Below, piece after piece: positions 1 to 64,000 of a stretch of DNA of 64,000 nucleotides (within the stretch, counting starts at the first letter, position 1; each line of letters opens with the position of its first letter). The DNA is from Raillietiella orientalis (Eukaryota): the NCBI GenBank assembly GCA_036172245.1, contig JAYWIR010000050.1:248001-312000 (forward strand), written 5' to 3'. Under the pieces are notes generated by a model, which was not told where the DNA came from, searched no databases, and saw nothing but the letters and a program-made list of their open reading frames with translations. Made by a program: the position numbers and the translations under genes.

Positions 1-353
1 CTTACCATCTTGTGATCCTTTCAAAATATTTCCTTAAGATCGATATCACTAAACAATCTTATCAATAATAAGGAATATAGGTTGATGTTCAGAACATCAA
101 TTCTTAATACCTTACATATCCTAATATGTTACAATTCATACATCACTTTTTAATTTGACTACTAAAAAAAAAAAAAGTCACGTAAGAAAACAACCATCTG
201 TTTATGGCGCTTTTTAGCTAACACAAGTATATTCACTCATATCTGGAAACATTTACATTAAAGTCTGCTATGATTAAGTATACTATTTCATCTCAAGTCA
301 TATTAATAATCTAAATGTATAATTATGTACTTAAAAAATGAACCCAAACACCA

Positions 354-1340
354 TCACATATCAACTGGAGGTCTGTATTTCAGTTTTAATGGAGAATCTC
401 TGAATCTCCACATAGTGACATATACAAATTTTAATGTGTGATCCCTTCCTAACAGTTCGTCATTGCAATAAAGATCAACCTAAAAATAATAAACCCTTTA
501 GGAGGTACACACTGAAACACTATACCTCTTTATATTTATCAATGCTATCCAATAACTTCAATGCAATAAATTTTTTTAAATGCGTTACTGTTGCTTGAGA
601 TGAACACCTCACAAATTTTCTTGGAAGTCTTTCCAGACAGTCAGTTTCATTTTCCAGACAGATATTAACCTAAGAAAAAAAATCCACTTGACCAATGAAA
701 ATTTCACCCTGAAATCTTTCAAGAATAACCATGAAATCTTTACCTGTTCATCAAATCTATGGAAATCATTTTGTTCCTGAGATATGTTTTCTGATATACT
801 TTTGACACTGTCTGCATTGATATCTTTGGGGCACAGTAACCCTCTGGATCTATAAAAGGCTCGCTCCCTAGTTAATTCATCTAGAACATGGCAGTAGCAA
901 ATTAGAGATTTTCCGACATCTTAATACGTTAAAAAGAATACCACCTCGTACCGTTCGAATACCTTTTAATAAATTTGGAACCAACTTGTAAACAATATCT
1001 TGCATGGTTCTATCATTGCTAATGTAATTCAAGGGATGAGACTGGTGAATAACGATACTGCAGGCGGGGCATGTGTTGTTTTCCTCTAAGTGTTTAACGA
1101 TACACGACTTACAAACTGAAACGAAAACAACTCGATGAACACTTTCGCGGCTGGGATTTCGAGCTACTTCAAAACAAACGCCCGTATACGTTTTCGTTTT
1201 ACACATTTTCATGCAGAAGGGCAGCTGTACTTACATGTATGGAGGCATTCGGTTACAGTTGTCGCATCAATGATGTAGCCCTTGCACAACTGGCATGTAA
1301 TGTAATTATTCAGAGTCCTAATCTTCATTCTCCTCTCCAT
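354..1340 (-). CDS. PCGF3: Polycomb group RING finger protein 3 (l(3)73Ah-like), 5 coding exons, 221 aa
   Basis: Exons 1235-1340, 963-1115, 744-880, 526-669 and 354-479 join in frame through GT-AG introns. Translation begins [54 protein letters not shown] (C3HC4 RING), continues ..[24 protein letters not shown] and ends in a RAWUL-type tail [43 protein letters not shown]. Confidence 0.95.
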
Positions 1341-1429
1341 TGCAAACACATCGAAGGCGGTCGGTTTCAGAAAACCGGAGGCACCCTAACAATTTGAAAC
1401 ACATTCATGCACACACCAGAAGATGAGAG

Positions 1430-2110
1430 AATCTCCCTGCCAGCACCTCATGCACTCGCACACGGCAGAACCTTCGCAGAAGACCCGGTCGCTGGCAAAA
1501 AAGAAAAAAGGAAAGCGAGGGGATGGGATGGGGGAGGGGGGAGAGGAAAGGCAAAAAAAAAAAAAAAAAAACGGGGGAAAACGGGCCCCTCCAAAAAAAA
1601 GAAAAAAAAGGAAGGAAACTCACCGGGTGGGCCGTGGCACTACGGGCGAAACATGGAGGACTCCATCGGGCTGTCGGGACGTTTCCGCAGGCCAGAAAGA
1701 GTCCGCCGCCGCGGCTTCCGCAAGGGCAGCAAAGGCGACGCAAGCGAGCGGGGCAGCTCAACCGAGGGGCGCAGGAACAGCCGTCGGCCCACTTTGGGCA
1801 TCCCCGGACGCCCCCGGCGATGGGCAATGAAGGTTACATGCGCGTTGGGTGCGTCGCGGAGCAACATTTGCTCTCTTGCATCTCACAGTATAAGAAGCCT
1901 CGGCGAGCGACGTGCGTGGGGGTTGCACGTTAGCTCCCGAAAAATTCCCGAATCGGGAGACGGTCTCGGTTTGCTCGGATTCCTGGCCGGGCACAGCCCG
2001 CTGGCAATCCGCCTCGGTTGGAATTATGGACCGAGGAGCTTGGGGCTGCAAAGCAAAAGGCAGCTCCTGCCGTAGACGAAGAATGGACAAGATTCCCTTT
2101 TGCTTACGCG
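1430..2110 (-). promoter_or_regulatory. CpG-rich promoter and probable non-coding first exon of PCGF3
   Basis: Abrupt GC/CpG-rich island upstream of the ATG. A minus-strand donor CCG|GTGAGT at 1623 and an acceptor ttgttag| at 1386 define a plausible 5'UTR intron. Poly(A) tracts lie at 1553-1571 and around 1593-1609. Confidence 0.55.
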
Positions 2111-5100
2111 TGTAGGCAACGTATTCGGGAGAGGAACGATGCTCACTCTCTTTCCTACCTTGCATGCCTTCACGAAGATGCTCTCTTATCTTTACGGGTT
2201 CTCTCATCAACCTGCAAAAAATTCGCCATCCAGAAGAAAAAAACACCACGTGAGAGTTACGGTGAAAACTGTTGTGGTACCCCTGAATAAATTGCTTTTA
2301 AATGCTTAAAAGTCGGTTTGAAATCAAGGACAATGGAAAACGAAGCAATGTAAAGGAGAAAAATAAAAACAAAAACACTGGATGTTGCGAAATAGAAATT
2401 GATAATTTGCATCCTTCTTCATATCTTGTCGGCTGCTCGTCTCCTAGTGTGAACACGGTGAAACGGTATCCTGTTTTACGTTTCCATTCCAAAAGATGAC
2501 TGATATTGCGAGATATTACTGCTCCTGGAAATAAAGAAAGGAAGCAATCACTCACTGGTAAACCTTGAGCCAAACCCATGACTGCAAATCGATGAAAACC
2601 AATGTAGTCTGAGAATCAAAAACAGGAAACCGTAGTTTCACAGTTAATTAGTCGAAGAGAGCAACTCGCAGGGTTTTTCTTCTTCTTCTTTCTGGCCGGT
2701 CTTTAAAAGTTTCGAAATAGCGGTATCATTCTATTGGTTTCATAAGTTCTGCAACTATTGAACTGATGTTGCGGTCCTGCCTTGGCTCATAATAACAATA
2801 ATAGTACTCAAAGCTTATCTATAAACTTCCAGCAGAATCAACGAGGGAGCAGTGCACAGGCAGATCTCAGTGTTTGTATTTTGAGTGCATTCCGTCTCTG
2901 TAAATAAGAGAGATACTTACTGTAGGTGTTCCATGATCATAGAGGATTCCGTGGATACCAAACTATCGTTTGTTTTCGTCTGAGAACTGCGAAAGATAGA
3001 ATATGAGCTTGTTACGACACTTTTCCAGGTTCTCTGCTCGGAGGAGAATGGAGGAGGGAATGCCAAAGAAGAATAAAATCCTTGGATAATTGGCAAACGA
3101 TAGAAATCATGTAGACAAACTCCTGTGGAATGCTAGCTTTAGCATTGGTCGTCTTCTGGTGGTATCACTGGTGGACGGAGAATAGATGGGTACGGAAACT
3201 CGCTTCACTGTCACAAAAGTGCCGGAAGCGAGCAGATGCAGTATTCCTGCAATCTTTTGGCATACATCTTGCAAGTATTCGCAGATGAGGAAGCTTCATT
3301 CGTACCAACTGCCCGCATATCTAGCACGAGTCGAAGAACTTGAAAGAATCTCAATACAAATACCACAGACGCCCAGAAATCTGTTGCAATCGTCTTGACC
3401 GAAGGAATGGAGAGAAACAGAGCTCCAGTGATGTTAGAAGGTTCAACGAATCTGAAACCTAGCTCCCTTTATCCATATTATTCTGGGCTCAGAGAACAGT
3501 CACTCACAAAAAAGTACATCTGCAACCAAGATGCCATGGGAAAAAAAGCAAAAGTATTTCAAGTCGAGACGAGAGGAAGGAAGGAAGGATTCAACCAAGG
3601 GTGAACAAGAAGAACTTTCGAGATTCATTCATTTTTCAGTTCCTTCCTCTAACTTTCTCCAGCCTCAGTTGAGATCCGTATGGCACTGCTTTCCCTTCAG
3701 GTGCCGGTCCTTAAAGAGCGCACACCGTTTCGGAGCTAAGATGTGTGCAAGGAATAGGGATAAACCTGGATTTTCTTTCTTGCCTTGTGCTCCGCGTCGT
3801 TCTCGTTTTCATGGACAATGTTCGTGAAGATACGGGACTGCGAACTGTACGGGAAAAATGCTAGCGGGACGAATGCTGTGGGATCCAACTCGGTTCACCA
3901 CCATCGCATCAGTCGAGCAGGGGCGTCTGAAGCTCCCCGGTAGAAGCGATAGCTCCCGAGACTGGAGAAATGTCTCCTTCATTACTCCCGTTTCCGCAGC
4001 TTACCAGCGATGGCCCTTTCTTCGCGCAGACAGCCGTCCTCAACCACGAAGACGCCGGTGAGACCGAACTCTGTCGTCAGCAGGAGTTCTCGTCACTTCG
4101 TTGCCACAGTTCGTTTCGAGTGTGTGTGGTGATCAAGAGATTATCACCGGTCAGTCTTTGACTAATGGCTTCGCTTCCAGCAGCGGCCGACGGGGGCCGA
4201 AAATGAACCCCCTCCCAAACACGACTACTTGCGGCACCCCTGAAAAGGAATTTCATGGACCGTTCGTCGTTGGTGCGAAGGCGGTCTTCTCCAAAGTACG
4301 CCTTCGCGTTTCTGCCCGGCCACGCCCGGACGCTCAATCAAGTAAAGACGAGTGAGTGCATGGAACGAACATGGCTCCAGTGGCCTCCTTAACCTCTCTT
4401 CCAGGCGATCACCAGCCAGGAAACAGCTGCGGCAAGTGGTGGGAGATCGCGGTCGTGCCAGTGGCGCCTGAATGGCGGAACGAAACGCTGCCGCACGTTT
4501 CCAATCACCGCCGACCGCATTCTCGCCTCTTCCTCAGGAGGGGTGCGGTGGAGATAGAGGGAGCGGGATCCAGGATGTCGTCCGGGATCCGCCCAGAGTG
4601 AAGTCGCCATTGCGATCTGACCCCGTCCTGTGAAAGGCGAACCGCGTCGCCCACTCGAGAACGCGCTCTGGATGCTTCCACGGAAACTGGCGAAGGGAAG
4701 GAAGTCAGGAAGGGTGAACCGCTCCTTCCCACTCTCGGAAGCGACTCATTGACCTGCTGGGTCGGATATCAAGAGCAGACGACGCTCTGCAGGGACTGGA
4801 AAAGAAAAGTTCCAAGGTCGTCCACGAGATGACGCTCAGAAAGCCGCCAGCAGCATCCGTTGGTACTTCCGCCACCGAAGGCAGACGCGCCTGATCGGGA
4901 AGGCGACAGCGAGCTTTATGCCCGCCCAACGCCAACGCTCGGGCCAGTAAGGTGGCGAACCCCCCGGGGTGCCGCCGAGCGCGCACGCGGCTGCGGGTTC
5001 AAACCAGCGCGGGGGACGCGACGCTAACTGAAATAAGAGAGAGGCATCAGCGAGCGCAAAGCAAACAGATCCACTTCTTCCCTCCCTCCCTCCCTCGCTT

Positions 5101-5382
5101 CTGCTGCCACACCAGCCCTTAGAAAGCCAGGTCGACACGGCAAGAGACAAGCAGCAGTTCCGAACGCCGGTAGAGGACGAGGGACGAGGCGGAGGTAGCA
5201 CGGGAACGCAGGGGACGGGAGAGCAAGCCCCCTTCCCACCAAGAGCACACAGAAAACTATCCTTCCTACCACCCTCAGCACCTTCCCGAGTCCATCCACC
5301 CGATGATGGCGCGCGGCTCTCTCCTACGGCAGGCAGAGAGGGGGAGAAGGAGAGGGACACAAAGTGTTTACAAAGTGTTCCT

Positions 5383-8300
5383 CTACTCTACTATTGGCGT
5401 CAAGTTGGAAAATCTCAACAGCAAGTTGTGCCTTTCTGTCTTCAGGCTCTTGGACACGCTGAAATCACTCTCACTTCTCGAAAAGACATCTCCCTTACTG
5501 TTTTCCGGAGAGGGCGCTTGGACCCGAGGATGCGCTGCGCGGCAGGCGCCACCTTGCGGCGACGGCCGCCACGGCGGCCAGTTCCTCGGATTGGCCTCCT
5601 CCGAGGCGCAAACCTCCGGCTCCCGGTCCGGGGACCAGGCCTTCCTTTCGAAATGGGAACCTCCGGGATGCTGCTGCCGCCTCATGCTGGGGTACGCCAA
5701 GTACGCGGCGGGGCGGTTGGATCGCCTGCCAGGAGGCCTCGCGGCGGCAAGGTCGAGCGTCGTCGAGTCGTTGTCGTCGTCGTCGTCGTCGTCCGGAGAC
5801 GACGCGCGCCTCGCTCTGCTGGAGGAGCAGCCGCAGCATCGCAGCGTGCCGTCGTCGTCCTCGTCTCGGTTGCCGCTGCAGCAGCCTCCGCCGGGGACCT
5901 CCGAAGAGAGCAGGCGCGGTTCGCAACGTGTCGTGTCCTCCTCCTCGTCCAGGATTGGTGCCGTCGTCCCGGCGCATGCCGACGACGGGTCCGCGGCCCA
6001 TGACACGCGGTAGGGGCGGCCGCCGCTGGCGCACCTCCTAGGCGGCGGCGGCGGCGGCGATTCGGAGTCGTGCTGACGCGCTGGGGGGTCGCACCCGCCG
6101 CCGCCGCCGTCGTCGCAGGAAGAAGGTGCCTCGTAGAAGCAGAGGCAGTTGGTTCCCCTGAGGACGTTCGAGTTCTTGGTCAGGATTTCCGACTGCAGTT
6201 CCACATGCTGCTCCGACTGCGTGCTGAACTCGGACGTATTGCAGTGCAGGTTGTGGTACACGGAGATGCTCCCTCCGAGGTCGGGGGACTCGTCTGCGCT
6301 GCCGACACTGTGGTGGATCACCGCTGCGAGAGAGTCCAGGTCTCTGGGGTCCTGCGGAGATGCTGCTTTGCTCGTCCCGCTGCCCTCCGCTGGCTCCACG
6401 TGAAACAACTCGCCACTTCCCCTTGATACAGAACCGCCGTCGGTTCGCCCTTCGTCGCCTATATCCTCATCACCAGCAGCAGCGGCGGCGGCATCACCGT
6501 CCTTCTCAGCCCAAGGCGATCCTTCGGTGGGGAAGGACACCACGCTCGGATCGCCCGTCCCTCCAACAGTCAAGTCGTCGTCGCTCCAGAAGCCTACAGA
6601 CGGCGGTTCGTCCTCCTCTTTGGCGGGCTCTTGGGCCGAACCGGGTTCCCGGCCGCTTTCAGCCTCCCTGGGTGTGGCGGTCTCTCGCCGGCAGGTTTCC
6701 TCTGCCTCCGGTCGCCGTCCTTCGAGGACAAGGGCGCCGCCTTCTCCGGGGTCGCATGCATCCTCCGCCTCGAGCGGTTTGTCTCGGTCGCAGGACCCTT
6801 CCTCGGGAAGACGGCGGTTGGCTTCGGAGAGCGGCGGCGGGTTGGCTGAGACGCTCCTGGCTATTTCGGAGAGCTGCTGCAGCACGATCATCAACTGGGA
6901 GATGATGCTGCTGTCGAATTTGGCGCCTCCGTCAGGTCTGAGCGCCTGGCTGCACTCGCGGTCCCTGCTGTGCTTCGAAGGCTCGTCCACCCCTTCGTTG
7001 TCGCCGTCGGACAGGATCACTTCCAGCTGGTTGTCCACGACGAAGTCCGTGTCGCTGATGGTGGACTGCAGGCTCATGCAGTCGAAGGAATCACTCGCTT
7101 CCAGCGCGTCCCGATCGGGCGGCTCCCGCTGCCAAGGAGACGGGTCTTCGAGGTCGCTGTCGCCGGACGAAAGGGGAGCGCACTGCGCGCCCGACCGCGT
7201 GTCTGCGAAGGAGGCGGTCTCCGGGTTTCCGCCAGAGGATTGCGGAACGCGGGGGAGGGTGGGCGGAAGGTAGGACATCGACGGCTGCAGGTGCTTCCCG
7301 CAGCCGAGGTCCCTTGTGATTCTTGTGAGCTTGTCGCGGAGGCGCGCTATCCTCTGCTGGATGCCCATCTTCTTCATCGGCGCTGCACTGCTGGAGCCGT
7401 TGGAAAAGTGGGAAGAGTCCAGGTCGTCTGAAAGACTCGTTTCCAGCACAGTGTCGATAGCGCCGTTCACGCTCAAATCGAACACGAAGACGTTGTGGTG
7501 TTCGTGCTCTCTTCTGCACTTTAGCCGACCAAGTCCTTGGCTGCTGCAACAGGTAAGCTGATGATTGCAGGATTTCTGACCTGCACCGGATCGCTCTCTG
7601 GAACTTCTTCGCTTCCCCACTTTGATCGACACTTCATTCAGGAAGATTTCGCTACTTTCCGCCGAAGAGGCTTCCACCAGATTCTCCGGGAACCTTCCTG
7701 GAGGCAGAGGCGCGGGAGAGTTAGGACCAGGGAGAGCGCAAGCCGCTCTGCGCAGGCCACCCCCGTTCCCGAAGACACCGTTCTGGCCGACCTCAAGCCT
7801 CTTCCTTCCAGCCTGCGGGAAGGAGAACCAATAGCTCCCTCGCGGGCTGCTTCGCGTCTTCGTCCGCCAGAGCGCTGCTCCAATATGCGCAGGCGCACGC
7901 GTCGCGAAGAGAGTGGGCTGCCCACGAGGGAGCTATTGGTGCAGCGGAACGGGTCATTCCCACGGTGCTACCCGCGGAACCCACCATACACGCCTGCTGC
8001 ATCGTGCCGTTAGACGGCACTCTCCACCGAGTCGGCCGCGGTCGGACTTCCTCGAGGAACAGCCGAGACGTAAAGGAAAGCGACCGAAAGTTCTTCACCG
8101 ACCTCATGGGATTCCATTTCAGGTTGCAGAAAGAGAACGCACGCTTTCTTCTTTCGCTATTGGAATCCGCCTAGCACGAAACACTCCATCTACCTCCCTC
8201 AGGGCGGCATTCACCTTATAGGCGCCGCAAAACGTACGAGATCTCATGCAATGTACATTTGCGAAAGCAGGCACCGAATAATCGACGGCGTGGAATCGCC

Positions 8301-9858
8301 AAAAGTTGGGGACTCGAAGAGGAACTTGGATTAGAAAATGCCGATCTTTTTTTTTTTTTTTTTTTTTTTTTTTTATCCTGGATCCATGCTGAGACACACG
8401 CGGAGGGCAGAGCGTTCCGGCGAACCGGCAAACCACGCAGCTCGCTCCTGGGTATCACGAAACCAAGTACCAAAACCGCTGTGAAAACGGTGGGGGCTTC
8501 GTTCCAGCACGGTCGACGCAACGTTGGGAGAAACCGGGCCCTAGCGCCCGCGGGCGAGGTAACCGAACGAACGGCTCGACGCGCGAAACGCTCGTTTCTC
8601 TCAGAGGCCCTCAACATGAGAAACCGGGATAGGCGGATTCCCGGGAATGGCGTTTCGTCGACGGCAGACGAAATATGGAACGGACGGTCTTCCGGAGCTA
8701 GAACACCTCATCGAACGCAGCGTCAGCAGCTGACGTTCCAGAGAAAAGGATGGCAGGCTTTCGTGCGGTGCCACGGGAACCATGTCGGTGCAGCAGAATA
8801 GCACGGACTCTGTCCCGGACCAACCACCTCCGATGCGAGTGGGCACCGTCTAAAGGCACGCAGTATTCCTTCTGCTGCGGAGCCGACTCCACAGGGCGAA
8901 GGGATGGAAACCCATCAGGAAATTAAGAGGAAAAGCTTTGGTCCACATTCTGCACTTTTTGTAGAACGGGGAAAACCATGAAACGGAGGGCAGTGCAGCT
9001 CGGCATCAGTGCACCGAGTGATTAGCAAACTGGAAAATAAATCCACGTATCCAGTGGGCAACCAGGACTTGCACAGCTGCCACCTATACATGCTCACGAA
9101 ACCTCTGTTTCAAGAAAATTGCACCGATTTTCACTTCTTCTAAACTGTCAATGGGCATGCGAAATGGAACGAGCGATAAAATGGACGGAAAAAAGGGAAC
9201 CCCCAAAAAAAAAAAAAAAAGGCCAAACGCAATTCTTGCTTGGCATCATCCGCAATGACGTGAAATAATGCAACAGGTCAGGTCACCTCTACAAGAGCAA
9301 ACGCTTCAGTTGGTGCTACTTACTCTCTGGATAATCACGATGCCTGTCGCATCCGCCGAGATTGCGCGGGGAAGCGCCTGGATGGTGGGAGTCCGAATAC
9401 AAAGAAGGAACCGTGGATGAATTATCACATCCACGATTGTCTTCTGGAGAAAGGTACAGTATTTCCTGAAGTGTGGTCTGGCATAGGGACGAGCTGTTAA
9501 CATTCTCGATGAAATCGTTTAAACTAAATGAAACACCCTGGTAGGCAGGCAGTTCGCACTTTGAATATTCCGTGGGTAAATTCTTGCTCGTCGTAAGCAA
9601 ATCGCCCAGAAGTACTGAATCAGTTTCAAGGTGTTTATTCGCAGCGCTAACGGAGGCTCCGGGGCTGAAGCTTTTCGGGTTGCTGGCGCAGCTACTCCTT
9701 TCTTCGGAGTCTGAGGCGGAGTCGCTTGCACTCGGAGACCACGGCCTGCGCCCGTCGTCAGCTGCTTTACTGCCCCCGGGCAAACTTATGCCTTCCACCA
9801 CGTGAGCCCTCCAGCGCTGCTCGCAATCCACGCTAGTACGGCAGCAAGGCACGTTCAT
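5383..9858 (-). CDS. Uncharacterised, largely disordered Ser/Asp/Glu/Pro/Gly-rich protein of about 949 aa, 2 exons (9324-9858, 5383-7697)
   Basis: The ATG at 9858 is in GCCATG context. Exon 1 ends GAG A|gtaagt (phase 1). A strong acceptor cctaactctcccgcgcctctgcctccag| at 7698 continues in phase 1 into the 764-aa ORF, which ends NLTPIVE*. Total 2850 nt, divisible by 3. No family recognised; extra exons inside the 1.6-kb intron cannot be excluded. Confidence 0.65.
5773..5793. repeat. (GTC)7 coding microsatellite (poly-Asp on the minus strand)
   Basis: Seen directly. Neighbouring GGC/CCG runs at about 6041-6110 encode poly-Pro and poly-Gly in the same ORF. Confidence 0.9.
8347..8374. repeat. 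T28 homopolymer in the intron of the orphan gene
   Basis: Seen directly. Further long A/T tracts occur at 1553-1571, 9205-9220 and 23769-23792. Confidence 0.9.
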
Positions 9859-9878
9859 GGCGGAGGATAACGGGAAAT

Positions 9879-12373
9879 TTACAGCAACCGTTCCACATGA
9901 CGTAAATTTATGTGTCCACGCAGCGCACACATCTGCAGATTCTAGAAGGAACGATTCTGTTATTTATTGTTGCTGCCCATTTTTGCGACAATCGATACCT
10001 TGGAATATGCATGGCGCAAATTACGGTGCAACCGTCGAAATGCTTCACTTTGGAGTCGCCGCTCGCACTCGAGGACCTCCGGCAGCCCGCGATACTTTCG
10101 CATGGTCCGCTTGCATTTTTCGCGGTAGGAGATGACGGGTGTCACACGGGAAACTGCAAATGGTTAAAAACGCACGGCAGCACGAGTACTTACTCAAGGG
10201 GCACATCGTCCTGCTTGATGGTCCGCATGAGCCCTCCAAAACTCTCCGCCGGTTCAGCTGCGACGCTGCTTCATTGCGTTTGTGGAAGTCCAGCAATAAA
10301 AACTGCCTACGCTCAATGCTTCTCAGCCACCTTGGTTGCTTCAGGATCACGTGCTCGTGCAAGCAAAATGCCTCGATGTCCTTCGACACCCAGTGGCCAC
10401 TTTCATCAACAACCAAGAAGTATGCGCACTTAGGTGCCACAGATACTCCACTATCAGCCTGAGAAGCCGTCTGTATCGAGCGATCTGCCTTCTTCAGCAC
10501 GCAAGACGGATCCTTGGGCTTTTCCTTCTCAAACAGCATGTTACTTTTTGCATTCGACATGCGTTGTTTCTCACTACGTGTCATACATCCAACACTGAGA
10601 GTACTTCTTATCTCCCTAAGAACTTTTTGATACCTCCGTAGCTCATGTAGCTGCTCAGCTAATGCAACACTGAGCTCTTTCTCTCTACTTTTCTTAGCAC
10701 GTTTGTGCTTCATATCCTTGCGTTTTGGCTTACGGTGCTGGACATAAAAAGTCTTGGCTCCATTTGAGTTATTTGTGGATAATGAAGCACTAGAGCATGT
10801 CATGTGAATGGACACGGATGAGACAGGGTACGAGACTGAATCTACAGGGCTCACATGCGACTGAATTTTCTTACATGAAGTTTCATAAGGCAATGAGAGT
10901 GCTGATGAACTTTCAGAAGTGCTATACATGCCAACGGCATTTTGAAGATCACGCAATTGGCATGTCACCGTGAAGCACGTACTGACCAAAGAATCAAGTA
11001 GTGCTTCACAGGTGTGCATTAACCGCTCTTTGAGATTCACTTCACCATTACCCATGCCAGCACGCAACCTGCTTGGTACTGCTGGAACATTTTTGGTTGC
11101 ACTATCAGCATGAGGTACATCTATGCATGGAAGGTTTTCATCTAAAAACACGTTTTCCTTCCTTTAATAGTTCATCCACTTACTTGTACATTTCTTTGCT
11201 GAAAGATTATTCGAAACAGAGGACTGAAAAAACCTAAACAGATAATCATTAACACTGTAAACTATACATACTTGCTCAAATGTTTCCAATAATTGAAAGC
11301 TTTTATAATAAGGTCCATTGCATACTCCTGCTCTCCCACTATCCCCTTCAGCATGTCTTCAGTTTCACCTAGTGTTTGACAAGTTCCTCGTGCACTCCTC
11401 TGCGTACACTGACCCAATTCTGCAGGTGTCATCAATTTATGCCATGGTCTAATTAAAAAAGCTTACCACACATGATCTCATTAAATTTTTTAAATTTTTC
11501 TTCAAACTGAGCCAGTGGTTCCTGCTTCAAAGGATCCTTTTGACGATTAACATCTGAATGCTGGTTACACCTATAATTTGCATCTTTCAGAACACTGGAC
11601 ACAACTTGGGGCCAGTAAGGAGAATCACTATCCGACTCAACTTCTGTTCTTTTGGTCCATGCAAAATTAGGATTTAATTCAAAATTCTGTAAAATGGGAG
11701 AGGAATGAGAAATAGGTGGAGTGCTGTGGTAGAAACACTTCCTAACTGCCATGACGGATGCTTCTTCACTTGCAGGTGTAATTGTATGTGTAGAAGAACT
11801 CATACTAAGAGTTTGGAATTTTGTGCTTAAATTATTCACTGTTTTCAATGGAACAGAAGATTCTTTATTATCATGAAGTAGCAGTTGCAAACTAAGCTCC
11901 CTTGGTTTTAACTTCTCTTCATGATGTGCAGGAGCATGGACGAAATGAACAAACGAATCGGACAAGGAACTGGACTTCTGAGGAAATATTTGGAACACAC
12001 TTGGACCTTTGTCAGAATCTAGAGATCGTGACTTGGGTGTGTTTGAAACAGGCTGGAAAAACACTTCATTCACTGGTTTGAAATGCGAACTTTCATGTGG
12101 ATTTGAATGAATTAATTGCTGCGAATACGACTGTATTGCCATCTTTTCGAGTGGACTCAAGGGTGAAATTTCATGTTTCCATTTTTTGTATCCTAAATCA
12201 GCACCTTGATCCCATTCAAGGCGCCGTGATGATGAGGCACCACTGAGAAATGAAACTTCCGATATTGGGCTATGTTCAAAGGCTTCCTGATTTTCACTAA
12301 CACATGTAGAATCAGTTTCTGAGCATGAATACAACAACCGATAGTTGTTACCACTATCCTTATGAGTACTCAT
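9879..12373 (-). CDS. ALMS-motif-containing centriole/basal-body protein (Alms1-like), 6 exons, about 756 aa
   Basis: Exons 11467-12373, 11272-11419, 11184-11233, 10194-11141, 9999-10153 and 9879-9941 (introns 47, 38, 42, 40, 57 nt) total 2271 nt. The C-terminus LKQPRWLRSIERRQFLL...ISYREKCKRTMRKYRGLPEVLECERRLQSEAFRRLHRNLRHAYSKNLQMCALRGHINL matches the ALMS motif pattern (R/K-x-Y-x-x-LPEV). N-terminal RRLEWDQGADLGY resembles a motif I recall from insect Alms1-like proteins. The start codon and the 38-nt intron are less certain. Confidence 0.75.
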
Positions 12374-14719
12374 CGTAAAGCCAACACATATTTATAAAGA
12401 ATTACATTGATTCCTTCGGCTGCTCCGACGAACCATTTGAAAGAGACAGTAGAAATGAAAACCTTAAAATACAACATCAGTATCAAAACGCAAAAATACT
12501 CTTGCGACGTTCACCTAGACTGATGCAAAATTGACATGAAAAGGGCAACCATCGTAAGAGGCACCATCGACCTTCTAGCAATAAACACCTCTGGAACGGC
12601 AAATTATGACGAAGAAACACGAGAAACACCAACCTTTTCCCCGATCTCCAATAAACACGTACACTATGCTCCCACTCAAGTTTAAACTGAAAGCTCACTT
12701 TTCTAACCGTTAATTTATGCGCCACAATGTTATCAACTGCTAGTGAAATTTATACGGAAAGTTTTCTTGTCCTTTGAAGAACTGTGAAAATATGTTCCTA
12801 GAATGTATGGTTCTAGAATTACGATGTCAACAAATAAATTCTATATCCTCAGTTGTCCAAATTTCTTCCAATCTTCCAATTGCAATACAGCACTGGCGAT
12901 CGCAATGCTTGCAAGATTAGATTTTCTACTCCATTGCAAATCATCGAAGATGAGAATTCACGTTAATTATACATCGTTCGATGCACATCACTTATTTTTA
13001 TTTGCAAAAAATGATGTACAGATCGTAGGGAACGTTTGTGGAACTTCAAAATAATTCACAAAGTACGAGTCTAAAGTAAGTGTGCGTATAAAATTCTGGA
13101 ACGATATGGAGTTATTTTTATTGTCTCAGCTTTTCTCTTGCCGCCTGAACTCAATATGCTCTCATATGCAGATTCAGTAGAATTCGAATTCATTTACGTC
13201 GTGTAGTCGATATCAATTTTTAGGCTTCCTTCGCCTGGGAATCATGGGAAAAATCCTCGGCAAAATCTTCTGAATGCTTGATAGTTTTTAGAACATCACG
13301 ACCGACAAACCTTTACGATGATACTGTTTTGACTCATCATCATGCATCTTCCGAAGAACTGTCTGTAGTAGTAAAAAGTCGTATAAGATTTTTGAAAATT
13401 TTTAATATTCGTTTGAACTAATCTTCAAGAAACGTCTTGACAATTCAAATCTTTCACTTAAATAAGTAAAAAATTATCTTCTTGCCTAAAGCTAAGCAAA
13501 ATCACATCTGTTATTTCAAATGAAAAAATGCTAGGATGTATGCTATTAGCTTAATAGTTGTGACAAAGAGTATGTCGAGTCGATCAATTTTAATAATGAA
13601 TTATCATATAGTCATGTGCACTCATCTTACATTAATTGTTCTGCTTGTTTAGCGCAGAATAAATTCAGGGTGATAATTATGGAGACTGTTCTTCAGTACA
13701 TGATAATTTCGTCACATGAAAAAGCAATGATATTCAAACTTTTCATAATCACTCAGAAGCAAAATTTTTATTCCATCAAATATCTTTTTTTTTTTTTGTT
13801 TCAGGGTCTATAAGGGGAAGGCACTTTCTTTTTTTTTAAGTCCATCCATCAGGGAACGAAAATACAACCAAGAATAGTGTTCACAAGTCTCAGTAGTCCT
13901 TGGTTACAGTCTTGAAATGATCACTACAAGAGTGTTACCAGCCACTTTGTTTTTCAAATTTTGCTTGGGCGAAAATCAGAAACGAAAATTTGCAGGGCAA
14001 GTGTACAAATATTCCATTGGTATGGAGAAGAACTCAGGTTAAAACAGAAATCGCACGAAAGTCTTTCGAAATATGTGTTCATCTGAAAAGCTGGAAATGA
14101 CACTTTGCCGCATGAAATGTTTTGCAAGCTCAGAGCCGAGCTTTGTAAGATTCCAGGCCTCATGAAATGCTTATGATTAAGAAGTTTTCAAGCTGGTTGA
14201 TGAAGGAATTTACAATTCTAAAGTTCATTACGCATGAGCTCAAAACTCCTCGAGTGATGGTAATATCGTAAATGAAGAGATGAAATCAAGCAGACAAATC
14301 TAACCGTTTACTTCCAACGTACTAAAAGCAGAATGAAACTGTATTGCGAATCGGAAGTGCATTCTCATGAACAGGATTTTTCTTAACTATGTTAAGGCAG
14401 CGAAAAAAACAAATTACCACAGAATGATGCCACTGTAATAAAAGCGGGATCAGTCTGCAACAGCATCGAAAAAAAACATTTATAATTCGCTTAAAATAAG
14501 TTGATTTATACTACGCAACTTGTGGTGTACAGAACATCTACTACAGCAGGAAATGCAAGATTTGTCATTATCAGCCGAGCAGTCGTAGCAGTGTCACTGT
14601 GCGATGTTTATCAAGTAAACAAGATCTTATAAACGGTTTGCTTTGCATCCATCACATTCAAAATTAGCAAAGTTTAAAGACCTGGCTTTCCGGATAAGCG
14701 GAGGCACCGCTGCATCCGA

Positions 14720-16560
14720 TTCAATGACTACCTCCTCTCAGGACCGTGTATTTTGCATTTGCCTGGCAACCGACCCCGCGCTCTTTGCGACTGTTTAGCG
14801 AAGGCAGCCATTCGGAGCTCGGAAAACCGAGAAGTCCACTGTTCCATCGGAAAACTGGACTCGAACCTACCTTTTTAAAATGGGTCTCATTCTAAGCAGT
14901 GCTGATCTCGAGGGATCTATCTCGCTCTTAGCAAAAGAGATCCCCAATTCGAGCACGTTAAAGTTATTGTACCATTCATCCAGGATTACTTGGTGTACAG
15001 TGACAGCGGCGATCTCGTGGTTGACCCCACGGAACAAGGCATGGCGCTCAACGGAAAAACTATCAAGGTTTTGTTAGAAAATCGAGCTACGGTCGTGCAT
15101 CTGGACGGAGTGAACCTTTGCATGCGTCAAAAGGTGATGTTGAATCACTCCCCATAGTACGAGAAAGTGGTAAAAATCTCAGAGAACCACGTCATGGACA
15201 AGGTTTTCTCGGGTGAGGCGTCCCTAAACAAGATCGTTTAAGAACTCGAGGACCCAGAGTCAGGTGTTCCTAGACGAGCTGTAGCCTGGCGTCCAAGCGG
15301 ATTGCCGGCAGCAGTTCGACTTTTTGCAGGAATGTGTAGCGTGTGGCCGCAGGACCAGCGTGTTTCCTAAAGCCAGCTGCTGGAAGTGCGGCAAGACGGC
15401 TATTTCGGAACGGGGCGCACTCAGCCACAGGGGTGCTACTGCTGCGGAGATGCAGCACACGTTGTGCGGCAAGTACAACGCCTATGCTCTTACCAACGTG
15501 GAAGGCGAGATAGCCCCTCTCGAAAAGAACCTGAAAGCCGCCAAAGAGGATGGAGTTTGGCGCTGTACGACGCCCGAGGAAACAAAAGAAGCGTTCGAAC
15601 AGTGCTGTGCCCAGTTCTTGCGGAGCGGACTTCTCCCGAACAAGGAGAAACAAAGGATTCTCCATCATGTACTTGAGAAGCCAGCAGCAGTGGCTAGTAG
15701 AGCAGGACATCACGGAAGGAGAGATCAAGACACCCTACGCACAGCTACGCAAGCATGTAGCGGTAGGACATGACAGTGTTCCCAACGCGCGTTGCCTGCT
15801 GGACAGTGTCCTGTTCTATGAACTCGCTGGACGGATCGAAAAAGAAGGGAAGCTGCCTGCCTCTTTCCACGAGAGCAGCGTGCGATAGCCTCCAAAATGA
15901 GATCTCACCTTACCCAACCCAATGGTGGTAAATACTCATGTAAAACTGGATCTGGAATCTCCGAAATCATTGTCCTGATGGAGAGAGGATGGTTCCATGT
16001 GGCAAGCAATCCTTGGCATCTACATCATCCAAGCCTCATCGCAGGCAACGCATTGGGAGATGATTCTGTTCCAGTGTGGGCTCACAAGTCGCAAAATGCA
16101 GCAGATCTAACTTTAGTTTCAAACAGAAACAGTATTGGCAGCAAAGGTCCTGTTGGAGGCTGCTTGTCACCAGCTGTCAAGAAAGGTTGTCAGGTAGCTC
16201 AAGAACTCCCAAGGAATTTGTCCTGGCATGAAGGCAAGCCAAGAATGAAACCAGTATTCCTCTGTGGTCCGAGAAGAAGGTAGCACAAGCGCCTTGCTAC
16301 AGCCCTGAAACTTCAAGATACGCACTACCTAGATAGATCATCTGCCATGAATGTCTGTCCATGCTTCCCACGGCTTACTGGCGCTCTTGTATGGGACAGA
16401 TGACCTGAGAGCTGCTGCAGTTGGGCAAAAGGAGTGATGGGATGAAACTGATTCAACATGTCAAAAGGAGCACTGTCTCGCCATCCAAACCAAGAGTAGT
16501 TCCCCAAAGCAAGGAAATCCGGTAGAGAGAGCTGGCCATGGTGATACCATTCCTCCCATG
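14720..16560 (+). mobile_element. Degraded L1/Tx1-like non-LTR retrotransposon (ORF1 zinc-knuckle region plus fragments of the ORF2 3' end)
   Basis: Frameshifted CCHC-like knuckles (CVACG..., CWKCGK..., GCYCCGDAAHVVRQ) at about 15330-15480. They are preceded by an RRM-like stretch GMALNGKTIKVLLENRATVVHLDGV with in-frame stops, the architecture of Tx1/ZCCHC3-type ORF1. Boundaries approximate. Confidence 0.55.
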
Positions 16561-19399
16561 GACCACAGAGAAAAAGCTCCAAAGAAAACTAACGCTGTCC
16601 ATTTCAGGTTCTTGTTCACCCTGAGGGAACACTATAACAGTCAGACTGCATCCCTTTAAGACTGCGTCCCTGTACGTGCTTGATACAACCTACGATGATG
16701 GTAGAGGAAATCTGGTCACAAACCTGGGATATCAGTCCTCAGGCCTCTAGCAATTGGAGCAATCATGTGGAGCCCCAATCTAGCTTTGAAAGTACAAGAT
16801 GAGCTCCCAATGTTTTGCCATGGAGGACTTTTGAGCAGCACAGGACAGGAGACTCCAATTTGAAGTTGTGATCAGCTTGAGGTAGAACAGAGAACCCTTT
16901 CCACATCTTTGTGTGCCAAACCATCCTCTGCAACTGAAAAGTGGTGAAGCATGCAGCATAGGTCAGGGTTTTTAAATGGAGAACTCTGATAAGACGAATG
17001 AAAATGCAAAGACATGTTCAAGAAACAGCAAGGTATATATTGATGGGACTGGTAAAAATGCAAATGGGACTCAGGGGTTGTGGAAGGATGGAACTGCAAC
17101 TACATTCTGAAAAAGATATAGGATGCAACCCAAGGCTGGTGAATCCTCTCTGGGAAGAATCTTAAACAAGAGAAGACATGCCATCCAGGATGGAGAGAGA
17201 CCTCTGTGTTGTTATGCTGGAACTCGTAATTGTTTCTTTGCTTTCTACAATACCTTTTGTCTTAGTGGCAAAAGAAGTCTTGAGAAGAACAGATTACCCA
17301 ATCACTTCTCAGAATGGAGAAACACCTAAAAGTTCAGTGATTTGTTTCTTTCTAAGATGGATTCAGTTTAAGTATGTCATGCATTTTGATTCTGATCAAT
17401 TCATGTCTCCATTGACAAGCACCTTATAAAGCACTCTGATTCATGTAACATGTTCAGCAGACTGCGTATTTTCTATATTTAAATTCACTCTGATGGACAG
17501 AGACTGAATCAACTTAAATCAAAGTACTCTTCCCTGTCTTAATTGCCTTTCTAACTAAAATACTTTGGATCCTATAAACATAACTTGGAAGCTGCAGTCC
17601 ATAAGAAAATTCAAGTGCTAGTGTGCTTGTTATTGGGAGATTTTGCAGAGCAGGCCATTCGTAATTAGTGAAGATGAATTCCATCTTGAAAACATTACTC
17701 ATTATTCTTTCCAATAGAAAGCAAATACTGTTTATTCTCTAATAAAATAGAAAATAAGATAATAAACAAGAAAGACAATAAGACAGGTTTGCGAAGCAAT
17801 CTTTTACAACAGAAATAAATAAAACTAATCAAGACCGATGCACCTAAATTAAAAGTGTGCTGAAATGGTGTCCAACCTGAGAGAAGATGCCCACACTCTC
17901 AAAACAAAAAAAACCATCAGCAGTGTAGAAATTGCAATATAATAAAAAGGAATTGCCTTAGCTATAGGTTTTGTAGGGTTACAGATTTTAAATCACTTAT
18001 GTACTTTGGCTGCCTCGGTACAGTTTTATCTATCAGCATTTCTATTTACAAATTCTAAAATTCTTCACATTAGGGTACGATTATTTACACACGTTTCCGA
18101 TACATGTTCACAATTGATTAAACGATCTAACTGAAATTGCTTTTTAAGGACAATCATGAGATGTTTTCATCTGTAAATTACTGTGGGCACAAAATATTTA
18201 TTGAATTTGATTTGCAAGATTTTATAACTTTAATCATGATCTTTCCTTTGGATAACACAGTGTTGCATATTTCGCTTCCTGCAACAGTGTTACTATGAAT
18301 CTCATTTTCGTTTATGAGGTTTTTAATAAAAGAAGTTCATTTTGGCACCGTTCCCGTTTCATTCTGCAAAGAAAAAAACATCATCCTTGGATTATGTGCC
18401 AAAGGAATCAGAACTGCAGACACTGAAGGCTTGCCTATTACAACCATTTATAAAATCGAAAATGATTCGTTATCACGACGAAATAATTTAATATAAAGTA
18501 CATTAATAGGGACCATTCATAATAAAGCATTTTGGGAACATTAACCTCGAATAATATGCCAATCGAGCATTCTGGTTCTCCAATTGACACCCTAGTTTGA
18601 AGTTCCAGTTTGGATTTGTTCCAGTGTTTGTAGTGGTGATTTCCAGATAAACCGGACACTAGAAATTATTAAAAATATTTTTTCCTAATTTCGCAGGCTG
18701 TGAATGTTAAACTCTAAATCACGCTACAAGTATGTAAGGAATGACACCTTTATAAATCATCATCTAAAACAATGGTAGGGAACCTTTCTGTCACAGTAGA
18801 TCGCGTGTCTTCAACAAATGTAATGCAGACCAGCAGCTTAAATACAACAAATGCCATTTTCTAATGTTGGAGGATTTCTTTAAGTTTTACATAATTTAGA
18901 GAAACTCTAAATTTAGAGAAACTTTACCTGTCTAAATATCAGGTTAGGTATCTTACTCGAATTATCAATATGGGCACTGGGATGAAAGTCATAGGAACAA
19001 AACAATCATGTTGTTTGCATTTAATAGTAATTACCTCCATGTAACACGAAAATAAACAATTATTGAAGGGAAGCTAAAAGATTGGCACTCTAAAGAACGC
19101 CTTAGAAACATCCTAGAACACCAGTTATTTCTCAACCTTAAATTCATTAAACTTCAGTTATTCTACAATTTGTCCTCATCAGGTAGATTGAGCACATTAT
19201 TTAGTACCAAGTATACATTCTTTAGAATCGTTAAACAAAAAATGAATGGAAGATAAAACAGCTAACATCTGACGAAAGACATATAGTGAAATATTGTGCC
19301 AAAATTAATTTAAATATCTATGTAATCCTATATGTTTATGGCATTCGTTCATCTTTCTGTCAGTAAAATTAAGTAAACAGAAAATGAATTGACAGTATG

Positions 19400-20170
19400 G
19401 CTGAAGTGGAGTTCTGTTAAATGTCGCTGTCATCTACGAGAAACGTCACCCCATCGATCCCAGTCGCTGATCTCTTTGCCATTTCTGGAAATTCATTACC
19501 TTTCCGATGCACGGACAACGAGGTGTTTACGTGGGGTTCCTGGAAGTGCTTCCACATTGTACCGTGGTTTTCACATTGTACCTGGCGGTAATACAGCAGA
19601 CACTCACGATCTTCCCCCATCCAGATGTCAGAGAAACGCTGCAGTCGAGGGCATCCAAGACTGCACGACTCCTAGAGAGAGACTTCATGACATGAGACTG
19701 TCAGGCTCTAGGCACAAAGACGGGCTCGGTCCTCCCGGATCTCGTTCGCATACCTCCTCCGGTACATCTCCCTGGTTCCGTCCATGGGACCGCTTCTTTA
19801 GCCAAGAATCGGAGGACACCCATCGGGAGCTGCGTCCGCAAGGTTTCCTCCGCGTGGCAACACCTAAGTCCTGCAACGCCGGTTCCACTTCCTTCGGCTG
19901 GTCCTTCGCCTCGCGGCTTGCAGTGGCCGAAGGAAGAAGCGCCCACTTCGCTGCTGTTGCTCTGCTCAAAGTGAACCATGGGAGTGGGAGATGTTCAGTG
20001 AGCATCTCTGCATACTGCGTGGTTCGCACAAGCAACGGTGTGTTTTCGAAGGCGATGCTTCTGCACGAACTGCCGTCACAGCTGCAGTTCGTCTCAAAAA
20101 GTGCACACACTGGCGTTCGAGATGGGATCCTTGCGTGTGAGCAAATGCGTCACCACGAATGCGTCACATG
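19400..20170 (-). mobile_element. Degraded 3' fragment of an L1/Tx1-like ORF2 (zf-RVT-like region)
   Basis: GC-rich patch in AT-rich DNA. Across frameshifts the minus strand reads KWALL.SATA..., CCHAEETL...AKEAVPW and WGKIVSVCCITARY. This follows the W-x-LLH...C..C...ET..H...C..A..VW...AKY pattern of L1-clade C-termini. Confidence 0.4.
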
Positions 20171-23100
20171 AATTTCAAGCAATTTCTAGAGAAGCACAAA
20201 TAATTTTCGCTCCAAATACCTATTTAGTTTTCCCGTTTGATCTCAGTAAAAATTTTCCATTCCTGGCAGGATGAAGCTCCTCTTTTCCATCATTTTAGGA
20301 GCTCATCATTTTGCTGCTTGTAGATTCGAAGCACTGAAAGCAGAAAGAATAAAAGAAAGCACATTACAAAGTGCCAGAGTTAATTACACGCCTCACACGA
20401 GCCTTGATAATGACTCAACCCCAAAAGTAACATCCAAGAATGGAAGAATGGGTCTTTTCCTGCAACTGCAAATTACTCAACATGAATTTTGTTGTTTCAA
20501 TGTGAGGGATAGTAGGTTTGCACGAATGATGAGGTCGATACAGTGACGCCAATTATGCCGCTGGACATAATGCTGCAGACCACCGGCTCCCGTGTCTGGT
20601 ATAGGAAATGATGCAGTTGTCGTGGAAGCTTCCAGACGGTCCTTAAAAACTGGGATGGTACTTTGTAGAAATAATTTCGTTAGTCGAGGAAGGTTGAGAG
20701 TTTCCTCAGGAAGTAGAATTCGCATTTCTCACTCACAGACTTTCAAACGATGACCTTGCGTTTGTGTTTTCCATCTGCTCGTAGCATTTTTCTTATGCAC
20801 TCATCATGTTGGACACTCGGAAACTGACCCGAAGTCCCTCTTTGCATCAAACATTTTTGGGACGCATTTTTTGATAGAAATGATTTCAAAAGCATATGAG
20901 CTTTATTAATCCCTAAACTCTCCCGAATTTCAAGCTTTACCCCAAGTGTTATTCTGGCTTGGATACAGCTGCCAGATGGAGCGTTTGATTAATGATTACA
21001 GTGTTCACGTGTTAGATTTAGAAAAATATTCGTTGTGACTCTTTTGATTCGTTTATCTTATGAAGTTCCTGCTTTTTCGCTCAGATGTATATTTTCTTTA
21101 TATTCCTTTATATGTATCTATAATATCAAAATGGATAGACGAATTTTCTCAAAGCCATAATTAAAAACCCCAATATTATTTGTGCTTGTCTAAAAATTGC
21201 TTAAAATTCATTCCTTCATTTCTGATTTTATCTTTAAGGAATATGGAAATTTTCCAAGAAAAGTTCACAAACTCCTCGAGTACTAACATCTTCTAAGAGG
21301 GCAAATTAGAAAATTTCCCACTTCTCCGTCTGTACCGTACTTTGAAGCACTTTTTATGCGATCAATTCCAAATGTGAATTCCCCATTTCGACTCGCTAGG
21401 TTTTCTTTTTTATCCTTTGGTAGTTTTTTTTCCCGTTGTATCGGGTTCTAATATTCCCGACACACTTGTAATTTGCGGATGATTGCAATGAATGTAAGGC
21501 AGTCAGTCTGTAATTCATTTCACATTGAATTGGAGAATCGCGAATGGTAATCAACTTTTCGAGGTCTGGAATTTTCGTCTCCTTGCAAAAAGAATCATTT
21601 GCTGCAGCTGCTGTACATTGCCTCTGTTCTTGGGATGGTCTAAAAATTACGGTCTCTTTGATGCCATTGATTGAGCTCTCTGTCTTTCGCTCCTGGGCAC
21701 ACATTGCACTGCAGGAAGTTCCCAAAAAACAACAGCCAGTCTTTCACTTCAGAGCCCTGGCCGTTTCGTCGGCCTCAGTGTTGCTTTCCGAATTTTTCCC
21801 TTGGTGATACATATATGCATACGTATATGCAGATAGAGCTCCTGAATCCCTCAATTTGTTCCTTCCTGTCGTTATATAAGTGAGTTCGAAATTCACTACT
21901 GATGGGAAGGTTCGGAAGGTAAGCGCATTCCGATATGCATGTGTAATTCATACGTGGTAACCATGAGTGTGGCACTCGATACCAAGTAGAATTTCCTCAA
22001 TCAAGTCTATTCGGTTTGTAATTAAAGCGATCGCTAATGTGTGTTTCTTTTTTTTTTGCACTTCAAAATTCACCAATTTGCTACACATACAGGGAATTTT
22101 CAAGGAATTATTCGTTTTCCCTAAATGGGTGTGAAGATGGAATGCCCGATGTTATTACTAAACTGATACTTTCTTATTATGTATGAAGTTGCTGTCAAGA
22201 GTCTCTAGTTTTGATGCCCAAAGGATTGCTGAGAGGCAGCTTGAAGATAGGAAATCGAAGAAAAATCACTATCAGTCTGAAAAGCCTAGTTTTCCTTGTG
22301 CAAACATTTGTAAACTTCTGTTTCTGTGGGCAAAATTAACTTTTCTAAAGCTGAAGTGGAAACCCTCAATTTTAATTTGATTCAATAAACCGTTTTCTTC
22401 TATTCTCTTAAGATGTCAATGTTTTTAGAAATGATCTCCAGAATGCATAAACGACTGATGCACATTACCGGAGGAATGAAATGGAAGCAGTAGAAGAATC
22501 TTGTCCAACTGTTTTATTAAACTGACCACTGCTTTCAAGATTCTGAAGATGAAGACAAGAGACTGTTTCTGAATCGATCAGTCATTAGATAATTTGGATC
22601 GAGATTTTCAAGGTGACTCTTGAAAGTTTAGGAACGAATTTATGATGCCGACCTAAAAGCCTGAATTATCATTTGCTTCAACATTTCTATTTTCTTTTCT
22701 TTCTGATCAGGGTTACAATCAACGACTCGGAAATAATGTGAAAGTTGGAAATTCATTTCATTTTCGATAACAAGTCAGTGTAATACTTAGAACTGCTTCC
22801 AGTTTGACATTTTGAAAGAAAAATGTGAAAAATTAATTCACATAATCATTATTTTACATACTTATGTCGATTCCTCTGATCGAACTTTGAAAACCATAAC
22901 TAGTACTTAATGACTCTCAGCGCGTATAACTGAAAACAGTCGGCTAACGTACTCGTGGTGTGAAGCCGAATGGAAAGGATAACATCGTGGAATTCTTTTA
23001 GGCTCCAAGCACCTCTATTATTTGATGACAGTTGGAACAAGTTTCTGCCGAGCACTGCGTTACCAAAAGCACTTGCACTTTATGATGATGAGACCCAGTG

Positions 23101-23279
23101 TGTGTGGAGAGTTCCGAATCGTTCGACACTGACCTGAGCACTTTATAGAAAATGATTTTATTTTGTATCTTTTTTTCAAGAATACACCATCTTGCTTCAA
23201 GAGAAGCTACTGTATGTCCGGTTATGGTTGTTTCGTTGGACACTCAATAATATGCGGTTACTGGATGCAGCTCATGTAG

Positions 23280-24300
23280 CTATTTTAGAGGGTACGAGCC
23301 AAAGGTTGAAGCAGTTAACCTCACGAACCCGATAAGAAGCTGAGCGTGTGGTTGACCGAGAGGAGTCGTCTGTGGTGACCACGGCGCACAAATTTTTGCA
23401 TCGCGATGTCTTCGCGGAAGTCTGTTTGCAATGAACGATGAACTTCTCCCATTGTATTTTCCAAATGAATATTCTTATTTGGACAGCGACCAGAGGAACA
23501 CTCGCGAAAGGATGCCATTCGTCTCCTCGACTGTACTTTTTCGGCTTTGACAAATTTCTCCCAAAACGTAGCGAAAGCATCTCAGACTGGCTTGGGCGCC
23601 CTTGCCGGGCTGTCTAGACATGCAAGAATGCAAATTGGAATCCATAACCTGCAATTTTCGTTTCTTCTTTCTTTCTTTCCTTTCCCCGAGGGTTCATCCG
23701 AGCCACCACGGAGACTGTGTCGTGTGTGGATGGGATCTCAAGCATCATCCCCCCCTCCCTCCTTGAAGAAAAAAAAAAAAAAAAAAAAAAAAGAACGGCA
23801 ACTTTGCACGACGCTTGCGACCGTCTCTTCCTGAAGATCCCGGAAAAGTTTTCCGAGATTAAATTTCGTGGCGGAGCAATGAAAGGGGGGGAAGCTTTGA
23901 TATCTGATGTATATGTGACTGTCTATTTATAAGGAAAGGTGAAACCTCCGAGCTGGGTGCCTGCAGTCCAGGTGTTTCTGCTCAGTCAGAGGGCACGTGC
24001 CATTCATGGTGAGATGGAGGAAGGCAACGCCAGTTGACACGTACGAGTTCGTGGTGTGCCCATAGTGATCGCAGGAGCACGTGTTGTGCGGTGTGTGCCC
24101 TGTTTTGTTTACAAGGTAACCACCATCGCAAGCATCGAAAACCCATTCTGGTGAAACGCAATCTGTTCAGTGCAGCGGTAACTAAGTACCATCAGATGCA
24201 TTTGGAAAGTGCCGAAAGTATCGAGTTTAAACGAGTGTGTGCAGCATTTTACCCAGAACGTTGCACGTGTAATTTGAAATAGCGAATGCGGAGTTTTGTG
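23280..24300. promoter_or_regulatory. CpG-rich promoter/5'UTR region of the SPCA1 gene, with an A24 tract
   Basis: CpG-rich segment directly upstream of the first coding exon. Poly(A) at 23769-23792; candidate UTR donors (gtgagt) near 24300 and an acceptor ttcatag| near 24379. Confidence 0.45.
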
Positions 24301-24410
24301 AGTGAGTAATGTAGGGTTTTTTCCATTTTTTTTTTTCTTTTCATTTCGTATGAGTAGGTGCTTGAAAATTAATTCATAGTAATAAAATATGAAAAAAGAG
24401 ATATTCGGTG

Positions 24411-34562
<10,152 letters not shown>

Positions 34563-37500
34563 TACTTAGAATGTTACTGAATAAATGAATTTAATTTTTG
34601 CAAGTTCTGTAAAAAACATTTGTACATCTTTGTGTGTTATAAAAAAATCTTTTTGATGAAGTAGTTGATTGTGGCAATTATGTTGATTTAGATGCAATTA
34701 CAATGTGCATTATGTCCACAAGGAATGGGCACCAGGGCACGCTGCTAAAAGATTAAGTGAAAATAGTACTTAGAAAGGAAAAAAGTGTGGAGTTATTTAT
34801 AACTGTTGAGTTCCATTAAAACCAAATATATTGTAAAACATGGATATGTACAACCCATGTAAGTTAGATTGTGTATTCATATTTGCAAGTGGACCAATAT
34901 TGTGTAAACATGACAAACTGACTAGTAGAAAGGAACAGCATCAGCCTTCTGCATAATATATGAAATACCTGTACGTCTTGCCGGAGTTTCAAATGCTTGA
35001 AAATGCTAGCAAAACAATCACCATGTATTTGAGCATAAAGATTCTGTATTTGCTTAGAAAGAAAAAAAAATAGTTTATAGCAATCTTTATTTATTGGTAG
35101 TGAAGATAGCAAGTCTGGATTTTTCTGTAGTTCAAACTACAGAAAAATTAAGACTTTTTCCGTTGCTGGTTGCCTGTTTCCCCTTATTGGCAGTTTCTTT
35201 TCCTCGAATGTTTATGCTGCATTTTTTCTTATGCTGGTTACCAGGCTGATATCGATTCATACTGCTCTTCAGCTCAGAAGAGTTAAAGTGGGGATCTTTT
35301 ACCCATGCTTCAATAGGTAATGTATCTCACTTTTGTTGTGATCATTCTTAATTCAAGTTTTTGAAGATTTTTAAAAGCTTTCTTAGGACTCTTTGATTAT
35401 TTACTTTCTTATTTTTAAAGAAATCTTAGGGAAATACATTATTCCAGTCAGACTACCGGAAGCAAAACGTTTTTGACTTAACTCTTTATGTGTACCTTTA
35501 GTTGATATATTAGCATTCAATTTTTGTTTTAGCAAGTTTGGGTGGCCATTTAATTGTATTCTCAAAAAGCGCTGTTCGTGCAAAAGATTTTTTTATGTCG
35601 TCGTGGTTGACTATATAGCTTAAATTGCATATCAGTGCTGTCACAGCAAATTTGAAAGGTTTCAATACAGAAGCCTCCATCTGAATAATGAAGTGGGTAA
35701 GACTCAAGAGCATAATAAAGAAAGTTGAACCAATATATTCAAAAGATAGGAAAAGTTCACGTAAGGCTCAAATTCCGCAAAGGAAACCAAATTCTGTGGA
35801 CTACATTCGGTTTTTCATTGTCGAGCTTTAAACATTGCTTTTTAGGTTTGTTTCTTATCACCTTGGTTCATTGTAGTTGAAGGCTTGAATACTCACTATA
35901 TTCAGCGTGGGTATGAGATTTCTACTTTTGTGAATATAAAAACAAAAGGTTAATGAAAAATCCAAACAATGGAAGTTTTCGAATGTTGAAAAAGTGATCA
36001 AATTGTGCCATACAACATGCAAATAATAAAGAGAAGTCCTGAAAACTTTAGGCAAAATAACAAATGGTCGCTTTTATTTTTATTTTTTTCAAGGTTAACA
36101 TGGTGCACACTACATAATAAGCAATGCATTGCAGTCTTTCAGCTCAGTTGACAAATCCTGGAATGGAAATGCAAAGGTCACATTTATTGCTATTGTGCTT
36201 GATTTGTTCAAACTTTCTTTCAAATACTTTCAAAATGAAATCTCTGGTTCCAGGTTGGGGTTTAAGAGTGTGTGTTCATCTCTTTGCTCATACAGTGGTA
36301 TGGAATTTCTGGAAGGAAGGATTACGATGCGAGTTGATCGGAGTTGAATTTACATTCGATTCATTTGAAGAATCGAAACGTCCAGGCACCCTCTGTGATG
36401 GCGTGGTTATCAAGGGCTGTTTGACAATGGTCATCTAGCTCTTTTATCCTTGTATTTAGTTAATTTCTTATGTTTTATGATTTTACAGAAAGATCTAAAG
36501 TTAACTTGATACCACTGAACATTTTGATACTTTTGCCTTGCAGGAGCAGTGTGATTTTCTGACCACAGATATTTACATAATGAATATGGAGCTTTCACTG
36601 GCACTGGCATCAGCACACCTAAATGGATGTGAGTGTGACAGATGGTTTTTACGAAACCTTTATCATGGCCATGTATACAAGCTATGCACAGCTGTACTAA
36701 GCACCGAATATAAATAGAGCGTTCCCATCGACAAACTGCTAATGAAACTAAGCACTGATGCACTTTTCATATGAAAGGGAAACATAGACACCACTATGGG
36801 AACAACAAATGACAAACTACGTTGCTTAAATTGAAATTTGCTAATCCAGACAGATTTAAGGCTGTTGTTGAAAAAAAGAGTTTTATCATTTGCTAACTCG
36901 TCTTATGAAATGTAAAGTGGCATAAAAAACAAGAAAATTAGGTATAATGCTCTACATCTAGAAGTCTCAATTGAACATGTCACTTGTATTCAAAAATTTT
37001 CAAAAGCAACCTACCATCTGAAACCAAAAAGTTTGCAGTGGTTAGATGTTTTCTTGTGCCACCTTTGTCATATGCCACTGATGTCCAGGCAAAAATCAAG
37101 TGCTTTCATGTATGATGTGAAAATCACAGCAGGAAGAATGTTTTAAGGTTTCATGAATTGTGGTATGCAACTTCTTGCAAATAAAACTCAAGTTTAGAAC
37201 CTTTGCCAAATTGGGTACCATTTCCACAACGTCATCAATTAGGTATGCGAAGTTGACTTTACACTGCACAACCATATGTGTATAGTTGCCCAGCATAATA
37301 GTAGTAAAATGATACAACTTTGACACAACTTTGCCTGCTTGCTAGCCACAAATCTATAGCACACATAAATTCAAAACTAAAACATGTATCTAAATACACG
37401 TTGACAGAATGCAGAGAAGCTCAAGGGCTCAAACTCTATGGCTCCTGCTGCCTCAGCCTCTGGTGCAAAGGTGATAAAAATAAAAACAATCTAGCTTTTG

Positions 37501-37833
37501 AGATTTCAAAAGGAATGAAAACAGATAACTTCTCTGAAGAATGATATTTGTGAAATGCTGCTATTTAGTTAAGTGTAATTTCACATCTCTACTCTTGACA
37601 CCATGGTTTCAACTTCATGTATCAAAAACAGAAAAAAAAGGAGGGGGATTTGAAGTTGTTGACAAGTCTTTTTCTTAAGTTTGTTAATATAGAAGTGAGT
37701 TCAGTCTCTTGCATTTTTACAAATAAGGAAACTCTTCATGAAAAATTATTTATTTTCTATCCAAAAATAATACTGACAATTTGCATCTTTTTTACTTGTA
37801 AATTAGGTTAATCTCATACAATAAAGGCACTGC

Positions 37834-39975
37834 TTAAATGTATAATTCGACATTTGTTGACTTTGTCACTTTTTTTAGAAAATTCACATATATTTCTTTC
37901 CAACTATTAGCTGTTTTCTGAGAAACAATCCAAAATCCTAGTGGAATTCCAAAATTCAACATCATGAAATATTTAATTATAAAAACTGTTATGTTAGGTT
38001 TACTTGTATGAACATACACTGAATTTTTCGAAACAGGACATGGGATTGCATAATCAGGATTTTTACACAAATCATACTGCCAGGATAAAAGCCAATCATT
38101 CAAGTTGTATTCTTCATAAAACAAACAAGCTATGATTGTGGCTGCAGGTATCACATAAGAAACCGAAAATATGCAAATTCTTAGCATTAGTTTCTCTAAT
38201 TTCTCAGTGTTCTGTCCATCACATTTCATTATTTTGCGTATTCTAAACAAACTGATAAAGCCTGCAAGCACAAATGCTAGGCCAAGCAATAAATATACTA
38301 TGAGGGGGATCAAAAGGAACACTTGAAGCATATTTCTATTTAGAATGCCCACATAACACAATCCACTTAGAATGTCACCTGAAAATACACTTTAATCATC
38401 AACAAGAAATGCCACAAACTTTCTCTAATGTCTTTACAATTTGCACATCACAACATACGCACGATTTTTTTCGATTAGGAAAATACTTTTAGGAACATAA
38501 CACAAAACCATAACTTAGATTTTTACTGTACGTTAATTCCAAAACAATGCATGATATAATTTAAAATGAACTTTCAATAATAACCCACCAGATCATCACT
38601 TGCTTAAGCATTAACAATCAACGCACTGATTGGTTTGATTCATGTTATTGTGTTCTTGAATTATTACTGATTACTGAGTTGCAAGCAAACTTTAACACTT
38701 AATGCAACACTATTCCAGACAACACAATTACATTTTCAAAAATTGCGTTTCTTTTTTACATACTATGAAAAAAACATCTCACTTATTCGAAAATGAGAAC
38801 TGACCTTCAATTTTTCCGATGGCTACTACAGCAATAGTCTTCAGGGCTGGAATTGCCCATGCTGTCAGATGAAAATATGGGGAATGCAAACCAATTGCTT
38901 CATGACCCCATTTTAAACCTGCTGCCAAATACCATGTAAATGTTAAGATCACCCACCAAACAGATGCTGCCATAGTAAAAAAGTAAGTAATCATAAAGAG
39001 AATGGTACACTTTTCATTTTTAGTTCCCTGACTTATAAGGGGTACTCTGAAAGGATGCTCATTCGGTTCCGGAAAATCACAGGAAACACTGTTTCTAAGT
39101 AAAAAACCAATTATGTAGGCACTGGATATAATGAAATAACAAATAGAAAGAAACATAATTGAGCGCTCTGGATAATGAAATCTCTTACGATCAATCAGAA
39201 ATGTCAAGTTTATGAATAAGCAGGACAAAGCACACAAGGAGGACCAGCTCAAAATCCAAATTCTGGTAAACATGCGCTCTTTCTCTGTAAAAAACATATC
39301 AAAGCAAGGTGCGCCACAGTTATCTGCTACTTGGTTTCCAACAATAAGCTCATGTTGTTTTTGTTTTGAATTTCTGAACTGTTGTGGACAAATAAACCCA
39401 AAGTCTTTTACATTTTTCACAAAATCTTTGGTTAACTGATAAGATCCTGAATTCTGGAAATTATCCTTCTTCTCATCTTTATATTCAATTTGAAGTGTCT
39501 TTTCTAATAAAGCAGAAATTTGTGTAGTTTTTTCTATGCATATCTGTGAATTAGCTGTGGGAAACGTTTCACAATTCAGATCTTCGATTTCAAAAACCTT
39601 AATCAGCTTTTCACAACCACGTTTGGCAGACTCACACAATGACCTACAAGGGGGTATTGGTCTCTGAAGAACTGTGCAAACAGGAACATAAAATACACAC
39701 AAAAAAAACTGGAGATCAGAACTACAATGCACCTTCGCTAAAGGTATAAACTTATGAATTTTCACTCCAACGTCCTGTTGACTTTGAAAATTCATCAAAT
39801 TAGGCATAATAGTGTAACTGTAATTTAACTGTTTACAAAACGGGATCGTTACAATTTCACAACCATTTACTTGCTGCAAATAATTTTCACTTGATATTTC
39901 TGTCGCTGTCTGAGAAGCAACCAGCTTGTTTCCACAGTTCAAAAACACAATAATAAAAGCATTAAAGGCAAGCAT
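37834..39975 (-). CDS. Frizzled family receptor (Fz1/2/7-like, divergent), 2 exons, about 571 aa
   Basis: Exons 38805-39975 and 37834-38378 (GAA G|gtcagt...ttttcag|GT GAC). Hydrophobic N-terminus, 10-Cys CRD, RFHYPER, WWVILTFTWYLAAGLKWGHEAI, YFHLTAWAIP, EKLEKLMLRI and the KTxxxW motif (KTANSW). Confidence 0.93.
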
Positions 39976-41249
39976 TTCTTTAACTAATGCTGCCTTGAAA
40001 AATTTTTGAAAGTAATGGAAGCCTCATGCTATGTGACTTGTCATTAGCATACTGATGCATCACTTTTACTCTAAAACTCCCCATTAGTTTTCAGAAAGTA
40101 GCTATTTTTTTTTTTTCTTTTTTTCTTTTTTTTTTTAAGCTTATACAAATCTACAACTGTTTGCATGTCGCAAACGAACAATCCGCACTACAGGATAACC
40201 ATGTTCACACATTTTAGAAATCACACAAAGGGATGCATATTTCGAAATCATTCCAATCAGGAGAAACAAGGAAACACATCCATTCGTGTTATTTTCCTAG
40301 GATTTATCCACTACAAAAATTAAATTGAAAAATATTATGAATTACCATTACAATCACAGTACAACAAATGATATTCATCAAATAAACCTTTCAAAATAGA
40401 AATTATGCATGTGTTTTCATAGGAATCATCGCTATAGTGGTATATAACACTTACTAGATTTTTTATTGAACGCACTTTATGAGCTTAAAATTTTTCTCGA
40501 ATGAAATACATTCTCTATCTAATTTCTAAATTCACTTTACCCTGCCAGATGCATTTCCGATAAGAAATCAATAAATACTCTGTTTTGTAATAGTCCTGTT
40601 CGTTGTGATTTTCTAGGAAATGGTTTTTCATGAAAGACGTTGATTTCCTTTGCATTTCTAGAAATTGAAGAGAATATTATGACAACTCTCAATATAAATA
40701 AAAAAATTACTCAAGAATTATTTTTCCGCTCTGGCATAATGTCATTTTTTATGTATAATGAGTTTTAATAAACATTTCCATTTGTATCGTCAGCGGCTTA
40801 GTGGATTTCACTGTTAACCACAATTCAAGAGGTACAAATAATATTCTGAGCAAAACATCAAAGGAATTTCAATTCAGACATTTTTCTGTTTTATCTATTC
40901 ACAAGCTAAAAAATATTTATTTCCTTTCTTACAGACTTTTCATAACTGTCAACAACTGTAAGTACTAACAGCAAGTAATTTGCTTAGAATACTCAAGTTA
41001 GAAGTCTGGATCTGCATTAACAAATGTATGCTTGACTTTTTTCTTCGTAATTTTTTTGGGTTCATTTCTTTAATTTGACTACACCCTTAAAGAGAAACTA
41101 CTGATCCGGTTTTCCATTAGGAGATTTGAGAAATCAGTATTGTGAGTAACTAGGATGCTCAGACTAATCGTATTATCATCTTTGTCTTCAAAATCATGAA
41201 TTAAAAAATCATTATGGGTATATATAATTGCTGTATCAGTTTAAACAAG

Positions 41250-42300
41250 GAACTCATTTATTTGCGTATCGGTTATTACATGATCTGCTCTATCCCCCTA
41301 AATGGAAAAGCGTCCAAGAATCGGGGAATAAATGCTATAGATTAGTGTGTATGCATAACATGGCACTTTCATATTACCGAAGTGCATGCCAATTGCCTTA
41401 CATAGATGCCTCCATATAGACCATACACAAACATCTCTGTATTCTAGAAGCTGTATGTAAATGAAGTGGCTATTATCTGCAAAGGCATTTCGGTCTTAAA
41501 GCATAATTTCATTTCTTTAATTTCCATTAATAAGAAGCGTGCATTGAATGGATTGAGAAAACAGTGCTTATCAACAAAATAACAAGTTGTTGTAGGTATA
41601 ACAAAATTTTAAAATAGAACATTTGGAAGAAAAGATCCCTAGTTTATTTTTACCTAAAATACTCACCATTAAGAATGGCAAAGCATGTATAAACATTGTT
41701 TATTATAGAGTAGCGTTCATATGTAAGAAAGAATTGAGAAAAAACTGGCACTGCAAATTTTTTGGTGAGATTCAAAGTACTATTGAAGGATTTTTCAAAG
41801 AAGAATACAAATTCTTGACAGATAGAAATCCAAACCTGGTTATCATCATAAAATAAACATGGTGGTGGATGAAATGTTCAAAAACTCTCCTTGATCGATT
41901 TCCTCGAGCATGAAGCAATCAGATTTTTAGTTGATGGAACTATACTAATGAAAAAGATTGAACCGATTCTGCCCTTAATATTCTATTCGTATGTATTCAA
42001 TGTCATACACGTAGTGAAGATGAATGCTGCACTAATCAGTGGAAACGCCAATCCATGTATTCTAAGTGAAATTCAAAACCACTTGGAGAAAGCTGTCTTT
42101 TCGTTTCAGAAGTACAACTTATTTGAATTGTGCTGGAAATCTTAAAGATTTTCCTTCGAAAACAAGTTACAATGTGAAGAGAAAAGGTTTTATTGCCCCT
42201 ATTTTCTAGATAGCACAATGTGGTCGAAATCATCTCCTTAAGAGATTGTCTAAGGTAGTGAAGAACAGCTTTTCCTCTCGTAGAAACAGCTTGAGCATCA
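41250..42300 (+). mobile_element. Possible highly decayed L1-like ORF2 fragment
   Basis: Fragments HLFAY.., EKTVLINKITS, EIQSTIEGFF, NKHGGG*NVQKL and AIRFL occur in the order expected after the RT domain of L1 elements. Many stops and frameshifts. Confidence 0.3.
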
Positions 42301-42349
42301 TTAAAAAAGACCATGTAGAAGAGTTGCATTACTAATTGTATATATTATG

Positions 42350-43720
42350 CATGGAATAAGCATACTTGAATATTTTGCAAAGACAAATGTTGTACTTGTA
42401 AAACGTGAAAAAAAAAACCTACTCGGTCTGATAGATGTTCTAGAGGATTCTCCATAATTTCTGCCTTTTGCTCATCCGATCGAAAGATCACTGGCAGTTG
42501 TCCATCCTGGCAGGTGAACCATAACCAGCTCCCAGCACTTGTGTCGGTTGCTCTGGATGTTCTCGCAGCCATCCCCTTCTGTATTCTGCTGATTCCCCAA
42601 ATCTCGAGTTCCCGCCGTTATTGAGATTGCAGCATTTTGTCATGCCACCAGTATCACCTCCACTCCTCTATCAGTAAAGGAAGGTTTTTCGGGTTTGGCT
42701 TCCCTCCTTTGTAAGTTCGTGTCATGATGTTTCCAAGATCTCATGTGAGCAGGCAACATAGAGTACGATGACTCGGAGCTTCAGATCTGGTAGAAGTCGT
42801 AGATCGCTTTCCAGCACCAGCTTCCTGAAGGCCGCCATCTTGCAATTTCTCTGAATAAATCCCTTGACAGCGGTGACCAAATGGTCCTGTCTCTCGAAGA
42901 TGGAGATGAAGTTCCACGAGCAGACAGAGTGTGCACCGAAAACTTCCCACATCCTGCGCCTCCTGCACGTTGGATCCTCGCCATCTATCGTATGCACCTC
43001 TTGACACGGACAGCAGATTTTGTCGAGCAACGTGCAAAGGTAGTAGGAGAAACAGAGGCGATCCCCAGAATCCAAGAAAATGTTTAATGCATGATGTTCC
43101 CGTGCATCAGACCCTTTCCAGATATAACAAAAATCTGCTCCTGAAGACGATAATCGGATTCTTTACTCCACTACTGTGCACAGAGTAGTCCTGAAGAGTC
43201 ACAACAGCTTATTCCAGGGTCGTATACAACAGGCTGCATCTGTCAGGGGAGAAGTTGCCCATCTCATTTGGTGAACTGACAACCGAGACAAATGGTCTGC
43301 ATATGGCGTCTCATTTGCCTCTTCTGCTCGGAAGGTTAAGGCGTTGGTTAAGAATTTGTCGGATACGAGTTTGTACGAAGGTCCGATCTACTTTTCGATG
43401 TGCATCAAGTCTCTGGAAGTGAACAAGGCTGGGAAAAAAGAACCTTTTCATGGTATCGAACCCTTGTCATGATGAAAGCTCACATGCCAAGATGCCGCCA
43501 CATGCTGAATCAAGTTCCCGGTCTCGTAAAAGCTCTCACTGAAATCTCCCAAGCGGTTTTCCAAGACACTGGTGCACATCGGAACCTCTAGGAATGGGGA
43601 GACGGCTCCGTTGAGTTGAAAGCTTGTTTTCCGCTCGTCCCTGGTTATGATGGATAGCTGTGAAATAAAAGGTGTCTTAATCATTTTGGGTGATTCAGAG
43701 TCACCCCTGTGACATAAACA
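42350..43720 (-). mobile_element. Degraded L1/Tx1-like reverse transcriptase fragment
   Basis: The minus strand gives, in the expected order, FISQLSII...FQLNGAVSPFLEV, YADH (43292-43303, a decayed YADD), LQDYSVHSSGVKN, ILGI, LSARG and WF..QDGQLPV, with stops and frameshifts. GC is higher than in the flanks. Confidence 0.6.
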
Positions 43721-45321
43721 AACCGTCCAGCATATTGAGGTTCTTAAGCCTAACTACGACTCTGCTAATTCTGGTTATCCGCATAAACCAGAAAAGAATC
43801 TCCTTTAAAAAAAAATCCCATCTTCCATATTATTAGCTCAATTGCTATATTAAATTGCAGGTAGCTCAAGAGGCACTCTTGCTAGACTCCATAGATCCAC
43901 ATCTTTGGAATGCTTCCAGGGATCTGACTGAATCGATGTGTTAGCTTTCATAGATAGCAAGTGTTCTTACAGAGATCTTACAGACTATTTCCAAAAAGCC
44001 AAAACAAACAACTATTCCCAAATACAAATCATCGGTGATTATATCTATTTCAAGATTTTGATTCCATTAAAACAAAAGTTGAAAACTTTCTATTGAGAAT
44101 CAAATTCAAAGTGAGAATTTTTCATTTAGAATCACCTACTCTCATGAAATCAAAAGAGAAACGTATGGATGAGAGTATCGCACGTAATTGTCCCAACTTG
44201 GTGAAATTCTTCGCATCTAACTCGCACTCTTTTTGTGCTAGATTTTTGACGGTATTTAGATTGTACCGGATAGATGACCATACAGGATGCTTCTCTTGGC
44301 TATTATCGTTTTCATCTATCATTCTTTCCATAGCTCGAAATTGATCACATCCCTATGCTTCGGCATCACTCAAGAACTTAATGTTCTTCTTGTTAGTTAT
44401 TTCCATGAATTGATTCATTTTCTTTGAACAAAGTATCCAGGCAATATTCAAAATTCAGCATTCAAAGTTCCCACGCGTTGTAAAATCCAGTTTATTGTGG
44501 TCTGTTGGGAATCGTCACGAAAACAAGACAAATTATACAAATATTTACACATGGATAGCAAATCAGAAAGAATGAGAAAAGAGAATGAAATGATAAATAG
44601 AATTTACGAAGGTGATGAATCTTGAAATATTTAATTTGAGAAACGCTCGGTATTGGAGCAAAAAAAAGATTCATGTAAGATATCCATCCTAATTTCTGAT
44701 TTCTAAACGCAAGTAACTGGAGACGTACATTTACATTACAATATTCCATTTCATAATGCGATTCCTTACTCAACAGCTGAGAAACAACACGAATTTATGG
44801 AAATTTGCATTTTATGAAAGGTCAATTTGATAGAGTCGCGAAATTTTTTTGCTGCTTTGAAGCTTTATTTCGCGTACTATACAATACCTCAGTGAATCTT
44901 AGAGAAACATTTTAGATTCTTTGAAAAAGAAAGAATGAAAAAGAAAAATGACTGTGTGTTGAACTTGTGCACTCAACTAAAAAATGACTTGTAATTTCAG
45001 TAACATTGCATCTCGTCGAATTGTGTGCAGAACTGATAAGCCTGTAAATTGCTCATGAGGGAAATTAAAATGCACTGTATTTGCTATGGGAGTGCAAGAC
45101 ATTAATTTCCAATGAATTTAAAGAGTACTTCATATTAGCCTCCTATAAAGAGGCATAAATTGGTTTTGCTTGTTTCACATTACTAAGAAGGAGCTTATGA
45201 ATTCACTTCCATGTAAGTGGAAACCCGCCACATGTAACATTAGGCTTAGATGCGAATTTAGTTCCTTGTTGACAATAAATGAGTGAATTCCAATATTTTT
45301 GGACATAAATGTACGGGAAAG

Positions 45322-48300
45322 ATGAAGTATGATATGTCTATGAAGGACTCTCATAGTTCAAAAAGAACGTTTAAACCTACTGTGGATCAAATTAATCTTG
45401 ATAATGTAACACAGGTAATAATGTTTTTCTTATTTAAAGGAACATGGGTTTTCACATTTCCGACCGTGAGTTTTAGAATTTGACTCCGGATATAACAAGA
45501 TCTGAGATGTTTTTGTATTTTTAGATTGCTGCAAAGTATTGGACTCCTAATTTGCCCCATTTAAATTATGATCCGCAAGTTACTTATAATATATACGAGA
45601 ATGAAATTAAGGGAACCAAGTTAGTAGCATGTTTTGTTTCCCTTTAGAATTATTACGTTGTGGCTATTGTGAATGCTTTAATTAATTTCGAGCACCATGA
45701 GTTTAAATTGATTATTTGAATAAGATACTTTGGGAATGCACATGTGTTTTAAATACAGCATCTGAATTTTATCTTACAAGATTTCATTTCATAGTGATAG
45801 GTTTGTCAAGATTTGCTTGTTTTATGGATTTAGAAATTAATTTGTGATGTGCTCTAGAGGATGTTTTTCCTAAAAAATACAGTTCACCTAATATTTGCGC
45901 AAAATTATGTTGTGTACTATTATTATTGCAGATATATGAAAATAGCTAAAGTTTATTATTGAAATTCTTTTTATTAGCTTTTCTGTTCGCCGAATAATGA
46001 TCCTGGAAATCAGTCAGTATCTAGAAAAGTATTTATGGCCTAATTACACAGAACAAGAAAGTTCTGTGCCATATATCATGTCAATTGTAGTGATGGTGAA
46101 TGAGAAAAAAAGGGAAAAAATTGAAGCTTGGGAGGTATGTTAATGTCTTAAAAAGAATAAGGGATATGATTTTTCTAGGCCTTCATGCAAAAGTCACAAG
46201 AATTCCCTAACTTCTTTCTTGAAATGTTGAAATGCTGCCTGAAACCTCTGGATGAAATTACTGTTAAAGAATTAACAAATTTAATTATTTTTCTTAATCA
46301 TTGTTTCAATAGTGTGGAAGTAAGTATAATAAGAGAACAAATCCAGCATTTGGTTTCTCTACCTATTTGGTACTGCCTTCTCCAAGTAAGTGGATAGTAA
46401 CATTGCTGCCTTGACAAGCAAATAGAGTCGTAGGAAGTATGAGCTGGAACAAATTCCGAAGTGGAAGAAATATTGGAGAGCATTGGAAAAAAAAGAAAAT
46501 CAGACTCCAGAACAGCAAAAAAAAAAAATGTTTTTCCAAAAAACTTTCCTGATGCGTCTGATTCAGAGGTTCTTTGCTTTGTTAAACATGGTGTCCGACA
46601 AAGGTAGCAGAAAATTTAAAAAAACTTGGACTCAGATTTAAGTCAGGAGAGTTGCTTCCTGATAATATTGCTTTTTGTGAGCGCTTCATAGATTTGCTTA
46701 TTGACCTTGAGGCTCTTTTGCCCACAAGACGCTTCTTTAACACCTTGATTGATGACTGCCATTTAATTGTTCGTTGTCAACAGAGCCTCTTATATAAAAG
46801 TGCAGAAGGGCGTCTTTTTGTCCAGGTAACTGCTTTTAGACTTGTTGAATGAACATGTGGTCTCAGCTTCTTGACAGACTTAGATTCTACACCCATTTTG
46901 AAATTGATGATATTCAAGGAGATGCCCTCTCAGACAAGGATATGATGCATTTTCATTACAAAAAAGTCACTTCTTTGCAGGTTTGGATACCTTTTTCATT
47001 GCAGTACCTTTAGAATGTTTCATTAGAAAGCTGTATTTGCTCAGTTTCCAGAGTTACGACAGTTTTCTTTATCGACTGTGGCAAAAGTAGACACAGCAGA
47101 TGCGCTAAAACAGTATTTTAATTCTCTCAGGTTTCGTATTTTCCATGTAATGCCGCCATTTCTAAGGTCATTATCTCTTTTAGTAGGCAAAAATTGTATG
47201 AATTGGGGGAGTATCTGCATTTGTTACCTTCTCCTGAAGAATTAGATGAATTTCATGAGGACCTTCGAAATGCTGATCATTCCTTCTTGATGGAACTAAT
47301 TGTATGTTGTTTTACTAGTCAGAGGCATCTAAAATCAGCAAATAGATTTCACGGCATGAAAGGAGGAAATCTCAGTTGCAATTACTCAATCAAATGCCAC
47401 TGTATCCCACAGAAGAGTTAATCTGTGATGAAAATATTTTTCTGGATAATCCCAGTGGAGATGAATGTCTAGCTCTCCCCAAACTACATCTTCAGTTTCT
47501 CACTCTTCATGATTATCTACTGCGGAATTTTACTCTCTTTCAATTGGAATCTACCTGTAAGCAACCTTGTTTTTGGATTCTAATCAATATCAGAGGTAAT
47601 TGTAGATGAAATTTCCCAAGATATTATGGATTGCGTGTGCCGGCTGAAACCATGGTAATCAGAAAGTGTGCTCACTTGAGTTGTGAGGTGGAGTGCTTTT
47701 CTAGGCGTACAGAGACTGGTGGAGTCACATTTGGTGGATGGGCTCGTATGGCACTATCCATTCAATCATTTAGCATAGTTCAAGTGGGGAAACCAAATAT
47801 TGGAGAGATTCAGCCATCTCGGGTTCGAGCTGATGTGACTGTCAATTTGAATGTGCGTGAAGAGATCAAACTAGAATGGGAAGCCCTTCGCAAACATGAT
47901 GTGTGTTTCTTGATTGCTATCCAGCCAACTGCATCAATTGGTAGGGTAGTTCATTCTTAATTTATGGGCCTTTTGTAGTTTGGGCTGTTAGGTACTGCCT
48001 ATCATCGTCATGATCATTTCATATCTCAGTTGGGGTTAACATATATTCGTGGCTGTGAAATTGAGGGAATGTTGGATGAAAACGGAAGGGTTATTGAGGA
48101 AAGCATAGAGCCACATCCTCATCTGAAAGGAGAAACACGCACATGGAGGGTGTGGCTGGACTGCAATCAGTACCGAATGGATATGGATGCCATGTCTCGA
48201 GGCCATGAAGATGTTTACGCCTCATTTAATATACTAATGAGGCGGAAGCCTAAAGAAAACAATTTCAAAGCTGTTCTGGAGACAATCCGGAATCTCATGA

Positions 48301-51142
48301 ACATGGAATGTGTAGTACCTGATTGGTTACATAATATTCTGCTTGGATATGGAGACCCTGCTTCTGCACATTATTCTCGGTATTTTAGTGATCCTGTTTT
48401 TTGTGGATTACAAATTCATTTTAGCATGCCTAATGAGATTCCAGTGTTGGATTTCAATGATACATTTCTTGATGTTCAGCATCTCCGAAATAGTTTCCCT
48501 GATTACCAGGTACAGGTAGAGAATGAAAATGACATCCCTCCAAATGCACTCTTCCGACTTACGTTCATGGATGTGCTTAATAAAAAAGATACTGCATCTT
48601 CTGAGAAGATAATCCAAGTGGAACCCTACACTCTTCCCAGTAGGGGACCTTACTGCTTCACGGAATCCAAAAGGTGGCATCCATTATTCCATTAGTTGTT
48701 TTTCTATTTATCATATATCCGATGTAGAAATTCCATAAGGTTCACCAAAACACAAGTGGAAGCCATTAGAGCAGGCATGCAGCCAGGTTTAACCATGGTT
48801 GTGGGACCTCCAGGTTATACTTTCTCATATTCAATGATTCCATTGAAAATCTTGTACAGGAACTGGGAAGACAGATGTGGCTGTGCAGATCATTTCCAAT
48901 CTATACCATTCGTTCCCTCAACAGCGTACCTTAGTTGTCACTCATTCTAATCAAGCACTGAATCAGTTATTTGAGAAAATAGCTGCCTTGGATGTAGATG
49001 AACGCCATCTCCTTCGTCTTGGGCATGGTGAAGAAGCTCTTGATACGGAAAAAGATTTTAGTCGGTGAGAATAGTAGGCCTTTTTTATTACTATGTTATC
49101 AATGCCATTTAGATATGGGCGAGTCAATTTTGTCTTATCGAAACGCCTTCAACTTTTGCAAGAAGTGCAAAGGTTGCAAGAGAGTTTAGGAGTTTTAGGA
49201 GATGTGGCATATACTTGTGAGACTGCTGGTTATTTTTTCCTGTATCATGTTTTATCTCGCTGGGAGAAATACATGAGCATGGTGAAACCAGGACCAGATC
49301 AAGTAATGATGAGTTCAATACGAAAAAGAATGGCATATTTTTTGAATAGATAGTCGAAATCGAGACCGTGGATCAGCTGTTTCCGTTCCATGTGTTTTTT
49401 TCTAATGCTCCGCAACCTCTGTTTCGTGGACTTTTGTATGAAGAAGATTTGAAAGTAGCGGAAGGCTGTTTTCGCTACATCCAGCGTATTTTCACTCAAC
49501 TTGAAGAGTTTCAAGCATTCGAAATGCTTAGGTCGAGTTTGGACCGCTCTCGTTACTTGCTTGTGAAAGAAGCTAAGGTAATTGCCATGACCTGCACACA
49601 TGCAGCCCTAAAAAGGAAGGAACTTGTGGAATTGGGTAAATTGAATGCTTGTTGGAACTCAGAATGTGCGTGACCAATCTTTGCAGCATTTGAATATGAC
49701 AATATTTTGATGGAAGAGTCTGCACAAATCCTGGAAATTGAAACCTTCATTCCATTGTTATTACAAAATCCTCAAGATGGGCGTAGTCGACTCAAGAGAT
49801 GGATTATGATTGGAGACCATCACCAGCTGCCACCAGTTGTCAAAAACATGGCCTTTCAAAAAATGGGCAACATGGAACAGAGCCTGTTTTCACGGTTTGT
49901 GCGTCTGGGAGTTCCTACTGTGGATTTAGATGCCCAAGGTCGTGCACGGCCATCGTAAGTCTGGAATCAGAGATGGCGGACATAAGTTTCATTGTTTTAT
50001 GTAGTATTTGTGCATTATATCAGTGGCGGTATCGGCTGTTGGGAAATTTGCCTCATGTGGAGTCATGGCTGGAGTACAAAAAGGCTAATCCGGGCTTGGC
50101 GTATGAGTTCCAGTTAATTGATGTTGGTGACTTCAATGGAGTTGGTGAATCCGAGCCAAATCCTTTCTTTTACCAAGTATGAACATCAATATCAAATTCA
50201 TTGTCTACATATGATGTAGAATCTAGGAGAAGCAGAATATGTGGTCGCAGTCTACATGTATATGCGTTTGTTAGGTTATCCTGCTAATCAGATCTCTATC
50301 TTGACAACATACAATGGACAGAAACATCTGTTGCGTGATGTGTTGCAAGTCCGATGTGCATCCAACCCTATATTTGGCCTCCCTCACAAAGTCACTACAG
50401 TAGACAAATACCAAGGCCAACAAAATGACTATATTTTGTTGTCATTAGTGCGTACTCGCGCTGTAGGTCATTTGCGGGATGTACGTCGCCTGGTTGTTGC
50501 CATGTCCCGGGCCCGCTTGGGCCTGTATGTATTTGCAAGAGTGGCCCTCTTTCAGAACTGCTTAGACCTGACTCCTGCATTTACTCTGGTAAGTAACTGA
50601 GTTCTGTAGGTTTTAATATTTCAGCTATTCAGCTGCAACAACGACCTATGGAATTGCATTTGCTACCTCATGAAACATATCCAGGTGATCGCCTTCTTCA
50701 GAGTCCTCTATTAGTTGAACCCCTAATTATTCAAGATACAGTTCAAATGGCATCTTTCGTACAAACTTTGTACAAAGAACGATTAGAGTATATGAAAGCA
50801 ATGCTCAAGGTTAGTCGTAATTAATTATGTATCTCGTGACTTTTTCATTTTACACAGGCAGTGGACAACATGGAGATGCAGGCTGATAAGAGTGGAAATA
50901 ATGAAAATGTAGTTGAAGAAACTGGAGATGTTCATGGTTCCTTGGACAAAAGTGAGTGCAAAATGGAAGGTACTGAAGACAGTGAATGCAAAATGGAAGG
51001 TACTGAAGACAGTGAATGCAAAATGGAAGGTGCTGAAGATGGTGAATGCAACATGGAAGGTGCTGAAGATGGTGAATGCAACATGGAAGGTGCTGAAGAT
51101 AGCGAATGCAACATGGAAGATGCTGAAGTAAAATGCAGCTAA
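45322..51142 (+). CDS. AQR: RNA helicase Aquarius (intron-binding protein, emb-4), 23 exons, about 1471 aa
   Basis: Exons 45322-45414, 45525-45619, 45978-46134, 46179-46385, 46426-46603, 46647-46825, 46867-46980, 47027-47130, 47184-47301, 47346-47556, 47606-47654, 47705-47940, 47992-48379, 48425-48673, 48728-48813, 48860-49064, 49113-49302, 49350-49635, 49687-49954, 50005-50176, 50220-50588, 50633-50809 and 50858-51142 total 4416 nt. Motifs: [65 protein letters not shown]. Three in-frame ATGs are possible starts. Confidence 0.96.
50951..51130 (+). repeat. Coding minisatellite, 6 x 30 bp, encoding (S/G)EC(K/N)MEG(T/A)ED
   Basis: The unit agtgaatgcaaaatggaaggtactgaagac is repeated six times with gradual divergence in the last AQR exon. 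Confidence 0.95.
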
Positions 51143-52528
51143 TTCTAGTTCCAGATCTAGTTTTTAATCATCAGTTTTCTTGGATAATCATATATAAGGA
51201 GATTACAAGATAAATACATGTGCATTTGTATACAGGGTAGTAGTGATATTGTTCTTCTAAATCTTTAGAATTTACGTTTAGCATTACGGTTCCCAGAAAA
51301 AAGAACTTGCGCTTTCCCTGTCTATAGCAGTGAATAGGCCGATTTTTTAAATTCTTAATTGTACTTGCCCATGTTACGTTTATGGTTTCGAGTTTACTGT
51401 TGAGTAACACAATGCAGTTGCTATCAAGAGATCATGATGGGATTCTCGGCATATTCACAATGATAGATAAAGAAAGCCTTAAATCTTTTTCTGAAAAATG
51501 TAATGCTATTAACACACATTACCCTGACTTGCACTTTCAGCACTACTTCACAGTTACTCAGTAGTATCAATCACAAAAAAACATTTATTAGCAGTCATGC
51601 TGATGCATTTATTCCTTCAAAGTATTTAAAGTACAGAGCAAAATATTACATGGCATCTGGATTAACAGAAGCCATGTATCAGACACCACACTGTTGGAGT
51701 TCATGCTGGGGTGGGCAGTAAGGTCTCAAACTAACTTAATCTTAAGAAAACAAAATTCCATAAACTCTGTAAGCTAGATTTTCCTATAGTGCTTACTCAT
51801 CCTTTAAGTGTTTTCTTGAAGATTTGATATCAACTTTCTGCTGCTTATTTAAAAGCTAATCAACTCGTTTAAGATTACTGTGACACCTAAGTTTCAGGGA
51901 TTCCTTCTGTTTGAGACGCAAATTATCTAAATTCTTCGACATTCTTTAATTTGTGGAAATATGGATTGATAGTCACTCTATTTGTCACAACAATTCCACG
52001 CTAAATTCACTTTTAAACAAGACTTTGTTGGAATGAAGTTTGTTTCAAATTTCAAGCAGTAGGTTTATAAGGAAGTGTTGGTTTTACTGTGGTGCAATGG
52101 AATCTAGTTCGCCACACTGTTAATGCTTCCTCACAACAATGCCTCCGCCAACCGATAGTTTAAACTGTATTTTGTTCTTTCACAGATTTCCGAGCGATTC
52201 AAATTGTAAACAAACACACATTTTTTTTGCCATGGATTCAAACACAACTTATCACATGAACCTTTAGAATAATGCTGTTTCATTTCTAGTTTCTGTATTT
52301 TATTCTGCAAAATCAAGACTCTCCATGTGAAAGATTAATCAATAATGCTTTATTCATTTTACTGAATGCATTTAATGATTCTTTGACAAGAATTCTTCTG
52401 AAGACAACTGGAATTCCTGTATGTCCACCGCCATATGTAAATCACACTTGTGCAGAGTATTCCTAAATGACATCAAAATTCATGAAATTACCGAGATGAT
52501 GAATAGAGTTTTGCATATAACCAAAAAC

Positions 52529-55500
52529 TCAAGTTTTGTAGTCAAAATGCACCTCAACCAAATAACGCATGAGAACCTGTGCAGTATCATATACAATGTA
52601 TCTTGCAGCAGTTAAGAAAAATGTGAGCTAGATGACAAACCTGTACTTAATAGAAAAGGATACTCATTGTACAATAATGAACTGGAGGTATTAACCTTCA
52701 GTGGTTTTCCTAAAGGTACTTCAACACCATTCACATGTATATTGGAAGCAGGATCTGGCTGAGTGGCTCCTTTGCCAAAAGTGCTATGCTTTCCTGCAGG
52801 AAGTTTTGTGATATAGTTAGCAGTGGTGCATTCAAACCTGATCAAAAGAAAACATACAGTACCATTTTGAGACACACCTACATGTCACCAAGAGCCACTT
52901 CGCTCAAAATTAGTAAACCAGCAGGATTTTTTTTGGACGAAAAGCAATAGTTGGCTGACTTGGACACCATGTCAGCAAAGTAGATACCTTTCCCAAACAT
53001 GTATCCAGTAGATGGAGCTTCAGGTGGGGCAATTCTTAATCCTTGAGACAAAATACCAGCATAATTGACTGTTCGTGATCCATGCCACAAAAGTTTACGA
53101 TTATGCAGTTTTTTGTATGGACGAAAGCGTCTTTCTTCGCCTTTACGCTTTACAGCATAAACATGTTTGATACGTAGAGAATACGAAGAATGTGTTTCAC
53201 CATGTGTATTCTTAAGGTAGCTTTCCACCATCTTGAACTCCTCTGAATTGCCATCCAATACAGAAAGCTCAATCTTGAGCTTAGCAAAGTGAAAATCGAT
53301 AGGATCTACTTTGTCATCAATAGGTTCCGTTTGCAACAAATTATAAGCTAATTCAATATCTAGCATTGCTTCAAGCATTTCCAATTTGGACTGAATCAGA
53401 GATTTCTGATTCAAAAGTGGAGGAGATGCCATGCCAAAATCATGAGGAATAAGTGTGTAAAAGCGATTGGAACAATCACGAATCAGTGCAAGAGAAGAAT
53501 TTTCTGCAGATTCCAACTCTAATGCTTCGTTCAAGACATTAAATGCCAATTCTATTTGCTTTCGACTGAGCTTGCCTAAAGGCATTTTCTTTGTATCTAA
53601 ATCGAATTCAGCTAACACCTGCTTCATAGAATTGACATTAAAAATCATCTGAATAAGTTGCTGAATTGGTAATGGTAACTTTGAATTTTTCCCTGGCTGG
53701 AGTTCTGGGATTTTATTCTCATTCTAGGAACCAGAGAAATAAATATTAACATACCTTAATGATCAGAACATACCTGTCCAAAATCAACATCTACAGGATA
53801 AAAACAGCCAGGTACTTTTTGGAACTTGTGCTTCATAGACCATGAATTTCCAGTCTTCTCCTCGTAGAGTTTTTGGAAGCACATTTCTGCTTCCAGTTTG
53901 GTTGAAAAATTTTCAAGTTTGTTGCCACCAATAGTAGTACCGATCCGTCCCCAGGATCGAAATACATAATAATCATGACCGACATCGCTTTCCAATAATT
54001 GCAATTTATAAAAGGAATTTGTTCCTTCACTAATATCAACTTTGTTAAGCACCACTGAATAAAGATCGTTCCTATCCCTGTAAACATGTGCTTCATCTTC
54101 CATCTGTGAATCAGGATCCACTACAGCACCATCTTTTAGCTGCATTTTCACTTTCTCAGGAACGGATTTTGTGAAGTGTGACTCTAAAATGAAATTTGTA
54201 CACCTCGTATCTGTCCGCAATTTAATACTCAAGTCTTTGCAGTCATCAGAAGGCAATGTATTTTAGGAAGTATCAGTGTTCCAAAAGCAACTGCTCTGGA
54301 GTATCAAATACTTCCACAAACCAAATGTAGAATACATAAATGATACCAACCCTTTTTGGATGAACGACTTTCTGCAAGTGCAGGCACTCGTGATAAAGGA
54401 TCAGAACCCCAACTTGATATGGCCATTTCCTTTATGAGCTGCAATGCTTGTTCCCTTCCAGAATTACTGATCTTTTCCAAAAAGCTTTCATCTACAACTT
54501 GCACATCCAGCACTTCTGCTTTTTGAATTTTTGCTGTGTTTTTGTTTAAAGTATCTAAACAAAATGCAACCCTCACTTCAGAGCAAAGAACATTGACAGT
54601 GCTTGCCTAAGTTGCTAATAACTGCAGCAGTTGTTGGCTTTATAGTAGGTATCAACTTGCATCCCATTTTCTCCAATTTGGCTTTGAGATCATTTTTCTT
54701 CATTGATAACTTGCCCTCAACAACAAATTCCATTCCATTAAGAGGACAAACATCTTTACTATTCGAGAATATTCAACACAATCAGAAAAGTTTAGATCGG
54801 ATTTAACTTACGATAAATTCGACACAGAATTTGAAGGACGAGGATTAGGTAAAGTTTGTACTTCATACAACCGCTTCCTGATCACACTCTTATATTTCTT
54901 CCTGACCAAGTTATCAGTGTATAATTAAGAAAAAACAAAAATAAAAGCGATATTTACAGAAAAGAATATTGTTCTGTAAGCTCATCAGGTACATTGAAAG
55001 AAAGTCGCTTGGGTTCTTTAATCACAGTATGACATTTTGTCCATTCTGTTAAATGACCAGTGCATTGGTATCCTACACCTGATCTAAATGTGAGCTGTCC
55101 TTGTTTACAAACATCACAACGTACTGGAGTGCCAAAAGTCATTGCATCAGCAAGCAAGTCAAGCATCTACGAACAGTCAATAGATAATAAACGACAAGAA
55201 AAATCAATTACGGATGAAACGCTTGATGGAATGTCCATGTGATTGTATTCCAATAAGTACTGCAAATCACCTTTACTCAATTCTTTTTGTAATTTATCTC
55301 TGTAAGAAAACATTAGATCATTTTGTTTCTTGAGCTTAACATCATCATGTTTAATCTTCTTGGCATCACTTTTAGTTTCTTCTTTAATAACCTCAGTTGC
55401 TTTACGTTTGCTACTGCTTAATGAGTCAAATTATCTTTACAAAGTAACTTACTTTCGTGAAAGCTTCTTTTTCAATGCCAACTGATCATCCTCATTTAAT

Positions 55501-56909
55501 GATTTGTACCCATCCAACACATCAGCTCCCTCAAAATATCGAAGATCAGCTCTTGCAGCAGCAAAGCAATCAACATGATACCATGTATCAACTGGACCAT
55601 ATGTTAATGCTCTTGTGGATTGATAGTCCTTTTTACAGATTCGAACTTGACCCTTCATACACGAATGCAATTTTGTTACTCCCTTTGGCTAAATTATTCA
55701 ATTCACAACATTTGTTCGCTATACAGAACAAATGTCTTTGCAGAGTGCACAAAGTAGAAGACCAGAGATTTTTACTGAACCAAAAAATTCACTGCAATGC
55801 ATTTGCTTGCAAACATGGTTGTTAGGAAAAATTAGAATGTGGTTTATTTATATTTATATATATTTATATTTATTTATTTATAAATAGTGCTACCCTCTGT
55901 TACTTGAGAAGAAAATGAAAACATTCTTAACATGGTATTCACTGTGCAACTGTATGATAGTTGACACTTGCAAGTTGAACATGAATAAAATAAAATAAAA
56001 TAACATTAATAAAAATCTTCTCGAAAATTAATTTCTTTCCATCACTTTTACCTTATTTATAGACTTTTCACATCCACGGCACGTACTTCGGCCTGATTTT
56101 GCATATTCTGTTTTGAAATCCTCCAAAATAGTTCCACTCTTACTGGTAGAAGATGAAGCATGTGCATCTGAAATCACAAATAACGTATTCCAAATTTGCA
56201 CCAGAATGCATGAAAAAGGAAATCGATTAGAAAAGTTAATTCAATTGGAAAGCTAAAATAGCTCAATTTCCATAAAGTTGTGAAGTGTCAAGCACTACTG
56301 AGATAAGCGAAACTTTGAGTTCTATTCTAGAAAACCAACCAATGTTTTCTTTTATATTTTTCTGATCTTCCCATCTCAAATTATCGAAGTGAGCTATCTC
56401 GGAAACTGAAGTTGGTCTCTGTTTCGAAAAGAAGCACTTCATATGATACCAGTTGGGCATTTTGCCATCGAAAAATGGGCTCTGAAACACAACGTTCTTA
56501 CAGGACAGAATCAACGTGGATTCAACAATTCGGTACAACACAATTCTGAAGGAAAAACTCTCTTCGCAGTGTAATTGAGTATATCGACATGAAAGGGTGG
56601 ATTAAATGGGCCATTCGAGACTACCTACGTAAGAGTCATAAAAGACTGACTTTTACTCAACACGACTGAGGTTGAAACAATAGCTACATGGCAGGCAAAG
56701 AGCAAGGAGGAATTGTGCAAAAACCGCAAAGCAAGGGGGATCAGTCACAGAATCAAACACCTCACCTGGACCATTGCGGCAAGTCGTAGGCTATCTTTTC
56801 CGATGTTTGCCTTGCAGGCCTTGCACGATGATCTGCCACTCTTTGCATATTCAGCTCTGTAGGGCAGGGCCTTTTCACTGAGAACTGCTTCTTCCGTGGG
56901 CGCATCCAT
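52529..56909 (-). CDS. PARP1: Poly(ADP-ribose) polymerase 1, 13 exons, about 984 aa
   Basis: Exons 56766-56909, 56340-56481, 56052-56167, 55453-55652, 55212-55410, 54958-55166, 54812-54901, 54607-54758, 54351-54554, 53774-54183, 52882-53723, 52664-52837 and 52529-52601 total 2955 nt. Domains: Zn1 ([14 protein letters not shown]), Zn2 ([13 protein letters not shown]), Zn3, BRCT, WGR (FRSWGRIG), and catalytic LLWHGSR/GIYFAD/YNEYIVY with the H-Y-E triad intact. AATAAA near 52349 on the minus strand. Confidence 0.97.
52602..52663 (-). other. U12-type (minor spliceosome) GT-AG intron, 62 nt
   Basis: 5' site GTATCCTTTT; branch point TTTTCTTAAC followed by tgctgcaag|; no polypyrimidine tract. Removing it restores LLYNE|YIVYD. 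Confidence 0.92.
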
Positions 56910-57240
56910 TGCTCTGCGCGGCCACCGCTCTGCCCGCCCCCGCAACCGCCACTCGGCCACCGCTCGTTGCGGAAATGCGCGCGGCCATGCCGGGCCAGCG
57001 CGAATGCCCCATGCGAGGGTGGCAACCCTGAACCGCCCTGCCCGGATGCAGCAGCAGCCAGCCGGCTACCGTGAAGATGCAGCAGGAATCCTCTCGAGGA
57101 GGAGGCGGGAGAAAAAAACCACTGCACACACACAGGGAATCACACGCATCGGTCATTAGTACGTGGAAGCACGAAAGAGTGCAGCTTTGTAACCTTTCTG
57201 AGAGGTGAGATCTGCCGGAAGGTGAGGCTTCTTCGTTTCC
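56880..57240 (-). promoter_or_regulatory. CpG-island-like promoter/5'UTR of PARP1
   Basis: Sharp GC/CpG-rich block spanning and upstream of the start codon, within otherwise AT-rich DNA. Confidence 0.6.
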
Positions 57241-60200
57241 CATTAAACCTGAAGTACATTCGGTTTCAACACAAATTCAATCATAAACCGGCGTTTTTCT
57301 TCTTCTTCGTCCACTTGATTTTCCACGGAAGCTACCAGAATCGATTTTCATTAGGTAATATCCAATCCTATTGAGGCTGATCATGATTAGGTCATGTCAC
57401 CTACAAAACGCACAAATAAAACATAGAAAATGCCTCGTAAGAATGGAAACACAAAGATTAAATCAACAAAGCAGTTTAGGCGATTGGGAATGATAATTCC
57501 AACCGTACAAGCGTGCTTAGTAAAATATTGTATAATACGCTGTTGGAATGGATATTTCGAATTTCCCACATTTTCCCCCATTCGCAGGTAGCTAGGTATA
57601 CATACAAGACCTTCATTCCGTATTGATGATATTGCATAAGAAACATCAGCCTTATCTTGGCAAAACAAAAGTATATCATAGCGAAAATGAGAATCTGAAG
57701 TGTTTTCAAAATCATGTCGCGTCTCACTTTTATCAAGAAACTGGAATGCATTAGCAACACCAATTAAAATGGGTCCGTTTTGATATTCGGACTTTGCAAT
57801 TAGCAGAACTGGAACCACGTTCCTGCGAGTGGAAATGGAAGAGGCATCGCATATGCCAGTTCACTTTCATGAAATGGAACTGACATTGTTTAATAATGAA
57901 AGTAGGCTCATTAATGTCTTACTAATCTGATACTGTTAATGACAGTGCCGTTTCAGAACTTATTCATGCCCCTCTCCCGACTTCCTTGACGTCTATGTTG
58001 GAATTTGGGAATGATCTACTTTGTGTCAAGGTGAGCTTTCAATACGCATAGTCGTCGGTGGTATTTCAATTTTGTTCTTCAACCATCAGGATTTTTATCA
58101 TTCCGAAAGTCCAGAAACGTTGTTTGTACCGTTTCACTATGTTCAAGACTGATTGTCAACTGCACATATAGAAAAAAATCAGAAAAAATGCGTCAGTTCT
58201 TTTCCTTTTTTCTTAAGCACGTACAAGAAATATTTGCGGAAGCATTTTCTAACTGAAAATTTACTATACTTCCTTATGAATGATTGCTTGTGCAATTTTG
58301 CATTACTTTGAAAGAAGCAACCCCACATCCAACAAGCAAAGTATGGATGGAGCACACAGATGCGACCGACGTGCACCGGTGAAGAACCAGCTTTTTCTTT
58401 TCCTTTCTTCGGGAAGAATGCGGTTATTAGATCCTTCCTCGAATTCAAATATATATAATTACATTTGAACTCAGATATTACATGTGAAAGGCATTACTTG
58501 TGAATTTGCCGAATGAAATAATTTCCAGTGGAGCCACATGCAAAAATTTTAATGAGAATCCACATGCATTGAAATTTTAAATTCAAACTTTAAAAGGAGA
58601 AGTTTTAAACAGTAGCATTTTATAAAGATTTCGAAATCAGAGTCATGAAATTGGAATTCTCAAGATTTTAATTCCAAGAAGGAGTAGCTGATAATGCTCA
58701 ATTTGTAAAGAAAGTTGATTAAGCTAGTTTACCAGTACTTGAAAGATTACTTCCAGTGAAGAACTTGATAAAGAAATAGTATGCAGTTTCTAGGTAATGA
58801 ATTTCCCAAAAATTTAACTTTGATTCCTTTCAATAACAACTTCCTCTATAATTTGTTAATATAATATATAATTGCAAACCTATTAGCCAATAAGTCAGGA
58901 GTTTGTGGTCCTTTATAGAACTGTTTCAAGGGTTTAATACCCCTCAAAATAAAGGTTAGTTAGTTTTTAGAGTTCTTTGCTTTCATGGAAAAAGCTTAAT
59001 GGAATTAAGAGTTGAAAAAATGCTCTTCTTAAACTGTGAACTTATAGACTTTCACACTTTTGCAAAAAGAATCCCTATGAGCATGAATCAAAAAAAAAAA
59101 AAACTCAACTTGCGACTCGATGCATTAAATATCAAAAAGTATAAGCAACGAGGGTCAAGCTGATTACTATTAATGCAAAGCAAAATTTACAAATATTAAA
59201 AACGTAGCTAAGGACACAATCCATGGTTAAACAATGGTTCAACATACATTACTTTGCATACTTTAGAAAGAGCTGAACTGAGGGATGAGAATGCAAATTT
59301 TGAATCTGAATAGATTTTTCATTCCCGCAAAGCAAGTTAGAATGCAAGAGCCTCTTAGACTGGGCCGATATGAAACCGCAGTCTGCAAAGGTCATATATC
59401 GGATGACTGTGCTGACGTTGCAATCGGTTCATTATGAATTTAAATGCGCTAAAAACAATTTCAGAAATTCGGATTTTGAGATATCAATGTAATCGTGACC
59501 TTAGATTAGTACTATTATATTTTGCAAATATGATTTGTGGAATATGTGATGCATATTTAACACTGTGAATTTTACTGTAGGTGGTTAGAAGCCACAGTTA
59601 GTTTCTCAAACAGCTAGAAGCACGATGTGATTCCAGCTCCAGAACGGAATCGCAGTCTCAAGGCACGCAGTCACTGATACTTATGATTCAGAATACCACC
59701 AAATAAATTATGCGAATAAACAGTCAATACAAAATTGAACTTTGTCATGGACCGTTGCTCAATCATATGGGACTTTTGGAATCACCAATTAACTTATCGT
59801 TTCAATTTTCATAATGTGCAGGATGATTCAGAAAATTTGAGTTTTATAACGAGAAAAGAGTCGTGTTTTTCGTTAATTTAAAAACAAGTCGATTATCTCC
59901 TGTTGACTTTTCAGGTTCTAGTCACAGTTATTAGGGTTTGGACTGACAATAAACTAAATACCAATCGTCCTTCTGATTGCAGACCTAGTTCACATACATC
60001 CCGTTGACTTGTATGTTTTGCTTGACTAAAAATTTTGCAATAGCAAGAGTATATCACCACTGTATGGATTCTATCAATATTCTGAATCTTTTCATTTTAT
60101 AATAATGTGTCTCATTATTATTTCATGTCTCTGACATTTCGTTTCCTCAAGCTTTCAAATGTTTCGAAGAAATGTATATGCATATGCTTTATGGGATTAA

Positions 60201-60313
60201 GCTTCTATTTCCCATATTTTTCTCAGTTTTTGGTAAAAACTGATAAGCAATCTCATTTCCCTCACTCTATGAAACTTGGAACATCGAAAACTAAAATGTG
60301 AAAGACAAAACAA

Positions 60314-60333
60314 AGAGAGAGAGAGAGAGAGAG
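60314..60333. repeat. (AG)10 microsatellite upstream of importin-beta
   Basis: Seen directly. Confidence 0.9.
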
Positions 60334-60786
60334 AAACGTACAAAAATGCTATACAGCTGGTCATTCATTTTATTTAGAAACGCTTTTTAGGTAAATATGC
60401 ACAAAATTCACTTCTCTATTTCAGCCCAACAATTAGCTCTCTGTATGGTAGTTTCAATTACATAACGGATTATTGAATATAATACACTTGAAGCTTTTAT
60501 ATGAACAATACATGTGAATATAGAATTCTAAATCATGAGAAAATTTTTCGTCAACACATCTCATGGATCTAATCGTAGGATTGTGAGATTATATCTGATT
60601 ACATGGAAGTTGAAATTTTCAGGAATTATCGTTTCCGTGTAAGTAATAGGGAACTGTGCTTTTTAACTAAAAACGTAACGTAATATTGGGAGTGCAGACA
60701 GAATGCCGAAACAAAGTGACGTGATGAATGTCCGCATGACAATTCAGTGTGGCTTTGCTGTGCAGTGATTAGGAAAGGGAAAAACC

Positions 60787-63700
60787 ATGAGTGCAGGAGA
60801 AGGTTTAACGTTAATTAGTATTTTGGAAAAAACCACATCACCAGGTAAATAATATGATTGCTTTGGAGTCGAATTTTCGCGAAATGTCGAATTGGCGGTT
60901 GGTTATTAATTCATGTGTGTAATGTATTTCCAGATAAACATGAACTGGAAACCGCCTTGCGATTTCTGGAGCAAACTGCTCAATCAAATTTTGTGAGTTA
61001 AGGATTATTCACGTTTCAGTTCTTACATTTTTTTTGCTCACCAGGCGGATTTTCTTAAAGGTTTATCGGATGTTCTGGCTCAGACTGAAAACAGCCAGAC
61101 TGTCCGAATGGCAGCTGGACTGCAGATTAAAAATCAGTTAACGTCCAAGGATGCGGATAAAAAAATTCAGCATCAGCAACGATGGTTGTCGTTGAGTCCA
61201 GAAATCAGGACTTATGTTAAACAAAATGTAAGTTATTTGCAAGGTATTAAACTCTATGCATGTATGATATAGATGTTGGATATTAATGTGTTTTATGTCA
61301 CAGTGTCTTTCAGCACTTGGCACTGAAAATCAGCATCCTAGTTCCAGTGCCCAGTGTGTTGCATATATTGCTGTTGCAGAACTTCCCAATCAAGAATGGC
61401 AAGATTTGATATCTCTGCTGACACAGAATGTTACTAATATTGCAAATTCTGAATCTTTGAGAGAAGCAACACTAGAGGCAATAGGCTATATTTGTCAGGA
61501 TATTGTAAGCTACTCCGTTTTAATGAATAGAATTTAATGAGGAAATAGGAACCAGAAGTTTTAACATCAAAGGCCAACGAGATTTTAACAGCTATTGTGC
61601 ATTCTATGACTCATGATAATAATGATCATGTAAAATTAGCAGCAACTACAGCATTGTACAATTCCCTGGAGTTCACAAAAGCAAATTTTGAAGTAGAAGT
61701 GAGTGCAGAATTTATGTTCACACGATCTTTTGTATTTTTGTTGTGCCTTGTAGACTGAAAGACATGTCATAATGCAAGTGATTTGTGAAGCTACTCAGTC
61801 TCCAAATGTACAAGTAAGGGTAGCAGCATTGCAGTGTCTTGTGAAAATCATGTCACTTTATTACCAATACATGGAGTATTACATGAGTCGTGCTTTATTT
61901 TCGGTAAGTTTGTGTGTAGCATTGCTCTTGTTTTAAGTTTGCACAGATAACTTTGGAAGCAATGAAAACAGATATTGATGAAGTGGCACTTCAAGGAATT
62001 GAGTTTTGGTCAAGTGTTTGTGATGAGGAGACAGATTTATCAATTGAGCTTTCAGAAGCTAAGGAGCAAGGACGCCCCCCAGAAAGAACTTCTATGCATT
62101 ATGCACAAGGTGCACTTCAGTTTCTGGTGCCCATATTAATACAAACGTTAACAAAACAGGTATACTCCATAAATGTATGTTGTTGACTCATTAGTGATTA
62201 GGAAGAATATGATGATGAAGATGATTGGAACCCAAATAAAGCAGCTGGAGTTTGTCTGATGCTTTTAAGCAGTTGTTGCACGAATGACATAATTCAGTAT
62301 ACATATCCATTTATCACGAAAAATCTAAAGCATCCTGAATGGCAGTACAGAGATGCTGCTGTTATGACATTAGGTAAGTTCTACTTTCAGTTAACCAGTG
62401 TATGAGTGGGTGGCATTAGTATTGACCACTAAATGGCTTTGATTTTAGGGTCCATTCTAGATGGCCCTGACTCAAGTTTATTACAGCCAATAGTGGAAGA
62501 TGCTGTGCCTACTTTGATTGAGCTCATGTATGATAGCAGTGTGGTGGTCAAGGATACGACTGCATGGGCAATCGGAAAAGTGTGTGAGGTTATACCTGAG
62601 GCTGTGAAAAAAGATTTATGTCGTCTTTTGGAAGCCTTAGTTGTTGGGTTAAAAGCTGAGCCGCGTGTTGCTGCAAATGTTTGTTGGGTGAGTGAGATTC
62701 CAATCTTTGTTAAGTACACATGATTCTGTGTGTGTGTAAATACATACATATACATATACAATGCACGCATATACAGATATGTGCATATATATATATGGAT
62801 ATATAGTTATATGACCCAACTGATAAATTTCTTGAATCATTGCATGGGATTTTTTCATGTGCAGGCTTTCACAAGTCTTGCTGAATCTGCTTACGAAAAT
62901 GCAGAACTTCTGGAGAATGAAAGTGAGCCTTCTACATATTGTTTATCCAAATACTTTGATGTCATCATGCAAGAACTATTGCAAACCACAGAACGACCTG
63001 ATGCACAGGTAGTGTCACCTGGAAATGTTGGCATTGCTCAAGGTCCCTTTAGGGCAATTTACGGAATGCTGCATATGAAGCTCTTATGGAAATGATCAAG
63101 AACTCTCCAAAGGATTGTTATCTAAGTGTTCAAAGGACGACATTAGTAATCTTAAGTCGCTTACAACACATCTTGCAGATGGAGCCACATATTCAGAATG
63201 CCACTGACCAAGCCCACTGTCATGATATTCAGTCCTTGCTATGTGCTACATTACAAAGTGTGCTTCGTAAAGTGACACCAGATGATGCTCCCAGAATATC
63301 AGATCCCATTATGATGGCTCTACTGCAGATGCTGAGCAATTCCTCATCTAAATGTGGTGGAGTGCAAGAGGATGCACTTCTGACTGTTTCTGTTTTAGTG
63401 GAAGTGTTAGGGGAAAAGTTCCTCAAATACATGGATACTTTCAAACAGTACCTGATTCTAGGACTGGAAAGTTATTCTGAGTGCCAAGTTTGCTTAGCAG
63501 CTGTTGGTGTTGTGGGAGACATTTGCCGTGCTATTGGTGTTGAAGTTTTAGTTTATACTGATGAGATTGTAACGATTCTTATTTCAATTTTGCATAATTT
63601 GGAAGTGCATCAATCAGTCAAACCTCAAATCCTGTCTGTATTTGGTGATATTGCTCTCGCCATTGGTTCTGAATTTCGTCGTTACTTAGATGTTGTAATG

Positions 63701-64000
63701 AATTATCTAAGACAAGCTTCTACTGTGGAAATAGATAAAGTATGTATTTTCTTCATTGATTGTCCTGTAATCCACTTGTTTCAGAACGATACTGACGTGG
63801 TAGATTATTTATCTGAATTGAGGGAAAGCTGCCTAGAAGCATACACAGGCATTGTTCAAGGTCTAAAAGCTGATGCAGGTCTTTTGCAACCTTTTGTGAC
63901 AGACATTGTTTGTTTTATTCAAACAATTGCTCAAGAACGTTGTAAAAATGATACATATATATCATCTGTTGCTGGTTTAATTGGAGATTTGTGTCAGATT
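60787..64000 (+). CDS. KPNB1: Importin subunit beta-1 (karyopherin beta 1/Ketel), 3' end beyond the window
   Basis: Exons 60787-60844, 60934-60992, 61045-61227, 61304-61504, 61549-61698, 61754-61903, 61947-62159, 62202-62373, 62449-62687, 62865-63008, 63053-63739 and 63785 to window end. Motifs: [50 protein letters not shown], acidic loop [56 protein letters not shown]. Confidence 0.96.

Follow-up and report, generated by a model that had tools for sequence, protein, structure and literature searches.

In the part of the annotation survey of Crosby et al. (2015, PMC4528330) used here, the overlap of a 3'UTR with the 5' end of the next gene is treated as common in Drosophila, and 159 dicistronic gene pairs are recorded in FlyBase release 6.04. 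In SL-resolved operons, leader splicing requires an unpaired acceptor ahead of the downstream start, according to the relevant part of the study of Satou et al. (2006, PMC1488885). Here we describe a locus of Raillietiella orientalis that can be compared with these systems. It lies in a stretch of 64,000 nucleotides (the window), to which all coordinates refer, and contains a gene with a putative ALMS motif followed on the same strand by a second reading frame, ORF2.

The boundary between the two is organized as the first-pass annotation had described it: the minus strand reads CTG TAA (ALMS stop 9881-9879), then 20 nt, then GCC ATG AAC with the ATG at 9858-9856. The features of the locus, partly predicted, are given below in the direction of reading (a slash marks a splice junction).

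11467..12373, minus strand: probable first coding exon of the ALMS gene; ATG at 12373, donor TGTG/GTAAGC at 11467/11466
10194..11141, minus strand: predicted ALMS exon A; acceptor tttttag/A at 11142/11141, donor GA/GTAAGT at 10194/10193; ends in phase 1
9999..10153, minus strand: predicted ALMS exon B, 155 nt, with the ALMS motif core; flanking introns of 40 and 57 nt
9879..9941, minus strand: predicted last ALMS exon C, 20 codons and TAA 9881-9879; acceptor ttccttctag/A at 9942/9941, alternative AG at 9934-9933
9903..9909, minus strand: slippery heptamer A_AAT_TTA in the ALMS zero frame; -1 frame open into ORF2
9859..9878, minus strand: spacer from the ALMS stop to the ORF2 ATG, 20 nt, of which 16 are pyrimidines
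9324..9858, minus strand: predicted ORF2 exon 1; ATG 9858-9856 in GCCATGA, 178 codons and 1 nt, donor AGA/GTAAGT at 9324/9323
9634..9639, minus strand: AATAAA, 240 nt past the ALMS stop, in ORF2 exon 1, where it is read Asn-Lys
7698..9323, minus strand: predicted ORF2 intron, 1,626 nt, with an A28 run at 8347-8374
5383..7697, minus strand: predicted ORF2 exon 2; acceptor cctctgcctccag/G, 770 codons and stop TAG 5385-5383

A sequence scan of the spacer (9878-9859) revealed neither AATAAA nor ATTAAA and no AG, in agreement with the earlier description of it as free of poly(A) signals and splice acceptors. The minus-strand AG dinucleotides near the boundary are at 9943 and 9934, and the next one, at 9834, comes after the ORF2 ATG. 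The AATAAA at 9634-9639, previously pointed out as the first one downstream of the ALMS stop, indeed holds this position within ORF2 and is the only minus-strand AATAAA from the ALMS stop to position 3500; it may serve the ALMS mRNA as poly(A) signal. Downstream of the ORF2 stop, no AATAAA or ATTAAA was found for more than 4 kb (scan of 5400-1). The locus shares with dicistronic loci in the FlyBase sense the layout of two complete non-overlapping ORFs on one strand and no poly(A) signal between them.

The size of about 949 aa ascribed to ORF2 in the annotation is correct for the spliced form, while the frame is not contiguous: the ATG-to-stop ORF has 180 aa (9858-9316), with an in-frame stop two codons past the donor of exon 1. 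Splicing of 9324/GTAAGT to the pyrimidine-rich cag/G acceptor at 7698/7697 is in frame and gives 949 codons in total. The ORF at ATG 9858 is more than chance would be expected to produce (among 5000 dinucleotide shuffles of 9300-9900, nine had an ORF of 160 codons or more that began with an ATG within the first 100 nt).

We observed coding-like statistics in both exons. The GC content by codon position is 0.52/0.53/0.55 in exon 1 and 0.62/0.54/0.75 in exon 2, which has no in-frame stops; its GC3 reaches 0.78-0.86 in nine of the 13 scanning windows between 7500 and 5551 and is 0.60-0.66 in the other four (6750-6301). The GC3 enrichment of exon 2 is not shared by exon 1 (0.75 vs 0.55). Frame-preference scores were computed with stops ignored and with two codon models, ALMS and ORF2-core. 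Exon 1 scored +0.178 under the ALMS model vs a background maximum of 0.092 (121 windows), and +0.113 under the ORF2-core model, which is inside the background range (maximum 0.134, 121 windows); the predicted frame is favoured in both halves of the exon. It is also favoured, by ~0.25, in the 5' part of exon 2 (7695-7378); as the first in-frame ATG of this exon is at 7377, a coding exon further upstream is required. The 234 nt preceding the acceptor (7932-7699) have their worst score in the ORF2 frame, and chunks of the intron show no frame preference. Between 10200 and 7698 only two ATG-to-donor candidates are in phase, of 535 nt (9858-9324) and 61 nt, respectively, and ORF2 has no rival long first exon in this interval. 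Since the consensus splice sites are in frame, exon 2 is enriched in GC3, exon 1 shows a frame preference and no other first exon competes with it, ORF2 is probably a real second coding gene that starts at ATG 9858 behind the ALMS stop. An extension of ORF2 past its stop, from a donor-like CA/GTAAGG at 5499/5498 to an acceptor at 5324/5323 and into an in-frame ORF of 160 codons, was considered and rejected; it had neither a GC3 signal nor a Pfam match.

In the upstream gene, the ATG ORF at the probable first coding exon encodes 306 aa, for which a Pfam search revealed no family, and the observed/expected ratio of CpG is 0.32 over 11001-12000. Exon A sits in a stop-to-stop ORF (10045-11163), and a word search among longer proteins found no homologue of it. 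The 51 aa of exon B alone (10151-9999) match the Pfam family PF15309, ALMS_motif, at profile positions 78-123 of 133 (E=0.015, 16.1 bits, below the gathering score of 27 bits; the exons were searched singly). Neither the last 102 aa of exon A nor the 20 aa of exon C match PF15309. When exons A, B and C are joined, the reading is open to the TAA, and the motif exon occupies the extreme C-terminus, with only one 20-codon exon and the TAA after it, as expected for this family; in Drosophila Alms1a the ALMS motif is a conserved C-terminal region, according to the part of the source used here (PMC7535930). The upstream gene may thus encode a protein of roughly 700 residues with a C-terminal segment resembling the ALMS motif at a sub-threshold score.

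We tentatively prefer the reading in which two separate genes overlap head-to-tail on the minus strand and have their own mRNAs, the 5' end of ORF2 lying inside the last ALMS exons. Cleavage and polyadenylation of the ALMS mRNA would take place some 20-25 nt beyond the AATAAA at 9639, and the 3'UTR of this mRNA, ~265 nt long, would cover the first ~245 nt of the ORF2 coding sequence. ORF2 would be translated from its own mRNA with a 5' end in the last ~150 nt of the ALMS gene (in exon C or the preceding 57-nt intron), most simply downstream of 9896, so that the leader would be short and free of upstream ATGs; with transcription starting upstream of 9898, it would contain two of them (9932 and 9898). 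The ORF2 transcripts would run through the signal at 9639 and then splice 9324 to 7697. In this scheme the anatomy, the in-frame splice and the coding-like statistics are observed, and both RNA ends, the position of the promoter and translation from ATG 9858 are inferred.

Because 53 ATG triplets precede ORF2 on an mRNA spanning ALMS, leaky scanning is ruled out and a separate ORF2 mRNA is favoured. Thus, of the two options put forward in the first-pass annotation, a promoter inside the last ALMS exons combined with a 3'UTR overlap gains weight, whereas reinitiation on one mRNA loses it with these ATGs and an ORF of ~700 codons ahead. Some observations point against this reading, namely the lack of GC3 enrichment in exon 1, its frame preference inside the background range under the ORF2-core model, the lack of a promoter motif and the lack of a poly(A) signal for more than 4 kb after ORF2. 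A DRE-like sequence, TATCGATT, is present at 9997-9990; this motif is not enriched in the window (TATCGATW, 5 found and 3.7 expected; ATCGAT, 13 found vs 14.1 expected), and the idea of a DRE promoter was dropped. The searches for relatives of ORF2 and of the ALMS exons yielded none in which conservation of the start codon and spacing could be compared.

It is also conceivable, though somewhat unlikely, that both ORFs are part of a single primary transcript that starts at the ALMS promoter. ORF2 would then be translated from a dicistronic mRNA, through internal entry or post-termination reinitiation, or else from a downstream RNA released by processing. The spacer of 20 nt without a poly(A) signal, which leaves no room for a promoter, fits such a transcript, and so does the precedent of the 159 annotated pairs in Drosophila, many of which have alternative monocistronic forms and most of which are unfit for ribosome scanning, as far as the part of the survey used here describes them (PMC4528330). 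However, an ORF of roughly 700 codons and 53 ATG triplets ahead of ORF2 exclude scanning; a route for ribosomes would call for few or no upstream ATGs or for a short first ORF, and the locus has neither. In eukaryotic translation, ribosomes reinitiate poorly once they have translated an ORF of this length, which counts against a shared mRNA. Leader splicing is opposed by the absence of AG between 9934 and the ATG, the AGs at 9943 and 9934 being the cis acceptor of the last ALMS intron; an unpaired splice acceptor of the kind that marks SL-resolved operons was not found at the ALMS/ORF2 boundary. In addition, CpG depletion, taken as a proxy for germline gene-body methylation, covers only the 5' half of ALMS and not ORF2, which argues against a common transcript. 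The 63-nt last ALMS exon could alternatively be read in both the ALMS frame and the -1 frame, either by skipping of exon B or by slippage on A_AAT_TTA; we regard as unlikely such a dual-frame locus, in which one promoter would serve both products, a short centriolar protein and a form longer by ~975 residues (the 949 of ORF2 plus 27 or 24 codons read from exon C). In the case of skipping, which has a rather small probability, one locus would give two products: with exon B (155 nt) left out, exon A in phase 1 would be joined to exon C in the ORF2 frame, ATG 9858 would become an internal Met, and the fusion would comprise the N-terminal part of ALMS and all of ORF2 without the ALMS-motif core. 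Such a frame exists, since from exon A through the acceptor at 9942/9941 or 9933/9932 the reading is open to the stop at 5383 (1,300 or 1,297 codons from 11163), and ahead of its ATG the ORF2 frame stays free of stops as far as 9963, past the acceptor. Sharing of N-terminal exons followed by divergent splicing has a precedent in Su(var)3-9 and eIF-2gamma, as given in the part of the survey used here (PMC4528330). Against skipping, the frame match with 27 open codons is expected by chance about once in ten (an estimate), the position of exon B between introns of 40 and 57 nt with consensus sites favours its inclusion, the ORF2 frame is not preferred in the 105 nt ahead of the ATG, and ATG 9858, which is in good context and is the sole in-frame ATG of exon 1, fits a true start.

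Slippage appears highly improbable. It would be a programmed -1 frameshift in the manner of retroviral gag-pol, by which ribosomes translating ALMS slip on A_AAT_TTA into the ORF2 frame and produce a minor ALMS-ORF2 fusion. In the ALMS zero frame, the heptamer conforms to the pattern X_XXY_YYZ; the -1 product continues without a stop through ORF2, and the same heptamer serves as the slip site of Rous sarcoma virus gag-pol. Nevertheless, four folds of 60-120 nt past the heptamer are no better than shuffles (z = -0.69 to +0.58), and a 63-nt fold that includes it (z = -1.9, 9 of 200 shuffles as good) is a hairpin without a spacer. In this evaluation, which covered stem-loop folding, no stimulator was found 5-9 nt downstream. 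An in-frame heptamer is expected in a 20-codon exon in ~4% of cases by chance (an estimate), and this one was noticed post hoc; in animals, cellular genes rarely use -1 frameshifting. Because the frames allow ALMS to be read into ORF2 by skipping of exon B or by a -1 shift, the tight coupling of a centriolar gene to ORF2 proposed in the annotation is not shown; the two could equally well interfere with each other or be processed in a mutually exclusive manner. It is also improbable that exon 1 is untranslated. In that case, the ORF at 9858-9324 would have arisen by chance in intergenic DNA or in the ALMS 3'UTR, and the gene would start elsewhere, e.g., at ATG 7377. The downstream gene could have its own promoter in the GC-rich island, an ATG ORF of 664 aa exists at 7377, and the strongest coding signal starts near 7500; exon 1 itself, with GC of 0.52/0.53/0.55 by codon position and no enrichment at the third, has no homologue or Pfam family. 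At the same time, the frame preference goes back from 7377 as far as the acceptor at 7697, a stretch that has no in-frame ATG, and exon 1 favours the predicted frame in both halves, scoring above the 121 background windows under the ALMS model. Moreover, the ORF closes two codons past a GTAAGT donor whose phase matches that of the acceptor, and 9 of 5000 shuffles produce an ORF of this kind.

The ORF2 product is probably a disordered orphan, an acidic and serine-rich protein of 949 residues. No homologue was found in a word-index search with an 849-aa frame of ORF2, and HMMER comparison of exon 2 (770 aa) with 1.84 billion representatives gave 0 matches at E <= 0.001. Among 321 pattern matches in a scan of metagenome contigs, 0 were confirmed, and no Pfam family was detected for exon 1 or exon 2. 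The best score in the ESM Atlas was 0.83, under the lead level of 0.9, and the look-alikes were long disordered eukaryotic proteins. The single-sequence AlphaFold2 model (mean pLDDT 36.4, two isolated helices) was unusable for a fold search. A Frizzled exon in the window, used for calibration, matches 1,025 proteins, with none above 50% identity among the 120 best listed; the database thus has no close relative, and the missing homologues of ORF2 and of ALMS exon A say little.

In the surroundings, Pfam searches gave no match for two nearby minus-strand ORFs or for 54 ORFs in 1-5300 and 12400-33000, and among eight plus-strand ORFs there was one sub-threshold match (PF25707, E=0.0086, 15.7 bits vs a cut-off of 50) with no matched stretch. 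Copies or repeats of 4000-10500 elsewhere in the window were limited to poly(A) runs, and Rfam and tRNA scans of 1-13000 revealed no RNA gene.

If ORF2 is expressed as modelled, this locus would show how closely genes can be packed in this genome: the coding sequence of ORF2 would harbour the poly(A) signal of its neighbour, and the last exons of a gene related to centrioles would accommodate a promoter or a shared transcript. The two genes would then be candidates for mutual interference, through poly(A) choice vs read-through or through promoter occlusion, and co-regulation does not simply follow. The tight head-to-tail arrangement as such is of a known kind, already catalogued in Drosophila. 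The stoned locus, which contains two long ORFs like those described here, is the classic dicistronic case.

The comparison with known systems reveals both likenesses and differences. With the ALMS-motif proteins (human ALMS1, Drosophila Alms1a and Alms1b) the upstream product shares a basic C-terminal segment matching the distal part of the ALMS motif, but here the match is sub-threshold and confined to one exon, and the remaining protein has no detectable similarity to anything. The SL-resolved operons without intercistronic DNA (Ciona intestinalis; SL1-type of C. elegans) likewise consist of near-touching genes on the same strand with no canonical poly(A) signal near the upstream stop; in the part of the source used here (PMC1488885), they carry an unpaired AG acceptor where the cistrons meet, behind the upstream 3'UTR, whereas our locus has no AG there and only 20 nt for a 3'UTR. 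If exon B were skipped, common N-terminal exons with different C-terminal parts would make the locus similar to the Su(var)3-9 / eIF-2gamma locus of insects, in which, as the consulted part of the survey presents it (PMC4528330), a single frame is used for the shared part, while the last ALMS exon would here serve two frames. Within the same limits of the source, the dicistronic pairs of Drosophila resemble our locus in having two complete unrelated ORFs on the same strand, tens of bases apart and with no poly(A) signal between them; they are defined by a processed mRNA spanning both ORFs, which at our locus would carry 53 ATG triplets upstream of ORF2, excluding scanning. From the same-strand overlapping neighbours of Drosophila melanogaster, again as represented in that part of the survey, our locus would differ in that the overlap enters ~245 nt of the downstream coding sequence, beyond the 5'UTR, and in that the downstream start site sits inside upstream coding exons; it is like them in its head-to-tail order, the absence of free intergenic DNA and the location of the candidate upstream poly(A) signal beyond the downstream start.

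On the minus strand, the end of the upstream gene (the ALMS-motif gene, with last exons A, B and C) reads CTG TAA (stop at 9881–9879) and is followed by a 20-nt spacer (9878–9859) and then by GCC ATG AAC, whose ATG (9858–9856) opens the downstream gene, ORF2. The exons on both sides of this junction are as follows:

ending at 10194, minus strand: ALMS exon A, donor GTAAGT
10153–9999, minus strand: ALMS exon B, 155 nt
9941–9879, minus strand: ALMS exon C, 20 codons and TAA
9858–9324, minus strand: ORF2 exon 1, 535 nt, donor AGA/GTAAGT
7697–5383, minus strand: ORF2 exon 2, acceptor cctctgcctccag/G

Pyrimidines occupy 16 of the 20 spacer positions, and the spacer contains neither AATAAA/ATTAAA nor an AG dinucleotide; the closest minus-strand AGs lie at 9943 and 9934 upstream of the ORF2 ATG and at 9834 downstream. 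In a scan down to 3500, minus-strand AATAAA was found only at 11869, 9968 and 9639, and neither AATAAA nor ATTAAA was found from 9639 to 3500. The first-pass annotation had read the same letters (CTG TAA, the 20-nt gap, GCCATG, a spacer devoid of poly(A) signals and splice acceptors, and 9639–9634 as the first downstream AATAAA), and they are borne out. Its open reading frame of about 949 aa does not exist as a contiguous stretch, which runs for 180 codons from the ATG to a TAG at 9318–9316, but it does exist as a spliced model in which the two exons join in frame to give 949 codons and a stop. The original observation is essentially right and the ORF2 gene model is plausible. Among 5000 dinucleotide-preserving shuffles of 9300–9900, nine had, within their first 100 nt, an ATG opening at least 160 codons. 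Seven codons past the TAA, the ALMS frame contains another stop, TGA, which overlaps the ORF2 start as ATGA (9858–9855, minus strand); we take this to be chance.

Exon 2 certainly looks coding. It has no in-frame stops, while other frames carry stops; its GC content by codon position is 0.62/0.54/0.75, and GC3 amounts to 0.78–0.86 in nine of the 13 successive windows of 150 nt that cover 7500–5551 and to 0.60–0.66 in the other four (6750–6301). The 318 nt that separate the acceptor from the exon's first in-frame ATG (7695–7378) favour the ORF2 frame by about 0.25 nats/codon, and the 234 nt directly before the acceptor score worst in this frame (stops ignored in both cases). Therefore, coding begins at the acceptor rather than at the ATG at 7377, which calls for a coding exon further upstream. 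A start of ORF2 far downstream, near 7700, which had been named as a possible refutation, is made improbable by this frame preference reaching the acceptor and by the lack of an in-frame ATG in 7695–7378.

Only two segments between 10200 and 7698 run from an ATG to a donor in the right phase, exon 1 and a poor-scoring one of 61 nt. Both halves of exon 1 favour the predicted frame. With the codon table of the ALMS exons its frame preference is 0.178, against best-minus-second frame values with a mean of 0.029 and a maximum of 0.092 in 121 background windows from 12.9–25 kb; with the table of the ORF2 core it is 0.113, which is within the background range (maximum 0.134). The exon 1 reading frame closes two codons past the GTAAGT donor, and GC3 is not enriched in this exon (0.55), though the surrounding DNA is less GC-rich. 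Taken together, we consider the two-exon model very likely to be correct. The ORF2 intron contains a 28-nt homopolymer at 8347–8374, which reads as A on the minus strand, as well as a T16 run at about 9205–9220; similar A/T runs at 23766–23800 and 40102–40137 are the only matches to 4000–10500 elsewhere in the window. Directly past the ORF2 stop, an 11-nt unit is repeated 1.9 times (5359–5379); more than 4 kb of the minus strand past this stop lack both AATAAA and ATTAAA, the next ATTAAA being at 970 (scan of 5400–1).

The upstream gene is probably, on sequence grounds, an ALMS-motif gene, since exon B alone matches the Pfam ALMS_motif profile (PF15309, positions 78–123 of 133; E = 0.015; 16.1 bits, below the 27-bit cut-off) and lies at the extreme C-terminus of the product. 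This position fits the family; in Drosophila Alms1a the motif is C-terminal (PMC7535930). Exons A and C, each searched singly against Pfam, gave no match, and neither a Pfam family nor a homologue was found for the rest of the gene. The introns A–B and B–C are 40 and 57 nt long, which is ordinary for this DNA; PARP1, in the same window, has two introns of about 51 and 57 nt. With a first coding exon starting at the ATG at 12373, the whole product comprises about 700 aa. This presumed start is preceded on the minus strand by TATAAA at 12391–12396, only 23 nt upstream, and by a short upstream ORF of 13 codons with its ATG near 12435.

ORF2 is located in a GC-rich stretch of about 9 kb (1000–10500; GC 0.45–0.71) with a CpG observed/expected ratio near 1, within an AT-rich genome. 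The ALMS gene over its 5' half, like most conserved genes, is rich in AT and depleted of CpG (ratio 0.15–0.5 in conserved gene bodies). GC3 climbs from 0.40 in the ALMS gene to 0.55 in ORF2 exon 1 and 0.75–0.86 in exon 2. The compositional boundary near 10.5 kb marks no gene border because it falls inside ALMS exon A. Further GC-rich patches at 1390–2300, 15270–16283 and 19377–20171 contain long ORFs, which reach 264 aa, lie on both strands and match no Pfam family. Apart from the ALMS exon, Pfam recognised no family in 1–25 kb; the families recognised further along the window are:

about 33 kb, plus strand: C-terminal exon of a P-type cation (Ca-type) ATPase
37.8–40.0 kb, minus strand: Frizzled
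46.6–50.6 kb, plus strand: aquarius
52.6–57.1 kb, minus strand: PARP1
61–64 kb, plus strand: importin beta

Within PARP1, where the exon encoding the WGR domain borders the neighbouring intron, there is an Rfam match to SCARNA8 (54194–54316, minus strand; 54.2 bits against a gathering score of 53, E = 1.1e-07).

The predicted ORF2 product (949 aa, pI 4.76) contains 14% Ser, 16% Asp and Glu together, 8% Pro and 8% Gly. No Pfam families were found in it, and neither a word-index protein search nor HMMER against 1.84 billion cluster representatives gave a match; in metagenome contigs, none of 321 pattern matches was confirmed. The ESM Atlas returned nothing above threshold; its look-alikes (best score 0.83) are long disordered proteins of eukaryotes, exophilin-5 among them. 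AlphaFold2 without an alignment gave two isolated helices at pLDDT 36.4. For calibration, the well-conserved Frizzled exon of the same window matches 1,025 proteins, with hits distributed among insects, a myriapod, an onychophoran and molluscs, and among the 120 best listed none exceeds 50% identity; the ALMS exons are equally without a homologue in the protein search. Since the database thus contains no close relative of this animal, the blanks are weak evidence. The most fitting description of ORF2 is a disordered protein that is lineage-restricted or evolves fast.

How the pair is expressed can be answered only tentatively, and our best guess is separate, overlapping mRNAs. The ALMS mRNA would use the signal at 9639–9634, the only canonical one past its stop, and its 3'UTR of about 265 nt would extend over the beginning of the ORF2 coding sequence, while the ORF2 mRNA would begin inside the last ALMS exons. 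With an RNA start downstream of 9896 the leader would be no longer than 37 nt and free of upstream ATGs; starts further upstream would add those at 9932 and 9898. No promoter element was revealed for ORF2; the last ALMS intron carries a DRE-like TATCGATT, which shows no enrichment within the window. According to FlyBase, overlaps between the 3'UTR and the 5' end of same-strand neighbours are commonplace (Crosby et al., 2015, PMC4528330). The same source lists 159 annotated dicistronic pairs in Drosophila, a precedent for a transcript shared by ALMS and ORF2. This we regard as less likely: an mRNA spanning the ALMS gene would present an ORF of about 700 codons and 53 ATG triplets before ORF2, and its leader-splicing form finds no unpaired acceptor between the ALMS stop and the ORF2 ATG, whereas leader splicing as described by Satou et al. 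(2006, PMC1488885) acts at such acceptors.

Besides separate overlapping mRNAs and a shared one, the two options of the first-pass annotation, two fusion readings not considered there are compatible with the frames. Because exon A finishes in phase 1 and the length of exon B is 155 nt, skipping of B would join A to C at either AG in the ORF2 frame. This frame is open from 9963, and the computed A–C product runs without interruption to the ORF2 stop, for 1,300 codons when counted from 11163. Even so, we judge such skipping improbable. A programmed −1 frameshift could start at A_AAT_TTA (9909–9903, minus strand), a heptamer of canonical slippery type that lies in the ALMS frame, 8 codons ahead of its stop, and from which the −1 frame is that of ORF2 and stays open through it; the RNA downstream of the heptamer folds no better than shuffles, and the probability of this event seems very small. 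On the whole, a last ALMS exon used in two frames to yield an ALMS::ORF2 fusion is unlikely. It is likewise improbable that exon 1 is untranslated, as its unenriched GC3 might suggest, with the coding signal extending to the exon 2 acceptor and both halves of exon 1 preferring the predicted frame.

Compared with known systems, the ALMS/ORF2 boundary differs from an SL-resolved operon in having no unpaired acceptor, a defining feature of the latter. A dicistronic locus is defined by an mRNA spanning both ORFs; for the present pair such an mRNA is hypothetical. In its layout, the arrangement resembles the same-strand pairs, overlapping or dicistronic, already catalogued in Drosophila.
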